The position numbers and the translations under genes were made by a program. Below, piece after piece: positions 1-64,000 of a stretch of DNA of 64,000 bases (within the stretch, counting starts at the first letter, position 1; the number at the start of each line of letters is the position of its first letter). The DNA lies in NCBI RefSeq assembly GCF_055900595.2, contig NZ_CM148325.1; one strand, written 5' to 3'. A model generated the notes under the pieces. That model worked only from the letters and a program-made list of their open reading frames with translations, did no database searches and had not been told where the DNA came from.

Positions 1-11795: not shown

Positions 11796-13223
11796 TCATT
11801 TAAAGCTATTTCGTAATGCTTTGTAATTAAACACGTTATGGTTTGCATCAAAAACATCTGATTTCCCCTGCCAGCGGGTAATCACCTCCTCTGGTGTTTT
11901 CGGTTGAGCCGGTCTGGTTACGCCCATCCATGCATTAATCAGATAATCATTATACGCAGTGGAAAAAACACTATTCACCGTCTGGCGATCGACATGCTCT
12001 CCCCGTGTCGGGCTGTACCAGATAAACATCGGAACATGATAAGCCTGCTGGCTGGGTTTTATTCCACCATGAAAATAAACGTGTTCTTTTGTCGGGTCAT
12101 ACTCCAGACCGTGATCTGAAAAATACATGACGGATGCCCGACGCGTTTCCAGCATGGCGAAAACCTGTCCCAACAAACTGTCGGTATAATGAATGGAATT
12201 ATCGTAGCAGACTTCTTCTGTATCCAGTGGTTTAAACACGGCTTTATCTCTGGGCCAGTTACTGCAGACTGGCTCATGGCTGCCCGTCAGATGCAGAACA
12301 ATCAGTTTCCTGCACCCCGGATTACTGTTCAGTGCTTCAGCCAGGTGCGGGAGCAGCAACTCATCATAGCCTCTGACATAAATTCTGTTTCTGGCCCGCA
12401 TGGCGATACTGGCCACAGCCGTTCCGTTCTGTCGGAAAGCGGACTGCGCACTGAGCCACCAGGTATCGAACCCTGCCTGATTCGCCATGTTGATAATATT
12501 ATCGGGGTAATGGCGAACATCATGATGCAGCACAGTATCAGCAGATAATGCCAACGGTACCGCAAGGGCGGTATAAGGTGCCCCGCTGATTGCCTGAGTG
12601 AACAGTTTCAGTCGTGATTTCTGTTTCTGAAGCTCTGGTGTGGTTGGCCGCGAGTACCCGTAAATGGACATGTTATCAGTCCTTGCTGATTCACCGATGA
12701 TCAGTACAAATTCATCAATATTATTGTCTGTAATCATCAGCTCGTAGTGAGGTATGGTATCAGCAATCGTCATTAATCTCTGATGCTCCTTTGCGGCCAG
12801 TGCAAAATAGTTCAGATTAAAGAAAGGGGTATATGTGGCAAACCGGGAAGCGACTATGTAAGGATCAACTTCATTTATTTGATACTGTTTCTTCAACGCA
12901 AACTGAAAGGAAGAATATAACGTTACTGTAATTAACAATAAAAATGTAATTACCGTGACCTTTCCCGAAGGCAATGAGGACGTTTTATTTATTGCTGAAC
13001 AGACGAACAATAAAAAGAGGATAATAAACGCAATAACATAGACGACATATATCCTGAACATTCTTATTGCTTCATCAGGATCTGTCTGTAGGATACTGAT
13101 TGCAAAACCATCATTGAATGTGGTGCCAAATGTACACCATGAATACAGGCTGATACTGATATCTGCCGCGGTCAGTAATGTGAACGGAAAGGCCAGAATC
13201 AAACGCAACGTAAGCGATTTCAT
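11796..13223 (-). CDS. Phosphoethanolamine-transferase-like (sulfatase-superfamily) membrane protein, possibly degraded at the 3' end
   Basis: 475 aa; N-terminal TM segments then sulfatase-like core (LIIGESARTDNMSIYGY..., LHLTGSHEP, YFSDHGLEYD...); an extra short downstream frame suggests a frameshift. Confidence 0.55.
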   Translation of the reverse strand: MKSLTLRLILAFPFTLLTAADISISLYSWCTFGTTFNDGFAISILQTDPDEAIRMFRIYVVYVIAFIILFLLFVCSAINKTSSLPSGKVTVITFLLLITVTLYSSFQFALKKQYQINEVDPYIVASRFATYTPFFNLNYFALAAKEHQRLMTIADTIPHYELMITDNNIDEFVLIIGESARTDNMSIYGYSRPTTPELQKQKSRLKLFTQAISGAPYTALAVPLALSADTVLHHDVRHYPDNIINMANQAGFDTWWLSAQSAFRQNGTAVASIAMRARNRIYVRGYDELLLPHLAEALNSNPGCRKLIVLHLTGSHEPVCSNWPRDKAVFKPLDTEEVCYDNSIHYTDSLLGQVFAMLETRRASVMYFSDHGLEYDPTKEHVYFHGGIKPSQQAYHVPMFIWYSPTRGEHVDRQTVNSVFSTAYNDYLINAWMGVTRPAQPKTPEEVITRWQGKSDVFDANHNVFNYKALRNSFK

Positions 13224-13295
13224 TGCCTTAATAATAAGAAGTGAACCGCCCCGGGAATCCTGGAGACTAAACTCCCTGAGAAAGAGGTAAACAGA

Positions 13296-13618
13296 ATGAC
13301 TAAAAATACTCGTTTTTCCCCCGAAGTCCGTCAGAGGGCGATTCGTATGGTTCTGGAAAGTCAGGGCGAATATGACTCACAGTGGGCGGCAATTTGTTCC
13401 ATTGCCCCAAAGATTGGCTGTACACCGGAGACTCTGCGTGTCTGGGTACGCCAGCATGAGCGGGATACCGGAGGCGGTGATGGCGGGCTCACCACCGCTG
13501 AACGTCAGCGTCTGAAAGAGCTGGAACGTGAAAATCGTGAACTGCGCCGCAGTAACGATATCCTTCGCCAGGCTTCCGCTTATTTTGCGAAGGCGGAGTT
13601 CGACCGCCTCTGGAAAAA

Positions 13619-13622
<4 letters not shown>
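13296..13622 (+). CDS. IS629 OrfA
   Basis: [51 protein letters not shown]...; 108 aa. Confidence 0.9.
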
Positions 13623-14509
<887 letters not shown>

Positions 14510-14814
14510 GTTCACAGATAAAACACTCTCCAGGAAACCCGGGGCGGTTCATATCTGCTTTGGACAACGAGCCAATATGTGTTTTGAGACAGGACTTATC
14601 CGCCGCCATAATCTGCTCTACAATCGCTTTGCTGCTCTGACACCTACGGTCACAACAGCCTCACTTGGATACACTCGCTCTGTGTTACTGGTCAGAGGAA
14701 CGACGACTACTCGAGCGAGGTTCCTGTTTGCTGCGTCATTGCTCACGATCACTGCCGGACATGTCTTGCGGATTTCACTGTCAACAGCAGGATCAAATTC
14801 AATCCACCACGTCT

Positions 14815-14900
14815 CACCTGTGCCGTCACTGCTCTGTCATCTTTCTAACACTTTACTGTCTAACACATGTAATAAAAAAGTTATTTTTCTGCAATTCGAG
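14815..14900 (+). promoter_or_regulatory. ugpB promoter region with Pho-box-like repeats
   Basis: ctgtcatctttctaacactttactgtctaacacatgtaataaaaaagttatttttctgcaattcgagc resembles the PhoB-regulated ugp promoter of K-12 (from memory). Confidence 0.5.
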
Positions 14901-14973
14901 CATGATATTTAATCCCACGAGCATGAAACGTGTGAATTCGCTCATCAGGTACAACAAGCAAGAGAGATAAACG

Positions 14974-16290
14974 ATGAAACCGTTACATTATACAGCTTCA
15001 GCACTGGTGCTCGGACTGACGTTAATGGGGAATGCACAGGCAGTGACGACCATTCCGTTCTGGCACTCTATGGAAGGGGAACTGGGTAAAGAGGTGAATT
15101 CTCTGGTCCAACGTTTTAACGCCGAAAACCCGGATTACAAAATTATACCGACTTATAAAGGCAACTACGAAGAGAGTTTAAGTGCGGGGATCGCAGCATT
15201 TCGTACCGGTAACGCTCCGGCTATTTTGCAGGTTTATGAAGTTGGCACCGCCACCATGATGGCGTCGAAAGCCATTAAACCGGTGTATGACGTGTTTAAA
15301 GAGGCGGGGATTAACTTTGATGAGTCGCAGTTTGTGCCGACGGTTTCAGGCTACTACTCCGACAGCAAAACGGGACACTTACTCTCCCAGCCGTTCAACA
15401 GCTCGACTCCTGTTCTCTATTACAACAAAGATGCTTTCAAGAAAGCAGGATTAGACCCAGAACAGCCGCCGAAAACCTGGCAGGATCTGGCGGACTATGC
15501 CGCGAAACTGAAAGCCTCCGGTATGAAGTGCGGCTACTCCAGCGGCTGGCAGGGCTGGATCCAACTGGAAAACTTTAGCGCCTGGAACGGTCTGCCGTTT
15601 GCCAGCAAAAACAACGGCTTTGACGGCACAGATGCGGTGCTGGAGTTCAACAAGCCGGAGCAGGTGAAACACATCGCCATGCTCGAAGAGATGAACAAGA
15701 AAGGCGATTTCAGCTACGTCGGGCGTAAGGATGAATCCACCGAGAAGTTCTATAACGGTGATTGCGCAATGACGACTGCCTCTTCTGGTTCTCTTGCCAG
15801 CATTCGCGAGTACGCCAAATTCAACTACGGCGTAGGCATGATGCCTTACGACGCTGACGCGAAAGATGCACCACAAAACGCCATTATCGGCGGAGCCAGC
15901 CTGTGGGTGATGCAGGGCAAAGATAAAGAAACGTATACCGGCGTGGCGAAGTTCCTCGACTTCCTCGCGAAGCCAGAAAATGCTGCCGAGTGGCATCAGA
16001 AAACCGGTTATCTGCCAATCACCAAAGCGGCGTATGACCTGACCCGTGAGCAGGGCTTTTATGAGAAAAACCCAGGGGCGGATATCGCGACACGTCAGAT
16101 GCTGAACAAACCGTCGTTACCGTTCACCAAAGGACTACGTCTGGGCAACATGCCGCAGATCAGAGCGATTGTGGATGAAGAGCTTGAGAGCGTGTGGACC
16201 GGTAAGAAGACGCCACAGCAGGCGCTGGATACCGCCGTTGAGCGTGGGAATCAGTTACTACGCCGCTTTGAGAAATCGACGAAGTCTTAA
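14974..16290 (+). CDS. ugpB: sn-glycerol-3-phosphate-binding periplasmic protein UgpB (orphan copy, no ugpAEC downstream)
   Basis: 438 aa, [41 protein letters not shown]... near-identical to E. coli UgpB as recalled. Confidence 0.9.
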
Positions 16291-16424
16291 CCAGTGTAAT
16301 GTCGGATACGTTTCGCCTATCTGAGCTAACATCGCGTGTAGGCCGATGTGATTGACATCTTCCTCCTTACGGCATCAACGTTCCAGACTGAGATGTACCC
16401 AGTTCCCTGGTGGAGAAGTCAGTC

Positions 16425-17340
16425 ATGAATATTAATCGTATTGGTTTCGATCTTGCCGAAAAATGTTTTTCAAATCCACGGCGTTGATCACAATGAATAG
16501 TGGTACGGAGAAAAACGCTGAGCCCTCCCCACATGATGACGTTTTTCTCCGGGCTTTCTCCCTGCCTCATCAGCATCGAAGTCTGTGGCTCTTCCCATTC
16601 TGGGCACGGGAACTCATTCCGTATGGGGCCTACCGTGCGCATTATTCCGTAGAAACTTGTCAAATCTTATCTCAAAGGTAACAAAAACGACGCTAATAAT
16701 GCAGCTGCCATCTGTGAGGCCGTCAGCAGGCCCGGCATGCGATTTGTTGTTTTCATATCGGAATCCCAGCAGACGTTACAGGAAGAATACCGGGTCCGGG
16801 CCAGAATCATCCGCGAGCGAACGGCGTTGCGTAATGAAATCCGGGGGCTGTTGAGTGAATTTGGTCTGCTGCTGCCTGTGGGGATAAGGCACGTGCGTAA
16901 AATCCAGCAGGGAATACTGTCCAGGGGCAGTGGAATGACCCTTCATCCGTTTGTTGTGCGAACTGTCAGAGTAAAATGAACTCATATCGTCTCATGACCA
17001 CCGTCTTCATGAGGCTGCAAGGGATGATATCCGTATTAAACAGCTGATGGAGCTAAAAGGAGTTGGTCCCACAACAGCCTGTGCGCTGGTTGCCTGTATC
17101 GGTAATGCACATGATTTTAAAAAGGGACGGCAACTGGCAGCCTGGCTGGGCTGACGCTATCACAATACAGCAGCGGCTGAATGTCGAAGCTGGGCAGGAT
17201 AACAAAAGCCGGTGATTCGTATCTGCGAATGCTTCTGGTTCAGGGGGCTCGTTCAGTACTGATTGGTGCTGAGAAAAGGACTGACTCATTCAGTCGTTGG
17301 GTCTGTTCACTGGTTGAACGCAGAGAATACTGACGCGCTG
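16425..17340 (+). pseudogene. IS110-family transposase remnant (frameshifts and stops)
   Basis: MNINRIGFDLAEK..., ...ISIEVCGSSHSGHGNSFRMG..., ...MELKGVGPTTACALVACIGNAHDFKKGRQLAAWLG... across several frames. Confidence 0.6.
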
Positions 17341-17784
17341 TTGTGGCCATCGCCGCCAGAAAGGTAAGGCTGTGCTGGGCATCATGTCATTACGGTGATG
17401 ATTTCAGGCTGTATTCAGCCAGCTAAAGCACGCAGCAACCGTATGACTATCTGATCTGCAACTCGTTGATGATAAAGTGTTAGACCCCGTGAGGTATATC
17501 TGATTATTGTACAGGATATACGTATCCGCTTAACGAACAAGAGCCTCACTCGCGTCTTTCATCTGGGCCGAATAGATGGGATTCATCATGGTTGTTTATA
17601 GTACCGTCGTCTCTCCCCTTTATTTTTACAGAAAAGCAAACAGAAACCATAAATACCGGCGTTGACATGGCGGGGAAGCCGGCAACGGCTATCCCTACCG
17701 TAATCATAATATTTCTGTCATTTCTGCTCCCTACAATGACGTTAGTTTTACTTCTGGGCGATAACAACGAAAGGAGAGTATGAC

Positions 17785-19128
17785 ATGCACAACTCCAAAA
17801 TCCGGCTGGCTATACTGGTTGGCTGCATGGCTCTGAGCGCCAACCTGTGGGCCAAAGCGCAGCCGGTGCAGGCAACGCTGGCCGGGCATGCAATTCTGCC
17901 GGCAAAATCCGCTGTTTCAACACCGAAGGATGCGCCGGGCGATTTGCAACAGAGCGGCAAATACACCAGCGGCAAACGCGTCACCGAGCTGGGCAGCGTA
18001 GCGGGAAAATCCGCAGAACGCCTGACAGGACTCAGCCTGCCGATCAATGGTCAGCCGTTGCAGGGCCACTCAGGTATCAAACACATGCCCGACGGTACCT
18101 ATTGGGTGCTGACTGACAATGGCTTCGGCAGCAAAGCCAACTCCCCGGACGCCATGCTGTACCTCAACCAATACAAGATAGATTTCAAAGACGGCTCGGT
18201 AGTACCGCTGAAGACGCTGTTCCTGCATGATCCGGATAAAAAGGTGCCGTTCCACATCATCAACGAGAGCACCGAACTACGCTATCTGACCGGCAGCGAT
18301 TTTGATCCGGAAAGCTTCCAGTTTTCCGACGATGCCTTATGGATCGGTGATGAGTTCGGTCCTTACCTGATCAAGACCGACCTGAACGGCAAGGTGCTGG
18401 CGGTGTTCGACACAGAAGTGGACGGTAAGGTGGTTAAATCGCCGGACAACCCGACGCTGACTCTACCTAGCGCTCCGGACGGTAAGCTGAACTTCCAGGT
18501 GGCGCGTTCCAAAGGCTTTGAAGGCATGGCCATCTCGCCGGACGGCAGTAAGCTGTATCCGCTGCTGGAAGGGGCATTGTGGGACGGTGAGCAGTTCGAG
18601 AACGTTGGCGGAAAACGCTACCTGCGTGTGCTGGAGTTCGATGCCAAACAGCAGGCCTGGACTGGTCGCAGCTGGCAGTACGTGCTGGAAGACAACCAGA
18701 ACGCCATCGGCGACTTCAATATGATAGATGATACCCACGGACTGGTGATCGAGCGTGATAACGGCGAAGGCACGGCGGATAAAGCCTGCGTCGCCGGCGC
18801 GCCGACCAACAACTGCTTCAGTCAAGTAGCCAGGTTCAAACGGGTGTATAAAATTGCTTTCTCGGACACTAACGTCGGAAAACCTGTCGAAAAACTGGGC
18901 TATATTGACCTGATGAAGATTCAGGATCCGAACAAGCTGGCACGCAAGCCGCTGAACGACGGTGTGCTGACCTTCCCGTTCTTCACCATCGAGAACGTGG
19001 ATGTGGTTGACACTAACCACATCATCGTAGGCAACGATAATAACTTCCCGTTTTCCTCCAGCCGCTGGCCTAATATGGCGGATGACAACGAGTTTATTCT
19101 ACTGGATGTGAAGGATTTTCTGAAGTAG
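17785..19128 (+). CDS. Secreted phytase-like / esterase-like beta-propeller family protein (tentative)
   Basis: 447 aa with Sec signal peptide (MHNSKIRLAILVGCMALSANLWA); GFEGMAISPDGSKLYPLLEGAL-type blocks; family call is by eye only. Confidence 0.4.
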   Translation: MHNSKIRLAILVGCMALSANLWAKAQPVQATLAGHAILPAKSAVSTPKDAPGDLQQSGKYTSGKRVTELGSVAGKSAERLTGLSLPINGQPLQGHSGIKHMPDGTYWVLTDNGFGSKANSPDAMLYLNQYKIDFKDGSVVPLKTLFLHDPDKKVPFHIINESTELRYLTGSDFDPESFQFSDDALWIGDEFGPYLIKTDLNGKVLAVFDTEVDGKVVKSPDNPTLTLPSAPDGKLNFQVARSKGFEGMAISPDGSKLYPLLEGALWDGEQFENVGGKRYLRVLEFDAKQQAWTGRSWQYVLEDNQNAIGDFNMIDDTHGLVIERDNGEGTADKACVAGAPTNNCFSQVARFKRVYKIAFSDTNVGKPVEKLGYIDLMKIQDPNKLARKPLNDGVLTFPFFTIENVDVVDTNHIIVGNDNNFPFSSSRWPNMADDNEFILLDVKDFLK

Positions 19129-19284
19129 GGGGAAGAGCATCTTACGATACTCCTCGCTAATTTTAAAACGAACGGTGCTGAGCACCGTTTTTAATCACCT
19201 CGCCAGAACCTACCAGAATATGATGTTGGTTTATTATCACTGATTCATGGGGAGCACCCAGCGCTTCGGCGGTTTTTTATGTCT

Positions 19285-20109
19285 TTAAAGCAGTAGCGGT
19301 AGGGTCGCGCTGGCTGTTTTCTGGCTCACCTCGCTGTACTGGTCATCCAGCGCAATCAGCGATGTGGTGAGTAGCTCTACCAACAGCATCACTCCCACTT
19401 TGGCAGTCAGCGCGCCGGCACTCAAGGGTCCTTCCGGTTTGGCCGCGACCAGTTGAATATCACTCAGCGAAGCTAACGGACTGCGCGGTGTATTACTCAG
19501 CGCCAGTACACGCACACCTTGCTTACGCGCTAGTTTTACGACATGCAGCAGATCGCGCGTGGATCCAGAACTGGAAATCGCCACCACGAACGTGTTTTTA
19601 CTAAGTGTTGTGGCGTTCATGGCAGCACGATGCATATCGCTGAACAATTGTGCGGGTTTCCCCAGACGCAGGAGTTTATAATGTAAATACTCCCCCAGAA
19701 TGGCACTGGCTGCTACGCCATAAATCTGCACTGACTGAGCCTGATGCAGTGCAAGCGCGGCTGCTTCCAGCAAGGTTCTGTCGAGTAATTTTGCTGTGTC
19801 CTGTATTGCTTGCACGGATTCATTGACCACATTGTCAATCTCATCACCGCCGTGCTCTACAAACTGTACTTGTCGGAGATCGAGTGCCAGCGCCATTTTG
19901 AATTCGTTATAGCCCTTACACCCAAGCGTTCGGCACAGACGTGTGACGCTAGCCTCGCTGGTGCCGCTTTCACGCGCAAGTTCGGTAATCGTCAGGTAGA
20001 CAACTTTTGCCGGATCGCTAAGTACAAACTCTCCCAGCTTCTGTTGTGTTCGGCTATATCCATCAACGCTCTGGCGCAATCTCAGCAGCAGGTTTTCATT
20101 TTCTGACAT
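19285..20109 (-). CDS. RpiR-family transcriptional regulator (HTH + SIS domain)
   Basis: 274 aa; N-terminal HTH (LTITELARESGTSEASVTRLCRTLGCKGYNEFK) and SIS-like core; divergent from the PTS gene. Confidence 0.8.
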   Translation of the reverse strand: MSENENLLLRLRQSVDGYSRTQQKLGEFVLSDPAKVVYLTITELARESGTSEASVTRLCRTLGCKGYNEFKMALALDLRQVQFVEHGGDEIDNVVNESVQAIQDTAKLLDRTLLEAAALALHQAQSVQIYGVAASAILGEYLHYKLLRLGKPAQLFSDMHRAAMNATTLSKNTFVVAISSSGSTRDLLHVVKLARKQGVRVLALSNTPRSPLASLSDIQLVAAKPEGPLSAGALTAKVGVMLLVELLTTSLIALDDQYSEVSQKTASATLPLLL

Positions 20110-20274
20110 GTAAAATCCTTAATGCGTTTATCTGTTGATAGTGTGACGGAAAGGAGGGGATTGATGCCAGACATTTTAAAAAAGTATGATCGACTTCTTA
20201 GATTTTGATGGTGATTTTTATTTATAAGAATAATTATAGTAAAAATTTTCATCAAAAATCGAGGAGATGATAAA

Positions 20275-21831
20275 ATGATGCAAATGTTTAGCGGCGCTTC
20301 ATCGGGGGGATGGTTTGAAAAAGCGCAGCGGTTCGGAAAATCCTTCATGCTGCCGATTGCGGTATTGCCCGCAGCAGGGCTGTTATTAGGGATTGGTGGC
20401 GCGTTGTCAAATCCAAACACGTTGACGGCTTATCCGTTTTTAGATGCCGACTGGTTGCAGGCAATATTCACAATCATGACCAGCGCAGGTTCTATTGTGT
20501 TTGCCAACCTGTCGGTACTCTTTGCAGTCGGCGTCGCCGTGGGGCTGGCGAAATCGGATAAAGGCACTGCCGGGCTTGCGTCATTGCTGGCGTTTCTGGT
20601 GATGAATGCCACCATCAACGCCTTATTAACGCTCAACGGAACGCTGGCGCACAAGAACCCCGCTTCAGTTGGCCAGGGGATGACGCTTGGTATTCAGACA
20701 CTGGAAACTGGTGTGTTTGGTGGGGTGGTGATTGGTCTCGTCACCTGCACTTTACATAGCCGTTTCAATAAAGTCTCACTACCTCAGTTTCTCGGTTTTT
20801 TTAGTGGTTCTCGTTTTGTACCCATTATCAGCTCCCTTGCCGCGATAGTAGTGGGTGCGGTTATGACGGTGGTGTGGCCGCATTTCCAGAAACTCATTTT
20901 TGGACTGGGCGACCTGGTGGATGCGACGGGCTATCTGGGGACGCTGTTGTACGGCTTCATCCTGCGTATGCTTGGTCCACTGGGTTTACACCATATCTTT
21001 TATTTGCCGTTCTGGACGACGGCGCTGGGCGGCAGTGAAATCGTCAACGGCCAGTTGGTTGAAGGTACGCAGCGGATTTTCTTTGCCCAACTTGCCGATC
21101 CGAATACGCAGCAGTTCTACGCGGGTACCGCTCGCTTTATGTCCGGGCGCTTTATCACCATGATGTTTGGCCTGCTTGGCGCATGTCTGGCAATGTACCA
21201 TACTGCAAAGCCGGAGAATAGAAAGGTTGTCGCCGGACTACTTTTGTCAGCAGCCCTGACCTCTTTCCTGACGGGAATCACTGAGCCTGTTGAGTTCTCC
21301 TTCCTGTTTGTCGCGCCCGTATTATACGTAATTCACGCCTTCTTCGATGGTCTGGCGTTTATGGTCGCCCATATTTTACATATCACTATTGGGCAAACCT
21401 TTTCGGGCGGGCTTATCGATTTCCTTCTCTTCGGCGTGTTGCAGGGGGAAGCTAAAACAAACTGGATGTATGTCCCCATAGTGGGAATACCGTGGTTCTT
21501 CCTTTACTACTTTACTTTCCGCTATTTGATTAACCGCTTTGGCTGGCTGACGCCGGGGCGTGAGAACGTAACCCAGGTTGAATCCGGCCAGCCTCAGAGT
21601 GAACGCGCAGCGGCAGTCATTGCCGGGCTGGGAGGCAAAGAGAATCTGGAAGAGGTGGACTGTTGCGCCACGCGCCTGCGCGTGACGGTTAAAGAGAGCA
21701 GTAAGGTAGATGAAGCTGCGCTGAAAGTGGCCGGAGCGCGTGGCGTGATTATTCGCGGCAACGGCGTTCAGGTGATTTATGGCCCTCATGTCACCATCAT
21801 TAAAAACGAAGTCGAAGAGATTTTATCGTAA
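20275..21831 (+). CDS. PTS EIICB component, glucose/N-acetylglucosamine superfamily
   Basis: 518 aa; EIIC membrane domain plus C-terminal EIIB (...[12 protein letters not shown]...). Confidence 0.8.
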
Positions 21832-22520
21832 TGAAAACTGTACTGGATTCCCTGAAAGGTAAATTAATCGTCTCCTGTCAGGCTCTGGAAAATGAGCCTC
21901 TACATAGTCCGTTTATTATGTCACGTATGGCGCTGGCGGCAGCACAAGGTGGTGCTGCAGGTATCCGTGCCAACAGCGTGGCGGATATTAGTGCTATCAA
22001 AGAGATTGTCTCCCTTCCGATGATAGGGATTATCAAACGCGATTACCCTGGCAGTGAGGTGTTTATCACGGCCACTCTCCGGGAAGTGGATGAGCTGATG
22101 ACCGTTGAGCCGGAAATTATTGCCCTGGATGCTACTGCGCGCCCGCGCCCTAGTGGTCAGACGCTGGAAGAACTGGTCACGCAGATCCGCGCTCGCTACC
22201 CGTCCATACTTCTGATGGCAGATATAGCAACAGTAGAAGAGGCAGTGACAGCTGAACGTCTGGGTTTTGACTGTGTGGGCACTACGCTCTACGGCTATAC
22301 CGCAGAAACTGCTAGGCATGTGCTGGCGGAAAATGACTGTGGATTCTTACGTGAGGTCCTGAAAGCGGTCAGCGTTCCGGTCGTGGCGGAAGGGAATGTC
22401 GACACCCCGGAGTGCGCCGCACGTTGCCTGACATTAGGCGCTCATACCGTGGTGGTTGGGGGGGCAATCACTCGTCCGCAGCAGATAACGACACGCTTTA
22501 TCGCAGCGATCGCCTCGTAA
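21831..22520 (+). CDS. N-acetylmannosamine-6-phosphate 2-epimerase (NanE-like)
   Basis: 229 aa, [48 protein letters not shown]...; start overlaps PTS stop (operon). Confidence 0.8.
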
Positions 22521-22548
22521 AGCACCGATGAGGCATGATATTTTGCTG

Positions 22549-22576
22549 GGAATAAGCGATAATTATCGCTTATTCC
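22549..22576. repeat. Perfect 28-bp palindrome just downstream of the nanE-like gene
   Basis: ggaataagcgataattatcgcttattcc; no T-run follows. Confidence 0.6.
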
Positions 22577-22589
22577 ATATTGAGAGTGC

Positions 22590-22900
22590 TATGCAGTACC
22601 CGATTAGCTCGGCAGGGGCTAAATCATGGTTATCCGGTCATGCTGCGCATGGATAATGGCTCGGAATTTAACACTCTCGCGCTGACACTGGCTGAATGGG
22701 CATAGATACTCGCAGTAAAACGAGAGCTCAGCCAGCCTGGTCGAGTTACCCCTGATAGAGGAATACTGATCCTACCCCATGTAATGTGGACACAAGCCTA
22801 AGTGATGTTCTGGTTTTCAAATTGTTCCGTACTGAGACCACCACACCAGCTGTGCCCTAACAGGCACAGTTTCAGCACTCCTAAGCAACCGTAAAATGGC
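22590..22900 (+). pseudogene. Transposase integrase-core (rve) fragment, IS remnant
   Basis: ...GYPVMLRMDNGSEFNTLALTLAEWA* then shifted frames; DNGSEF block typical of rve-domain transposases. Confidence 0.3.
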
Positions 22901-23024
22901 ACCAGTTTCACAAGCAATTGTGCTCATTATTATTGCTATAACAAAAACCTTTTTTTCTGATGAATGAATTATTAATATAATTCTGATCAAACACCTGTTT
23001 TTTTAACCTACAGAAGGAGTTATT

Positions 23025-23363
23025 ATGAAAAAATACTCTTCTCCCGTCCTTGCACTCATTCTTGTTAGCAGCAGTATGGTATCCTCCGCTGCCACAAAAG
23101 AAATCTCAAAAACAGCTTATGTCTGTAATGGAAATAAGACAATGGAGGTGGTCTATATCAACACCACTGCTGGGAACTCATATGCAGTGATTAATCAGAT
23201 GGATGAGATGATACCTATGCAGCTTATGAAAATGGCCTCCGGAGCCAATTACGAAGCCATCAATAAAAGATACTCATATAAACTGTACACAAAAGGGAAA
23301 AAAGCCAATCTGGTGGAAGGGAATGATAATCCTGTCTTAAGCAACTGTTCATCGGCCGAATGA
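23025..23363 (+). CDS. MliC/PliC-family lysozyme inhibitor-like periplasmic protein
   Basis: 112 aa with signal peptide; ...YVCNGNKTMEVVY...MASGANYEAI...YKLYTKGKKANL...NCS pattern resembles MliC. Confidence 0.55.
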   Translation: MKKYSSPVLALILVSSSMVSSAATKEISKTAYVCNGNKTMEVVYINTTAGNSYAVINQMDEMIPMQLMKMASGANYEAINKRYSYKLYTKGKKANLVEGNDNPVLSNCSSAE

Positions 23364-23436
23364 CAGCCATCGTGCTAACCGTGATATTCTGCTGACTTAA
23401 CCTGTTTACCATTCTGTGTAAATGCCTTTTCTTTAA

Positions 23437-23459
23437 AGTGACCGTCAGGACGGTCACTG
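23437..23459. terminator. Hairpin between convergent genes (possible bidirectional terminator)
   Basis: agtgaccgtc-agga-cggtcact between the MliC-like stop (23363) and the regulator stop (23748). Confidence 0.35.
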
Positions 23460-23747
23460 ATTACCCATTCTGAATTCAGTGCAGAATTAAAATATGTGTG
23501 CAAAATAATTTAATTCAGACAGCTTTTTATTTCACTATGGCTATCCCAGAACAATCAGTACAAATAATAAAAGACATATCACAGCAACACTCCACACTGA
23601 CAGCGCAAAAATAAATGCCGCCTTTGTTATCTTCATATACAAGCAACCTGTCCTGATAATCACCAACTCATGTTTTATTCTTAACCATTCGTCACAAATA
23701 CAACAAAAAATAACAGCAGCAGCACCGATATCACAATATAAGATACA

Positions 23748-33745: not shown

Positions 33746-34252
33746 TATAATACCATATCCGACATTCTCAACATCTTAAGACATCCATGCAGACTGAATG
33801 TTGGTTTCAGTTTTTCACGGTAAGCATGAATCTTTTCTGTTCAAAAGCAGAGCAGATTTACTCTGGAATTATTTTTCTTACTCCGTATTCTGTACAGCAA
33901 AAACTTGTGCTAACTTTACAGCAAACCATCATAATCAGCGTCTGTAGTCCCATCGCTTTACCCCATGAAAGTGAATCCATATGATGTGAGAGAGATAAGT
34001 CATCGTATCCGGTAAACACTGCTTACTATAACATAAGATCATTCAGTCAGTTTTATCTCTGAACTGACGATTATGGCATGCTCATTTATATGGCTCACAG
34101 AGGAGTGTTATTATCCGTAAGCTTTAATCATCAAATCACATGACCATACCAAACTGGCGCTATATCAGCTCATTTGACGCTCATTCCCTTTAGATTTCTT
34201 TATGTGTTTTTTGTTGATAATTAAAATGTAATATAAATTTAATATTTTCAAA

Positions 34253-35476
34253 TCATAAACACCATTTAAAACCATCATCCTGAACATCATACAACAATAT
34301 ATTTTTACTAAAGCATGAATTGTATACTTCTATTAATTCAGGAAAATTATCAGGATTCACCTTTAAATTCAACTGAATGTTACACTTAATTTCACTCAGC
34401 AGTTCTTCATGCGTGGATTTTATTATCCCTTTATCATAATCTATAAATACACACATGTTTTTCATGAATTCAAACCCTTTTCCTGTATACAGTTTGATGA
34501 ATGCCACAAGAGCAAACATTTCAAGATGCAGCCATAATGCCACGTGAGTTTTTCGCAAAGTATAAAAAATTGAATTCGCCACTTTTTTACTTATTGCTCT
34601 TTTGTACTGTGAGTGCGCCAGATTCAGTAGTGGCAATTCTCTCTCGATAAATGAAAGTGAAAAAGACGGGTAAATTGATGTCGGAAATATTTCAGGTCTT
34701 ATGATATTTTCGATTTCCACCATAAATCTATCCATAGAACGAAAATCATTTTCTTTTTTTATTCTGGTATAGAGACCGCCTTTATTCCTTACTGCGACTT
34801 TTTTTCGTGCTATCCCCCCCAACATTTCCTCTAATTGTTTATTTATCTTCGTATCATTAAATACAACCATTCTTCTTATCATCCTGGGAAGGATGATAAT
34901 ATCAGAGCTTGAATCACTTGAACGGCAATTATTATTGATCCATGCAACTTCAAGTTGAAGTATCGGAACATTAAATTCTCTGGGGTTAATAACTCTCTGA
35001 TATTGTTTTTTGTATGCGTTTTCATTAAGATATTCTCTGCTGTAGAGAAACTTATAGCAATATAATCTGACAATATCCTTTATGTAAGATTTAAATGAGT
35101 CACCTGTAACAGATATATTTTTTCTTCTCAGTAACTCCTGTGTATTGAGCCATTCCCGTGACCGGAGTACTCCATTATGAAGACTTTTTCTTACTTGCTT
35201 TGAATTGCGCAATTGATGTAATATTTTTGCGTCCTCAACAATTCTCTTTCCCGTTTGATTTCTTGCAGCATCTATTACTCTGTCAAATATCTCCCGGTCC
35301 AGACTTTTGTCATATTTACTGATTATACGACAAATATTCCTGACCCGACGGTTCTCTTTATTTCGTTTCCATAACTGATAATGATCATCACATAACCTCA
35401 GGGCATTTGCCTCATCAAATTCTGAAACAGGATTGCTGCATTTTTTATTCCGACAGATACCTTTGTTTTTAGCCAT
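34253..35476 (-). CDS. Hypothetical protein, AT-rich orphan ORF (407 aa), function unknown
   Basis: Long ORF with RBS gggaagaagag upstream of ATG; K/N/I-rich; N-terminal Cys-rich stretch GICRNKKCSNP...LCDDHYQ; no family recognised by eye. Confidence 0.6.
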   Translation of the reverse strand: MAKNKGICRNKKCSNPVSEFDEANALRLCDDHYQLWKRNKENRRVRNICRIISKYDKSLDREIFDRVIDAARNQTGKRIVEDAKILHQLRNSKQVRKSLHNGVLRSREWLNTQELLRRKNISVTGDSFKSYIKDIVRLYCYKFLYSREYLNENAYKKQYQRVINPREFNVPILQLEVAWINNNCRSSDSSSDIIILPRMIRRMVVFNDTKINKQLEEMLGGIARKKVAVRNKGGLYTRIKKENDFRSMDRFMVEIENIIRPEIFPTSIYPSFSLSFIERELPLLNLAHSQYKRAISKKVANSIFYTLRKTHVALWLHLEMFALVAFIKLYTGKGFEFMKNMCVFIDYDKGIIKSTHEELLSEIKCNIQLNLKVNPDNFPELIEVYNSCFSKNILLYDVQDDGFKWCL

Positions 35477-35576
35477 ACTCTTCTTCCCGTCAATGGAAAA
35501 ATTTTCACGTCCATATTACCTGACTGAGAGGCCGGATTAATGTGATCCGGTTCAGTGAAATCAACAGGATAACGGT

Positions 35577-36461
35577 ATGTCATTCAGCCATTCTTCCCTC
35601 TCCGCACACGTAAAGTCACATCTGACCTTTCTTCCTGAAGAAATTCGCCAGAAAATCCTTGAACATCTTCGCAGCGTCATTCAGTACGAACCCGTTATTG
35701 GCATTATGGGTAAATCCGGTGCCGGAAAAAGCAGCCTGTGCAATGCCATTTTTCAGTCCCGTGTCTGCGCCACGCATCCGCTGAACGGCTGCACCCGTCA
35801 GGCTCATCGTCTTACCTTTCAGCCCGGTGAACGAAGAATGACGCTGGTCGATCTGCCCGGCACTGGCGAAACACCACAGCATGATCAGGAATACCGGGCA
35901 CTTTACAGTCAGTTACTGCCCGAACTGGATCTGATTATCTGGATCCTGCGGGCTGATGAACGTGCGTATGCTGCCGACATCGCCATGCATCAGTTTTTAC
36001 TGAATGAAGGTGCCGATCCCTCGCGTTTTCTGTTTGTTCTCAGCCATGCCGATCGCATCCACCCGGCTGAAGAATGGAACAACCAGAGCAGCACGCCATC
36101 CCGTCAGCAGGAACTCTCACTGGCGACGGTGACAGCCCGGGTGGCAACCCTGTTCCCTTCATCATTTCCGGTACTCCCCATAGCCGCTCCTGCCGGCTGG
36201 AATCTTCCGGCATTTGTGTCTCTGATGATCCACGCCCTGCCACCACAGGCAACCAGCGCGGTTTATTCGCATATCCGGAATGAAAAGCGCACTGCGCAGG
36301 ATCAGCAACACGCACAGCAGGCTTTTGGTGACGCCATCGGCCAGAGTTTTGACGCTGCCATTGCCCGGTTCAGCTTTCCGGCCTGGATGCTGCAGCTTCT
36401 GCGCAAAGCCCGTGATCGCATTATCCGCCTGCTGATCACACTGTGGGATCGCCTGTTCTGA
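35577..36461 (+). CDS. YeeP/YkfA/YfjP-family GTPase
   Basis: 294 aa; P-loop GIMGKSGAGKSSLCNAI, DLPGTGE switch region. Confidence 0.8.
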   Translation: MSFSHSSLSAHVKSHLTFLPEEIRQKILEHLRSVIQYEPVIGIMGKSGAGKSSLCNAIFQSRVCATHPLNGCTRQAHRLTFQPGERRMTLVDLPGTGETPQHDQEYRALYSQLLPELDLIIWILRADERAYAADIAMHQFLLNEGADPSRFLFVLSHADRIHPAEEWNNQSSTPSRQQELSLATVTARVATLFPSSFPVLPIAAPAGWNLPAFVSLMIHALPPQATSAVYSHIRNEKRTAQDQQHAQQAFGDAIGQSFDAAIARFSFPAWMLQLLRKARDRIIRLLITLWDRLF

Positions 36462-36646
36462 ATGTCCCCGCTTTTTGACCGGCCCCGGCGATAACCAGGA
36501 AACGCATTTCCGGTTGCGTCACCACAATGCTGAAGGGCTTCGGTAAACCCTCATTCATTTCATCCATCAGGCCGCGTCTTCTCCGTGAGACGCGGCTTTT
36601 TCATTGATTACGTCATTCAGTCTTAACCACTGATAAGGAGCAAAGT

Positions 36647-37465
36647 ATGCGATTAGCCAGTCGTTTTGGTTATGCGAACCAGATACGCCGTGACCGTCCG
36701 CTGACCCGTGAAGAGCTGATGCACCATGTGCCCGGGATTTTCGGGGAAGATAAACACACCTCCCGGAGCCGGAACTATACATACATCCCCACCATCACCG
36801 TGCTGGAAAGCCTGCAGCGGGAAGGCTTTCAGCCATTCTTCGCCTGCCAGACCCGCGTACGTGACCCGGGCCGCCGGGGGTATACCAAACACATGCTGCG
36901 TCTGCGCCGTGACGGGGAGATAAACGGACAACATGTCCCTGAAATTATTCTGCTCAACTCTCATGACGGTACCTCCAGCTACCAGATGCTGCCGGGTTAC
37001 TTCAGGTTCGTCTGCCAGAACGGATGCGTCTGCGGTCAGTCTCTGGGGGAAGTGCGTGTTCCGCACCGGGGAAATGTGGTGGACAGAGTCATTGAAGGGG
37101 CTTACGAGGTGGTGGGCGTGTTTGACCGGATAGAGGAGAAGCGTGATGCCATGCAGTCGCTGGTCCTGCCGCCACCGGCACGCCAGGCGCTGGCACAGGC
37201 GGCACTGACTTACCGTTATGGTGACGAACATCAGCCCGTCACCACCGCCGACATTCTGACACCACGACGCCGGGAGGATTACGGTAAGGACCTGTGGAGT
37301 GCTTATCAGACCATCCAGGAGAATATGCTGAAAGGCGGGATTTCCGGTCGCAGTGCAAAAGGAAAACGTATCCATACCCGGGCCATTCACAGCATTGATA
37401 CCGATATAAAACTCAACCGCGCATTGTGGGTGATGGCAGAAACGCTGCTTGAGAGCATGCGCTGA
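36647..37465 (+). CDS. DUF932-family protein (YfjQ/YafZ-like)
   Basis: 272 aa, MRLASRFGYANQIRRDRPLTREELMHHVPGIFGEDKHTSRSRNYTYIPT...; position after the GTPase gene as in CP4-type islands. Confidence 0.65.
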   Translation: MRLASRFGYANQIRRDRPLTREELMHHVPGIFGEDKHTSRSRNYTYIPTITVLESLQREGFQPFFACQTRVRDPGRRGYTKHMLRLRRDGEINGQHVPEIILLNSHDGTSSYQMLPGYFRFVCQNGCVCGQSLGEVRVPHRGNVVDRVIEGAYEVVGVFDRIEEKRDAMQSLVLPPPARQALAQAALTYRYGDEHQPVTTADILTPRRREDYGKDLWSAYQTIQENMLKGGISGRSAKGKRIHTRAIHSIDTDIKLNRALWVMAETLLESMR

Positions 37466-37546
37466 TGCCGTTTCCCTGAGTGAGGGAATCATTCAGCTTT
37501 CGTTCCTGAAAAACACACATTTATTTGTTATTTAAGGCGTTATCTC

Positions 37547-38026
37547 ATGAAAACCGTTTCTCAGAATACCCCCACAATTTATTCAGCTACAACACCAGAG
37601 AATAATCCGCCTCAGTTGGTTGCCAGCCTCGTCCCTGATGAACAGCGCATCAGCTTCTGGCCGCAGCATTTTGGCCTCATTCCACAGTGGGTGACCCTGG
37701 AGCCCCGTGTCTTCGGCTGGATGGACCGTCTGTGCGAAGACTACTGCGGTGGTATCTGGAATCTGTACACCCTGAACAACGGCGGGGCATTTATGGCCCC
37801 CGAACCGGATGATGATGATGACGAAACATGGGTACTGTTCAATGCCATGAACGGTAACCGCGCTGAAATGAGCCCGGAAGCCGCCGGCATTGCTGCCTGT
37901 CTGATGACGTACAGTCATCACGCCTGCCGTACGGAGTGTTATGCCATGACGGTTCATTATTACCGTCTGCGGGATTACGCCCTGCAGCATCCGGAATGCA
38001 GCGCCATTATGCGCATCATTGACTGA
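37547..38026 (+). CDS. Antirestriction protein (KlcA/ArdB-like, YfjX/YeeS-context)
   Basis: 159 aa; ...WVTLEPRVFGWMDRLCEDYCGGIWNLYTLNNGGAFMAPEPDDDDDETW... Confidence 0.65.
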   Translation: MKTVSQNTPTIYSATTPENNPPQLVASLVPDEQRISFWPQHFGLIPQWVTLEPRVFGWMDRLCEDYCGGIWNLYTLNNGGAFMAPEPDDDDDETWVLFNAMNGNRAEMSPEAAGIAACLMTYSHHACRTECYAMTVHYYRLRDYALQHPECSAIMRIID

Positions 38027-38041
38027 AAGGGGGCCGGAACA

Positions 38042-38518
38042 ATGCAACAGATTTCCTTTCTGCCCGGAGAAATGACAACCAGAGAGCGCAGCCTCATTCA
38101 GCGGGCCCTGAAAGCCCTGGACCGCCATCTTCATGAACCCGGCGTGGTCTTCACCTCCACGCATGCGGCACGGGAATGGCTGATTCTGAACATGGCGGGA
38201 CTGGAGCGTGAAGAATTCCGGGTGCTGTATCTGAACAACCAGAATCAGCTGATTGCCGGTGAAACCCTCTTCACCGGCACCATCAACCGCACGGAAGTCC
38301 ATCCCCGGGAAGTGATTAAACGCGCCCTGTACCACAATGCCGCTGCCGTGGTGCTGGCACACAATCACCCGTCCGGTGAAGTCACACCCAGTAAGGCAGA
38401 CCGCCTTATTACGGAACGTCTGGTACAGGCGCTGGCCCTGGTGGATATCCGGGTGCCGGACCATCTGATAGTCGGTGGCAGCCAGGTTTTCTCCTTTGCC
38501 GAACATGGTCTGCTTTAA
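38042..38518 (+). CDS. RadC-like JAB-domain protein
   Basis: 158 aa; JAMM-type motif ...AAAVVLAHNHPSGEVTPSKADRLITERL... Confidence 0.8.
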   Translation: MQQISFLPGEMTTRERSLIQRALKALDRHLHEPGVVFTSTHAAREWLILNMAGLEREEFRVLYLNNQNQLIAGETLFTGTINRTEVHPREVIKRALYHNAAAVVLAHNHPSGEVTPSKADRLITERLVQALALVDIRVPDHLIVGGSQVFSFAEHGLL

Positions 38519-38580
38519 CCCGTCACAACCACATCACACCTGTTTTCACTTTTATCTTCTGTCTTCAGAGGTATCCCATT

Positions 38581-38802
38581 ATGAAAATCATCACCCGTGG
38601 TGAAGCCATGCGTATTCACCAACAGCATCCTGCATCCCGTCTTTTTCCGTTCTGTACCGGCAAATACCGCTGGCACGGCAGCACTGAAACGTATACCGGT
38701 CGTGAAGTGCAGGATATTCCCGGTGTGCTGGCTGTGTTTGCAGAACGTCGTAAGGACAGTTTTGGCCCGTATGTCCGGCTGATGAGCGTCACCCTGAACT
38801 GA
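38581..38802 (+). CDS. DUF987-family small protein (YeeT/YkfH-like)
   Basis: 73 aa, MKIITRGEAMRIHQQHPASRLFPFCTGKYRWHGSTETYTGREVQDIPGV...; sits where yeeT/ykfH sits upstream of the toxin-antitoxin pair. Confidence 0.6.
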   Translation: MKIITRGEAMRIHQQHPASRLFPFCTGKYRWHGSTETYTGREVQDIPGVLAVFAERRKDSFGPYVRLMSVTLN

Positions 38803-38816
38803 GTCAGGGCATTCTG

Positions 38817-39449
38817 ATGAGCAGAATTATCACCATCACAGTGTATACGCTGGATGAACTTTCCTGCCCGGCACGGGAAAAAGCCCGCGACGGGTACCGT
38901 CAGCATCATGCTGACAGCAACTGGTATGAAAACGTGTATGAAGACTTCAGGGAGGTCTGTGGCATTTTCGGAATTGACCTCCGCCAGCGCGTTTTCCGGC
39001 TCAGCAACGGCAGGTTTATGGAGGAGCCGAGCATCTGGTTCAGCGGATTCTGCAGCCAGGGACGGAGCCTGTTTTGAAGGACGCTGGCACTGGCAGTCAG
39101 CAACAACCAGGAGAGTCCGGGAGTATGCCCCGCAGAACCGTGAGCTTCATCGTATCGCGGATGCCCTGCAGGCGGTGCAGAAACGTAACTTCTGGCAACT
39201 GCAGGCTGAAATCCACCACCGGGGACGTTACTGCCATCCGTTATCACTGTTACCCGGAACAGTCCGACTGGTCAGGCTATGACAGCCGATGCGGAAGCCG
39301 CTGTCAGCGAAGCCCTGCGCGACCTGGCCTTCTGGCTGTACCGTCAACTGGAAAACGAGTACGACCAGATGACCTCAGACGCCGCTGTGGATGAGGCCAT
39401 TCTCATCAATGCATACATCTTCACCGAAACCGGTCAGCGCACCGGCTGA
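38817..39449 (+). pseudogene. Hypothetical gene broken into three overlapping frames (apparent +1/-1 frameshift pair)
   Basis: Frame 0 MSRIITITVYTLDELSCPAREKARDGYRQHHADSNWYENVYEDF...FCSQG; frame +1 ...DGACFEGRWHWQSATTRRVREYAPQNRELHRIADALQAVQKRNFWQLQAEIHHRG...; frame 0 MTADAEAAVSEALRDLAFWLYRQLENEYDQMTSDAAVDEAILINAYIFTETGQRTG*. Confidence 0.4.
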
Positions 39450-39498
39450 CCTGTCATCGTTAAACCATTCTTAACCACTTTTCAGAGAGGATTTTATC

Positions 39499-39867
39499 GT
39501 GTCAGACACACTCTCCGGGATAACTCATCCCGACGACAATCACGACCGCCCCTGGTGGGGGCTTCCCTGCACAGTGAGGCCCTGTTTTGGCGCCCGTCTG
39601 GTGCAGGAGGGTAACCGCCTGCATTACCTTGCCGACCGCGCCGGCATCAGAGGCCGGTTCAGCGATGCGGATGCATACCATCTGGACCAGGCCTTTCCGC
39701 TGCTGATGAAACAACTGGAACTCATGCTCACCAGCGGTGAACTGAATCCCCGCCATCAGCATACCGTCACGCTGTATGCAAAAGGGCTGACCTGCGAAGC
39801 CGACACCCTCGGCAGTTGTGGTTACGTTTATCTGGCTGTTTATCCGACGCCCGAAACGAAAAAGTAA
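39499..39867 (+). CDS. cbeA: CbeA/YeeU-family type IV antitoxin
   Basis: 122 aa, MSDTLSGITHPDDNHDRPWWGLPCTVRPCFGARLVQEGNRLHYLADRAGIRG... Confidence 0.85.
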   Translation: MSDTLSGITHPDDNHDRPWWGLPCTVRPCFGARLVQEGNRLHYLADRAGIRGRFSDADAYHLDQAFPLLMKQLELMLTSGELNPRHQHTVTLYAKGLTCEADTLGSCGYVYLAVYPTPETKK

Positions 39868-39957
39868 ACCACCGGAATAACCTTCTGCTCCGGCCAGGTG
39901 TTTTCACCACGCCACTCTCCCCATAATTTAATCTCTCATATCAGGAAAATCTTCAGT

Positions 39958-40368
39958 ATGAAATTATTACCCGACACACATGTACGGGAGGCATCGTGCT
40001 GCCCGTCTCCCGTCACCATCTGGCAGACACTGCTCATCCGTCTGCTGGACCAGCACTATGGCCTCACACTGAATGACACACCGTTCGCTGATGAACGTGT
40101 GATTGAGCAGCATATTGAGGCCGGCATTTCACTGTGCGATGCGGTGAACTTTCTCGTTGAAAAATACGCACTGGTACGTACCGACCAGCCGGGATTCAGC
40201 GCAGGAGCCCCGTCGCAGTTAATCAACAGCATCGATATTCTCCGGGCCCGCCGGGCAACAGGCCTGATGACACGTAATAACTACAGAATGGTAAATAACA
40301 TTACCCTGGGTAGCATCCGGGGGCGAAACGATGAAACTTTCCCTGACGCTGGAAGCCGACAGCATTAA
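39958..40368 (+). CDS. cbtA: CbtA/YeeV-family type IV toxin
   Basis: [82 protein letters not shown]...; start taken at internal ATG 39958. Confidence 0.85.
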
Positions 40369-40753
40369 CGTGCAGGCACTGAACATGGGGCGCATTGTCG
40401 TTGACATTGATGGTGTAAATCTCGCTGAACTGATTAACAAGGTCGCTGAATACGGTTATTCACTCCGCGTGGTGGATGAACGTGACGCTACCGAAACACC
40501 GGCGACTTCTGCCAGCTCTCATCAGTTGCCGGAAGACAATACAGTGATACAGAGCGTGATGCCATTAACCACTGAAACAGCGCTGGATATCCTCATTGCG
40601 TGGCTGCAGGACAATATCGACTGCGGGTCCGGAATTATTTTCGACAACGATGAGGATAAAACGGATTCGGCAGCACTGCTGCCCTGTATTGAACAGGCCA
40701 GGGAGGATATCCGTACCCTGCACCAACTGCAACTTCTGCACCAGAACCGGTGA
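40331..40753 (+). CDS. YeeW-like protein downstream of the toxin gene
   Basis: 140-aa ORF overlapping the cbtA 3' end; assigned by position only. Confidence 0.45.
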
Positions 40754-40837
40754 ATCTCACTCACCAGACTTCATTCTCCTGACGCCAGCCTGAACAGAGC
40801 TGGCGTTTTCGTTTATAAACAGAAAGGAAACCCCATA

Positions 40838-41623
40838 ATGTCATATATCACAATCCCCCACCCGAACGCGGTCAACGGACATACAGCCGTTATCTGTTCC
40901 ACAAGTATCAGACACATCCTGGCTGTACGAAAGAGTACACTGCTGCAAATCGACACGCTTATCCGGCAACTGACAGAAATCTCAGCACTGACGGAAAGTA
41001 TTGGCGGTAAAGCCGCCCCGGACTGGGCGATGAAACAGAATTTTCGCTGTGGTTGCTGGCTGATGGAGAAACCAGAAACAGCAATGAAAGCCATTACCCG
41101 GAATCTTGACCGCGAAATCTGGCGTAACCTGATGCAGCGTTCCGGGATGCTTTCCTTAATGGATGCACAGGCACGTGATACATGGTACAGGTCACTGGAA
41201 TATGATAATTTTCCGGAAATCAGTGAAGCGAACATTCTGAGCACATTTGAACAACTGCACCAGAATAAGGATGAAGTGTTTGAGCGGGGGGTGATCAACC
41301 TCTTCAAAGGGCTGAGCTGGGATTACAAAACCAACTCACCCTGTAAATTTGGCAGTAAAATTATCGTCAACAATCTGGTGAGGTGGGACCAGTGGGGATT
41401 TCATCTTATCAGTGGAATGCAGGCAGATCGCCTGGCTGACCTGGAAAGAATGTTGCATCTGCTCAGCGGTAAACCGATCCCCGACAACCGGGGAATATCA
41501 CCATTAATCTGGATGACCACATACAGTCCGTTCAGGGTAAAGGACGCTATGAAGATGAGATGTTCATCATTAAATACTTTAAGAAGGGAGCTGCACACAT
41601 CACTTTCAAAAGGCTGGAGCTGA
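40838..41623 (+). CDS. DUF4942-like hypothetical protein
   Basis: 261-aa ORF; family assignment tentative, no search run. Confidence 0.45.
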   Translation: MSYITIPHPNAVNGHTAVICSTSIRHILAVRKSTLLQIDTLIRQLTEISALTESIGGKAAPDWAMKQNFRCGCWLMEKPETAMKAITRNLDREIWRNLMQRSGMLSLMDAQARDTWYRSLEYDNFPEISEANILSTFEQLHQNKDEVFERGVINLFKGLSWDYKTNSPCKFGSKIIVNNLVRWDQWGFHLISGMQADRLADLERMLHLLSGKPIPDNRGISPLIWMTTYSPFRVKDAMKMRCSSLNTLRRELHTSLSKGWS

Positions 41624-41788
41624 TTGACAGAATTAACGATATAATAGCCAGGCACTTTCCTTCTGTGCTCTCAGCCTGACCCCGAGTTTGATTCCCTTTC
41701 GATATCAAAAGGGACTGCGGGTACAAAAGAGGGTACATCTTTCACCAAACCAAACAAAATAAACCAATATCAACATGATAGAAGCATT

Positions 41789-41811
41789 CTTCGATTCCGA
41801 GTCCGGCACCA
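41789..41811 (+). repeat. tRNA-Phe 3'-end remnant (island attachment-site direct repeat)
   Basis: cttcgattccgagtccggcacca matches the 3' end of tRNA-Phe (GGTTCGATTCCGAGTCCGGGCACCA) with one G missing; no full tRNA present. Confidence 0.6.
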
Positions 41812-41822
41812 AATTCATATAA

Positions 41823-41848
41823 ACGGACCTCCACGGAGGTCCGTTTTT
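41823..41848 (+). terminator. Intrinsic terminator following the tRNA-Phe remnant
   Basis: acggacctcc-acg-ggaggtccgt followed by TTTTT. Confidence 0.6.
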
Positions 41849-43207
41849 CGTTTCAGGACGCCATGTGATTTAAGCGTTCTGCCTTCAAATCATTTCTAAC
41901 AATCTCAACCAAATTTTCCCTAATCGCCAGCATGTTACGGGTATACCCCAGCTCTGGGAAATTTATCCCTAAGCTATGAATGACTCTCACGAAATGTCGT
42001 GCGGCTGCGTGATGCAGTTGAAAATCAAATGATGTCATCAAGAGCTTAACGGTATCGTTGCCGATGACATATATAAAGCACAACCTCGGGCAGAACGCCG
42101 ACTGATGAGATTTTCTGAATGAGAACAAAGAGTAATGTCTCAGTTCGTTTGCTCATGCAAAGACTAATAATCCATGAAAATAGTAAGTGCTCTGAGAAAT
42201 TTTCCATGGATTATTTTCTGAACATTTTTCTTTGGCAAAGATGATGAATTTTGATGATAAGGAATATTACTTCTGGTTCTCAGTAAACTCCTTTCGTAAT
42301 ACTATGTAATCAAGAAGTTTATGGCGGGTAAAAATAACGTCTTACATTCACCAACAATATGTAAATAAACCCATCTATAGATGGTAAAAATAGGTCATGG
42401 CAATTATCATTGAACCATTCCCTTTTCGAATGAGTTTCTATTATGCAACAACCTGTAGTTCGCGTTGGCGAATGGCTTGTTACTCCGTCCATAAACCAAA
42501 TTAGCCGCAATGGGCGTCAACTTACCCTTGAGCCGAGATTAATCGATCTTCTGGTTTTCTTTGCTCAACACAGTGGCGAAGTACTTAGCAGGGATGAACT
42601 TATCGATAATGTCTGGAAGAGAAGTATTGTCACCAATCACGTTGTGACGCAGAGTATCTCAGAACTACGTAAGTCATTAAAAGATAATGATGAAGATAGT
42701 CCTGTCTATATCGCTACTGTACCAAAGCGCGGCTATAAATTAATGGTGCCGGTTATCTGGTACAGCGAAGAAGAGGGAGAGGAAATAATGCTATCTTCGC
42801 CTCCCCCTATACCAGAGGCGGTTCCTGACACAGATTCTCCCTCCCAAAGTCTTAACATTCAAAACACCGCAACACCACCTGAACAATCCCCAGTTAAAAG
42901 CAAACGATTCACTACCTTTTGGGTATGGTTTTTTTTCCTGTTGTCGTTAGGTATCTGTGTAGCACTGGTAGCGTTTTCAAGTCTTGATACACGTCTTCCT
43001 ATGAGCAAATCGCGTATTTTGCTCAATCCACGCGATATTGACATTAATATGGTAAATAAAAGTTGTAACAGCTGGAGTTCCCCGTATCAGCTCTCTTACG
43101 CGATAGGCGTGGGTGATTTGGTGGCGACATCACTTAACACCTTCTCCACCTTGGTGATGCTGCCAACTTACTGATTTAGTGTATGATGGTGTTTTTGAGG
43201 TGCTCCA

Positions 43208-43483
43208 GTGGCTTCTGTTTCTATCAGCTGTCCCTCCTGTTCAGCTACTGACGGGGTGGTGCGTAACGGCAAAAGCACCGCCGGACATCAGCGCTATCTC
43301 TGCTCTCACTGCCGTAAAACATGGCAACTGCAGTTCACTTACACCGCTTCTCAACCCGGTACGCACCAGAAAATCATTGATATGGCCATGAATGGCGTTG
43401 GATGCCGGGCAACTGCCCGCATTATGGGCGTTGGCCTCAACACGATTTTACGTCACTTAAAAAACTCAGGCCGCAGTCGGTAA
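43208..43483 (+). CDS. insA: IS1 InsA
   Basis: [91 protein letters not shown]. Confidence 0.9.
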
Positions 43484-43905
43484 CCTCGCGCATACAGCCG
43501 GGCAGTGACGTCATCGTCTGTGCGGAAATGGACGAACAGTGGGGCTATGTCGGGGCTAAATCGCGCCAGCGCTGGCTGTTTTACGCGTATGACAGGCTCC
43601 GGAAGACGGTTGTTGCGCACGTATTCGGTGAACGCACTATGGCGACGCTGGGGCGTCTTATGAGCCTGCTGTCACCCTTTGACGTGGTGATATGGATGAC
43701 GGATGGCTGGCCGCTGTATGAATCCCGCCTGAAGGGAAAGCTGCACGTAATCAGCAAGCGATATACGCAGCGAATTGAGCGGCATAACCTGAATCTGAGG
43801 CAGCACCTGGCACGGCTGGGACGGAAGTCGCTGTCGTTCTCAAAATCGGTGGAGCTGCATGACAAAGTCATCGGGCATTATCTGAACATAAAACACTATC
43901 AATAA
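43402..43905 (+). CDS. insB: IS1 InsB frame (expressed as InsAB' by -1 frameshift)
   Basis: ...[71 protein letters not shown]... Confidence 0.8.
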
Positions 43906-45122
43906 GTTGGAGTCATTACCCTCCACCTTTATGGTGCATGACAAAATCAACTACAACATTGATGAACCGAGCAGTTCCGGTAAAACATTATCTATTGCGT
44001 TTGTTAATCAGCGCCAATACCGTGCTCAACAATGCTTTATGTCGGTAAAATTGGTAGACAATGCAGATGGTTCAACCATGCTGGATAAACGTTATGTCAT
44101 CACTAACGGTAATCAGCTGGCGATTCAAAATGATTTACTGGAGAGTTTATCAAAAGCGTTAAACCAACCGTGGCCACAACGAATGCAGGAGATGCTCCAG
44201 CAAATTTTGCCTCATCGTGGTGCGTTATTAACTAATTTTTATCAGGCACATGATTATTTACTGCATGGCGATGATAAATCATTGAACCGTGCCAGTGAAT
44301 TACTAGGTGAGATTGTTCAATCATCCCCCGAATTTACCTACGCGAGAGCAGAAAAAGCATTAGTTGATATCGTGCGCCATTCTCAACATCCTTTAGATGA
44401 AAAACAATTAGCAGCACTGAATACAGAAATAGATAACATTGTTACACTGCCGGAATTGAACAACCTGTCCATTATATATCAAATAAAAGCGGTCAGTGCT
44501 CTGGTAAAAGGTAAAACAGATGAGTCTTACCAGGCGATAAATACTGGCATTGATCTTGAAATGTCCTGGCTAAATTATGTGTTGCTTGGCAAGGTTTATG
44601 AAATGAAGGGGATGAACCGGGAAGCAGCTGATGCATATCTCACCGCCTTTAATTTACGCCCAGGGGCAAACACCCTTTACTGGATTGAAAATGGTATATT
44701 CCAGACTTCTGTTCCTTATGTTGTACCTTATCTCGACAAATTTCTCGCCTCAGAATAAGTGACTCCCGGGTTGACTCATGCTCGGGAATATTTGTTGTTG
44801 ATTTTTTGTATGTTATTGTTGGTATAATATGTTGCGGCAATTTATTTGCCGCATAATTTTTATCACATAAATTTAACCATGGAATATTCTGCAATCTATT
44901 GTAAACATTGAATGTTTATCTTTTCATGATATCAACTTGCGATCCTGATGTGTTAATAAAAAACCTCAAGTTCTCACTTACAGAAACTTTTGTGTTATTT
45001 CACCTAATCTTTAGGATTAATCTTTTTTTTTGAGTAATCTTGTCGCCAGTTTGGTCTGGTCAGTAAATAGTTACGCATCATGACCCGGACTCCAAATTCA
45101 AAAATGAAATTAGGAGAAGAGC

Positions 45123-46457
45123 ATGAGTTCTGCCAAGAAGATCGGGCTATTTGCCTGTACCGGTGTTGTTGCCGGTAATATGATGGGGAGCGGCATTGCA
45201 TTATTGCCTGCGAACCTTGCAAGTATCGGTGGTATTGCTATCTGGGGTTGGATTATCTCTATTATTGGTGCAATGTCGTTGGCTTATGTATATGCCCGAC
45301 TGGCAACAAAAAACCCGCAACAAGGTGGCCCAATTGCTTATGCCGGAGAAATTTCTCCTGCATTTGGTTTTCAGACAGGTGTTCTTTATTACCATGCTAA
45401 CTGGATTGGTAACCTGGCGATTGGTATTACCGCTGTATCTTATCTTTCCACCTTCTTCCCTGTATTAAATGATCCTGTTCCGGCGGGTATCGCTTGTATT
45501 GCTATCGTCTGGGTATTTACCTTTGTAAATATGCTCGGCGGTACCTGGGTAAGCCGTTTAACCACTATTGGTCTGGTGCTGGTTCTTATTCCTGTAGTTA
45601 TGACTGCTATTGTTGGCTGGCATTGGTTTGATGCTGCAACTTATGCTGCTAACTGGAATACCGCAGGTACTACTGATGGTCATGCGATCATTAAAAGTAT
45701 TCTGCTCTGCCTGTGGGCCTTCGTGGGTGTTGAATCCGCAGCGGTAAGTACTGGTATGGTTAAAAACCCGAAACGTACCGTTCCGCTGGCAACCATGCTG
45801 GGTACTGGTTTAGCAGGTATTGTTTACATCGCTGCGACTCAGGTGCTTTCCGGTATGTATCCGTCTTCTGTAATGGCAGGCTCCGGTGCTCCGTTTGCAA
45901 TCAGTGCTTCTACTATCCTGGGTAACTGGGCTGCGCCGATGGTTTCTGCATTCACCGCTTTTGCGTGCCTGACTTCTCTGGGCTCCTGGATGATGCTGGT
46001 AGGTCAGGCAGGTGTGCGTGCCGCTAACGACGGTAACTTCCCGAAAGTTTATGGTGAAGTCGACAGCAACGGTATTCCGAAAAAAGGTCTGCTGCTGGCT
46101 GCAGTGAAAATGACTGCCCTGATGATCCTCATCACTCTGATGAACTCTGCCGGTGGTAAAGCATCTGACCTGTTCGGTGAACTGACCGGTATCGCAGTAC
46201 TGCTGACTATGCTGCCGTACTTCTACTCTTGCGTTGACCTGATTCGTTTTGAAGGCGTTAACATCCGCAACTTTGTCAGCCTGATCTGCTCTGTACTGGG
46301 TTGCGTGTTCTGCTTCATCGCGCTAATGGGCGCAAGCTCCTTCGAGCTGGCAGGTACCTTCATCGTCAGCCTGATTATCCTGATGTTCTACGCTCGCAAA
46401 ATGCACGAGCGCCAGAGCCACTCAATGGATAACCACACAGCGTCTAACGCACATTAA
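45123..46457 (+). CDS. cadB: Lysine/cadaverine antiporter CadB
   Basis: 444 aa, MSSAKKIGLFACTGVVAGNMMGSGIALLPANLASIGGIAIWGWIISIIGAMSLAYVYARLATKNPQQGGPIAYAGE... Confidence 0.95.
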   Translation: MSSAKKIGLFACTGVVAGNMMGSGIALLPANLASIGGIAIWGWIISIIGAMSLAYVYARLATKNPQQGGPIAYAGEISPAFGFQTGVLYYHANWIGNLAIGITAVSYLSTFFPVLNDPVPAGIACIAIVWVFTFVNMLGGTWVSRLTTIGLVLVLIPVVMTAIVGWHWFDAATYAANWNTAGTTDGHAIIKSILLCLWAFVGVESAAVSTGMVKNPKRTVPLATMLGTGLAGIVYIAATQVLSGMYPSSVMAGSGAPFAISASTILGNWAAPMVSAFTAFACLTSLGSWMMLVGQAGVRAANDGNFPKVYGEVDSNGIPKKGLLLAAVKMTALMILITLMNSAGGKASDLFGELTGIAVLLTMLPYFYSCVDLIRFEGVNIRNFVSLICSVLGCVFCFIALMGASSFELAGTFIVSLIILMFYARKMHERQSHSMDNHTASNAH

Positions 46458-46536
46458 TTAAAAGTATTTTCCGAGGCTCCTCCTTTCATTTTGTCCCATG
46501 TGTTGGGAGGGGCCTTTTTTACCTGGAGATATGACT

Positions 46537-48684
46537 ATGAACGTTATTGCAATATTGAATCACATGGGGGTTTATTTTAAAGAAGAACCCATCCGTGAAC
46601 TTCATCGCGCGCTTGAACGTCTGAACTTCCAGATTGTTTACCCGAATGACCGTGACGACTTATTAAAACTGATCGAAAACAATGCGCGTCTGTGCGGTGT
46701 TATTTTTGACTGGGATAAATATAATCTCGAGCTGTGCGAAGAAATTAGCAAAATGAACGAGAACCTGCCGTTGTACGCGTTCGCTAATACGTATTCCACT
46801 CTCGATGTCAGCCTGAATGACCTGCGTTTACAGATTAGCTTCTTTGAATATGCGCTGGGTGCTGCTGATGATATTGCTAACAAGATCAAGCAGACCACTG
46901 ACGAATATATCAACACTATTCTGCCTCCGCTGACCAAAGCACTGTTTAAATATGTTCGTGAAGGTAAATATACTTTCTGTACTCCTGGTCACATGGGCGG
47001 TACTGCATTCCAGAAAAGCCCGGTAGGTAGCCTGTTCTATGATTTCTTTGGTCCGAACACCATGAAATCTGATATTTCCATTTCAGTATCTGAACTGGGT
47101 TCTCTGCTGGATCACAGTGGTCCACACAAAGAAGCAGAACAGTATATCGCTCGCGTATTTAACGCAGACCGCAGCTACATGGTGACCAACGGTACTTCCA
47201 CTGCGAACAAAATTGTTGGTATGTACTCTGCTCCGGCAGGCAGCACCATTCTGATTGACCGTAACTGCCACAAATCGCTGACCCACCTGATGATGATGAG
47301 CGATGTTACGCCAATCTATTTCCGCCCGACCCGTAACGCTTACGGTATTCTTGGTGGTATCCCACAGAGTGAATTCCAGCACGCTACCATTGCTAAGCGC
47401 GTAAAAGAAACACCAAACGCGACCTGGCCGGTACATGCCGTAATTACTAACTCTACCTATGATGGCCTGCTGTACAACACCGACTTCATTAAGAAAACGC
47501 TGGATGTGAAATCCATCCACTTTGACTCCGCGTGGGTGCCTTACACCAACTTCTCACCGATTTACGAAGGTAAATGCGGTATGAGCGGTGGCCGTGTAGA
47601 AGGGAAAGTGATTTACGAAACCCAGTCTACTCACAAACTGCTGGCGGCGTTCTCTCAGGCTTCCATGATCCACGTTAAAGGTGATGTAAACGAAGAAACC
47701 TTTAACGAAGCCTACATGATGCACACCACCACTTCTCCGCACTACGGTATCGTGGCGTCCACTGAAACCGCTGCGGCGATGATGAAAGGTAATGCTGGTA
47801 AGCGTCTGATCAACGGTTCCATTGAACGTGCGATCAAGTTCCGTAAAGAGATCAAACGCCTGAGAACGGAATCTGATGGCTGGTTCTTTGATGTATGGCA
47901 GCCGGATCATATCGATACCACTGAATGCTGGCCGCTGCGTTCTGACAGCTCCTGGCACGGCTTCAAGAACATCGACAATGAGCACATGTATCTTGACCCG
48001 ATTAAAGTCACCCTGCTGACTCCGGGGATGGAAAAAGACGGCACCATGAGCGACTTCGGTATTCCGGCCAGCATCGTGGCGAAATACCTCGACGAACATG
48101 GCATCGTTGTTGAGAAAACCGGTCCGTATAACCTGCTGTTCCTGTTCAGCATCGGTATCGATAAGACCAAAGCACTGAGCCTGCTGCGTGCTCTGACTGA
48201 CTTCAAACGTGCGTTCGACCTGAACCTGCGTGTGAAAAACATGCTGCCGTCTCTGTATCGTGAAGATCCTGAATTCTATGAAAACATGCGTATTCAGGAA
48301 CTGGCTCAGAATATCCACAAACTGATTGTTCACCACAATCTGCCGGATCTGATGTATCGCGCATTTGAAGTGCTGCCGACTATGGTAATGACTCCATATG
48401 CTGCGTTCCAGAAAGAGCTGCACGGTATGACCGAAGAAGTTTACCTCGACGAAATGGTAGGTCGTATTAACGCCAATATGATCCTTCCGTATCCGCCGGG
48501 AGTTCCTCTGGTAATGCCGGGTGAAATGATCACCGAAGAAAGCCGTCCGGTGCTGGAGTTCCTGCAGATGCTGTGTGAAATCGGCGCTCACTATCCGGGC
48601 TTTGAAACCGATATTCACGGTGCATACCGTCAGGCTGATGGTCGCTATACCGTTAAGGTATTGAAAGACGAAAGCAAAAAATAA
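46537..48684 (+). CDS. cadA: Inducible lysine decarboxylase CadA
   Basis: 715 aa from MNVIAILNHMGVYFKEEPIRELHRALERLNFQIVYPNDRDD...; the ORF-track start 46498 is an upstream in-frame extension. Confidence 0.95.
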   Translation: MNVIAILNHMGVYFKEEPIRELHRALERLNFQIVYPNDRDDLLKLIENNARLCGVIFDWDKYNLELCEEISKMNENLPLYAFANTYSTLDVSLNDLRLQISFFEYALGAADDIANKIKQTTDEYINTILPPLTKALFKYVREGKYTFCTPGHMGGTAFQKSPVGSLFYDFFGPNTMKSDISISVSELGSLLDHSGPHKEAEQYIARVFNADRSYMVTNGTSTANKIVGMYSAPAGSTILIDRNCHKSLTHLMMMSDVTPIYFRPTRNAYGILGGIPQSEFQHATIAKRVKETPNATWPVHAVITNSTYDGLLYNTDFIKKTLDVKSIHFDSAWVPYTNFSPIYEGKCGMSGGRVEGKVIYETQSTHKLLAAFSQASMIHVKGDVNEETFNEAYMMHTTTSPHYGIVASTETAAAMMKGNAGKRLINGSIERAIKFRKEIKRLRTESDGWFFDVWQPDHIDTTECWPLRSDSSWHGFKNIDNEHMYLDPIKVTLLTPGMEKDGTMSDFGIPASIVAKYLDEHGIVVEKTGPYNLLFLFSIGIDKTKALSLLRALTDFKRAFDLNLRVKNMLPSLYREDPEFYENMRIQELAQNIHKLIVHHNLPDLMYRAFEVLPTMVMTPYAAFQKELHGMTEEVYLDEMVGRINANMILPYPPGVPLVMPGEMITEESRPVLEFLQMLCEIGAHYPGFETDIHGAYRQADGRYTVKVLKDESKK

Positions 48685-48697
48685 TTAGCTCGTACAA

Positions 48698-48726
48698 GGG
48701 AAGTGGCTTGCCACTTCCCTTTTTTG
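48698..48726 (+). terminator. Intrinsic terminator after cadA
   Basis: gggaagtggc-ttg-ccacttccc followed by TTTTTT. Confidence 0.6.
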
Positions 48727-48742
48727 CTCATAAGGAGAACAC

Positions 48743-50200
48743 ATGAAAACACCCTCACAGCCGCGCGCGATATACTATATCGTGGCGATCCAAATCTGGG
48801 AGTACTTCAGTTTTTACGGCATGCGTGCCTTACTCATTCTCTATCTCACCCATCAGCTTGGTTTTGATGATAACCATGCCATCAGCCTGTTCAGCGCATA
48901 TGCATCTCTGGTTTACGTTACCCCTATTCTCGGCGGCTGGCTTGCCGACCGCCTGCTCGGCAATCGTACTGCGGTAATTGCCGGCGCGCTGTTAATGACC
49001 CTTGGCCATGTAGTGCTGGGCATTGATACAAATTCAACCTTTAGCCTGTATCTGGCGCTGGCAATCATTATTTGTGGCTACGGTTTATTCAAATCAAACA
49101 TCAGCTGTTTGCTTGGCGAGCTCTACGACGAGAACGATCATCGACGTGATGGCGGTTTTTCGCTGCTGTATGCTGCGGGCAATATCGGTTCTATCGCAGC
49201 CCCCATCGCCTGCGGCCTGGCTGCTCAGTGGTATGGATGGCATGTTGGCTTTGCCCTTGCGGGTGGCGGCATGTTTATCGGTTTGTTGATTTTCTTAAGC
49301 GGTCATCGTCATTTCCAGTCAACGCGTAGTATGGATAAAAAAGCGCTCACTCGCGTGAAATTTGCCTTACCGGTATGGAGCTGGTTAGTGGTGATGCTCT
49401 GTTTAGCCCCAGTATTTTTTACCCTACTGCTGGAGAACGACTGGTCCGGATATTTGCTGGCGATCGTTTGCCTTATTGCTGCACAAATCATTGCCCGCAT
49501 GATGATCAAATACCCCGAACACCGTCGTGCTCTTTGGCAAATTGTATTGTTGATGTTTGTCGGGACGTTGTTCTGGGTACTGGCACAACAGGGCGGCAGT
49601 ACCATCAGTTTGTTTATCGATCGCTTTGTGAATCGTCAGGCATTCAATATTGAAGTACCTACTGCACTATTCCAGTCAGTGAACGCAATTGCGGTGATGC
49701 TCGCTGGGGTTGTTCTGGCCTGGCTGGCGTCGCCAGAAAGCCACGGCAACTCAACATTGCGCGTCTGGCTGAAGTTTGCCTTTGGCTTACTGCTGATGGC
49801 TTGTGGCTTTATGTTGCTGGCATTTGATGCCCGACATGCAGCGGCTGACGGTCAAGCGTCAATGGGCGTGATGATATCCGGGCTGGCGCTAATGGGCTTT
49901 GCCGAACTCTTTATTGACCCGGTGGCGATTGCGCAAATCACGCGTCTGAAAATGTCTGGCGTATTAACCGGGATTTATATGCTGGCAACAGGCGCGGTCG
50001 CCAACTGGCTGGCAGGCGTAGTGGCACAGCAGACGACAGAGTCGCAAATTAGCGGTATGGCAATTGCAGCTTACCAGCGATTCTTTTCTCAGATGGGAGA
50101 GTGGACGTTGGCTTGTGTCGCGATCATCGTCGTATTGGCCTTTGCTGCCCGTTTTCTGTTTAGCACGCCGACGAATATGATACAGGAGAGCAACGATTAA
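48743..50200 (+). CDS. dtpC: Dipeptide/tripeptide permease DtpC (YjdL)
   Basis: 485 aa POT-family transporter, [50 protein letters not shown]... Confidence 0.9.
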
Positions 50201-50436
50201 CTGTCGTAAAAACAATTGGTTATGAATAAATTAACTTTCAGTTTATCACACTAGTAAATTGAGATTAATAAGTCATTTAAACCATTTTTATGGTTATTTA
50301 TTAGTGATATCAACTTGAGGTAAGCGTTAGTTTCGATAAGATAAACTGAGTTATTAATAGTCGAGGCAGATAATACAGTGTACCGATCTGTCTCTTTATC
50401 TACGCTAAATTGAAAGCTGGATTTAGAGGAACCAAA

Positions 50437-51954
50437 ATGTCTGAACAAGAAACACGGGGAGCCAATGAGGCTATTGATTTTAACGATGAACTGAGAAATC
50501 GCCGCGAAAAACTGGCGGCACTGCGTCAGCAAGGTGTGGCGTTTCCTAATGATTTTCGCCGCGACCATACCTCTGACCAGTTGCACGAAGAGTTTGATGC
50601 GAAGGATAACCAGGAACTGGAATCCTTAAACATTGAAGTCTCGGTTGCTGGCCGAATGATGACCCGTCGTATCATGGGGAAAGCCTCCTTTGTAACGTTG
50701 CAGGATGTCGGTGGCCGTATTCAACTGTACGTTGCAAGAGATAGCCTGCCAGAAGGTGTTTATAATGATCAGTTTAAAAAATGGGACCTCGGCGACATTA
50801 TCGGTGCCCGCGGTACGCTGTTTAAGACGCAAACTGGTGAGCTTTCCATTCACTGTACTGAGTTACGCCTGCTGACTAAGGCACTGCGTCCATTGCCGGA
50901 TAAATTCCATGGCTTACAGGATCAGGAAGTCCGTTATCGTCAACGTTATCTGGACCTCATCGCTAACGATAAATCCCGTCAAACGTTTGTTGTCCGTTCA
51001 AAAATTCTGGCCGCTATCCGTCAGTTCATGGTCGCTCGCGGTTTTATGGAAGTAGAAACCCCAATGATGCAGGTAATTCCAGGTGGGGCATCTGCTCGCC
51101 CGTTTATTACCCATCATAACGCTCTGGATTTAGATATGTACCTGCGTATCGCGCCGGAGCTGTATCTGAAACGTCTGGTTGTAGGCGGTTTTGAACGGGT
51201 ATTCGAAATCAACCGTAACTTCCGTAATGAAGGTATTTCTGTTCGCCATAATCCTGAGTTCACAATGATGGAACTCTACATGGCATATGCGGATTACCAT
51301 GATTTGATTGAACTGACGGAGTCACTGTTCCGCACCCTGGCACAAGAGGTACTGGGTACCACTAAAGTCACTTATGGCGAGCATGTGTTTGATTTCGGCA
51401 AACCGTTTGAAAAACTCACCATGCGCGAAGCAATCAAAAAATATCGTCCAGAAACCGATATGGCGGATCTGGATAATTTTGATGCTGCTAAAGCATTAGC
51501 TGAATCTATCGGAATTACGGTAGAGAAAAGCTGGGGGCTGGGACGCATTGTCACGGAGATCTTTGATGAAGTGGCAGAAGCACATCTGATTCAGCCAACC
51601 TTTATCACGGAATATCCGGCAGAAGTGTCACCGCTGGCGCGCCGTAATGATGTTAACCCGGAAATCACCGACCGTTTTGAATTCTTCATCGGTGGTCGTG
51701 AAATCGGTAATGGTTTTAGCGAATTAAACGACGCAGAAGATCAGGCGGAACGTTTCCAGGAACAGGTTAACGCTAAAGCTGCAGGTGACGACGAAGCCAT
51801 GTTCTATGACGAAGATTACGTGACTGCGCTGGAATATGGTCTGCCGCCAACCGCGGGTCTGGGTATTGGTATCGACCGAATGATTATGCTGTTTACTAAC
51901 AGCCATACTATTCGCGACGTTATTCTCTTCCCGGCGATGCGTCCACAGAAATAA
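50437..51954 (+). CDS. lysU: Lysine--tRNA ligase, heat-inducible (LysU)
   Basis: [56 protein letters not shown]...; class II aaRS motifs. Confidence 0.95.
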
Positions 51955-52072
51955 ATTTCATTTTAACGAACGAAGCAGTCAGACGACTGCTTCGTTCGTC
52001 GTTCCACAAATCCAGTTTCGAGGAGAGACGCTTCGTTTCAAGATAACCAGCGGGTCCACTCAACTACAGCTC

Positions 52073-52246
52073 CTAAAAGAGAGAAAAAAGCAATGCCACA
52101 GGCAGACTCATTGGCCAGGTTATTCCGACCAGAAATGCACTAAGTAAACGAATATGTGTTTTCTCATGTGAGATAAACCAGATAATGACAAAGGATATGT
52201 TCACACCAATCACATAAAAAATTAATATTTTAGAGAATAGTGCCAT
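52073..52246 (-). CDS. ghoT: GhoT type V toxin (small membrane peptide), below the 60-aa ORF-track cutoff
   Basis: Minus translation MALFSKILIFYVIGVNISFVIIWFISHEKTHIRLLSAFLVGITWPMSLPVALLFSLF*; directly downstream of ghoS. Confidence 0.85.
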   Translation of the reverse strand: MALFSKILIFYVIGVNISFVIIWFISHEKTHIRLLSAFLVGITWPMSLPVALLFSLF

Positions 52247-52273
52247 TTTTTATGTTCTTCTTATCCTTCCTGA

Positions 52274-52570
52274 CTACTTGTAAAACTGACGGAAATAGTC
52301 ATCAACTGTCATAATGTTGAGGTCAAAATCAATATCCGGTAAGTCTAAGCATTTGAGCCTGATTAAATCTTCGATTTCACTTGCGGCTAACGATGTCGTT
52401 ATTGCGAAGGAATTTTCATTCAATTGTCGTGGTATCCCATATTCATCAGCCACGATAGAGGAGAAATTCATATCATACATCAATGATCTTAACCTTAAGA
52501 ACACTGAGGAATAAGATGATGGATAATCAAAAGAAACAACATAAGTATTGAACTTGTTTTTACCTTCCAT
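52274..52570 (-). CDS. ghoS: GhoS type V antitoxin (endoribonuclease)
   Basis: MEGKNKFNTYVVSFDYPSSYSSVFLRLRSLMYDMNFSSIVADEYGIPRQLNENSFAITTSLAASEIEDLIRLKCLDLPDIDFDLNIMTVDDYFRQFYK. Confidence 0.85.
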   Translation of the reverse strand: MEGKNKFNTYVVSFDYPSSYSSVFLRLRSLMYDMNFSSIVADEYGIPRQLNENSFAITTSLAASEIEDLIRLKCLDLPDIDFDLNIMTVDDYFRQFYK

Positions 52571-52798
52571 AATATGACTCCTATCAATATTAAACGATCT
52601 GGGGCCGCACAACTTATTAACCCCGATCGATGATTCTCATATAGGAGATATTCTTTTTTTTTTGCTCAGTAAAGGGGATGACTTGGGACAAGAAAACGCT
52701 CTCTCTGACCATTCTTTGTTCATCCCCCTACCCTTCAGATTCTCTCCTGCATCACACCGCGGAGAGCATGAAAAATATCGTGACTCTGTACTCTCCCA

Positions 52799-53071
52799 TC
52801 AACTGCGAATATCATCATACTCACGCGTTTTATCAAATTCGTGTTTCGCAAATGGACATAATGGGATAATTTTTCGTTTTTCCCGACGCATTTTTTCCAC
52901 GACTTTCGCAACCAGCTGTTTACCAATCCCCTGCCCTTTCAGGCTTTCATCGACATCGGTATGTTCGATAATCGCTAAATTCTTGCCGGTCGGCACAAAG
53001 ACAATTTCAGCAATTTGCTTGCCCTGTTCGTCATTAATGTAAAATTTATTGTGGCCTTCGCGTATTTCCAT
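52799..53071 (-). CDS. yjdJ: YjdJ GNAT-family acetyltransferase-like protein
   Basis: 90 aa, [54 protein letters not shown]... Confidence 0.8.
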
Positions 53072-53082
53072 TTTACCCTCGC

Positions 53083-53313
53083 TTATTTATGACGGTATTT
53101 CAGCGCGCCGCTCGGGCACATATCAATCACTTTCATTACAGTGGTGACATCAACTTCATCCGGCATGATCCACGGCTTACGTTTGAGGTTAAATAACCTG
53201 CCGTTGCCACGTACGCAATTGCCAGAATGCTGACATATTGCAGTGTTGAAATAGACATCGATCTTTTCGCCGGTATAACAGCGATAACCCCCGTCCAGTA
53301 GCGCCTGATCCAT
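53083..53313 (-). CDS. yjdI: YjdI (small Cys-rich protein)
   Basis: 76 aa, [54 protein letters not shown]... Confidence 0.8.
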
Positions 53314-53493
53314 GACCTTCCCTCTCTCATCAGTATGGTTTTCACTATAAGCATAGCCCCGGAATCTTCATACAGCACTGGCAGTTTCCGTTGCCAGAGT
53401 CTCTTCCCCTATATAGCCAATCATTCTTACTCCCTTTGAATTACCCGCCTCATCAGAGATAATGCTTAAGAAATTTGTCACACAAGGAAGCTG

Positions 53494-55125
53494 ATGAGAC
53501 ATTCATTGCCCTACCGTATGTTACGCAAACGTCCGATGAAATTGAGTACCACTGTGATCTTAATGGTCAGCGCGGTACTGTTCTCGGTGCTATTGGTGGT
53601 GCATCTGATTTACTTCTCGCAAATCAGTGATATGACGCGAGACGGGCTAGCCAACAAGGCACTGGCAGTGGCGCGTACCCTCGCCGACTCGCCGGAAATC
53701 CGTCAGGGCTTGCAGAAAAAACCGCAGGAGAGCGGCATCCAGGCCATCGCGGAAGCCGTGCGCAAACGCAACGATCTGCTGTTTATTGTCGTTACCGATA
53801 TGCAAAGTCTTCGCTACTCGCATCCTGAAGCCCAGCGTATTGGTCAGCCATTTAAAGGTGATGACATCCTTAAAGCGCTGAATGGCGAAGAAAATGTCGC
53901 TATCAATCGCGGTTTTCTGGCGCAGGCTTTACGCGTATTTACCCCCATCTACGATGAAAATCATAAACAAATTGGCGTGGTGGCGATCGGCCTTGAGTTA
54001 AGTCGCGTGACCCAACAGATCAATGACAGTCGCTGGAGCATCATCTGGTCGGTATTATTTGGCATGCTGGTCGGGCTGATTGGCACCTGCATTCTGGTTA
54101 AAGTACTGAAAAAAATCCTTTTCGGCCTGGAACCCTACGAAATCTCCACGCTGTTTGAGCAACGCCAGGCTATGTTGCAGTCTATCAAAGAAGGCGTCGT
54201 TGCCGTGGACGATCGCGGCGAGGTCACGCTGATCAACGATGCCGCACAAGAATTGCTGAATTACCGTAAGTCGCAGGACGATGAGAAACTGTCGACGCTA
54301 AGCCACTCGTGGTCACAGGTGGTAGATGTCTCGGAAGTGTTACGCGACGGTACCCCGCGGCGCGACGAAGAGATTACGATTAAAGATCGGCTATTACTGA
54401 TCAACACCGTTCCGGTGCGCAGTAATGGCGTTATCATCGGTGCCATTTCAACCTTCAGGGACAAAACTGAAGTACGTAAACTGATGCAGCGACTCGACGG
54501 TCTGGTCAACTATGCTGACGCACTTCGTGAACGATCCCACGAATTTATGAATAAATTGCATGTGATTCTCGGATTATTGCATCTGAAGAGTTATAAGCAG
54601 TTGGAAGATTACATTCTCAAAACAGCCAATAACTATCAGGAAGAGATTGGCTCTCTGCTGGGTAAGATCAAATCTCCGGTTATCGCTGGTTTTTTAATCA
54701 GCAAGATTAACCGCGCGACCGATTTAGGCCATACGCTGATTTTAAACAGTGAAAGCCAGCTGCCAGACAGCGGCAGTGAGGACCAGGTCGCGACGCTGAT
54801 TACCACGTTGGGAAATCTGATAGAAAACGCGCTGGAAGCATTAGGGCCGGAACCCGGTGGCGAAATTAGCGTAACATTGCACTACCGTCACGGCTGGCTG
54901 CACTGTGAAGTTAACGATGATGGACCGGGGATCGCACCCGACAAAATCGATCACATTTTTGACAAAGGTGTCTCGACAAAAGGAAGCGAGCGAGGCGTCG
55001 GTTTAGCACTTGTCAAACAACAGGTAGAAAATCTCGGCGGCAGCATCGCCGTGGAATCGGAACCCGGGATTTTCACACAATTTTTTGTCCAGATACCCTG
55101 GGACGGGGAGAGGTCGAACAGATGA
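53494..55125 (+). CDS. dcuS: C4-dicarboxylate sensor histidine kinase DcuS
   Basis: 543 aa; periplasmic PAS-like sensor, TM segments, HisKA/HATPase core. Confidence 0.95.
   Translation: MRHSLPYRMLRKRPMKLSTTVILMVSAVLFSVLLVVHLIYFSQISDMTRDGLANKALAVARTLADSPEIRQGLQKKPQESGIQAIAEAVRKRNDLLFIVVTDMQSLRYSHPEAQRIGQPFKGDDILKALNGEENVAINRGFLAQALRVFTPIYDENHKQIGVVAIGLELSRVTQQINDSRWSIIWSVLFGMLVGLIGTCILVKVLKKILFGLEPYEISTLFEQRQAMLQSIKEGVVAVDDRGEVTLINDAAQELLNYRKSQDDEKLSTLSHSWSQVVDVSEVLRDGTPRRDEEITIKDRLLLINTVPVRSNGVIIGAISTFRDKTEVRKLMQRLDGLVNYADALRERSHEFMNKLHVILGLLHLKSYKQLEDYILKTANNYQEEIGSLLGKIKSPVIAGFLISKINRATDLGHTLILNSESQLPDSGSEDQVATLITTLGNLIENALEALGPEPGGEISVTLHYRHGWLHCEVNDDGPGIAPDKIDHIFDKGVSTKGSERGVGLALVKQQVENLGGSIAVESEPGIFTQFFVQIPWDGERSNR

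Positions 55126-64000: not shown

Follow-up and report, generated by a model that had tools for sequence, protein, structure and literature searches.

In Escherichia coli, ugpB belongs to the native ugpBAECQ operon of the Pho regulon. In the 64 kb stretch of DNA analyzed here (the window), a ugpB gene occurs without this company, between an IS629 element and an IS110-family transposase pseudogene. Such an arrangement raises the question of where the orphan gene came from, how it came to lie between two insertion sequences (ISs), and whether it may still serve the cell. The features of the region are collected in Table 1, and sequence junctions are marked in the text by the sign ^.

Table 1. 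Features of the orphan ugpB region, with coordinates in the window.
Feature	Position	Strand	Remarks
Phosphoethanolamine transferase gene, 5' end cut by IS629	11796-13241	-	RefSeq: "incomplete; missing N-terminus"
IS629-like IS3-family element, disabled	13242-14551	+	1310 bp; inverted repeats TGAACCGCCCCGGG / CCCGGGGCGGTTCA, at 13242 and 14538-14551
Island DNA common to all variants, with mazF/pemK relic	14552-14811		260 bp between IS629 and the ugp fragment
mazF/pemK relic, cut at both ends	14618-14803	-	PemK/MazF annotation; adjoins the left ugp breakpoint with its 5' end
Captured ugp promoter with three Pho boxes and RBS	14812-14973	+	Aligns from near 14812 on with the sequence preceding K-12 ugpB
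ugpB, intact, orphan	14974-16290	+	438 aa; signal peptide kept
Start of the ugpB-ugpA spacer	16291-16345	+	55 bp; aligned to K-12 and to the native spacer of the same genome
Dead hybrid IS, full length	16346-17680	+	Starts 55 bp past the ugpB stop; right terminus missing
Type A 5' part (left end with a degenerate subterminal repeat, and N-terminal DEDD domain)	16346-17042	+	Some 88-90% identical (nt) to type A copies of E. coli and E. ruysiae
A/B crossover	17043-17051	+	Microhomology of 7-9 bp, GCTGATG(G)A; three-way alignment
Type B 3' part (C-terminal domain of the transposase up to 17426, followed by the 3' non-coding region)	17052-17680	+	Plasmid-type IS110/IS1111
Spacer: 10 bp, followed by the upstream region proper to the phytase-like gene	17681-17690, 17691-17784	+	pRM14721 homology
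Phytase-like esterase gene	17785-19128	+	447 aa; N-terminal signal-like sequence; Pfam PF13449, E 6e-61

A second, captured copy of ugpB

The orphan gene encodes a complete UgpB protein. Against the NCBIfam UgpB equivalog model NF008211, the product scores 931.9 bits, above the curated cut-off of 411, and covers profile positions 4-439 of 439; it also matches two structures of E. coli UgpB, PDB 4AQ4 (E 1e-281) and PDB 6X84. The protein shares 97% identity with K-12 UgpB, and its length and signal peptide are those of the native one, while the genes diverge by 5-6% at the nucleotide level (95.0% identity to K-12). The two tryptophans taken as ligand contacts in UgpB, W169 and W172 of the mature protein (192 and 195 in precursor numbering), are retained in the alignment, and an A189S substitution lies three residues from them.

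Homology to the native ugp locus (92-93.7% nt) is limited to about 14812-16345, a piece of 1.53 kb that comprises 161 bp of promoter, ugpB and 55 bp of the ugpB-ugpA spacer. The Pho-box consensus CTGTCATNNNNCTGTCAT (PMC4447250) is matched at 14823-14840 with two mismatches and at 14834-14851 with three. Six heptamers in 11-bp phase (14834, 14845, 14856, 14867, 14878 and 14889) align column for column with K-12. A Pho-regulon promoter is defined by Pho boxes, each a pair of CTGTCAT repeats around an AT-rich spacer of 4 bp, that stand in for the -35 region, and the orphan's promoter conforms to this type. The gene is thus complete and has a Pho-box-like promoter, as the original prediction stated. 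Its account of the missing partners also stands: tblastn with K-12 UgpA, UgpE, UgpC and UgpQ gave zero matches in the 64 kb window. The orphan gene forms no operon with ugpA, ugpE and ugpC, which are found only at the native locus, and ugpA was never the next gene in the 10 distinct contexts inspected.

The window matches an E. coli island integrated at the tRNA-Phe gene pheU, and the locus lies between pheU and cadC. In GPEC389, which is 100% identical to the window over 8 kb, an intact livF-ugpBAECQ-yhhA-ggt region encoding a different UgpB protein was found at 289285-294240. The orphan ugpB is a second, captured copy, as had been suspected. The gene name would suit a native operon that was disrupted in place, but such a reading is refuted and has practically no probability, as the locus is flanked by pheU and cadC rather than livF and ggt, the native operon is intact, and the orphan is only 94.5% identical (nt) to the native copy of its own genome.

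Island-bearing genomes have two ugpB places. About 205 genomes have a gene with at least 95% identity to the orphan and 5218 have one at 90-95%; both copies occur in about 205 of 5,426 complete E. coli genomes (about 4%), and the 5' end of ugpA is present in 5423 of these 5426. The same UgpB accession occurs in five differently rearranged islands (the window's genome, AR_0085, E5, strain 104 and EC1515), and the assembly index lists the exact orphan protein in 5224 blocks. The pheU island of CFT073 does not contain the ugpB module.

The left boundary and the probable late arrival of IS629

The IS629-like element carries the ALIL frameshift pseudoknot (13577-13693, 116 bits), the sole Rfam match in the region, and its transposase has an annotated programmed frameshift as well as an internal stop. 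The left flank, ...AATAAGAAG, joins the left inverted repeat at 13242. The flanks read AAG and TAT, and the 3-bp target duplication is missing, in agreement with the original reading, which had taken this as a sign of IS-mediated recombination and had placed ugpB directly against the element. The two do not abut, however, since 260 bp with a mazF relic lie between them. The 61-aa product of this relic aligns with the MazF profile, which has 111 positions, over positions 15-69 (E 3e-5), and the whole 260-bp stretch is identical in loci L005, L006 and L007. The left breakpoint of the ugp fragment, at 14811/14812, cuts into the relic, and the mechanism of the break is not visible there.

Island variants free of IS629 run through its site (..GACAACAT^ATCTGC..) and keep an identical module of mazF relic, ugpB, hybrid IS and phytase-like gene. 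IS629 therefore appears to be a later arrival and, on the sequence evidence, had no role in the capture of ugpB. In EC1515, the element has the same right junction and another left flank; between genomes, the left flank varies while the right junction is fixed. A composite or compound transposon, in which IS629 and the IS110-family element moved ugpB together, would account for the position of the gene between two ISs, but the flanking elements are of different and unrelated families, one of them is dead and truncated, the module exists without the other, and only one side of IS629 is variable. We regard such a transposon as extremely improbable, and the IS629-free variants refute it.

A hybrid insertion sequence at the right boundary

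On the right, an IS110-family remnant had been predicted to start 135 bp after the ugpB stop. This distance is correct for the ATG of the transposase pseudogene (16425), but the element itself begins only 55 bp past the stop and runs to 17680, not 17340. Nor is it a remnant in the sense of a truncated stub: despite several stops and frameshifts, the pseudogene is full-length and matches residues 1-340 of a relative.

The element consists of two parts, a 5' part of 700 bp from an element here called type A and a 3' part of 640 bp from another, type B, the two types being 44-46% related. The type B part is about 92% identical (nt) to an intact IS on ETEC and other plasmids. In blocks of 50 alignment columns at the crossover, the number of columns that agree with type A drops from 46 to 27, and the number that agree with type B climbs from 25 to 48. 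Natural type A relatives keep a type A C-terminus, and the A/B hybrid is confined to the ugpB module (206 genomes). Five type B copies finish with ..GGGGAAGCCCTTATAGTACAATA, whereas the window stops at GGGGAAGCC, so that the terminus is truncated. It is possible that the mosaic is natural in origin and transposed as one unit, but the missing terminus speaks against this, as does a right flank that differs from the remainder of the REP.

Alignment with K-12 and with the native spacer of the same genome recovered the first REP and the head of the second. The REP1 hairpin lies at about 16302-16324, and REP2 is reduced to GTGTAGGCCG (16336-16345), where the homology to K-12 stops at GTGTAGGCCG^GATAAG, within the second REP of the ugpB-ugpA spacer. 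The native spacer opens with the same REP pair, and its long post-gene REP-REP hairpin is destroyed in the orphan: predicted folding energies are -49 kcal/mol (z -8.45) for the native spacer and -14.7 kcal/mol (z -0.35) for the island remnant.

The break in the ugp fragment coincides exactly with the type A insertion point in this REP, between GTAGGCCG and GATAAG. The left junction GTAGGCCG^ATGTGAT is common to the window and loci L008, L009, L011 and L116, and L118 reads CAGGCCG^. Elsewhere, in E. coli, E. ruysiae, K. variicola and S. bongori, five more independent type A insertions occupy the same REP position. Six junctions lie in REPs, and the right junction of L011 brings back the remaining REP (CATATATG^GATAAGACG..CATCCGGCA). 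The proposed link between the right edge and a REP is thus borne out.

Type A has the features of the IS1111 group, as its relatives carry PF01548 (DEDD) and PF02371 (Transposase_20) domains and a 3' non-coding region. Intact copies have subterminal repeats, ATGGACA(C/A)CTCCCG, 5 bp inside each end. Their non-coding region holds a 10-nt copy of the target, AGGCCGGATA (a match reached in 24 of 2000 shuffles), in keeping with the seekRNA model of IS1111-type elements (PMC11187229). Intact type A resembles the ISPa11-like, REP-targeting, seekRNA-guided IS1111 elements in its subterminal repeats, its REP target, and a long non-coding region 3' of the transposase with a short target copy. It differs from them in its hosts, which are Escherichia, Klebsiella and Salmonella, and the copy in the window differs in being a dead hybrid, with a degenerate left subterminal repeat and with the type A non-coding region lost. 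A search of the region, of a genuine IS621, and of type A and type B copies against Rfam found no bridge-RNA or seekRNA family.

The original prediction had tentatively explained the right edge by an IS621-type insertion in the ugpB-ugpA REP, followed by a simple IS-adjacent deletion of ugpAECQ. IS621, a bridge-RNA-guided element of the IS110 group, and type A are alike in having a DEDD-type transposase, in leaving no target duplication, and in being site-specific for the same class of E. coli REPs. The natural IS621 target is ATCAGGCCTAC, with the core CT, within REPs (PMC11208160; see also PMC1525189), and the window's genome has a genuine IS621 sitting inside a REP. This copy, however, shows no N-terminal similarity to the window transposase, and the C-terminus alone is 26% identical over 161 aa. 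The long non-coding region of IS621, which encodes the bridge RNA, lies 5' of the transposase gene, whereas that of type A lies 3', the window element having 79 bp upstream of its ATG, and subterminal repeats are present in type A. IS621 enters the CT core of ATCAGGCCT^AC, while type A enters GTAGGCCG^GATAAG, facing the other way with respect to the REP and 6 bp from the expected IS621 core (GT^AG on this strand). Transposase, IS1111 layout and insertion point together refute an IS621 identity of the element. The insertion in a REP is retained from the earlier explanation; the simple adjacent deletion is not, because the 3' half comes from another IS110-family element and has no terminus. As a whole, that explanation is very unlikely.

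The alignments show the region to be a fossil recombination joint in the pheU island, with a captured ugp fragment and a hybrid IS that links ugpB to the phytase-like gene. Recombination between two different IS copies, together with one more illegitimate break at the right end, would have both removed ugpAECQ and fused ugpB to the phytase-like gene. IS629 would have inserted later, 260 bp to the left, and would then have mediated rearrangements of its own left flank. Taken as a whole, we consider this account likely. The donor junction predicted by such a joint has the type A right end joined to the spacer (...GTCCATATATG^GATAAGCGAAGCGCATCCGGCA...ugpA). A chimeric query in which the type A right end is followed by the remainder of the REP and by ugpA detected this donor layout, with the IS between ugpB and ugpA, in none of 5,426 complete E. 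coli genomes.

Beyond the hybrid IS, the phytase-like gene lies 1.5 kb 3' of the exact UgpB gene in all 10 distinct contexts inspected. Its allele on plasmid pRM14721 is 92.9% identical and homologous from 17691 on; there, the homology ends against an IS629-end remnant cut by IS1, and the original target of type B is therefore not recovered. In strain 104, the only E. coli chromosomal variant compared, the region upstream of the gene differs by an IS2 insertion alone. Both alleles are preceded by CTGTCAT, 10 bp, and TACAAT or TATTAT. On an IncF plasmid, a phytase-like allele adjoins PhoX, and plasmids also carry the gene, without ugpB, in IS1 composite units. A scan for terminator-like sites on the + strand between ugpB and the phytase-like gene found none, which is a weak negative. 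An ancestral ugpB/phytase-like operon was considered and rejected, as distant homologues in Sinorhizobium and on a Comamonadaceae plasmid have no ugp-like neighbors.

Origin, selection and possible use of the orphan gene

The orphan ugpB has a dS of about 0.20-0.26 against K-12, another E. coli and E. albertii, and 82-84% nucleotide identity to Citrobacter, Klebsiella and Pseudocitrobacter. A scan of contigs with UgpB for the donor species gave, among the Escherichia matches listed, one E. coli and one E. albertii. Compared in this way, the gene is of foreign Escherichia ugp origin. Its dN/dS of 0.06-0.07 is 2-3.5 times the native-native values (0.02-0.035), and the island protein has 11 residues that are unique against K-12, the second E. 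coli and E. albertii; these features may reflect relaxed selection or a changed specificity. Between two island haplotypes that share the scar, ugpB has six synonymous and no non-synonymous differences (only six sites), and the dead IS beside it, of similar length, has four differences. Much of the divergence of the orphan may predate its capture. Gene conversion from the native ugpB was rejected as the source of the six sites, which form no tract pattern: the native allele equals the window at four and the other haplotype at two. Because of the dN/dS and the 6:0 ratio of haplotype changes, the orphan gene looks to be under selection.

Alternatively, the orphan ugpB might be a non-functional hitch-hiker, still intact because it was captured recently and riding with the phytase-like gene or with the whole island. 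Partner permease and ATPase genes are indeed missing from the window, dN/dS exceeds the native-native values, and the plasmid IS1 units carry the phytase-like gene without ugpB. In L111, moreover, a mere 31 bp separate IS1 from the start codon downstream of it, and in that context the gene can thus do without its Pho promoter. Against this stand the purely synonymous haplotype differences beside a dead IS with four changes, the occurrence of the identical protein in thousands of assemblies and many rearranged contexts, and the intact promoter, signal peptide and reading frame. We consider a hitch-hiker unlikely, though it deserves some weight.

The gene is probably expressed from the retained PhoB-type promoter in phosphate starvation. 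Island UgpB would then be an extra periplasmic binding protein for G3P and glycerophosphodiesters, docking to the native UgpAE-UgpC, and it probably feeds this native UgpAEC transporter. Extra binding proteins that share one ABC permease are found in HisJ/ArgT with HisQMP and in LivJ/LivK with LivHMGF. In these systems the second binding protein is encoded away from the permease genes, as is the orphan ugpB, and is presumed to use them. The orphan, however, is a xenologue, 97% identical and carried by a mobile island, while the second protein of the HisJ/ArgT and LivJ/LivK type is a paralogue that has diverged and whose distinct ligand is known.

A more speculative idea, to which we give little credence, is that ugpB, the phytase-like esterase and the PhoX phosphatase of this island form an accessory Pho-regulated module for scavenging organophosphates, in which island UgpB, one of whose 11 unique residues is close to the presumed ligand-contact tryptophans, would act with a shifted ligand range through the native UgpAEC. 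Hints in this direction are the 6:0 changes and the way in which ugpB and the phytase-like gene stay together through rearrangements. Further hints are the PhoX neighbor on the plasmid, the mobilization of the phytase-like gene by IS1, and the conserved CTGTCAT-N10-TACAAT motif upstream of it. Were the idea true, the module could be selected in poultry-associated and extraintestinal E. coli.

The region is an ordinary, though unusually legible, recombination scar and not a new kind of system; it offers a tidy explanation of an ordinary mosaic and leaves current understanding unchanged. The carriers of this extra, apparently selected Pho-type ugpB include many poultry and human extraintestinal isolates, and a literature search found no mention of an island-borne ugpB. 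Type A represents a second REP-targeting IS lineage in enterobacteria, distinct from IS621 and with a defined insertion point, which may interest those working on bridge-RNA and seekRNA recombinases. As an instance of the capture of operon fragments, the region illustrates that REP-targeting, RNA-guided IS110/IS1111-family elements can serve as breakpoints through which pieces of core operons enter pathogenicity-type islands, and that two unlike IS110-family elements can recombine to leave a hybrid scar.

A second ugpB of Escherichia origin

The ugpB gene in the window is intact: the UgpB equivalog model gives it 931.9 bits (cut-off 411), and its product can be aligned over the whole length to the E. 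coli UgpB of structure 4AQ4. When aligned to K-12 and to the native locus of the same genome, the ugp homology was found to extend 161 bp 5' of the ugpB ATG and 55 bp 3' of the stop. Six upstream heptamers are in register with the K-12 Pho boxes, and two 18-bp windows match the Pho-box consensus CTGTCATNNNNCTGTCAT (PMC4447250) with 2 and 3 mismatches. K-12 UgpA, UgpE, UgpC and UgpQ, used as tblastn queries, gave no match within the 64-kb window. The original prediction of a complete ugpB with a Pho-box-like promoter, lacking the rest of its operon, was thus confirmed. The other of the window's two best consensus matches (CTGTCGGTAGTCTGTCAT, 2 mismatches) lies within the gene for the S6 autotransporter peptidase, in its 5' third, and is probably a chance or inert intragenic site.

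It had also been suggested that this may be a captured second copy, and a genome search bore this out: in E. coli GPEC389 the native livF-ugpBAECQ-yhhA-ggt locus is intact, with a UgpB of different protein accession, so that the island gene is not the only ugpB. Among 5,426 complete E. coli genomes, the ugpB query matched 5,424 and the ugpA 5' end was found in 5,423. An island-type ugpB (best place at least 95% identical) occurs in approximately 205 of them, with two ugpB places in all three examples listed, while the remaining genomes match at 90-95% and have the native copy only.

Nucleotide identity of the island gene is 95.0% with K-12 ugpB and 94.5% with the native copy in the same genome. 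Among the matches listed, its dS against K-12, another E. coli and E. albertii is 0.20-0.26, about equal to the dS among those native copies, and the gene is 82-84% identical to those of Citrobacter, Klebsiella and Pseudocitrobacter. It follows that the ugp fragment was acquired by horizontal transfer from some Escherichia lineage and not by duplication within its own genome.

Coordinates of the features (window positions unless a fetched comparison locus, L, or a genome is named; a slash marks a junction)
Feature	Location	Detail
Pho-box match in peptidase gene	4264-4281 (minus)	
IS629 copy 1	13242-14551	flanks AAG / TAT
ugp homology	~14812-16345	left breakpoint 14811/14812
ugpB upstream heptamers (n=6)	14834-14895	CTGTCAT, CTAACAC, CTGTCTA, ATGTAAT, AAGTTAT, CTGCAAT; 11-bp phasing
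ugpB	14974-16290 (+)	
REP remnant	16288-16350 (folded segment)	
Hybrid IS	16346-17680	ORF start 16425
Part following type A	16346-~17042	
A-to-B switch	17043-17051	GCTGATG(G)A
Part following type B	~17052-17680	
Motif 5' of phytase-like gene	17704-17740	TCATAATATTTCTGTCAT, 10 bp, TACAAT
Phytase-like gene	17785-19128 (+)	
Second IS629-type right end	26359-26372	CCCGGGGCGGTTCA / GTCAGT
Native ugp operon	GPEC389 289285-294240	
Native spacer hairpin	L098 5599-5680	
Genuine IS621	L096 16599-17579	GPEC389 4321598-4322578
Island PhoX gene	L001 2438-4417	
Type A left junction	L008, E. ruysiae, contig end	TGTAGGCCG / ATGTGATGGAC
Type A left junction	L009 / L010, E. ruysiae and E. coli, 3' of yghU	TGTAGGCCG / ATGTGATGGAC
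Type A left junction	L011-L014, E. coli	TGTAGGCCG / ATGTGATGGAC
Type A left junction	L116, K. variicola	TGTAGGCCG / ATGTAATGGAC
Type A left junction	L118, S. bongori	CAGGCCG /
IS1-bracketed unit	L102 4248-7887	E. fergusonii HNCF11W plasmid
IS1-bracketed unit	L103 4248-8075	E. coli E2 plasmid
Phytase-like/PhoX pair	L104 5094-8691	pRM14721

The REP junction and the hybrid insertion sequence

The native ugpB-ugpA spacer contains two inverted REPs predicted to fold, as RNA, into a -49 kcal/mol hairpin with a 24-bp stem (z = -8.45). The second of them, REP2 (GTAGGCCGGATAAGCGAAGCGCATCCGGCA), is of a type listed as a known REP (PMC11208160). In the window, ugp homology stops inside REP2 at GTGTAGGCCG and is followed by ATGTGATTGAC..., the beginning of an IS1111-like element termed here type A. 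A conceptual translation of the IS pseudogene's N-terminal half, used as a protein query, retrieved relatives sharing 60-74% identity from E. ruysiae, E. coli, K. variicola, C. braakii and S. bongori, and their DNA was fetched. The same left junction recurs at independent type A loci (see the table), and the whole 1,404-bp element of L011 ends at ...GTCCATATATG / GATAAGACG...CATCCGGCA, the remainder of the REP. The right-hand ugp breakpoint is a REP-targeted IS junction, and the REP relationship proposed for this end stands, with a REP remnant present in the alignment to K-12. The remnant forms only the small REP1 hairpin (-14.7 kcal/mol, z -0.35); with the large hairpin lost, the two copies would differ in whatever 3' stabilisation of the ugpB mRNA depends on REPs.

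Type A elements have subterminal inverted repeats, ATGGACA(C/A)CTCCCG, 5 bp from either end, and a long non-coding region 3' of the transposase gene, which is the IS1111-type layout described in PMC11187229. This region carries AGGCCGGATA, a 10-nt copy of the target across the insertion point; a copy that long appeared in only 24 of 2,000 shuffles. A seekRNA-guided element would be expected to contain such a copy, which is consistent with, but no proof of, that model. The transposase genes of L011 and L012 include an expanded (GGGTCC)x5 run (L011, about 6310-6345), a slippage-prone tract within the coding region, in the place of CCGGGTCCGGGCC at window 16790-16802. In K. variicola (L116 1900-3500, LR134235.1), a Klebsiella REP cuts a type A copy within the transposase gene, and approximately 70 bp of the left flank, together with an intact REP, recur about 600 bp downstream, which is a local duplication around the REP::IS junction.

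The original prediction had named an IS621-type element. An intact genuine IS621 of GPEC389, located outside the window between yjeJ and yjeI, 12 kb left of the tRNA gene pheU, served as an internal control for the appearance of such an insertion. It lies within a REP (TTATCAGGCCT / ...ACAGTATCT / ACAGC), has about 190 bp of 5' non-coding DNA, and agrees with the published target ATCAGGCCTAC and its CT core (PMC11208160). An IS621 cut in the ugp REP would be GT^AGGCCGGAT, whereas the type A junction is 6 bp further on. No N-terminal similarity between the two transposases was detected, and their C-termini share only 26% identity over 161 residues. The IS621 identity was therefore rejected.

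The IS110-family reading frame starts 135 bp after the ugpB stop, as had been noted, but the limits of the element required adjustment; the frame contains several stops and frameshifts. The full 1.28-kb stretch was found in this module only, in 206 genomes within E. coli, while its second half, taken separately, is about 92% identical to an intact IS110-family gene of 340 aa that is frequent on plasmids (type B). In a three-way alignment, 30-47 positions per 50-column block of the first part match type A against 14-34 for type B, and in the second part mostly 42-49 match type B against 18-34 for type A. Since natural type A relatives also have a type A C-terminus and the two proteins are only 44-46% identical, the window element is a recombinant and not a separate lineage. 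A common end, ...GGGGAAGCCCTTATAGTACAATA, is seen in five type B copies from different contexts; the window element stops at GGGGAAGCC, followed by unrelated sequence that does not carry the remainder of the REP. With the type B terminus missing, this right junction is not a transposition junction. In the simplest history, a type A element would have entered the REP 3' of ugpB in the donor and recombined with a type B element at the short shared motif, and a further illegitimate event would have trimmed the type B end, leaving ugpB fused to the phytase-like gene and ugpAECQ gone. On the E. coli 1218KP chromosome (L004 1-2885), three different IS110-family elements (IS5708-like, IS4321-like and type B) follow one another head to tail, all in one orientation, within 3 kb, with similar short CCGTTT(T/C)CCAA(G/A)CGG sequences on both sides of type B; they may have targeted one another's ends in a nested manner.

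Left flank, phytase-like gene and island setting

The left ugp breakpoint meets a mazF-like relic at its truncated 5' end; the relic encodes 61 aa, corresponding to profile positions 15-69 of 111. Neither a repeat nor an IS end can be seen at this breakpoint. IS629 had been described as abutting the ugpB region without a target duplication; its flanks agree, but 260 bp with the mazF/pemK relic intervene. The islands of AR_0085, E5 and strain 104 have no IS629, are continuous across the site (..GACAACAT / ATCTGC..), and carry beyond it a hypothetical gene, a DDE pseudogene and a TonB-dependent receptor. EC1515 does carry IS629, with the identical right junction and a different left flank. IS629 thus arrived when the module was already in place, and its left side was rearranged later, which fits the missing target duplication; it had no role in ugpB's arrival. 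A second IS629-type right end follows IS629-like sequence (same 18-mer at 14292 and 26113), and this copy could be the recombination partner for the rearranged flank.

The phytase-like gene (PF13449, E 6e-61) has kept roughly 95 bp of its original upstream sequence, which is also conserved in an allele of 92.9% identity on the conjugative IncF plasmid pRM14721. There, the allele is convergent with an adjoining PhoX-family phosphatase gene; a PhoX gene is also present in the island, 21 kb upstream of ugpB and outside the window, which suggests an older phosphorus-scavenging pair since split by IS activity. The motif 5' of the gene, conserved in the plasmid allele (CCATAATATTTCTGTCAT...TATTAT), reads as a putative half-good Pho box at phoA-like spacing from the -10 hexamer. 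An old ugpB/phytase-like operon was considered and rejected: distant phytase-like homologues have no ugp neighbours, so the pairing is a recombination accident. Plasmids of E. coli and E. fergusonii that also bear phage-like genes carry the phytase-like gene, together with a piece of the hybrid IS starting at window 17057 or 16869, between two IS1 copies; the arrangement has the appearance of an IS1 composite unit that took the gene from the island. One such unit includes the A/B junction, so the scar predates IS1 mobilisation. The plasmids are mostly from poultry isolates.

An 8-kb query around ugpB matched the chromosomes of GPEC389 and three other E. coli strains at 100% identity over its full length, and at least 80% of it was covered in twelve genomes. 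In GPEC389 the locus belongs to an island of about 56 kb bordered by tRNA-Phe (pheU, adjoining dicD/dsbD) and cadC. Besides two phosphoethanolamine transferase genes and numerous IS fragments, the island contains an integrase, the S6 autotransporter peptidase, PhoX, a YadA-like adhesin and remnants of CP4-type prophages. The module was not found in the CFT073 pheU island, nor was any mention of an island-borne ugpB found in the literature searched.

Evidence for maintenance of the extra ugpB

Among the matches listed, dN/dS between island and native ugpB is 0.06-0.07, which indicates strong purifying selection; native-native values are 0.02-0.035, 2-3.5 times lower, and 11 residues are unique to the island protein. 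More telling for the use of the gene is a comparison of two island haplotypes whose common hybrid scar places their divergence after capture: ugpB differs at six sites, all six third-position synonymous, against four differences in the adjoining dead IS. These counts are small, and much of the island ugpB divergence may have arisen before capture.

Five differently rearranged islands carry an annotated UgpB of the same accession, and an index of public assemblies lists the exact protein in 5,224 blocks. Ten distinct contexts were read: in every one ugpB is followed at +1.5 kb by the phytase-like gene, in none by ugpA. The pair persists through very different rearrangements: in L106, IS1 has moved it beside gss, and in another genome, L111, the end of an IS1 gene lies just 31 bp 5' of the ugpB ATG, so that the Pho promoter is displaced. 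Judging from sequence, ugpB is probably expressed from its Pho-type promoter and probably serves the native UgpAEC as an extra binding protein.

The observed elements of the original prediction were all real, with only the IS629 spacing and the IS110-family limits adjusted, and its cautious reading of a captured copy with a REP junction holds once the IS621 identity is also corrected. Orphan binding-protein genes, REP-targeting IS110/IS1111 elements and IS-mediated mosaicism of tRNA-linked islands are already known. The new contributions are modest: the precise anatomy of the ugpB/hybrid-IS joint, an enterobacterial REP-targeting IS1111-like lineage distinct from IS621 with a defined insertion point, and evidence for the maintenance of an extra ugpB.

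What the first reader, a model, noticed from the sequence alone, without database searches (positions are those of the whole stretch)
17785..19128. Secreted phytase-like protein encoded next to the orphan Pho-regulon gene ugpB
A signal-peptide-bearing 447-aa protein with beta-propeller phytase-like blocks lies ~1.5 kb downstream of the ugpB copy, separated only by the IS110 remnant. If it is a secreted phosphoesterase, the pairing would make a small organophosphate-scavenging unit. The family assignment is tentative.
Basis: inference. Interest (0 to 1): 0.3.

Follow-up and report, generated by a model that had tools for sequence, protein, structure and literature searches.

The report
Phosphate-starvation-type exported propeller enzyme gene
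This is an already-annotated E. coli island gene for an exported "phytase-like" beta-propeller protein that very probably helps scavenge phosphate, but it is a self-contained mobile gene with its own promoter, and insertion sequences, not a shared function, put it next to the stray ugpB copy.

Summary
Window 17785-19128 (+) is an intact 447-aa ORF with a Sec signal peptide and a full-length match to Pfam PF13449 "Phytase-like" (E 5e-61). It is not new: RefSeq annotates the same gene in 228 of 5426 complete E. coli genomes, and it is probably orf34 of the Shigella SRL island.

- **Pairing with ugpB:** not an evolved unit. The ugpB copy is a 1.5-kb fragment of an Escherichia-type ugp operon cut off by IS elements. 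No orthologue in about 85 other loci sits next to ugp genes. The conserved unit is only window 17691-19142, promoter plus gene, about 90% identical in DNA to Serratia.
- **Phosphate-scavenging idea:** indirectly well supported.
  - Orthologue promoters across alpha-, beta- and gamma-proteobacteria carry forward-oriented, 11-bp-phased Pho-box repeats (23/56 against 3/168 controls).
  - The gene pairs with phoX on E. coli and E. albertii plasmids and in Betaproteobacteria.
  - The C. jejuni orthologue lies in an operon that matches the phosphate-regulated Cj0727-0733.
  - The domain is fused to GDPD or PhoA domains elsewhere.
- **Substrate:** unknown. The fold is no closer to true beta-propeller phytase than to other propellers.

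This is an ordinary, annotated accessory gene, of modest interest.

The parts
14813..14973 (+). Retained promoter fragment of the orphan ugpB copy, with tandem 11-bp-phased Pho boxes (for example CCGTCACTGCTCTGTCAT at 14823-14840 and CTGTCATCTTTCTAACAC at 14834-14851).
   Evidence: Homology to the K-12 ugpB upstream region starts at 14813. The boxes align with the K-12 ugp Pho boxes and score 12/14 and 11/14.
14974..16290 (+). Orphan ugpB copy (periplasmic sn-glycerol-3-phosphate binding protein), 425/438 aa identical to K-12 UgpB. No ugpAECQ follows; homology to K-12 ends at 16345.
16425..17426 (+). IS110-family transposase pseudogene (frameshifted, with internal stops) separating ugpB from the phytase-like gene.
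   Evidence: RefSeq annotation of the identical region in strain AR_0085, mapped to window coordinates. Only fragmented ORFs are found here.
17691..19142 (+). The conserved transferable unit: promoter, 5' UTR and coding sequence of the phytase-like gene.
   Evidence: Homology to the 93% allele on IncF/IncI plasmids spans exactly 17691-19142. Homology to Serratia (90% nt) spans 17706-19128. Upstream of this block the enterobacterial loci cannot be aligned.
17704..17721 (+). Pho-box-like 18-mer TCATAATATTTCTGTCAT. The promoter-proximal half-site CTGTCAT is perfect; the distal half-site TCATAAT is degenerate.
   Evidence: The proximal half-site is conserved in 13 of the 15 aligned enterobacterial and Halotalea promoters, while the flanks diverge (the Providencia row is misaligned in A1, though the raw scan finds CTGTCAT there too). 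The site is 15/18 identical to the phoX promoter element on plasmid pRM14721. Taken alone its score (10/14) is not rare in the window.
17732..17737 (+). -10 hexamer TACAAT, 10 bp downstream of the Pho-box-like element. No -35 hexamer is present.
   Evidence: Sequence read. The equivalent hexamer is TATAGT in most orthologues. The consensus scan finds no sigma-70 -35/-10 promoter upstream of the gene.
17738..17784 (+). 5' UTR conserved among Enterobacterales (GACGTTnnTTTTACyTyTGGGCnA...), with a GGAG ribosome-binding site at 17773-17776.
   Evidence: Alignment A1. No Rfam family matches.
17785..17853 (+). Sec type-I signal peptide (residues 1-23, predicted cleavage LWA|KA).
   Evidence: In the AF2 model residues 5-21 form a lower-confidence helix ahead of the folded domain.
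17785..19128 (+). Coding sequence of the PF13449 'phytase-like' beta-propeller protein (447 aa).
19251..19277 (+). Weak terminator-like hairpin with a T-run, downstream of the gene.
   Evidence: Consensus scan only, and no more frequent than in shuffled sequence.

Best explanation
The gene encodes a Sec-exported, periplasmic, metal-dependent (probably Ca2+) beta-propeller hydrolase of the uncharacterised PF13449 family. It most likely releases phosphate, or a transportable phosphomonoester, from an organic phosphate ester during phosphate starvation. It is a self-contained cassette, window 17691-19142, made of an activator-dependent promoter, a 5' UTR and the gene. The promoter has a Pho-box-like site in place of a -35 hexamer. 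E. coli acquired the cassette horizontally from a Serratia-like source, and IS elements placed it beside an orphan ugpB fragment.

Shown here: the ORF, the signal peptide, the family, the propeller fold, purifying selection, the cassette boundaries, and Pho-box enrichment in orthologue promoters.

Inferred: PhoB control of the E. coli copy, phosphoesterase chemistry, the metal dependence, and the substrate.
For: - **Family and fold.** PF13449 matches over its full length at E 5e-61. The AF2 model has pLDDT 95.7 and is an all-beta propeller. Many acidic residues, plus Arg and Lys, are invariant or nearly so across 59 homologues of 33-84% identity: D111, D149, R166, D172, E323, D325, R427, and also E176, E190, E246, E262, E403, D418.
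- **Export.** All homologues carry Sec signal peptides.
- **Promoter.** In 56 non-redundant orthologue upstream regions, forward GTCAY occurs 47 times against 10 in reverse at -130..-30 (p=7.5e-7). 11-bp-phased pairs occur in 23/56 regions against 3/168 controls (p=3.6e-13). Examples are TTTTCATACTGCTGTCAT-N10-TATAGT in Pectobacterium and GCGACATCAAGCTGTCAC-N10-TATAGT in Halotalea. The enterobacterial footprint begins at this element. There is no sigma-70 -35/-10 promoter. Known K-12 ugpB Pho boxes score 10-11/14 on the same scale.
- **Gene associations.** The gene is convergent with a Tat-signal PhoX gene on at least 4 plasmids, and the phoX promoter shares 15/18 of the 18-mer. phoX lies directly downstream in two betaproteobacterial loci. 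The C. jejuni orthologue sits in an operon of binding protein, phytase-like gene, PF01663 phosphodiesterase, ABC transporter and HAD hydrolase; gene order matches this to Cj0727-0733. Genes Cj0728-Cj0734 are reported as phosphate-regulated (PMC1892558 citing Wosten 2006).
- **Domain fusions.** The domain is fused to GDPD in 5 of 8 sampled multidomain relatives and to PhoA-type alkaline phosphatase in 1 of 8.
- **Expression in relatives.** A protein annotated as this family, and a phytase-domain GDPD protein, are strongly induced by P limitation in Nodularia (PMC9846622).
- **Selection.** dN/dS is 0.09-0.14.
Against: - No member of this orthologous group has a published activity that I could find, and no solved structure is detectable by sequence.
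- The E. coli promoter's distal half-site is poor (3/7). Sites scoring 10/14 or better occur 82 times in the window, so the E. coli site is convincing only through conservation.
- No neighbour is conserved across loci, so the context evidence comes from a minority of lineages.
- I could not inspect the model coordinates to confirm that the conserved acidic residues cluster into a metal site.
Confidence: 0.6

Rival explanations
1. One reading: ugpB2 and the phytase-like gene form a functional two-gene scavenging unit. The exported enzyme would act as a glycerophosphodiesterase in the periplasm, making glycerol-3-phosphate that the extra UgpB captures for the resident UgpAEC transporter.
For: - Both genes are on the same strand, and no + strand terminator was detected between them.
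- Both keep Pho-box-type promoters.
- 203 of the 228 E. coli carriers hold the whole ugpB-IS110-phytase-like arrangement.
- PF13449 is repeatedly fused to GDPD domains, and some sources name orthologues 'glycerophosphodiester phosphodiesterase'.
- The C. jejuni orthologue follows a solute-binding protein gene.
Against: - The adjacency is confined to one E. coli island lineage. No ugp gene flanks any of about 85 orthologous loci.
- ugpB2 is a truncated fragment bounded by IS sequences.
- The plasmid versions lack ugpB.
- The high within-E. coli frequency of the trio can be explained by clonal spread of a single island.
- The 'glycerophosphodiesterase' names probably derive from fusion proteins, not from assays.
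Confidence: 0.15
2. It is a genuine Ca2+-dependent beta-propeller phytase that frees phosphate from phytate in the gut, which would be advantageous in grain-fed poultry.
For: - The Pfam family name and clan, and the many conserved acidic residues.
- In systematic samples, 31/60 carrier genomes come from poultry against 3/60 of all E. coli (Fisher p 9e-9).
Against: - Pfam PF02333 (true 3-phytase) does not match even at E<=1.
- From my own knowledge, E. coli already has the potent periplasmic phytase AppA.
- The poultry enrichment may simply reflect clonal avian-pathogenic lineages.
- Orthologues also occur in Moraxella, Neisseria and Campylobacter, where phytate is an unlikely substrate.
Confidence: 0.15
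3. It is not a phosphoesterase. It would be an exported propeller with another activity or a binding role, such as a glutaminyl-cyclase-like or lactonase-like enzyme or a YjiK-like protein of unknown function, and the Pho-box-like repeats would be bound by a different regulator.
For: - The best structural matches are glutaminyl cyclases and YjiK.
- The family has no biochemical characterisation; PMC11219571 describes a 'phytase-like' protein as uncharacterised.
- The E. coli Pho box is weak.
Against: The oriented, phased Pho-box enrichment across three proteobacterial classes, the phoX pairing, the C. jejuni operon that matches phosphate-regulated Cj0727-0733, and the GDPD and PhoA fusions all point the same way.
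Confidence: 0.12

Closest known systems
[quoted passage not shown]
   Same: The profile matches over its full length. RefSeq annotates identical DNA under this name in E. coli. SRL orf34 is listed as 99.78% identical to a protein of this name, and was originally described as 52% similar to a C. jejuni periplasmic protein (PMC6980539). That fits the 50% identity I found to C. jejuni.
   Different: Nothing differs in sequence. The family name implies an activity that has not been demonstrated for this orthologous group.
Beta-propeller phytase (Bacillus TS-Phy/PhyC, PDB 1POO; Pfam PF02333)
   Same: An exported beta-propeller with many conserved acidic residues, consistent with Ca2+-dependent phosphate-ester chemistry.
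PhoX (Ca/Fe beta-propeller alkaline phosphatase, Pho regulon)
   Same: An exported propeller; it is a genomic partner on plasmids and in Betaproteobacteria, and the plasmid copy has a similar promoter element.
   Different: No detectable homology (hhalign probability 0.6%). This protein has a Sec signal peptide, not a Tat one.
Bacterial/plant-type glutaminyl cyclase (PDB 3MBR, 3NOK) and the E. coli YjiK C-terminal domain (PDB 3QQZ)
   Different: Only 10-12% identity, and only about half of the 447-residue protein is covered. No sequence-level relationship is detectable.
C. jejuni Cj0727-Cj0733 phosphate-regulated operon (Cj0728 'putative periplasmic protein')
   Same: The orthologue is 50% identical, matches PF13449 at E 1e-53, and is embedded in an organophosphate uptake and hydrolysis operon reported as phosphate-regulated.
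   Different: The E. coli gene is monocistronic, with no dedicated transporter. Campylobacter uses PhosS/PhosR and a different pho box. Mapping locus L078 to the Cj numbers rests on gene order and my recollection of the NCTC 11168 annotation.

Membership tests
Pfam PF13449 Phytase-like | Score above the Pfam gathering threshold (27.6 bits) over the whole profile | tested here: met
   207.4 bits, E 5.4e-61, profile positions 1-284 of 284.
Pfam PF13449 Phytase-like | Beta-propeller fold with conserved Asp and Glu residues | tested here: met
Pfam PF13449 Phytase-like | Phytase or esterase activity | not testable with these tools
   No biochemical data were found for this orthologous group in the ten literature searches.
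Beta-propeller phytase (PF02333, 3-phytase) | Sequence match to the 3-phytase profile | tested here: not met
   The Pfam scan at E<=1 returned only PF13449.
Beta-propeller phytase (PF02333, 3-phytase) | Closest structural similarity to the six-bladed Bacillus phytase | tested here: not met
Beta-propeller phytase (PF02333, 3-phytase) | Conserved Ca2+-binding and phytate-binding residues in the active-site cleft | not tested
PhoX alkaline phosphatase family | Homology to PhoX | tested here: not met
   hhalign of the 59-sequence profile against the plasmid PhoX gives probability 0.6%. Pfam finds no PhoX domain.
PhoX alkaline phosphatase family | Twin-arginine (Tat) signal peptide | tested here: not met
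   No RR motif in any homologue. The plasmid PhoX does have SRRRLLQTGA.
Pho regulon (PhoB-activated promoter) | Pho box (two 11-bp-phased CTGTCAT-type repeats) replacing the -35 hexamer, about 10 bp upstream of the -10 hexamer | tested here: inconclusive
   In the E. coli copy the proximal half-site is 7/7, the distal 3/7, the spacing to TACAAT is 10 bp and there is no -35. A score of 10/14 is not rare by chance. Across orthologues the feature is clearly met: 23/56 against 3/168 controls, p 3.6e-13.
Pho regulon (PhoB-activated promoter) | Induction by phosphate limitation, dependent on PhoB | not testable with these tools
   Needs an expression experiment. Only indirect literature exists, for C. 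jejuni and Nodularia family members.
ugp operon (ugpBAECQ) as a functional unit with this gene | ugpB followed by the permease, ATPase and UgpQ genes | tested here: not met
   Homology to K-12 ends 55 bp after the ugpB stop codon, and an IS110 pseudogene follows.
ugp operon (ugpBAECQ) as a functional unit with this gene | Conserved linkage of the phytase-like gene with ugp genes in other genomes | tested here: not met
   tblastn with the K-12 Ugp proteins against about 90 loci found no ugpB. The ugpA, ugpE and ugpC hits were to unrelated ABC systems (50% identity or less; the L010 genes are a separate LacI/GH31 sugar-uptake cluster).

The most novel reading that the evidence does not exclude
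The roughly 450-aa stand-alone PF13449 orthologous group is 50-93% identical from Rhizobiales and Comamonadaceae to Serratia, Yersinia pestis, Moraxella and Campylobacter. It could be an unrecognised, widespread class of Pho-regulon periplasmic phosphoesterase, distinct from PhoA, PhoD, PhoX, PafA and Psip1. It would circulate on plasmids and pathogenicity islands of E. coli, Shigella, E. albertii and E. fergusonii, often together with phoX, and could give poultry-associated lineages a phosphorus-acquisition advantage.
Probability: 0.35. Interest if true: 0.55.

Novelty: already known. Interest (0 to 1): 0.25.

Why it matters
As found, it matters little: it is an annotated accessory gene of a known Pfam family sitting in an IS-riddled island. 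The modest value lies elsewhere.

- The family has a misleading name and no demonstrated activity, yet it is highly conserved. Its promoters carry Pho boxes across three proteobacterial classes, which makes the Pi-starvation hypothesis directly testable.
- The gene travels with phoX on conjugative plasmids and is over-represented in poultry E. coli. This hints that phosphorus acquisition is a mobile, selectable trait in gut and avian-pathogenic strains.
- It is a caution against reading function from adjacency inside mosaic islands.

Tried and rejected
- **Lipoprotein.** LVGC at residues 11-14 resembles a lipobox. I rejected this because Cys14 is not conserved and the hydrophobic core continues past it.
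- **3-bp insertion.** I first thought the E. coli Pho box had a 3-bp insertion relative to S. fonticola. The closest Serratia and Yersinia relatives share the E. coli spacing, so this is lineage variation in the distal half-site.
- **Strict consensus search.** Searching the window for CTGTCATAWAWCTGTCAY with up to 3 mismatches found nothing, even at the genuine ugpB boxes. That pattern was too strict to be informative.
- **PDB by sequence.** Single-sequence and profile searches gave only noise. Foldseek against the PDB gave only generic propellers at TM about 0.3.
- **afdb50 fold search.** The library was unavailable.
- **Conserved neighbours.** The gene upstream of the orthologue in 63 loci fell into 83 Pfam families, and none dominated.
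- **Ancestral ugp linkage.** None found.
- **Riboswitch or known RNA in the conserved 5' UTR.** No Rfam hit.
- **Literature.** No characterised PF13449 enzyme turned up under PF13449, COG4222/4246, PhoAaty or 'phytase-like' terms. One search was wasted on 'PhosR', which matched unrelated software.
- **Atypical alkaline phosphatase.** I could not verify whether the cyanobacterial 'atypical alkaline phosphatase' PhoAaty contains this domain.

Full report
**Observation.** Window 17785..19128 (+) is an intact 447-aa ORF. Its N-terminus, MHNSKIRLAILVGCMALSANLWA|KAQ, is a classic Sec type-I signal peptide. The N-termini of about 85 homologues all have the same design. Cys14 is Ser in Yersinia and there is no twin-arginine motif, so this is neither a lipoprotein nor a Tat substrate. 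Pfam PF13449 'Phytase-like' matches end to end (E 5.4e-61, profile 1-284/284). No NCBIfam model matches it, and no solved structure is related by sequence. The neighbouring ORF 14974..16290 is UgpB (NCBIfam equivalog, E 4e-281).

**Genome background.** The window is an E. coli accessory island. The 4.4-kb stretch ugpB, IS110 pseudogene, phytase-like gene and start of an RpiR gene is 100% identical to many RefSeq chromosomes, and 203 of 5426 complete genomes hold at least 80% of it. [quoted passage not shown] A re-annotation of the Shigella flexneri SRL pathogenicity island lists orf34 as 99.78% identical to a protein of this name. Its original description was '52% to a C. jejuni putative periplasmic protein' (PMC6980539), which fits the 50% identity I find to C. 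jejuni. The gene itself is therefore not new.

**Is the pairing with ugpB meaningful?** The evidence says it is not an evolved unit.
- Homology of the ugpB copy to the K-12 ugp operon runs only from window 14813 to 16345. That is 161 bp of promoter, the gene (93.5% nt; 425/438 aa), and 55 bp beyond the stop codon. ugpA, E, C and Q are missing, and an IS110 pseudogene follows. It is a fragment of an Escherichia-type operon.
- The phytase-like gene has a different origin. Its nearest relatives are in the Serratia marcescens group (93% aa, 90% nt), followed by Yersinia including Y. pestis (about 83%).
- Across seven loci with precomputed annotation the neighbours are all different: xyl genes, fimbriae and a relaxase, a formate dehydrogenase cluster, an FtsX transporter, a TetR regulator and others.
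- Among 63 non-redundant loci, the gene upstream of the orthologue falls into 83 Pfam families with no dominant one.
- tblastn with the K-12 Ugp proteins finds no ugpB beside any orthologue.
- The unit that is actually conserved is window 17691-19142, where homology to a 93% allele on plasmids starts and stops. Serratia homology spans 17706-19128.
- One plasmid carries the 3' part of the IS110 remnant plus the gene between two IS1 copies, without ugpB.

The juxtaposition is IS-mediated. Its high frequency within E. coli (203 of 228 carriers) is most simply the spread of one island.

**Promoter.** Alignment of 15 enterobacterial and Halotalea upstream regions shows nothing alignable until a sharply conserved block: ATAATATTTCTGTCAT, then 10 nt, then TATAGT, then a conserved 5' UTR. 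In the window this block reads TCATAATATTTCTGTCAT (17704-17721), 10 nt, then TACAAT (17732-17737). There is no -35 hexamer, and the consensus scan finds no sigma-70 promoter. This is the architecture of PhoB-activated promoters, in which a Pho box of two 11-bp-phased CTGTCAT repeats sits 10 bp upstream of the -10 hexamer (established knowledge of the E. coli Pho regulon).

Other orthologues have much better boxes:
- Pectobacterium: TTTTCATACTGCTGTCAT
- Entomohabitans: AGGTCATATTTCTGTCAT
- Halotalea: GCGACATCAAGCTGTCAC
- Curvibacter: CTGTCATCAGCGCGTCAT
- Rhizobiales: runs of three or four phased TCAT/GTCA repeats

The statistics are as follows.
- Best forward 18-mers scoring 11/14 or better occur in 20% of 85 upstream regions, against 1% of shuffles and 0% on the reverse strand.
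- In 56 non-redundant regions, GTCAY occurs 47 times forward against 10 reverse at -130..-30 (p 7.5e-7).
- Phased pairs occur in 23/56 regions against 3/168 controls (p 3.6e-13).
- The known K-12 ugpB boxes score 10-11/14 on the same scale, and the island's ugpB copy keeps them at 11-12/14.

One caveat is important. The E. coli site alone scores 10/14 with a weak distal half-site, and 82 sites in the window score at least as well. Its credibility rests on conservation, not on its own score.

**Associations with phosphate genes.**
- On at least four plasmids of different replicon types (IncF and IncI-gamma/K1) in E. coli and E. albertii, the 93% allele lies tail to tail with a PhoX-family phosphatase gene that has a Tat signal.
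- That phoX promoter contains TCATTATATTTCTGTAAC-N10-TAGACT, 15/18 identical to the phytase-like gene's element and with the same spacing.
- phoX also lies immediately downstream, on the same strand, in two betaproteobacterial loci.
- In C. jejuni the orthologue (PF13449, E 1e-53) is the second gene of an operon that follows corA: solute-binding protein, phytase-like gene, PF01663 type-I phosphodiesterase, two ABC permeases, an ATPase and a HAD hydrolase. By gene order and my recollection of the NCTC 11168 annotation this is Cj0727-Cj0733. PMC1892558 states that Cj0728-Cj0734 were shown to be phosphate-regulated, citing Wosten et al. 2006.
- In eight sampled multidomain relatives, PF13449 is fused to GDPD glycerophosphodiesterase domains in five, to a PhoA-type alkaline phosphatase in one, and to RTX Ca2+-binding repeats in four.
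- In Nodularia, a protein annotated as this family and a phytase-domain GDPD protein are among the genes most strongly induced by P limitation (PMC9846622).

**Most likely mechanism.** During phosphate limitation, PhoB~P would bind the Pho-box-like site and recruit RNA polymerase to the -10 at 17732-17737 (inferred). The roughly 40-nt leader and GGAG site would drive translation. The precursor is exported by Sec and cleaved after residue 23 (inferred from sequence). The periplasmic propeller, probably loaded with Ca2+, would hydrolyse an organophosphate ester (inferred). Whether the substrate is a monoester, a diester such as a glycerophosphodiester, or phytate cannot be decided here. I put about 0.6 on 'Pho-controlled exported phosphoesterase', and 0.15 or less on each specific substrate or partnership model. 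The ugpB copy, with its own Pho boxes, may be co-induced and could use the resident UgpAEC transporter, but this is an assembled rather than an inherited combination.

**Verdict.** Family, export and the phosphate theme hold; the evolved ugpB unit does not, and phytase activity is unsupported. The gene is already annotated and belongs to a known, though biochemically uncharacterised, family. Interest is low to modest. The most novel reading the evidence does not exclude is that this conserved orthologous group is an overlooked Pho-regulon phosphoesterase class that moves with phoX on enterobacterial mobile elements.

Noticed in passing
L092:6094-9691; also L094, L095, L096 (plasmids pRM14721, p2011C-4180-2, CP141865, CP099214): A 93%-identical allele of the gene lies tail to tail with a Tat-signal PhoX-family phosphatase gene on IncF and IncI-gamma/K1 plasmids of E. 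coli and E. albertii. The phoX promoter carries TCATTATATTTCTGTAAC-N10-TAGACT, 15/18 identical to the phytase-like gene's promoter element. PhoX is not part of the E. coli core genome, so this looks like a mobile phosphate-scavenging pair.
   Followed up: partly
window 17691-19142 (host metadata of E. coli genomes carrying it): In evenly spaced samples of 60 genomes, 31 carriers came from chickens or other poultry, against 3 of 60 for all complete E. coli genomes (Fisher p 9e-9). This may reflect clonal avian-pathogenic lineages rather than function.
   Followed up: partly
window 14813-16345: The orphan ugpB is 97% identical in protein to K-12 UgpB. It keeps the native tandem Pho boxes but none of ugpAECQ. 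It is a second, probably Pi-starvation-inducible copy of the binding protein that would have to use the resident transporter.
   Followed up: partly
window 17738-17784: The 5' UTR of the gene (GACGTTnnTTTTACyTyTGGGCnA...) is conserved among Serratia, Yersinia, Salmonella-plasmid and E. coli copies although the flanks diverge. No Rfam family matches, and I did not examine it for structure or sRNA pairing.
   Followed up: no
L078:4881-11377 (Campylobacter jejuni 414): The C. jejuni orthologue sits in a seven-gene operon: binding protein, phytase-like gene, PF01663 phosphodiesterase, two permeases, an ATPase and a HAD hydrolase. This suggests periplasmic processing followed by uptake and cytoplasmic dephosphorylation of an unknown organophosphate.
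   Followed up: partly
L003:9753-10052 and L091:2944-3384: On a Salmonella plasmid/ICE-like contig the gene is followed by a DUF2756 (YhhA-like) gene. In K-12, yhhA lies immediately after ugpQ. This could be coincidence or a trace of an older ugp-linked context.
   Followed up: no
window 11796-13223 (-): A 475-aa membrane protein with a Sulfatase (PF00884) domain, resembling phosphoethanolamine-transferase-type enzymes, lies just left of the IS3 element.
   Followed up: no
window 13296-14509 (+): An IS3-family element whose transposase is split into several ORFs (108, 162 and 128 aa), so it is probably inactive. It forms the left boundary of the ugpB fragment.
   Followed up: no
window 19285-23363: Downstream lie a divergent RpiR/SIS regulator gene, a PTS EIICB gene and a NanE (ManNAc-6-P epimerase) gene, which together look like an amino-sugar uptake module. 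An MliC-type inhibitor of c-type lysozyme follows.
   Followed up: partly
L005:5528-9377 (Pectobacterium parmentieri): In Pectobacterium and Samsonia the orthologue follows a Peripla_BP_4 binding-protein gene and an LVIVD-repeat propeller gene on the same strand. It also has one of the best Pho boxes (TTTTCATACTGCTGTCAT).
   Followed up: no

Follow-up and report, generated by a model that had tools for sequence, protein, structure and literature searches.

What is taken up by a divergent three-gene unit carried on an Escherichia coli island, and where does the unit come from? In the window (the whole stretch of 64,000 nucleotides that was analyzed), the first-pass annotation had described a divergently transcribed RpiR regulator, a PTS EIICB and a NanE homolog as an accessory module for amino-sugar uptake, apart from the nan and mur arrangements of K-12. 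The three open reading frames are found where they had been placed, and this description stands:

19285-20109, minus strand: NanR-like regulator of the RpiR/MurR family, 274 aa, with an HTH_6 domain and a sugar-phosphate-binding SIS domain (Pfam)
20275-21831, plus strand: PTS permease EIICB of the Glc family, 518 aa, with no EIIA domain
21831-22520, plus strand: Firmicute-type NanE, the ManNAc-6-phosphate 2-epimerase, 229 aa

The cassette is an intact three-gene sugar-uptake unit consisting of regulator, transporter and epimerase. The overlap between the EIICB stop and the epimerase start, noticed earlier, is present as TAATG: the last A of the stop codon TAA (21829-21831) is the first base of the NanE ATG (21831-21833). 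The rpiR-EIICB intergenic region comprises 165 bp. The triad is a conserved unit whose association goes far beyond chance: of 80 species loci, 76 have NanE adjoining EIICB and 67 have both NanE and RpiR beside it.

The reading that we prefer, with a probability of about 0.6, is that the cassette serves the uptake and use of free N-acetylmannosamine (ManNAc). EIICB would import ManNAc and phosphorylate it to ManNAc-6-P; since the cassette lacks EIIA, the host general PTS with EIIA-Glc (Crr) is proposed as the phosphoryl donor. Translationally coupled NanE could convert ManNAc-6-P into GlcNAc-6-P, from which the core enzymes NagA and NagB would form fructose-6-P, acetate and ammonia. The NanR-type RpiR protein, bound to two palindromic boxes just 5' of EIICB, would maintain repression until ManNAc-6-P builds up, and a CRP-like site suggests catabolite control of the cassette. 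The substrate is narrowed to ManNAc with moderate confidence by the NanR-type regulator, the complete set of NanE catalytic residues, the linkage to nagA, nagB and nanK in Negativicutes and the loss of the PtsG ligand for OH-2 and OH-3. We infer what the substrate and the inducer are, which EIIA takes part and whether the regulator acts as repressor or activator; the searchable literature contains no paper on the E. coli module and no transport, growth or binding data on the cassette in any enterobacterium.

Membership of the epimerase in the NanE family is unambiguous, and its activity is predicted. The PRK01130 profile (NCBIfam) is matched with 316.4 bits (cutoff 189) and PF04131 with 233.8 bits (cutoff 27; 1.2e-69). 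S. aureus NanE (1y0e/6vva, E about 1e-78) is the closest solved relative, with Salmonella NanE at 1e-38. The active site is complete (Q17, R46, K69, D131, E187 and R215); the corresponding set in the S. aureus enzyme is Gln11, Arg40, Lys63, Asp124, Glu180 and Arg208 (PMC8482478). The signature motifs x-P-x-I-G-I-x-K-[KR] and V-G-[SG]-A-x-T-R (PMC8482478) appear as PMIGIIKR (63-70) and VGGAITR (209-215), and the acetamide-contacting Tyr is kept as well. Since K-12-type nanE is near-universal (5409 of 5426 genomes) and the island NanE is a xenologue only 41% identical to it, the module is truly additional in E. coli.

The regulator contains PF01418 (6e-19) and PF01380 (3e-19). Its best PDB match is 4IVN (E 1.4e-68), the V. 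vulnificus NanR with ManNAc-6-P (PMC12713135, PMC11014249), followed by RccR (5e-32). In the comparison with VvNanR, 120 of 271 residues (44%) are identical and the phosphate loop SSSGST is conserved. By its architecture and closest characterised relative, the protein is classified as a V. vulnificus-type NanR within the RpiR/MurR family; its gene is intact in all alleles examined, with dN/dS of 0.08-0.18. ManNAc-6-P releases VvNanR, which acts as a repressor (PMC12713135). Two binding regions lie next to each other in its divergent promoter, an arrangement that the two putative operator boxes of the cassette resemble. The Vibrio nan regulon differs in comprising a TRAP sialic acid transporter with nanA, nanK and nagA, whereas the cassette has a PTS permease and NanE only. 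NanRs of the RpiR family can also be activators (S. pneumoniae, Listeria), and repression in the cassette is an assumption.

Three elements are recognized in the intergenic control region:

20185-20200, plus strand: weak CRP-like site TATGA-N6-TCTTA, placed by alignment and the CRP consensus
20206-20223, no strand: operator-like box 1, TGATGGTGATTTTTATTT, palindromic; family consensus TGrTGATAATTTTCAttt
20237-20254, no strand: operator-like box 2, TAGTAAAAATTTTCATCA, palindromic; consensus TGGTAAAAATTTTCATCA

The two conserved palindromic boxes probably mark the operator. Their centers are 31 bp apart, and box 2 ends 20 bp 5' of the EIICB ATG. Four box matches are found against 0.44 expected; across 62 loci the pattern is confined to this position, and both boxes are kept from Citrobacter to Aeromonas. 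The position of the CRP-like site aligns with much better half-sites in Pantoea (AGTGA-N6-TCACA) and in Cedecea and Aeromonas (TGTGA-N6-TCAC). A consensus promoter scan of the 165-bp region gave sites no more numerous than in shuffles. Changes private to the window allele fall in box 1, at 20213 and 20219, and in box 2, as a G>A at 20238.

The permease is assigned to the PTS glucose-glucoside (Glc) family by its EIIC domain (PTS_EIIC, PF02378, 1e-88), its EIIB domain (PTS_EIIB, PF00367, 2e-15), the sugar-binding GITE motif (GITEP, 334-338) and the Cys in CxTRLR (phosphorylation Cys464 within CATRLR). It is 43% identical to PtsG and likewise to MalX. In alignment with PtsG, E202 corresponds to Leu230, N215 to Tyr243 and K257 to Met296, while the residues for OH-3, OH-4, OH-6 and the ring are kept. 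E202 of PtsG contacts glucose OH-2/OH-3 (PMC11393339). The loss of this ligand, together with a score of 587.3 bits for TIGR02002 (glucose-specific EIIBC equivalog; cutoff 591.8, 4.5 bits short), argues against filing EIICB as a glucose permease.

Leu or Met occupies the E202 position in five representatives; NanE linkage holds for every one of them, four being only 46-53% identical. Among the representatives examined, those with Glu or Lys belong to EIICBA genes that have a PRD antiterminator, and no NanE, behind them, and NagE has Asn at this position; the correlation is drawn from eight representatives, a small sample. Y243 and M296 had been considered as signs of an N-acetyl pocket (NagE shares the Met) and were rejected. 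Among 150 cluster representatives surveyed, many PtsG-like EIICBA proteins with GlcT-type antiterminators have the Tyr-Met pair, the Gram-positive PtsG-like ones sharing both residues, so only position 202 is kept as informative. NanE-linked EIICBs share 68% identity or more over a span reaching from E. coli to Selenomonadaceae and Bacillales, and at most 54% with any other 50%-cluster representative; homology searches with EIICB gave only a tight clade.

Orthology to murPQ, which the first-pass annotation had named as the finding that would overturn its view, would turn the cassette into an operon for the recycling of MurNAc, its epimerase having been wrongly assigned. A MurR/RpiR-family regulator diverging from a PTS EIICB does superficially resemble murR-murQP. 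However, the blastp match to MurP covers residues 441-504, the 64-residue EIIB domain, only; NF007152 (MurP) reaches 36 bits where its cutoff is 516, an ORF for the MurQ etherase is absent, the regulator is 26% identical to MurR compared with 44% to VvNanR, and the NanE assignment leaves no doubt. The objection fails because the MurP match is restricted to EIIB, MurQ is missing and the resemblance to MurR is low; sequence comparison has already refuted this reading, whose probability is negligible. The cassette also does not correspond to the canonical nanATEK-yhcH sialic acid operon: neither the nanA lyase, the nanT transporter nor the nanK kinase is encoded within or beside the module.

Alternatively, the permease could carry a hexose or amino sugar other than ManNAc, namely glucosamine, GlcNAc or glucose, with NanE acting mainly on ManNAc-6-P derived from sialic acid through NanA/NanK and the regulator tying both to the ManNAc-6-P level. 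Several points speak for this. The near-miss to the glucose-specific equivalog is one of them. S. aureus GlcC (SAUSA300_0236), a Glc-family EIIBC without EIIA like the cassette permease, is a precedent by its published function as the sole ManNAc importer, needed for growth on this sugar, but it imports glucose as well (PMC4916373).

Listeria monocytogenes lmo2795-nanE and S. pneumoniae SP1684-SP1685 resemble the cassette in combining an RpiR regulator, PTS components and NanE; they differ in that the regulators are activators and the loci are larger, with additional enzymes. The nanE of S. aureus presumably lies in a separate nan locus, away from glcC. In Listeria, NanE is required for growth on ManNAc, and deletion of the PTS in the NanE operon leaves this growth unimpaired (PMC10667646). 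The pneumococcal EIIBC, which lacks EIIA, adjoins nanE, and SP1684 is induced by ManNAc (PMC3509027); the mutant has a growth defect on glucosamine (PMC3302838), and the published assignment of this NanE-adjacent Glc-family EIIBC is to glucosamine, not ManNAc (PMC3302838, PMC3509027), so SP1684 was rejected as an example of a ManNAc PTS. In Cronobacter and C. freundii, a separately located nanE is apparently the sole one and serves nanATK (PMC3716653).

Against another substrate stands the coupling itself: a supply of GlcN-6-P, GlcNAc-6-P or Glc-6-P needs no tight coupling to NanE, yet this coupling persists across phyla. Hydrophobicity of the residue that stands where PtsG has its OH-2/OH-3 ligand goes together with NanE linkage, and E. 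coli carriers already own the nanE of nanATEK, so that the island NanE would be needed only for a product left unhandled without sialic acid induction. On balance, we consider another substrate rather unlikely and uptake of ManNAc the better account.

Two further systems allow a comparison with this ManNAc proposal. Salmonella enterica STM1127-STM1131 is likewise an accessory locus that ManNAc induces; its repressor is of the MurR/RpiR type and it encodes a second NanE (NanE2), but it uses a sodium-solute symporter instead of a PTS and includes a mutarotase, a porin and the ManS sRNA (PMC11745405); NanE2 is a far weaker match to the island NanE (1e-38). The own ManNAc route of E. coli proceeds through ManXYZ and then NanE (PMC10667646). 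The chemistry after uptake (ManNAc-6-P to GlcNAc-6-P to fructose-6-P) is the one proposed for the cassette, whereas the PTS is of the Man family, NanR is of the GntR type and NanE shares only the 41% identity given above. Use of ManNAc by K-12 depends on the low-specificity mannose PTS and the nan operon.

The flanks of the unit contain the following features:

about 19131-19255, no strand: 3'-end remnant of an IS4-family transposase gene (matches under IS4-family transposase CDSs)
22534-22563, plus strand: vestigial queE promoter of the donor, with -35-like CATGAT and -10 GATAAT; promoter-like scan site at 22535-22563
22549-22576, no strand: perfect palindrome GGAATAAGCGATAA / TTATCGCTTATTCC, 28 bp (14+14), without spacer
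22591-22609, plus strand: queE 5' stub ATGCAGTACCCGATTAGC (six codons, 22591-22608), MQYPIS, native MQYPIN
about 22610-22705, plus strand: C-terminal fragment of an IS3-family DDE transposase, ending in ...GYPVMLRMDNGSEFNTLALTLAEWA-stop / ...MLRMDNGSEFNTLALTLAEWA-stop (IS3 / DDE-type integrase matches)

The unit had been said to end with a perfect 28-bp palindrome abutting a transposase fragment. The palindrome is there, as a single copy in the window and with no counterpart in 100 shuffles, but it is the promoter region of the donor queE rather than the module terminus; nor does it abut the transposase, since 14 nt with a Shine-Dalgarno-like GAGAG and six queE codons intervene before the IS3 fragment. 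The queE promoter is conserved 5' of queE in at least 35 species and in K-12. Its -10 is extended in chromosomal copies and K-12 (TGCGATAAT or TGCAATAAT) and mutated to AGCGATAAT in the window copy. The palindrome overlying this promoter is probably neither terminus nor machinery of the cassette, and the queE stub is a molecular fossil of an eno-[module]-queE donor locus.

A function of the palindrome as terminator, mRNA-stabilising hairpin for the EIICB-nanE transcript or protein-binding site is improbable. As RNA, it forms a stable 12-bp hairpin 28 nt 3' of the nanE stop (hairpin region -28.4 kcal/mol, z -3.9), and in three of four mobilised E. coli copies examined the arms are perfect or nearly so (14-15/15 complementary) through different changes on both arms. 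AUAUUGAGAG comes after the stem instead of a U-tract, so this is not a canonical intrinsic terminator; the A+T-rich stem is not called by the terminator scan, and the rho-independent candidate was rejected. The left arm is the extended -10 of queE, found also in K-12 without the module. Because the right arm is non-complementary in most chromosomal copies (4-12/15), no conserved structure is under selection. The candidate of an IS end or conserved RNA was likewise dropped, given the uniqueness in the window, the mostly non-complementary right arm and the lack of an Rfam match for the palindrome.

The donor can be sought in neighboring genera. In Citrobacter, Enterobacter, Lelliottia, Raoultella, Rahnella and Hafnia, the unit lies on the chromosome between eno and queE, and this orthologous locus, known from annotation only, shares gene order, TAATG coupling, boxes and the nanE-queE spacer with the E. 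coli cassette. The closest chromosomal copy is that of a human-gut Citrobacter MAG (93.0% nt over 3.3 kb; proteins up to 96% identical). Homology to the Citrobacter chromosome (eno terminator remains) resumes at about 19255-19284; the left IS4 flank is common to three chromosomal E. coli alleles, and one of the loci compared has an annotated IS4 pseudogene whose end is 48 bp from rpiR. These comparisons indicate that E. coli acquired the cassette from a Citrobacter-like chromosome, and queE was cut after codon 6 when the donor segment was mobilised. The E. coli copy differs in being excised, with queE cut at codon 6 here and IS4 and IS3 remnants flanking; its NanE is a second one, not the sole one. 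In Selenomonas and other Negativicutes, the EIICB-NanE pair is accompanied by nagB, nagA, a ROK kinase and DUF386/YhcH, and one such locus also has nanA and nanQ.

The cassette is missing from E. coli K-12; about 12% of the complete genomes of the species have it, either on islands littered with IS elements or on IncF plasmids. In 468 genomes a single contiguous match spans 80% or more of the query (window 19100-22700), with 100% identity in 13, and the carriers that match best include many from urinary or poultry sources. One might suppose that a mosaic island merely carries the module along as a decaying passenger, functionless in E. coli now, considering the IS debris and pseudogenes all round and the three private substitutions in conserved boxes of the window allele. 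The spread over so many carriers, identical copies among them, and the independent recruitment to IncF plasmids do not fit such decay, nor do the three full-length ORFs in every allele examined: four E. coli alleles have every gene intact, and dN/dS of 0.04-0.23 across them reflects purifying selection. Decay is therefore very unlikely, and an active ManNAc cassette is retained as the preferred reading.

Free ManNAc is released in the gut when sialic acid is cleaved. Plumbridge and Vimr reportedly found in 1999 that sialic acid, not ManNAc, is the inducer of the nan operon. Tentatively, NanE-linked EIICBs might form a distinct ManNAc-dedicated subfamily, hydrophobic at PtsG-E202, which passed between Firmicutes and Enterobacterales and was then IS-borne into islands of ExPEC/APEC-type E. 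coli and IncF plasmids; it could provide ManNAc-inducible gut growth independent of sialic acid, with partly constitutive expression following from the three private operator changes of the window allele, one of which turns TATGGT into TATAGT.

The cassette is a sensible, fairly ordinary accessory nutrient module and does not overturn current understanding. The Leu-for-Glu exchange at the glucose-ligand position may serve as a cheap, testable specificity marker in the annotation of Glc-family permeases labelled 'maltose/glucose-specific'. A compact, self-regulated ManNAc cassette in about one eighth of complete E. coli genomes, found on conjugative IncF plasmids too, would be a nutrient trait that widens the niche. 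The locus appears as a clean case of a core metabolic unit of neighboring genera re-imported to E. coli, with the donor junction still readable.

The three genes of the module are intact, according to both the ORF list and the raw sequence, at the positions assigned in the first-pass annotation:

19285-20109, minus strand: regulator, 274 aa, with HTH_6 and SIS domains (Pfam, NCBIfam)
20275-21831: PTS permease EIICB, 518 aa, with PTS_EIIC and PTS_EIIB domains
21831-22520: epimerase NanE, 229 aa (PRK01130, 316 bits against a cutoff of 189)

The claimed overlap of the EIICB stop with the epimerase start is confirmed by the sequence TAATG. All three ORFs are full-length in the window, in the SE15-type and 51489-type alleles, in the plasmid copy and in Citrobacter, and the pairwise dN/dS of the module genes across alleles is 0.04-0.23. 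The island NanE keeps Q17, R46, K69, D131, E187 and R215, the counterparts of the S. aureus NanE active-site residues, and contains both signature motifs of that enzyme (PMC8482478); the acetamide-contacting Tyr156 and the phosphate-binding Gly/Asn residues are also kept. In the permease, the GITEP motif and the phosphorylation cysteine in CATRLR are both retained. Neither an EIIA domain nor an EIIA gene is part of the module. As for PtsG, MalX and further Glc-family permeases that lack EIIA, the phosphoryl donor would be expected to be host EIIA-Glc; its supply to such permeases is well established and is also discussed in PMC3302838.

The module was held in the first-pass annotation to be distinct from the K-12 nan and mur arrangements, which is upheld by comparison with MG1655 proteins and by gene content. 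Of the K-12 permeases, MalX and PtsG each share 43% identity with the EIICB of the module, and NagE shares 35%. Identity with murPQ or the K-12 nan operon is rejected, since the alignment with MurP is confined to the 64-residue EIIB domain, the regulator is only 26% identical to MurR, and no etherase, lyase, kinase or NanT genes are found near the module. The island NanE is 41% identical to K-12 NanE. Of 5426 complete E. coli genomes, 5409 have the K-12-type nanE, and the island module is found in 643 (in 468 genomes at least 80% of the query, window 19100-22700, is matched as a single contiguous stretch); the island gene thus supplies an additional NanE that is a xenologue. Among solved structures it is closest to the enzymes of S. 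aureus, Fusobacterium and C. perfringens (E 1e-79 to 1e-75), with weaker matches to Salmonella and Vibrio NanE (E 1e-38 to 1e-31).

The best solved match of the regulator is 4IVN (E 1.4e-68, 44% identity; next match 5e-32), the structure of V. vulnificus NanR with ManNAc-6-P, a nan repressor that is released by this ligand (PMC12713135, PMC11014249). The phosphate loop SSSGST is conserved. Alignment of the divergent intergenic region (165 bp) from 58 loci reveals two strongly conserved palindromic boxes:

20206-20223: box 1, consensus TGrTGATAATTTTCA
20237-20254: box 2, consensus TGGTAAAAATTTTCATCA

The centres of the two boxes are 31 bp apart, and box 2 stops about 20 bp short of the start codon of the permease gene. 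Across 62 loci the degenerate box pattern occurs at no other position; in the 64-kb window it gives 4 matches (3 at the two boxes) against 0.44 expected. Such a pair of adjacent candidate sites would fit the published picture of MurR and VvNanR (PMC12713135). At one position upstream of box 1 the CRP half-sites are good in Pantoea, Cedecea and Aeromonas; E. coli and Citrobacter have a weak one there (20185-20200). This site is putatively assigned to CRP. Three near-invariant box positions (20213, 20219 and 20238) bear substitutions private to the window allele, the last of which changes TATGGT to TATAGT, a better -10-like hexamer; the boxes of the SE15 allele agree with the consensus. The window allele may be derepressed or promoter-up. 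In poultry and urinary isolates, the allele that is identical to the window over the module is common.

According to cryo-EM work on E. coli PtsG, E202, R203 and K257 bind OH-2/OH-3 of glucose, T297 and E298 bind OH-3, OH-4 and OH-6, H211 and H212 contact OH-6 and the ring, and N215 and F337 contact OH-1 (PMC11393339). Every member of the clade, the island permease included, keeps the residues R, H, H, T, E, F and S, and has Leu in place of E202, Tyr in place of N215 and Met in place of K257. The glucose-ligand positions were tabulated after a search of 1.84 billion cluster representatives. Tyr and Met at positions 215 and 257 are common in PtsG-like proteins and hence uninformative. Leu/Met at position 202 (PtsG numbering; Leu230 in the island permease) is rare among the tabulated representatives, and all five proteins that have it, namely the island protein and four at 46-53% identity, are NanE-linked; among these four, one has its own EIIA domain and one an esterase neighbour. 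The checkable Glu/Lys-202 representatives are EIICBA genes, followed by a PRD antiterminator, with NanE absent. NagE has Asn at this position. On a metagenome contig (L103, genes 632-8473), a distant Leu-202 EIICB (48% identical) is grouped with NanE, a separate EIIA, a GntR regulator, a sulfatase and a radical-SAM/SPASM maturase, a hint that a sulfated N-acetylhexosamine may be handled by a related PTS route.

The module is interpreted, with a probability of about 0.85, as one for an amino sugar, from which GlcNAc-6-P passes to NagA/NagB. For the permease the likeliest substrate is ManNAc, at somewhat better than even odds. ManNAc is favoured by position 202, the tight coupling to NanE, the NanR-type regulator, the nagA/nagB/nanK/yhcH neighbours in Negativicutes and the precedent of S. 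aureus, in which ManNAc enters solely through GlcC, an EIIA-less Glc-family permease (PMC4916373). Against ManNAc, pneumococcal SP1684, which adjoins nanE, is assigned to glucosamine (PMC3302838), the PTS of the Listeria NanE operon is dispensable for growth on ManNAc (PMC10667646), and GlcC of S. aureus carries glucose too. The RefSeq label of the permease, 'maltose/glucose-specific', is probably wrong.

The homologues of the permease are unusually conserved: those of Citrobacter are 96% identical to it and those of Cronobacter 84-86%; the value is about 80% for Serratia and Pantoea, and for Aeromonas, Selenomonas and Bacillales it remains at 74-76%. The divergent order rpiR<>EIICB-nanE also occurs in Serratia and Aeromonas; the order is EIICB-nanE-rpiR in Peribacillus and nagB-nagA-EIICB-nanE-DUF386(yhcH)-ROK-rpiR in Selenomonas. 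A species scan with one genome per species returned 80 loci, in which NanE neighbours the permease in 76, the regulator in 69 and both in 67; several of the exceptions are cut off by contig edges. The triad is a conserved unit. In 35 loci it is placed between eno and queE, in hosts including Citrobacter, Lelliottia, Enterobacter, Raoultella, Leclercia, Cedecea, Dryocola, Ewingella, Rahnella and Hafnia, and this interval is the native home of the module. In K-12 the interval contains ygcG and yqcG instead. In Cronobacter and C. freundii, nanE has been reported apart from nanATK, its neighbours being left undescribed (PMC3716653).

Nucleotide divergence of the E. coli alleles from the window is 3.6-6.5%, and the closest chromosomal copy is found in a human-gut Citrobacter MAG (93.0% nucleotide identity). 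The EC1515 copy, 17 kb from pheU, is 100% identical over the module. On the left side, a remnant of about 125 bp of an IS4-family transposase is common to three chromosomal E. coli alleles:

window 19131-19255: shared IS4-family left flank
L009 (compared locus) 5715-5885: the same flank
L010 (compared locus) 5577-5885: the same flank

Divergence among these three alleles is 4-6% of nucleotides, about that between Citrobacter species. Taken with the shared flank, this implies that an old IS-flanked cassette has been circulating outside E. coli, or else that the module was captured once and recombined afterwards. The left junction of the copy on a hen IncF plasmid differs from that of the chromosomal alleles, indicating a separate capture.

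The right end of the module was described as a perfect 28-bp palindrome abutting a transposase fragment. The palindrome, GGAATAAGCGATAA joined to TTATCGCTTATTCC, is indeed perfect, unique in the window and absent from shuffles; the abutment does not hold, since 14 nt and a queE stub intervene. The regions downstream of nanE were aligned from the window, three other E. coli alleles, Citrobacter and K-12, and the palindromes compared as follows:

window 22549-22576: palindrome, within the donor nanE-queE spacer
window 22591-22608: ATGCAGTACCCGATTAGC, the start of queE (MQYPIS, against MQYPIN in K-12)
L009 9150-9180, L011 9270-9300, L021 and related loci: corresponding palindromes

Homology to queE ends at 22609/22610, where an IS3-family DDE fragment starts. 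All enterobacterial genomes examined, even module-less K-12, have a conserved sequence upstream of queE, and the palindrome overlaps it with its left arm and centre. The layout of this sequence, CATGAT, 16-17 nt and TGCGATAAT, reads as an extended -10 promoter. Right-arm complementarity is 4-12/15, imperfect in each case, in chromosomal eno-queE copies, and 14-15/15 in three mobilised, independently diverged E. coli copies, each with different compensatory multi-base changes in both arms. The RNA is predicted to fold into a stable hairpin (region -28.4 kcal/mol, z -3.9). A role as module terminus or terminator is rejected: the palindrome lies over the queE promoter region, and the hairpin has neither a U-tract nor an Rfam match. 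The palindrome is concluded to be a vestige of the queE promoter region, 'perfected' in mobile copies. The cause could be quasipalindrome correction, for which template switching is a plausible route, or selection for the hairpin after queE loss.

The surrounding island is marked as an ExPEC/APEC-type pathogenicity island by a SPATE gene. This gene and others around the module are:

1118-4942, minus strand: SPATE-type serine-protease autotransporter, 1274 aa (Peptidase_S6 3.8e-92, PIC/HAP1 beta-solenoid)
5254-6813, minus strand: AbgT-family transporter
10042-11334: MFS transporter
11796-13223, minus strand: sulfatase
14974-16290: orphan ugpB-like substrate-binding protein, by a degraded IS110
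17785-19128: phytase-like esterase (PF13449, 5e-61)
23025-23363: MliC-family (lysozyme-inhibitor-like) lipoprotein
23748-24203, minus strand: sigma-factor-like HTH gene, adjoining a YadA-like trimeric autotransporter (region 23748-25100)
24265-24798, minus strand: C-terminal part of this autotransporter

The left part of the island, with the AbgT-family transporter, the MFS transporter and the sulfatase, differs from EC1515, where a raffinose-like cluster and pheU are found instead; the lipoprotein gene, intact in the window, is split by ISEc12 in EC1515. Plasmids of E. coli and E. fergusonii that lack the PTS module share the last 30 bp or so of the esterase gene, with about 100 bp of its downstream flank (database matches H30-H35). 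Internal repeats lie just upstream of the autotransporter part, and an opposite-strand ORF (24658-25065) repeats a 23-residue unit. The 64-kb window contains no tRNA genes. Its right third (about 45000-64000) is core chromosome with cadCBA, lysine-tRNA ligase, dcuS and fumB, so the right boundary of the island lies inside the window.

The amino-sugar interpretation of the first-pass annotation concerns a real finding and is supported and sharpened. No experimental work on this enterobacterial cassette was found in the searchable literature. In chemistry and in regulatory logic the module matches branch modules already known for ManNAc and sialic acid, as in V. vulnificus (NanR), S. aureus (GlcC with NanE), Listeria (lmo2795-nanE) and Salmonella (STM1127-31). 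The Salmonella cluster has a symporter in place of the PTS (PMC11745405). The most useful by-products of the analysis include the putative two-box operator, the position-202 marker and the donor-junction evidence.

What the first reader, a model, noticed from the sequence alone, without database searches (positions are those of the whole stretch)
34253..35476. Orphan AT-rich 407-aa ORF in the variable cargo slot of a CP4-57-like element
The ORF sits between the YfjJ-like genes and the yfjP-like GTPase gene. In E. coli K-12 CP4-57 the equivalent slot, as I recall it, carries yfjK-yfjL-yfjM and the anti-phage RnlA/RnlB toxin-antitoxin pair, so it is a cargo position. The gene is visibly AT-rich against GC-richer neighbours, has its own RBS, and is divergent from the GTPase gene, with a short palindrome ccggattaatgtgatccgg (35532-35550) in the shared promoter region. 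The product is K/N/I-rich with an N-terminal Cys/His cluster (C-x4-C ... C-x2-H). I cannot place it in any family by eye.
Basis: partly seen in the sequence, partly recalled or inferred. Interest (0 to 1): 0.7.

Follow-up and report, generated by a model that had tools for sequence, protein, structure and literature searches.

The report
Hypervariable HNH-derived zinc-finger island gene
The AT-rich 407-codon gene is real, but it is not random cargo: it is one version of an unnamed, fast-changing gene, descended from a DNA-cutting (HNH) enzyme that has lost its cutting residues, found at the same spot in a common family of E. coli, Salmonella, Klebsiella and Citrobacter genomic islands.

Summary
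In detail: the ORF at 34253-35476(-), its AT-richness, its CCCH cluster and the palindrome at 35532-35550 are all exact.

- **Family:** the gene is not an orphan. About 18% of complete E. coli genomes carry this type. Two remote types (376 aa, ~314 aa) add 463 and 741 genomes, the ~314-aa link being weaker. All are annotated "hypothetical". None were found in phage or plasmid collections.
- **Position:** it is not free cargo. Homologs of 27-35% identity in Klebsiella, Citrobacter and Salmonella sit in the same place, divergent from the yfjP-like GTPase operon. In E. coli islands with 88-95% identical flanks, a 1.6-2.3 kb cassette (33876-35501) is swapped between types. No genome had an empty junction; one carried a deletion derivative.
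- **Ancestry:** curated libraries and PDB fold searches find nothing. A remote family member matches phage HNH endonuclease profiles. This lineage has lost the catalytic signature (His to W179).
- **Selection:** the gene is under purifying selection (dN/dS 0.28; zinc knuckle 0.03).

My best reading is a non-cutting nucleic-acid binder acting at a conflict interface. The function is unproven. It is a worthwhile but not startling lead.

The parts
34253..35476 (-). Gene 'X', 407-aa type: a basic (pI 9.6), AT-rich protein with a zinc knuckle, a helical linker, a degenerate HNH-like beta-beta-alpha module and a C-terminal helical domain
   Evidence: ORF. dN/dS 0.28. AF2 model with pLDDT 79 and pTM 0.68. 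Annotated hypothetical WP_059328212.1.
35381..35455 (-). CCCH zinc knuckle, residues C8, C13, C29, H32
   Evidence: Invariant in all zinc-finger-bearing relatives and duplicated in P0018/P0039. dN/dS of residues 1-45 is 0.03.
34820..34954 (-). Degenerate HNH-like beta-beta-alpha module, residues 175-219. W179 stands where remote homologs have the catalytic His, D192 for Asn and R201 for Asn.
   Evidence: Strands 175-179 and 193-197 plus helix 198-219 appear in two AF2 models. A profile of 407-like members aligns LEVaf..D..P..iRR with LEISH..N..P..INR of P0038. The P0038 fragment hits five HNH/endonuclease VII PHROGs.
34256..34780 (-). C-terminal helical domain, residues 233-407, with motifs GGLY, LPLxxLA..R, LExFA and YNSxFS
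33876..35501 (.). Swappable cassette: X with its own 25-bp leader and about 360 bp of 3' sequence, bounded by sequence conserved between islands
   Evidence: blastn breakpoints against L008, L009 and L010. Flanks are 88-95% identical whatever the X type.
35502..35576 (.). Conserved divergent regulatory region. ATATTACC (35513-35520) is invariant across genera and resembles a -10 element.
   Evidence: Alignment A5. Sequence.
35532..35550 (+). Palindrome/hairpin CCGGAT-N7-ATCCGG between the -10-like element and the GTPase start codon
   Evidence: Identical in E. coli loci carrying 407, 376 or 316-aa X types. Replaced by a different palindrome, CCTGGC..GCCAGG, in Citrobacter. RNA fold z-scores are -2.2 and -2.85; no hairpin in Klebsiella.
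35577..36461 (+). YfjP-family small GTPase, first gene of the conserved operon (GTPase, DUF932, antirestriction, RadC/JAB, CbeA/CbtA)
   Evidence: Annotation. NCBIfam Era/Der-like P-loop hits. Weak LeoBC match.
31944..32675 (-). Inovirus Gp2/YfjJ-like gene, the left-hand conserved neighbour
   Evidence: Annotation. 89-93% protein identity across E. coli loci.
33030..33875 (.). Conserved AT-rich stretch without ORFs, lying between the Gp2-like gene and the cassette
   Evidence: Composition. 86-90% identical in L008 and L010. Degenerate repeats. No Rfam hit.

Best explanation
**Shown**
- ORF407 is one allelic type of a position-fixed but hypervariable gene ('X').
- X belongs to the backbone of CP4-57/CP4-6-like integrative islands of Enterobacteriaceae.
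- It sits at the divergent junction between the alpA/yfjJ module and the yfjP-GTPase operon.
- It lies inside a 1.6-2.3 kb cassette that is exchanged between otherwise near-identical islands.
- The family descends from zinc-finger HNH endonucleases.
- In this lineage the catalytic His, the GG loop and both Asn residues are replaced (W179, D192, R201), while the gene stays under purifying selection.

**Inferred**
- The protein no longer cuts.
- It binds nucleic acid through the strongly constrained zinc knuckle and the basic N-terminal half (pI about 10).
- It uses the conserved C-terminal helical domain to contact a partner.
- The adjacent promoter/hairpin region does not change with X type. 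What X recognises is therefore more likely something variable and external, such as an incoming phage or plasmid, or a competing element, than the island's own conserved operator.
- X would then act as a binding or blocking specificity module in conflict between mobile elements.
For: **Fixed position**
- Same position and orientation in Klebsiella, Citrobacter, Salmonella and an unassigned contig, at 27-35% identity. The neighbouring GTPase is 52-68% identical and AlpA 66-73%.
- The gene is still next to AlpA and the GTPase after a rearrangement (L006).
- It faces the WYL-regulator operon where the GTPase is missing.

**Alternative types in E. coli**
- The 376-aa occupant is a remote homolog (85 bits).
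- The 316-aa occupant is a probable remote homolog (26 bits with shared motifs).
- Cassette boundaries and independence from the flanks.

**Retention and prevalence**
- No empty site in 5426 genomes and one deletion derivative.
- Prevalence: 974, 463 and 741 genomes.

**HNH ancestry and loss of the active site**
- A profile built only from 407-like members finds P0038 at E 3e-24 and P0034 at E 4e-20, with Z set to 1.84e9.
- P0038 matches phrog_8660 'HNH endonuclease' at E 8.8e-7. Its central fragment alone hits five HNH/endonuclease VII families.
- The predicted beta-beta-alpha lies at exactly that motif.
- Replacements in the catalytic positions.

**Selection and composition**
- dN/dS is 0.28 overall and 0.03 in the zinc knuckle.
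- Basic composition.
- The intergenic region is identical across X types.
Against: - No binding, partner or phenotype has been measured.
- The HNH link rests on one remote branch. The query itself hits no HNH profile.
- The ~314-aa type lacks the zinc knuckle altogether, so the knuckle cannot be essential to the family's common function.
- Up to four copies of the same type coexist in one genome. This argues against an exclusion or immunity role between sister islands.
- Divergent placement next to a conserved promoter is also what a local regulator would look like.
Confidence: 0.45

Rival explanations
1. X is a self-contained anti-phage defence gene carried as cargo in a hotspot, acting like a single-gene abortive-infection or nuclease effector.
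For: - K-12 CP4-57 carries AbpAB and RnlAB between yfjJ and yfjP.
- X has nuclease ancestry.
- It is AT-rich.
- Deeply diverged alleles lie between conserved flanks.
- Related islands carry R-M and Abi-like genes nearby.
Against: - No PADLOC hit for any of ten family members.
- The catalytic HNH residues are lost.
- The position is occupied by homologs across four genera rather than by unrelated systems.
- No empty sites.
- No X gene in phages or plasmids, where defence cargo often travels.
Confidence: 0.2
2. X is a local transcription factor, either a repressor or an activator, of the divergently transcribed GTPase-DUF932-antirestriction operon, or of its own promoter. It would bind the conserved intergenic region.
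For: - Divergent arrangement with a 100-bp shared region that holds an invariant -10-like element and a palindrome.
- Zinc knuckle and basic N-terminal half.
- The arrangement is kept in Salmonella, Klebsiella and Citrobacter.
Against: - The intergenic region and palindrome are identical in islands whose X proteins share under 20% identity, or lack the zinc knuckle. A sequence-specific regulator and its operator should co-vary.
- In L006 the gene is co-directional with the GTPase gene.
- The palindrome is absent in Klebsiella.
Confidence: 0.15
3. X is a free-standing HNH homing-endonuclease gene that invaded an intergenic site and is now decaying: a selfish remnant with no function for the island.
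For: - HNH plus zinc-finger ancestry.
- Sharp cassette boundaries in an intergenic site.
- AT-richness.
- Loss of catalytic residues in most lineages.
Against: - Purifying selection in the catalytically dead lineage, very strong in the zinc knuckle.
- A conserved 170-residue C-terminal domain that homing enzymes do not have.
- Synteny is kept down to 27% identity.
- No empty target sites in 5426 genomes.
Confidence: 0.08
4. X is still an active nuclease that uses a non-canonical active site, for example E176, D192 and R201/R202.
For: - E176 is invariant across the zinc-finger-bearing types aligned in A2, but is His in the 376-aa type.
- The IRR motif is nearly invariant, and D192 is conserved in the 407-like branch.
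Against: - No general-base His. The position varies freely (W/F/Y/K/Q/E/H), even between close 314-type relatives.
- No structural match to any nuclease.
Confidence: 0.05

Closest known systems
Phage-type zinc-finger HNH endonucleases (PHROG phrog_8660 and phrog_1271; endonuclease VII phrog_1035)
   Same: - The remote family member P0038 matches these profiles over its second zinc finger and its LEISH...N...INR motif.
- The query has a predicted beta-beta-alpha at the homologous place.
- The N-terminal Cx4C...CxxH(Y/F) knuckle resembles, from my memory of phage HNH proteins, the CxxxxC...LCxxHY modules found at their N-termini. It gave only a weak hit (phrog_5351, E 0.085).
   Different: - The catalytic His, the GG loop and both Asn residues are replaced in the query (W179, D192, R201).
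- No HNH profile or solved HNH structure is retrieved by the query.
- There is an extra conserved C-terminal helical domain of about 170 residues.
- The family is not found in 50,697 phage records.
RnlA/RnlB and AbpA/AbpB of E. coli K-12 CP4-57, occupants of the yfjJ-yfjP interval
   Same: They lie between a YfjJ-like gene and a YfjP-like GTPase gene of a related island.
   Different: - No sequence similarity (RnlA E 1.2) and no PADLOC hit.
- K-12's element is a distant relative and its yfjP upstream region is unrelated.
- X is conserved in position across genera, unlike cargo.
Stl master repressors of staphylococcal pathogenicity islands (an analogy from established knowledge, not tested)
   Same: Both are divergently transcribed from the island's main operon, are highly divergent between related islands, and combine a DNA-binding N-terminus with a variable remainder.
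   Different: - No homology.
- For X the neighbouring regulatory DNA does not vary with the protein type.
- No helper phage or derepression is known for these islands.

Membership tests
HNH (beta-beta-alpha-Me) endonuclease | Two strands followed by a helix at the motif | tested here: met
   AF2 places strands at 175-179 and 193-197 and a helix at 198-219, in both the full-length and the domain model. This is a prediction only.
HNH (beta-beta-alpha-Me) endonuclease | Catalytic His at the end of strand 1 | tested here: not met
   W179 in the query. The position is W/F/Y/K/Q/E in most relatives and His only in P0034, P0038 and some 314-aa members.
HNH (beta-beta-alpha-Me) endonuclease | Structural Asn before strand 2 and metal-binding Asn/His in the helix | tested here: not met
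   D192 and R201 in the query, against N and N in P0034 and P0038.
HNH (beta-beta-alpha-Me) endonuclease | Significant match to an HNH profile | tested here: not met
   The query gets no HNH hit in Pfam, NCBIfam or PHROGs. Its remote homolog P0038 does: phrog_8660 at E 8.8e-7, or 4.2e-4 for the fragment. The case is therefore ancestry, not membership.
HNH (beta-beta-alpha-Me) endonuclease | Structural similarity to a solved HNH nuclease | tested here: not met
Known anti-phage defence systems (PADLOC-DB v2) | Profile match to a defence protein family | tested here: not met
   No hit for the query at E up to 1. For nine relatives the only hit is a single chance-level DpdJ match, E 0.031.
Known anti-phage defence systems (PADLOC-DB v2) | Phage-resistance phenotype | not testable with these tools
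   Requires cloning and plaque assays.
Defence or cargo hotspot occupant | The position holds unrelated genes, or is empty, in related elements | tested here: not met
   - In all E. coli, Klebsiella, Citrobacter and Salmonella loci examined the position holds a superfamily member.
- Of 5426 genomes, none covered at least 80% of an artificial empty junction.
- The closest, WB61, is a deletion derivative of a 376-type locus.
- K-12 CP4-57 is the exception.
Backbone gene of CP4-57/CP4-6-like islands | Conserved position and orientation relative to backbone genes across genera | tested here: met
   The order GTPase, then divergent X, then AlpA/YfjJ holds in L002, L004, L007, L017-L019 and L020-L023. 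L006 and L013 are variants.
RnlA/LsoA toxin family | Sequence or fold similarity to RnlA | tested here: not met
Free-standing homing endonuclease gene | Intact nuclease motif and presence/absence polymorphism at the target site | tested here: not met
   The motif is degenerate and there are no empty sites.
Local regulator with cognate operator | Operator co-varies with the DNA-binding protein | tested here: not met
   The intergenic region and palindrome are identical in loci with the 407, 376 and 316-aa types.

The most novel reading that the evidence does not exclude
X is a new kind of single-gene specificity module of chromosomal islands. It would be a pseudo-nuclease, a dead HNH domain with a zinc knuckle, whose swappable allelic types each recognise a different invading phage or plasmid component. 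The target could be DNA or a terminase, HNH or portal partner. X would then block the invader or couple it to the island's GTPase/anti-restriction operon, making it functionally analogous to the variable Stl sensors of SaPIs but unrelated to them.
Probability: 0.2. Interest if true: 0.7.

Novelty: new variant of a known kind. Interest (0 to 1): 0.42.

Why it matters
- **Reach:** islands of this type sit in a large share of E. coli, Salmonella and Klebsiella genomes and carry virulence and defence cargo. Together, the three E. coli types of X were found in 974, 463 and 741 of 5426 complete genomes (genome sets may overlap), yet every copy is annotated "hypothetical".
- **Signature:** a gene that is fixed in place, almost never lost, under purifying selection within types, and yet exchanged between types sharing under 20% identity has the signature of a conflict or specificity determinant.
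- **Payoff:** knowing its function would explain part of how these islands interact with phages, plasmids or each other. It would also add an example of a nuclease fold re-used as a non-catalytic binder.
- **Caveat for island scans:** an AT-rich unannotated gene in a K-12 'cargo' interval is not necessarily cargo.

Tried and rejected
**Curated libraries, no usable hit**
- Pfam on the query, on 15 relatives and on the zinc knuckle alone.
- NCBIfam, PADLOC and PHROGs on the query.

**Solved structures, nothing**
- PDB sequence profiles for the whole family, the zinc knuckle and the P0034/P0038 motif fragments.
- Foldseek against AFDB50 returns only uncharacterised Enterobacterales relatives. Three of them carry an automatic 'HNH endonuclease' name and one a 'Reverse transcriptase' name that nothing else supports.

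**Other searches, negative**
- Rfam on the locus.
- tblastn against phages and plasmids.
- K-12 CP4-57 and CP4-6 contain no family member. YfjH, a 318-aa gene divergent from alpA, was tested and is unrelated.
- Literature searches for yfjP/yeeP/ykfA, for the island gene set and for the protein accessions found nothing on this gene.

**Ideas rejected**
- A small downstream partner ORF (toxin-antitoxin-like). orf53 is broken in the sister allele, and the 35-codon ORF diverges as non-coding DNA would.
- Co-evolution with the GTPase. GTPase identity is independent of X type.

**Technical failures**
- Protein comparison failed on alignment-versus-sequence input, so local HMMER was used instead.
With A1 it found only two loci among 100,044 species representatives.

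Full report
**1. The observation**

- It is strongly AT-rich, with GC 0.339 and GC3 0.311. The GTPase gene is at 0.55 and the Gp2/YfjJ-like gene at 0.53.
- It is divergent from a YfjP-like GTPase gene (35577-36461) across 100 bp.
- The palindrome CCGGATTAATGTGATCCGG lies exactly at 35532-35550.
- The protein is K/N/I-rich and basic, with pI 9.6.
- It begins with C8-x4-C13-x15-C29-x2-H32.
- The window is close to 100% identical to E. coli GPEC389 over most of its length, apart from two IS insertions and a 97.8% segment beyond cadC. There RefSeq calls the gene 'hypothetical protein' WP_059328212.1.
- Against the 87%-identical allele, dN/dS is 0.28, like the neighbours at 0.19 and 0.35. It is therefore a real gene under selection.

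**2. Not an orphan**

- Megablast finds this gene in 974 of 5426 complete E. coli genomes, with up to four copies per genome. Thirty-five genomes are at 99% or above, and 933 carry a 90-95% allele.
- A phmmer scan of 1.84 billion representative proteins finds only 26 hits. About ten are full-length relatives at 24-37% identity.
- These come from Klebsiella, Citrobacter, Salmonella and unassigned enterobacterial contigs.
- All are named 'hypothetical'.
- tblastn finds none in 50,697 phage records or 72,556 plasmid records.

**3. Not free cargo**

The distant homologs sit in the same place.
- In Klebsiella michiganensis, Citrobacter, Salmonella and contig L007 the gene is immediately divergent from the YfjP-like GTPase gene, with a gap of 95-137 bp. 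AlpA and a YfjJ-like gene follow it.
- Its identity to the query is 27-35% where the GTPase is 52-68% and AlpA 66-73%.
- In L006 the order is AlpA, X, GTPase on one strand, so the linkage survives rearrangement.
- In L013 and L014 the GTPase gene is missing, and X faces the WYL-regulator gene that normally follows it.

Within E. coli, islands with 88-95% identical flanks carry other occupants at this position.
- One is a 376-aa protein, a full-length remote homolog at 85 bits to the family profile.
- Another is a protein of about 314 aa that lacks the zinc knuckle. It scores only 26 bits, but it shares the W-x-(D/N)-TQ, LY, (L/V)EV, P-x-x-IRR-x-V and G(G/S)LY motifs and the position. I treat it as a probable homolog.
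- These two types occur in 463 and 741 genomes.

The cassette has sharp boundaries.
- Breakpoints are at about 33876/33890 and 35501. Everything to the left and right aligns at 86-95% whatever the X type.
- An artificial 'empty junction' query found no genome out of 5426 covering at least 80% of it. The nearest, strain WB61, is a deletion derivative of a 376-type locus that still keeps that cassette's leader.
- K-12 CP4-57 and CP4-6 have no family member. CP4-57 is too diverged for its yfjP upstream region to be compared.

The 'slot' analogy is therefore positionally right, but it does not describe this island lineage. Here the position holds a backbone gene with swappable allelic types.

**4. 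What the protein is**

Curated libraries give nothing for the query.

AlphaFold2 with a 15-sequence alignment gives pLDDT 79 and pTM 0.68. The model contains:
- a zinc knuckle at residues 1-33;
- long low-confidence helices to about residue 93;
- a helical segment at 101-146;
- two strands (175-179 and 193-197) followed by helix 198-219;
- a helical domain at 233-405.

Fold searches add little.
- Foldseek against AFDB50 finds only uncharacterised Enterobacterales proteins.

The informative link comes from the remotest branch.
- P0034 and P0038 were retrieved at E 4e-20 and 3e-24 by a profile built only from 407-like members, at the full database size.
- At the beta-beta-alpha they carry LE(V/I)SH-x-YPN-x-KGG-x5-N-x4-P-x2-IN.
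- P0038 matches phrog_8660 'HNH endonuclease' at E 8.8e-7. Its central fragment without zinc fingers hits five families, all HNH or endonuclease VII, the best at 4.2e-4.
- A weak Cas9d hit covers the same residues.

In the query the aligned positions are W179 for the catalytic His, no GG loop, D192 for Asn and R201 for Asn.
- The His position is W/F/Y/K/Q/E in most members. It is H/Q-polymorphic even among close 314-aa proteins.
- The query's own fragment hits no HNH profile.

I therefore call the family HNH-derived, not a member. In this lineage it is a pseudo-nuclease. Selection is uneven across the protein:

| Region | Residues | dN/dS |
|---|---|---|
| Zinc knuckle | 1-45 | 0.03 |
| Part of C-terminal domain | 233-310 | 0.14 |
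| Linker | 46-100 | ~0.7 |
| Degenerate loop region | 161-232 | ~0.7 |

**5. The intergenic region**

- Across all loci an ATATTACC element (35513-35520) is invariant and resembles a -10 hexamer.
- The palindrome follows it.
- The palindrome is identical in E. coli loci with the 407, 376 or 316-aa types.
- In Citrobacter a different palindrome occupies the same place. L007 has a weaker one, and Klebsiella has none.
- It therefore tracks the GTPase side, not the X type. This argues against X being its sequence-specific ligand.

**6. How it most likely works**

Shown:
- position-fixed, hypervariable, purifying selection within a type;
- HNH ancestry with loss of the active site;
- a constrained zinc knuckle and a basic N-terminal half;
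- chromosomal islands only.

Inferred:
- X is a non-cutting nucleic-acid binder. Its conserved C-terminal domain contacts a partner.
- Its allelic diversity reflects a variable external target, in conflict between mobile elements, rather than the conserved neighbouring promoter.
- Confidence is about 0.45 for this package. The descriptive half is much firmer than the functional half.

Rivals:
- an autonomous defence gene (0.2);
- a local regulator (0.15);
- a decaying homing-endonuclease gene (0.08);
- a non-canonical active nuclease (0.05).

**7. Novelty and score**

The family is unnamed and uncharacterised, and most of its length has no recognisable fold. Its one identifiable root, HNH plus zinc finger, is a well-known kind, and no function is shown. 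I rate it a new variant of a known kind, with interest about 0.4. It is a good, cheap experimental lead because of its prevalence and its conflict-like evolution, but it is not a demonstrated new system.

Noticed in passing
window 43153-43920: An IS1 copy, 98.8% identical to K-12 IS1B, interrupts cadC. It is absent from the otherwise near-identical strain GPEC389. cadB and cadA downstream look intact by ORF length.
   Followed up: partly
window 25063-26372: An extra IS3-family element relative to GPEC389. It carries one of the two ALIL pseudoknot hits, at 25398-25514.
   Followed up: partly
window 31015-31587 (-): The 190-aa hypothetical gene between the Gp2-like gene and alpA has one internal stop in the window but is intact in GPEC389.
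   Followed up: partly
window 32781-33029 (+): The 82-aa 'hypothetical protein' annotated in RefSeq carries stop codons in three related loci (L008, L009, L011). It is probably not a gene.
   Followed up: yes
window 33030-33875: About 0.85 kb of AT-rich DNA without ORFs is conserved at 86-90% between islands. It holds degenerate repeats (AACGTCAG, CTCAGGAAAG) at 33246-33476, next to the Gp2/Rep-like gene. It may be an origin or other cis site. No Rfam hit.
   Followed up: partly
window 35577-36461 (+): Residues 183-284 of the YfjP-like GTPase weakly match the PADLOC LeoBC profile (Eleos/dynamin-like defence), E 3.8e-7, over part of the profile only.
   Followed up: no
L010 3276-4064; L020-L023 8942-9751: The ~314-aa type of X is always followed by a convergent 262-269-aa gene that overlaps it by 4 bp. 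That gene has a faint ribbon-helix-helix C-terminus (Pfam RHH_1, E 0.14). It may be a partner specific to the type lacking a zinc finger.
   Followed up: partly
L024 (E. coli WB61) 2649-3909: This is the only X-less locus found. The deletion removes the 376-type coding sequence and its 3' region (L008 coordinates 2772-4243) and leaves the cassette leader.
   Followed up: yes
window 29435-29943 and 39000-41700 (by identity to L001): Several island genes are annotated as frameshifted or truncated in the near-identical GPEC389 record: ProQ/FinO-like, CbtA toxin, the YeeU-adjacent antitoxin, DUF4942 and the integrase remnant next to cadC. No tRNA gene lies in the window. The island looks immobilised and decaying, while X stays intact.
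   Followed up: no

What the first reader, a model, noticed from the sequence alone, without database searches (positions are those of the whole stretch)
38817..39449. Extra frameshifted ORF between the DUF987 gene and the CbeA/CbtA toxin-antitoxin pair
In the K-12 CP4 elements I recall (yeeT-yeeU-yeeV, ykfH-yafW-ykfI) the DUF987 gene is directly followed by the antitoxin gene. Here ~630 bp intervene, containing three overlapping reading frames (86 aa, ~75 aa, 56 aa) that read like one ~210-aa gene broken by compensating frameshifts. I cannot assign a family by eye. It is either a decaying extra cargo gene or a frameshift-regulated one.
Basis: seen in the sequence. Interest (0 to 1): 0.4.

Follow-up and report, generated by a model that had tools for sequence, protein, structure and literature searches.

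The report
Broken copy of island gene
The 633 bases between the DUF987 gene and the CbeA/CbtA toxin-antitoxin pair are a dead copy of a common 214-residue mobile-element gene of unknown function, broken by a 2-base and a 10-base deletion; this is ordinary gene decay and public annotation already flags it.

Summary
Window 38817-39449 (+) holds three overlapping reading frames that together spell one gene. Intact E. coli copies are 645 bp and 214 aa. Against them, the window lacks 2 bp in a G-run (GGGGG to GGG, 39059-39061) and 10 bp (ACAGCATGGA, between 39241 and 39242). The losses sum to 12 bp, so the frame returns. However, a TGA at 39075-39077 ends translation 14 nt after the first lesion, so no full-length protein can be made.

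The same double-deletion allele is present in about 34-39 of 5426 complete E. coli genomes, where RefSeq marks it "frameshifted". It is therefore a real, rare, lineage-specific pseudogene. It is neither a sequencing error nor a programmed frameshift.

The gene is not "extra". A full-length copy occupies this slot in about 1940 of 5426 E. coli genomes.

The family is named "antitoxin of toxin-antitoxin stability system" or "DUF8835" in RefSeq. It is large, occurs in conjugative elements, plasmids and phages, gives a confident predicted fold with no solved relative, and has no known function.

Neighbouring island genes in the window are also decayed.

The parts
38817..39061 (+). Pseudogene segment 1 (frame 0). 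It has the native start codon and codons 1-81 of the 214-aa protein, and ends in the shortened G-run (GGG at 39059-39061, GGGGG in intact copies).
   Evidence: Alignment A1; translations.
39075..39077 (+). The TGA that ends the only ORF with the native start (38817-39077, 86 aa). It lies 14 nt after the 2-bp deletion.
39062..39241 (+). Pseudogene segment 2 (frame +1). It is homologous to residues about 83-142 of the intact protein and is unreachable from the native start.
39241..39242 (+). Site of the 10-bp deletion. ACAGCATGGA, present in intact copies, is missing, which disrupts codons 143-146 (YSMD).
   Evidence: The junction 40-mer is found in 39 of 5426 E. coli genomes.
39242..39449 (+). 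Pseudogene segment 3 (back in frame 0). It is homologous to residues about 147-214 plus the stop codon, and contains the 56-aa ORF 39279-39449.
38581..38802 (+). Upstream neighbour, the DUF987 (YeeT-like) gene, intact.
39499..39867 (+). Downstream neighbour, the CbeA (YeeU-family) antitoxin gene, intact.
39958..40368 (+). CbtA toxin gene with an altered 3' end. It reads past the usual ATGA overlap at 40331. The same allele is annotated 'frameshifted' in close relatives.

Best explanation
This is a recently inactivated, lineage-specific pseudogene of a 214-aa gene, here called X. RefSeq names it 'antitoxin of toxin-antitoxin stability system' or 'DUF8835 domain-containing'. X is a regular member of the DUF932 / antirestriction / RadC / DUF987 / X / CbeA / CbtA module of CP4-like enterobacterial islands. 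Two deletions broke it. A 2-bp loss in a G5 homopolymer removes part of the family's most conserved motif (SQGDGA). A 10-bp loss lies 180 nt downstream. Translation from the native start stops after 86 codons, of which 81 are native, so no functional product is expected (inferred). The rest of this island, next to cadC, is decaying in the same way. Shown here: the lesions, their sharing by other genomes, and the intact homologues. Inferred: the loss of function, and the role of intact X as an accessory early or establishment gene of mobile elements.
For: Intact 645-bp, 214-aa copies sit in the same slot in Nissle 1917 and 17MR471. The identical 633-bp allele is annotated 'frameshifted' in independent complete genomes. 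The two junction-specific 40- and 41-mers occur in 34 and 39 of 5426 genomes, against 1942 genomes with a full-length match. Full-length 214-aa protein clusters hold thousands of member sequences. dN/dS is about 0.3 among E. coli alleles, including repaired window versus intact, so most divergence predates inactivation. Other loss states of the same slot exist: a 113-bp 3' remnant in O157:H7 and a 5' scar in K-12. In the closest relative, cbtA, DUF5983, DUF4942 and the integrase are also annotated as pseudogenes.
Against: No expression or read-level data are available. The two deletions sum to a multiple of three. A second allele (ACN002) pairs the same 10-bp deletion with a different 5-bp upstream deletion, total 15 bp, also a multiple of three. 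This could hint at selection to restore the frame. In both alleles, however, the shifted frame meets the same TGA, so nothing is restored. The 86-aa N-terminal and 56-aa C-terminal ORFs could still be translated, with unknown effect.
Confidence: 0.93

Rival explanations
1. Programmed or regulated frameshifting. The ribosome shifts +1 at the G-run and shifts back at about 39241, so a near full-length protein is made at a controlled level.
For: The two lesions restore the frame arithmetically. The middle segment remains open in frame +1. ACN002 also has a frame-restoring pair of deletions, 5 bp plus 10 bp.
Against: Most homologues, in E. coli and across about 3500 protein clusters at 50% identity, are single uninterrupted ORFs. 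The shift sites are plain deletions relative to them. The allele is in under 1% of E. coli genomes. The second site is not a homopolymer or repeat. The 2-bp lesion removes a residue of the invariant QGDG motif. Neighbouring genes in the same island are independently frameshifted.
Confidence: 0.02
2. Sequencing or assembly error in the window. The real gene is intact.
For: The first lesion is in a G homopolymer, a classic error site.
Against: The same 2-bp junction is present in 34 independent complete E. coli genomes and the same 10-bp junction in 39. The 10-bp loss is not in a homopolymer. The full 633-bp allele recurs at 98.6-98.9% identity without gaps.
Confidence: 0.02
3. A split gene whose pieces still work as separate small proteins: the 86-aa N-terminal fragment, a middle fragment and the 56-aa C-terminal fragment.
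For: ORF1 keeps the native start and upstream region. ORF3 starts at a native internal Met. Both are open. The allele persists in tens of genomes.
Against: The AlphaFold model is one compact domain in which strands and helices from all three segments alternate. The middle segment has no start near the junction; its only ORF begins at 38854 and has about 69 out-of-frame residues. The conserved SQGDGA motif is destroyed. No split version was seen among the homologues examined from other genera.
Confidence: 0.03

Closest known systems
RefSeq/PGAP pseudogene 'antitoxin of toxin-antitoxin stability system' / 'DUF8835 domain-containing protein', note 'frameshifted' (e.g. KZY06_RS26325 in PK8276, ACYX38_RS21225 in GPEC389, AC6IZY_RS22545 in 23CRST011)
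   Same: It has the same 633-bp allele with both deletions at 98.6-98.9% identity, and the same neighbours: DUF987 upstream and a YeeU-family antitoxin downstream.
   Different: A few point substitutions only; there are 7 against PK8276.
Intact 214-aa proteins WP_000094915.1 (E. coli Nissle 1917) and WP_065304415.1 (E. coli 17MR471)
   Same: They occupy the same slot between DUF987 and CbeA. The repaired window protein matches them at 194 and 197 of 214 residues.
   Different: They are uninterrupted 645-bp ORFs. The window lacks 2 + 10 bp.
K-12 CP4-44 yeeT-cbeA (and O157:H7 DUF987-antitoxin) spacers
   Same: Same island module and same slot.
   Different: The gene is almost wholly deleted there. 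K-12 keeps about 19 nt of the 5' end. O157:H7 keeps the last 113 bp, unannotated. The window keeps the whole gene body but in broken form.
CbeA/YeeU type IV antitoxin (PF06154)
   Same: It is adjacent and on the same strand. Natural in-frame X-CbeA fusions exist in E. coli. X shares the word 'antitoxin' in database names.
   Different: There is no sequence similarity: X has no Pfam hit even at E<=10. X is 214 aa with a different predicted fold. X also occurs without CbeA/CbtA in alphaproteobacterial ICEs and in phages.
PHROG 5162 (phage proteins of unknown function)
   Same: Full-length profile match, E 9e-35, residues 3-210. Phage homologues were found by tblastn and by fold search.
   Different: It carries no functional annotation, and the phage members are only 25-38% identical.

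Membership tests
X family ('antitoxin of toxin-antitoxin stability system' / DUF8835; about 214-aa mobile-element proteins) | Full-length sequence homology to the 214-aa family members | tested here: met
   The repaired window sequence matches E. coli members at 194-197 of 214 residues. The E. coli member finds 2618 clusters at 90% identity and 3572 clusters at 50% identity with E<=1e-3.
X family ('antitoxin of toxin-antitoxin stability system' / DUF8835; about 214-aa mobile-element proteins) | Match to the DUF8835 Pfam model itself | not testable with these tools
   The Pfam copy available returned no hit, and NCBIfam returned none. The DUF8835 name is taken from RefSeq product lines.
X family ('antitoxin of toxin-antitoxin stability system' / DUF8835; about 214-aa mobile-element proteins) | Uninterrupted ORF retaining the near-invariant G77-F78-x-x-Q81-G82-D83-G84-A85 motif | tested here: not met
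   The 2-bp deletion falls in the G82/D83 codons, and a stop follows at 39075-39077. The window copy is therefore a pseudogene of the family, not a functional member.
Toxin-antitoxin antitoxins (as the database name implies) | Homology to a known antitoxin family (Phd/YefM, RelB, CbeA and others) | tested here: not met
Toxin-antitoxin antitoxins (as the database name implies) | Obligate pairing with an adjacent toxin gene | tested here: inconclusive
   X was adjacent to cbeA/cbtA in all Enterobacteriaceae loci examined, in three gene orders. No CbeA or CbtA neighbour is present in the alphaproteobacterial ICE loci or in a phage-like contig. Many islands keep CbeA/CbtA without X.
Toxin-antitoxin antitoxins (as the database name implies) | Neutralisation of a toxin, shown experimentally | not testable with these tools
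   No paper on this family was found.
Programmed ribosomal frameshift genes | Frameshift conserved among homologues, with a slippery site | tested here: not met
   The shift is absent from intact homologues and is present in 34-39 of 5426 genomes only.

The most novel reading that the evidence does not exclude
The pseudogene itself is not novel, but the family it belongs to is a large, uncharacterised mobile-element family. It gives a confident AlphaFold fold with no solved relative, and its 'antitoxin' name failed every similarity test run here. In the Enterobacteriaceae loci examined it sits next to CbeA/CbtA in three different gene orders (X-A-T, A-X-T, A-A-X-T). In some E. coli it is fused in frame to CbeA. 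The most novel reading not excluded is that intact X is a functional third partner or modulator of the CbeA/CbtA type IV toxin-antitoxin module, or more broadly an early-expressed establishment or anti-defence factor of ICEs, plasmids and phages. On that reading, its repeated loss in E. coli islands reflects domestication of those islands.
Probability: 0.3. Interest if true: 0.5.

Novelty: already known. Interest (0 to 1): 0.12.

Why it matters
The window feature matters little. It is one more decayed gene in a decaying CP4-like island, and NCBI's pipeline already labels the same allele as frameshifted.

Three by-products are useful for annotation:
1. The K-12 arrangement of DUF987 directly followed by the antitoxin gene is a deletion state, not the ancestral layout.
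2. The product name "antitoxin of toxin-antitoxin stability system" failed every sequence and structure similarity test run here and should be read as "function unknown".
3. Intact members of this abundant family would be a reasonable target for functional work, because they accompany antirestriction genes in ICEs and lie near the ends of some large phage genomes.

Tried and rejected
Searches that gave nothing:
- Pfam, NCBIfam and PADLOC scans of the three fragments and of the intact protein gave no hits.
- A PDB sequence search gave only chance hits at E>=0.2.
- The AlphaFold database library was not available.
- BFVD gave only uncharacterised phage proteins.
- Literature searches found nothing on this family. 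Terms tried were the product name, DUF987 with CbtA, DUF8835, and yeeS/T/U/V.
- Pfam scans of unannotated neighbours of X in alphaproteobacterial and metagenomic loci gave no hits.

Readings considered and rejected:
- Programmed frameshift, sequencing error and a functional split gene are treated under the rival explanations.
- A DNA-mimic antirestriction protein of the ArdA/Ocr type has no support. The family is only mildly acidic, median pI 4.8, and no structural match was found.
- The paired frame-restoring deletions (2+10 bp here, 5+10 bp in ACN002) were considered as evidence of selection for frame restoration. This was rejected because the same TGA truncates both alleles.

Full report
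**1. The observation**

Window 38581-38802 encodes a DUF987 protein (PF06174, E 4e-39). Window 39499-39867 encodes a CbeA antitoxin (PF06154, E 8e-55). The ORF starting at 39958 encodes a CbtA toxin (PF06755, E 1e-59).

The 633 bases between DUF987 and CbeA (38817-39449) contain an 86-aa ORF in frame 0 (38817-39077) and a 56-aa ORF in frame 0 (39279-39449). A long open stretch in frame +1, part of ORF 38854-39282, bridges them.

**2. What it is**

A megablast of the 633 bp against 5426 complete E. coli genomes finds matches in 2827 genomes, and 1942 of them cover at least 80% of the query.

- The closest matches (98.6-98.9% identity, also 633 bp) are annotated by RefSeq as the pseudogene "antitoxin of toxin-antitoxin stability system", or "DUF8835 domain-containing" in newer annotation.
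- Slightly more distant copies (about 88-93% identity) are mostly 645 bp long. The two that were inspected are ordinary uninterrupted genes of 214 codons, for example WP_000094915.1 in Nissle 1917 and WP_065304415.1 in 17MR471. Both lie in exactly the same slot between DUF987 and the YeeU-family antitoxin.

Alignment shows that the window differs from these intact copies by exactly two deletions:

- Two bases are missing from a G5 run (GGGGG to GGG, window 39059-39061).
- Ten bases (ACAGCATGGA) are missing between 39241 and 39242.

Putting the 12 bases back yields a stop-free 214-aa protein that matches the intact proteins at 194-197 of 214 residues.

The frame map is therefore:

| Window coordinates | Frame | Residues of the intact protein |
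|---|---|---|
| 38817-39061 | 0 | 1-81 |
| 39062-39241 | +1 | about 83-142 |
| 39242-39449 | 0 | about 147-214 |

The second junction was placed about 35-40 bp too far downstream.

**3. Is it an error, a regulated frameshift, or decay?**

A 41-mer across the 2-bp junction occurs in 34 complete E. coli genomes. A 40-mer across the 10-bp junction occurs in 39. The allele is therefore real and inherited, not an artefact of this assembly. It is also rare, present in under 1% of genomes against about 36% that carry a full-length copy.

The deletions sum to 12 bp, but this does not rescue the protein. After the 2-bp loss, frame 0 reads GRSLF and then meets TGA at 39075-39077. The 2-bp loss also falls in the G82/D83 codons of the family's best-conserved motif, SGFxSQGDGAxF.

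Strain ACN002 carries the same 10-bp deletion with a different 5-bp deletion upstream and an intact G5 run. Its 3' half is identical to the window and its 5' half is divergent. This suggests that the 10-bp lesion is the older one and that island copies recombine. The 5-bp shift runs into the same TGA.

Pairwise dN/dS is about 0.3 among E. coli alleles, whether or not the window copy is included. Inactivation is therefore recent relative to allele divergence.

In the closest relative, GPEC389, which is 98.9% identical over 10 kb, cbtA, DUF5983 and DUF4942 are also annotated as frameshifted or partial. The integrase is a fragment. The whole island next to cadC is eroding. All of this points to ordinary pseudogenisation.

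**4. The slot in other islands**

The gene is not an "extra" insertion.

- O157:H7-type islands keep only its last 113 bp, unannotated, directly after the DUF987 stop.
- In K-12 CP4-44, the 73-bp yeeT-cbeA spacer begins with the first ~19 nt of this gene (ATGAGCAGAATTATC...). It then jumps to the sequence downstream of the gene's stop. The equivalent of window 38836-39463 is absent.

The same gene has been lost repeatedly and in different ways.

**5. The family**

The intact protein finds 2618 clusters at 90% identity and 3572 clusters at 50% identity with E<=1e-3.

- It is about 60% identical to 214-aa proteins of Salmonella, Klebsiella and Citrobacter, and also to proteins of alphaproteobacteria such as Mesorhizobium, Tistrella, Afipia and Stappia.
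- It has homologues on 112 plasmids, mostly from Rhodobacteraceae.
- It has homologues in 61 phage genomes, including jumbo phages, where it often lies in terminal-repeat regions.
- It matches PHROG 5162, of unknown function, at E 9e-35.
- It matches nothing in the available Pfam copy, NCBIfam, PADLOC or PDB sequences.

I found no publication on the family. No sequence, profile or structure comparison run here linked the family to a known antitoxin. In phage K64-1 the homologue itself is labelled "YeeU-like antitoxin". My inference is that the name spread from adjacency to, or fusion with, CbeA.

**6. Context and the likely role of the intact gene (inferred)**

In alphaproteobacterial ICEs the gene lies among ArdC, DUF2958, a large ParB-like protein, DUF736, DUF4326, an AAA_34 helicase, Toprim, and the relaxase and coupling protein. 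No CbeA or CbtA is nearby.

In Enterobacteriaceae it follows DUF932, the antirestriction gene, RadC and DUF987, and was adjacent to the toxin-antitoxin pair in every locus examined. The order varies:

| Organism | Order |
|---|---|
| E. coli, Citrobacter | X-CbeA-CbtA |
| Klebsiella michiganensis | CbeA-X-CbtA |
| Salmonella | CbeA-CbeA-X-CbtA |

In 29 of 5426 E. coli genomes, a stop-loss (TGA to TTA) plus a 34-bp deletion fuses X in frame to CbeA, giving a 343-aa protein.

The best-supported general statement is that intact X is an accessory gene of mobile elements, co-located with antirestriction and establishment genes. A specific link to CbeA/CbtA is possible but unproven. It is not required for that pair, because many islands keep the pair without X.

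**7. Verdict**

The feature is real and is correctly described as a broken gene. It is a rare, recently formed pseudogene allele of a common but uncharacterised mobile-element gene, and public annotation already flags it. Interest is low. The family itself is a modest lead, as an abundant protein with a misleading name and an unsolved fold.

Noticed in passing
window 43153-43920 (flanks 42443-43174 and 43907-44758): A 768-bp IS1 element (transposase PF03400, E 2e-78) is inserted in cadC with a 9-bp target duplication. It splits cadC into an N-terminal ORF (Trans_reg_C + CadC_C1) and a C-terminal ORF. The closest E. coli relatives have an intact cadC. From my own knowledge, silencing of the cad locus is a classic pathoadaptive change of Shigella and enteroinvasive E. 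coli, so the window may come from such a strain.
   Followed up: partly
window 39958-40368: The cbtA toxin gene lacks bases near its 3' end compared with intact copies. It reads past the usual ATGA overlap at 40331 to a stop at 40368, giving 136 aa with an altered tail. The same allele is annotated 'frameshifted' in GPEC389 and 23CRST011.
   Followed up: partly
window 40331-40753: A single 140-aa ORF joins a DUF5983 N-terminal domain (residues 4-57) in frame to what relatives annotate as a separate DUF957 gene. This is an internal deletion of the DUF5983 gene. In relatives, DUF4942 (40838-41623 here) is annotated as frameshifted and only an integrase fragment follows.
   Followed up: partly
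L020:2501-3532 (E. coli GCA_001911485.1); junction L020:3131-3172: Natural in-frame fusion of gene X to CbeA (343 aa), made by TGA to TTA plus a 34-bp deletion of the spacer. The junction is present in 29 of 5426 complete E. coli genomes. There are at least 15 protein clusters of 342-343 aa.
   Followed up: yes
L012:5610-6996 (Klebsiella michiganensis), L017:4287-6084 (Salmonella enterica): In these genera gene X lies between the CbeA antitoxin gene(s) and the CbtA toxin gene, directly upstream of the toxin. In E. coli and Citrobacter it lies upstream of the antitoxin. Salmonella has two tandem CbeA genes.
   Followed up: partly
L010:1540-1612 (K-12 MG1655 yeeT-cbeA spacer); L005:2001-2113 (O157:H7): Unannotated relics of gene X. 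K-12 CP4-44 keeps about 19 nt of its 5' end. O157:H7 keeps its last 113 bp immediately after the DUF987 stop.
   Followed up: yes
P0040, P0061, P0079 and P0001 (E. coli proteins): Other E. coli alleles of gene X carry their own frame-restoring frameshift pairs; stretches of the predicted proteins are out-of-frame translations. One carries an internal duplication of the first ~70 codons (P0001, 283 aa). The gene is damaged in several independent ways.
   Followed up: no
phage records (e.g. Caulobacter phages CcrPW, CcrSC, BL47; Klebsiella phage fENko-Kae01): Phage homologues of gene X often lie inside annotated terminal repeats of large lytic phage genomes and so occur twice per genome. This fits an early-expressed function.
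   Followed up: no

What the first reader, a model, noticed from the sequence alone, without database searches (positions are those of the whole stretch)
41789..41848. tRNA-Phe 3' remnant plus terminator marks the island junction next to cadC
A 23-nt match to the tRNA-Phe 3' end (one G missing), followed by a strong terminator hairpin, lies immediately after the CP4-57-like module and about 600 bp before cadC, the native neighbourhood of pheU in K-12 as I recall. No full tRNA and no integrase occur anywhere in the window, so either the integrase-proximal end lies beyond the window start or the left part of the island has been rearranged by the many IS elements. AlpA at 30710-30946 would normally sit near the integrase.
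Basis: partly seen in the sequence, partly recalled or inferred. Interest (0 to 1): 0.45.

Follow-up and report, generated by a model that had tools for sequence, protein, structure and literature searches.

The report
Right end of pheU genomic island
This is the ordinary, already-described right-hand attachment scar (a 22-base copy of the end of the phenylalanine tRNA gene) of a roughly 56-kb mobile genomic island inserted at pheU beside cadC in an E. coli chromosome.

Summary
Window 41790-41811 (TTCGATTCCGAGTCCGGCACCA) is the last 23 nt of E. coli tRNA-Phe minus one G. It is unique in the window, with 0 matches expected by chance. An 11-bp hairpin plus T-run follows at 41821-41851, and cadC starts at 42443.

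Homology to the K-12 pheU-cadC spacer begins exactly at 41790. An island-free strain of the window's own lineage (Z0117EC0005) has intact pheU abutting the same flank.

The DNA to the left is the right 41.8 kb of a genomic island. It is 99.99% identical over window 1-23711, and 100% over 21711-25062, to the island in chicken isolate GPEC389. There, intact pheU and a 420-aa P4-type integrase lie 14.8 kb beyond window position 1.

The exact G-deleted repeat is published as the common attR of E. coli pheV/pheU islands. This is therefore a known kind of junction.

Two refinements:
- The hairpin is element-borne, not native. The "empty" pheU flank (terminator, integrase leader, integrase C-terminal pseudogene at about 42008-42174, K-12 yjdQ) is the fossil left arm of an older P4-type island. 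"No integrase in the window" is therefore not strictly true.
- The G deletion always sits in attR. This places strand exchange in the last 7 nt (GGCACCA).

Interest is low.

The parts
1..41789 (.). Right-hand 41.8 kb of a pheU-integrated genomic island, mosaic and IS-rich. Contents include an S6-peptidase autotransporter, transporters, a YadA-like adhesin, an AlpA/YfjJ block, and a yee-type module (GTPase, DUF932, antirestriction, JAB, DUF987, CbeA/CbtA, DUF957, DUF4942).
   Evidence: 99.99% identical over window 1-23711, 100% over 21711-25062 and 99.3% over 26373-43152 to GPEC389 (NZ_CM142810.1), where it lies between pheU+int and cadC. Absent from lineage mates Z0117EC0005 and AST85.
40838..41684 (+). 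DUF4942-family gene (frameshifted), the last gene of the island.
   Evidence: ORF 40838-41623. The GPEC389 and TUM9803 annotation is 'DUF4942 domain-containing protein, frameshifted'.
41754..41789 (+). Island-side arm (P arm) next to the core, ...CAACATGATAGAAGCATTC.
   Evidence: 33 of 36 identical to the arm preceding the attR of the APEC O1 pheV island, and also present in TUM9803, GPEC389 and E400634.
41790..41811 (+). attR core: a 22-nt direct repeat of the tRNA-Phe 3' end with one G of GGG missing.
   Evidence: Identical to the published attR TTCGATTCCGAGTCCGG-CACCA (PMC11537424 Table 1).
41821..41851 (+). Intrinsic-terminator-like hairpin plus T-run. It belongs to the fossil left arm of an older P4-type element.
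   Evidence: -18.4 kcal/mol, z -5.3; terminator scan. The same hairpin follows intact tRNA-Phe at the attL of GPEC389 (pheU) and APEC O1 (pheV), but is absent after K-12 pheV.
41812..41995 (+). Fossil integrase leader and start-codon region.
   Evidence: 41790-41911 is 91% identical (112/123) to GPEC389 attL. The alignment shows a remnant of ATGGCACTGACTGACG at about 41975-41992.
42008..42174 (+). Fossil integrase 3' end, the equivalent of K-12 pseudogene yjdQ. It is frameshifted and carries a stop codon.
   Evidence: tblastn of the GPEC389 integrase: aa 367-391 hit 42033-42107 and aa 397-418 hit 42109-42174. blastn gives 69% over 42008-42300. PGAP labels the equivalent as an integrase pseudogene; K-12 yjdQ.
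42443..44758 (+). cadC, interrupted by IS1.
   Evidence: Collinear with K-12 and Z0117EC0005 cadC except for the 768-bp insert at 43153-43920.
43153..43920 (.). IS1 copy inside cadC with a 9-bp target duplication, CTCCACCTT.
   Evidence: length, inverted ends GGTGATGCTGCCAACTTA / GGTAATGACTCCAACTTA, duplication. Absent in all compared strains.
30710..30946 (-). AlpA-family small DNA-binding protein gene inside the island.
   Evidence: Pfam Phage_AlpA PF05930, E 2.6e-10. Weak excisionase-domain hit in NCBIfam.

Best explanation
Window 41790-41811 is the attR core of a roughly 56-kb genomic island that a P4-type tyrosine integrase inserted into the 3' end of the pheU tRNA-Phe gene.

Integration recombines the element's attP, which carries a copy of the tRNA 3' end with GG instead of GGG, with the tRNA gene. 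The product has intact pheU followed by the element's own terminator hairpin and its integrase gene at the left end (attL). That end lies outside the window, about 14.8 kb left of position 1 by synteny. The G-deleted 22-nt copy ends up at the right end (attR).

The G deletion is found in attR and never in the tRNA. This holds at both pheU and pheV and for unrelated elements. Strand exchange must therefore occur to the right of the G run, within the last 7 nt (GGCACCA). This step is inferred.

The DNA to the right of attR (hairpin, integrase leader, integrase C-terminal remnant) is not virgin chromosome. It is the fossil left arm of an older P4-type element and is present in about 95% of complete E. 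coli genomes (K-12 yjdQ). In island-free strains its hairpin serves as the pheU terminator. Here it is positioned to stop read-through from the island towards cadC (inferred).

The island is recent in this lineage. It is practically identical to the island of an unrelated chicken isolate, while the chromosome to the right is identical to a lineage whose other members have an empty or differently occupied pheU.
For: - The match is exact, unique and non-random.
- Homology with K-12 starts exactly at 41790.
- The empty site in the same lineage (Z0117EC0005, AST85) has pheU with GGG followed directly by the window's flank. Identity to Z0117EC0005 is 99.9% over 41812-43152, and only 3 differences occur over about 6.6 kb once IS1 is removed.
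- GPEC389 has the same island with pheU at 4333367-4333442 and the integrase at 4333640-4334902. The island is 55,350 bp from the tRNA end to the attR end.
- The window differs from GPEC389 at no position from 39500 to 41863, then at 87 positions in 41864-42415. To the right of that the window is 97.6% identical to GPEC389 but about 100% identical to its own lineage.
- The APEC O1 pheV island has attL = pheV plus the same hairpin, and attR = the same P arm plus the G-deleted repeat plus the native pheV terminator.
- A different element, the 20-kb MobQ element of E600003, also leaves a G-deleted repeat and supplies its own hairpin with a compensatory C-G to G-C change.
- The published attR is identical (PMC11537424). 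A 22-bp repeat with a 1-nt shift is reported at pheU and pheV (PMC6174562).
- About 18% of complete E. coli genomes (983 of 5426) have a DUF4942-type island end joined to cadC across this junction.
Against: - The window's own left end is not available. Intact pheU and an intact integrase are shown only in the closest relative, not in this genome.
- No complete genome in the collection combines this backbone with this island; the best hit across the junction is 95.9%.
- No excision or integration activity was tested.
- The crossover position is an inference from the distribution of one indel.
- The 74 nt from 41790 to 41863 contain no site that distinguishes donor from recipient, so the exact exchange point in this strain cannot be seen.
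Confidence: 0.93

Rival explanations
1. Same structure, different route. The island, with its ready-made attR, entered this lineage by RecA-dependent homologous recombination of a larger donor fragment, not by integrase action at the core. The repeat was inherited rather than made here.
For: The element's left arm and the resident fossil arm share about 120 nt at 91% identity, including 74 identical nt. This is enough for rare homologous exchange. The interval 41790-41863 has no informative sites. From my own knowledge, E. coli islands are known to spread with flanking DNA.
Against: The right exchange point must lie within the 74 nt 41790-41863, which begin with the 22-nt core. The strongly diverged fossil region from 41864 onward is already recipient-type. 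A homologous exchange would more probably resolve in the kilobases of 97-98% identical cad DNA. The one candidate 'donor' SNP (G at 41843) is explained by ancestry: at the other two sites where the window differs from its relatives, it also keeps the ancestral state.
Confidence: 0.12
2. The 22-mer is all that is left of pheU in this genome. The tRNA gene and the integrase end were deleted or rearranged by the many IS elements, so the island is now an immobile remnant without attL.
For: There is no tRNA and no intact integrase in 41.8 kb of island. Several IS copies lie in the island.
Against: The G-deleted repeat preceded by the conserved P arm is the standard attR, not a truncated gene. The window is collinear with GPEC389 from position 1, where the island continues to int and pheU. 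The only difference is one IS insertion.
Confidence: 0.04
3. Chance similarity to a tRNA 3' end, or a decayed duplicate tRNA gene.
For: None beyond the short length of the match.
Against: 0 matches are expected by chance. The match boundary coincides exactly with the synteny breakpoint against K-12 and lineage mates. There is no similarity to the tRNA upstream of the T-arm. The identical repeat is found at the attR of many islands.
Confidence: 0.01

Closest known systems
GI-pheV islands of E. coli with the 23-bp imperfect attR TTCGATTCCGAGTCCGG-CACCA (PMC11537424; e.g. APEC O1, S88, ED1a, H10407, 55989)
   Same: Identical attR core including the missing G. Homologous island-side arm. A yee/DUF4942 right-end module. 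A P4-type integrase next to the tRNA, with the same hairpin after the tRNA at attL.
   Different: Integrated at the other tRNA-Phe gene (pheU rather than pheV). The right flank is therefore the pheU-cadC spacer (a fossil integrase arm) rather than the native pheV terminator. The cargo also differs.
pheU-associated insertions in LEE-negative STEC (PMC6174562)
   Same: Same site. A 22-bp terminal repeat of the tRNA with a one-base shift relative to K-12. Cargo of the same kind (phosphoethanolamine transferases, antirestriction KlcA, type IV toxin-antitoxin).
   Different: Different strains and island contents. That paper does not analyse the flank as a fossil element arm.
K-12 pseudogene yjdQ between pheU and cadC
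   Same: The window's 41864-42174 is the collinear equivalent, with the same internal deletions relative to an intact integrase.
   Different: The window-lineage allele differs by roughly 20%, including a 16-bp indel. In K-12 it follows the intact tRNA; here it follows the 22-nt repeat.
Phage P4 / CP4-57-type tRNA-3'-end integration (from my own knowledge of the family)
   Same: A tyrosine integrase gene adjacent to the target tRNA or tmRNA gene. attP carries the gene's 3' end so that the gene is restored. An AlpA-family regulator is present.
   Different: No phage structural genes. alpA is not next to int, about 43 kb away in GPEC389. The element is a mosaic cargo island.

Membership tests
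tRNA-Phe-integrated P4-integrase genomic island (GI-pheU/GI-pheV): attR junction | The distal end carries a direct repeat of the 3' end of the tRNA-Phe gene. | tested here: met
   22 of 23 nt at 41790-41811, unique in the window, and identical to the published attR.
tRNA-Phe-integrated P4-integrase genomic island (GI-pheU/GI-pheV): attR junction | An island-free relative has the tRNA gene directly joined to the flank that follows the repeat (empty site). | tested here: met
   Z0117EC0005 and AST85, of the same lineage: pheU then the flank, 99.9% over 41812-43152 for Z0117EC0005. K-12 also shows this.
tRNA-Phe-integrated P4-integrase genomic island (GI-pheU/GI-pheV): attR junction | Intact tRNA-Phe gene and adjacent tyrosine integrase at the proximal end of the same island. 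| tested here: inconclusive
   This lies outside the window. It is met in GPEC389, which is 99.99% identical to window 1-23711 and 100% identical over 21711-25062: pheU and a 420-aa integrase lie 14.8 kb left of window position 1. It is not verifiable for the source genome.
tRNA-Phe-integrated P4-integrase genomic island (GI-pheU/GI-pheV): attR junction | The island-side arm and right-end module are shared with other members. | tested here: met
   P arm 33 of 36 identical to APEC O1 pheV attR. DUF4942/yee module present.
tRNA-Phe-integrated P4-integrase genomic island (GI-pheU/GI-pheV): attR junction | Integrase-dependent excision and integration at these repeats. | not testable with these tools
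   Needs PCR for attP/attB or recombination assays.
tRNA gene or pseudogene | Cloverleaf detectable by ARAGORN or Rfam. | tested here: not met
   0 tRNAs and no Rfam tRNA hit. Only the last 22 nt are present.
Intrinsic (Rho-independent) terminator | GC-rich hairpin followed by a T-run, more stable than shuffles. | tested here: met
   11-bp stem, -18.4 kcal/mol, z -5.3. A compensatory pair change in the homologous hairpin of the E600003 element supports selection on the stem. Termination activity was not tested.
CP4-57 prophage organisation | alpA adjacent to the integrase gene. | tested here: not met
   The AlpA-family gene at 30710-30946 is about 43 kb from the integrase in the intact GPEC389 island.

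The most novel reading that the evidence does not exclude
The pheU-cadC spacer present in about 95% of complete E. coli genomes, including the hairpin that terminates pheU and part of the DNA upstream of cadC, is the fossil left arm of an ancient P4-type element. Incoming phe-tRNA elements carry a homologous arm, so pheU offers them about 75-120 nt of extended homology beyond the 22-nt core. This could favour pheU as a target, permit RecA-dependent loss of islands, and repeatedly overwrite the fossil. That would explain why the window-lineage allele of the fossil is about 20% diverged while the flanks differ by 2-3%.
Probability: 0.3. Interest if true: 0.3.

Novelty: already known. Interest (0 to 1): 0.1.

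Why it matters
It fixes the right boundary of the island to the base (41811/41812). It shows the island is a recent import into this lineage and that it probably retains both attachment sites, so it may still be mobilisable. Beyond that it is a textbook tRNA-associated island junction. The exact repeat, missing G included, is already tabulated for E. coli pheV islands and noted for pheU. Two refinements are useful for annotation but are not surprising: the terminator and flank are a fossil element arm, and the crossover is confined to the last 7 nt.

Tried and rejected
1. **Donor tract beyond the core.** The window has G at 41843, where six lineage relatives have T. This suggested homologous-recombination entry or gene conversion. 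I rejected it as evidence: at the two other sites where the window differs from those relatives (44224, 44857) it also carries the ancestral K-12/GPEC389 state, so the window strain is simply a sister of that clade.
2. **Tandem or composite island with an internal att copy.** No second copy of the core exists in the window (up to 3 mismatches) or in the GPEC389 left part, apart from the tRNA itself.
3. **Window not E. coli.** The low 93-96% identity across the junction suggested this at first. It was rejected: the low identity is confined to the fossil-integrase allele, and eight E. coli genomes match the backbone at 99.9-100%.
4. **Base composition as a boundary marker.** GC is mosaic (0.40-0.55) on both sides and is not informative.
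5. **Minus-strand ORF 41853-42128 (91 aa).** It lies antisense to the integrase fossil, no evidence supports a gene, and I did not pursue it.
6. **Literature search for yjdQ.** No paper in the library mentions it.
7. **NCBIfam naming of island proteins.** This gave little beyond a GTPase, an autotransporter barrel and a weak excisionase domain.

Full report
**Observation**

Window 41790-41811 reads TTCGATTCCGAGTCCGGCACCA. Against K-12 pheU (NC_000913 4362551-4362626) this is the last 23 nt of the tRNA-Phe gene with one G of the GGG run missing (alignments). The 22-mer occurs once in the window even with 3 mismatches allowed, and none is expected from shuffles.

Ten bases downstream lies an 11-bp-stem hairpin (41821-41846) followed by TTCGTTT. 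Its energy is -18.4 kcal/mol, z = -5.3 against shuffles, and the terminator scan also picks it up. The cadC ATG is at 42443. ARAGORN and Rfam find no tRNA in the window.

**What the junction is**

In K-12 the order, read in the direction of cadC, is dicD - pheU - yjdQ (pseudogene) - cadC - cadB - cadA. The window becomes collinear with K-12 exactly at 41790 and stays so into cadC. To the left of 41790 there is no similarity.

The window's chromosome to the right of the junction is about 100% identical to a group of eight complete E. coli genomes. Six of them were inspected:
- Two (Z0117EC0005, AST85) have an empty site. Intact pheU is followed immediately by the window's flank. With IS1 removed, the window differs from Z0117EC0005 at only three positions over about 6.6 kb, besides the missing G.
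- The other four carry different insertions at pheU. E600003 has a 20-kb MobQ-relaxase element. E400634, 100117 and E200086 have islands ending in DUF4942 plus EAL genes. All four end in a G-deleted repeat.

**The island**

Window 1-23711 is 99.99% identical, and 21711-25062 is 100% identical, to chicken isolate GPEC389. Window 26373-43152 is 99.3% identical. Within the island, the window has one extra 1310-bp IS at 25063-26372. A 768-bp IS1 also sits outside the island, inside cadC.

In GPEC389 the island continues 14.8 kb to the left of window position 1. It ends at an intact 420-aa tyrosine integrase (4333640-4334902) and intact tRNA-Phe (4333367-4333442), preceded by dicD and dsbD. From the tRNA end to the attR end the island is 55,350 bp, so the window's copy would be about 56.7 kb.

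Neither the window nor the GPEC389 left part holds a second core copy.

Between window and GPEC389 there is no difference from 39500 to 41863. There are then 87 differences in 41864-42415, and only 97.6% identity further right. The DNA is therefore donor-identical up to the junction and lineage-identical after it. The switch falls somewhere in 41790-41863, which contains the core and no informative site. This is the signature of a recently imported island whose right boundary is this repeat.

No genome in the collection combines this backbone with this island; the best hit across the junction is 95.9%. The left end of the source genome can therefore only be inferred.

**The hairpin and flank are a fossil element arm**

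In GPEC389 the sequence after intact pheU (attL) is the same hairpin plus about 70 nt of leader and then the integrase gene. The window's 41790-41911 matches it at 112/123.

The APEC O1 pheV island has the same hairpin after pheV at attL. Its attR is the same island-side arm (33 of 36 identical), then the G-deleted repeat, then the native pheV terminator seen in K-12. The hairpin is therefore supplied by the element, not by the chromosome.

The E600003 element supplies a related hairpin with a compensatory C-G to G-C pair change. This argues for selection on the stem.

Consequently the "empty" pheU flank is itself a relic:
- hairpin;
- leader;
- a remnant of the integrase start (about 41975-41992);
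- an internal deletion;
- the integrase 3' end. aa 367-418 hit 42033-42174 with a frameshift and a stop codon, and DNA similarity runs to about 42300.

PGAP annotates the equivalent as a partial integrase pseudogene, and K-12 calls it yjdQ. 5183 of 5426 genomes carry this flank joined to cadC.

**Mechanism**

*Shown:*
- the structures of attL, attR and the empty site;
- the partition of the indel, with GGG always in the tRNA (attL and empty sites) and GG always in attR. This holds at both pheU and pheV, and for two unrelated elements.

*Inferred:*
- The element's attP carries the GG version.
- Strand exchange by the P4-type tyrosine integrase takes place to the right of the indel, within the 7 nt GGCACCA shared by both partners. 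This is the canonical size of a tyrosine-recombinase overlap region (my knowledge of the family).
- Excision would regenerate GGG in pheU and GG in attP. The missing G would then be a heritable feature of the element rather than decay.
- The hairpin at 41821-41851 now follows only the 22-nt repeat. It is positioned to stop read-through from the DUF4942 gene into the cadC regulatory region.

**Comparison with what is known**

The exact attR string, with the gap, is listed for APEC O1, S88, ED1a, H10407, 12009, CB9615, 55989 and others in the 2024 study of GI-pheV (PMC11537424). That study also describes the yee module and the intP4 integrase types.

A 2018 study of pheU, pheV and selC insertions reports a 22-bp terminal repeat at pheU and pheV with a one-base shift relative to K-12 (PMC6174562).

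About 18% of complete E. coli genomes (983 of 5426) show a DUF4942-type island end joined to cadC across this junction. The finding is therefore an already-known kind of junction in a new strain.

- The AlpA-family assignment is correct (Pfam PF05930, E 2.6e-10). In the intact GPEC389 island that gene lies about 43 kb from the integrase, so its position does not indicate a lost integrase.
- "No integrase anywhere" holds for intact genes only.

**Checked and dismissed**

The G at 41843, where lineage relatives have T, looked like a donor tract extending past the core. At the other two sites where the window differs from those relatives, the window also has the ancestral state. The simplest reading is that the T is derived in the sister clade.

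**Verdict**

- Observation: confirmed.
- Interpretation: supported, with minor corrections.
- Novelty: already known.
- Interest: low.

Noticed in passing
window 43153-43920 (within cadC 42443-44758): A 768-bp IS1 with a 9-bp target duplication (CTCCACCTT) interrupts cadC. All compared strains, including the same-lineage genomes, have intact cadC. This predicts loss of Cad-system induction in this strain.
   Followed up: partly
window 25063-26372: A 1310-bp IS3-family element (ends TGAACCGCCCCGG..., 3-bp duplication GTC, ALIL frameshift pseudoknot at 25398-25514) is inserted in the YadA-like adhesin gene. It is absent from GPEC389. From memory it looks like IS629.
   Followed up: partly
window 41864-42092: The window-lineage allele of the fossil integrase region differs from the K-12/GPEC389 allele by roughly 20%, including a 16-bp indel at 42052-42067, while the surrounding backbone differs by 2-3%. 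Both alleles share the same internal deletions. Only 73 of 5420 records are at least 95% identical to the window type over 41812-43152. The cause is unknown; introgression or conversion from incoming element arms are possibilities.
   Followed up: no
window 60222-60246: melB is missing, so yjdF abuts melA. The same arrangement is found in lineage mate Z0117EC0005, so this is a lineage trait. GPEC389 has melB.
   Followed up: partly
window 1-41789 versus 43921-64000: The island is 99.3-100% identical to that of chicken isolate GPEC389, whose backbone is only 97.6% identical. The window's backbone is about 100% identical to eight genomes, seven from humans and one from a dog, none of which carry this island. 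This indicates recent horizontal transfer between lineages.
   Followed up: yes
window 1118-4942 (-): A 1274-aa S6-family peptidase autotransporter (SPATE-like) gene lies in the island. The specific SPATE was not identified.
   Followed up: no
L010 27516-29021 and L006 5960-6010 (E. coli E600003): A different roughly 20-kb pheU element (416-aa integrase, cytosine methyltransferase, DUF262/AAA genes, MobQ relaxase) also ends in a G-deleted 20-nt repeat. It brings its own post-tRNA hairpin with a compensatory stem change.
   Followed up: partly
window 41843: The hairpin position is G here, as in K-12 and GPEC389, but T in six same-lineage genomes. The T shortens the stem to 7 pairs and lengthens the T-run. 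It was shown to be a derived change in the sister clade, not a recombination signal.
   Followed up: yes
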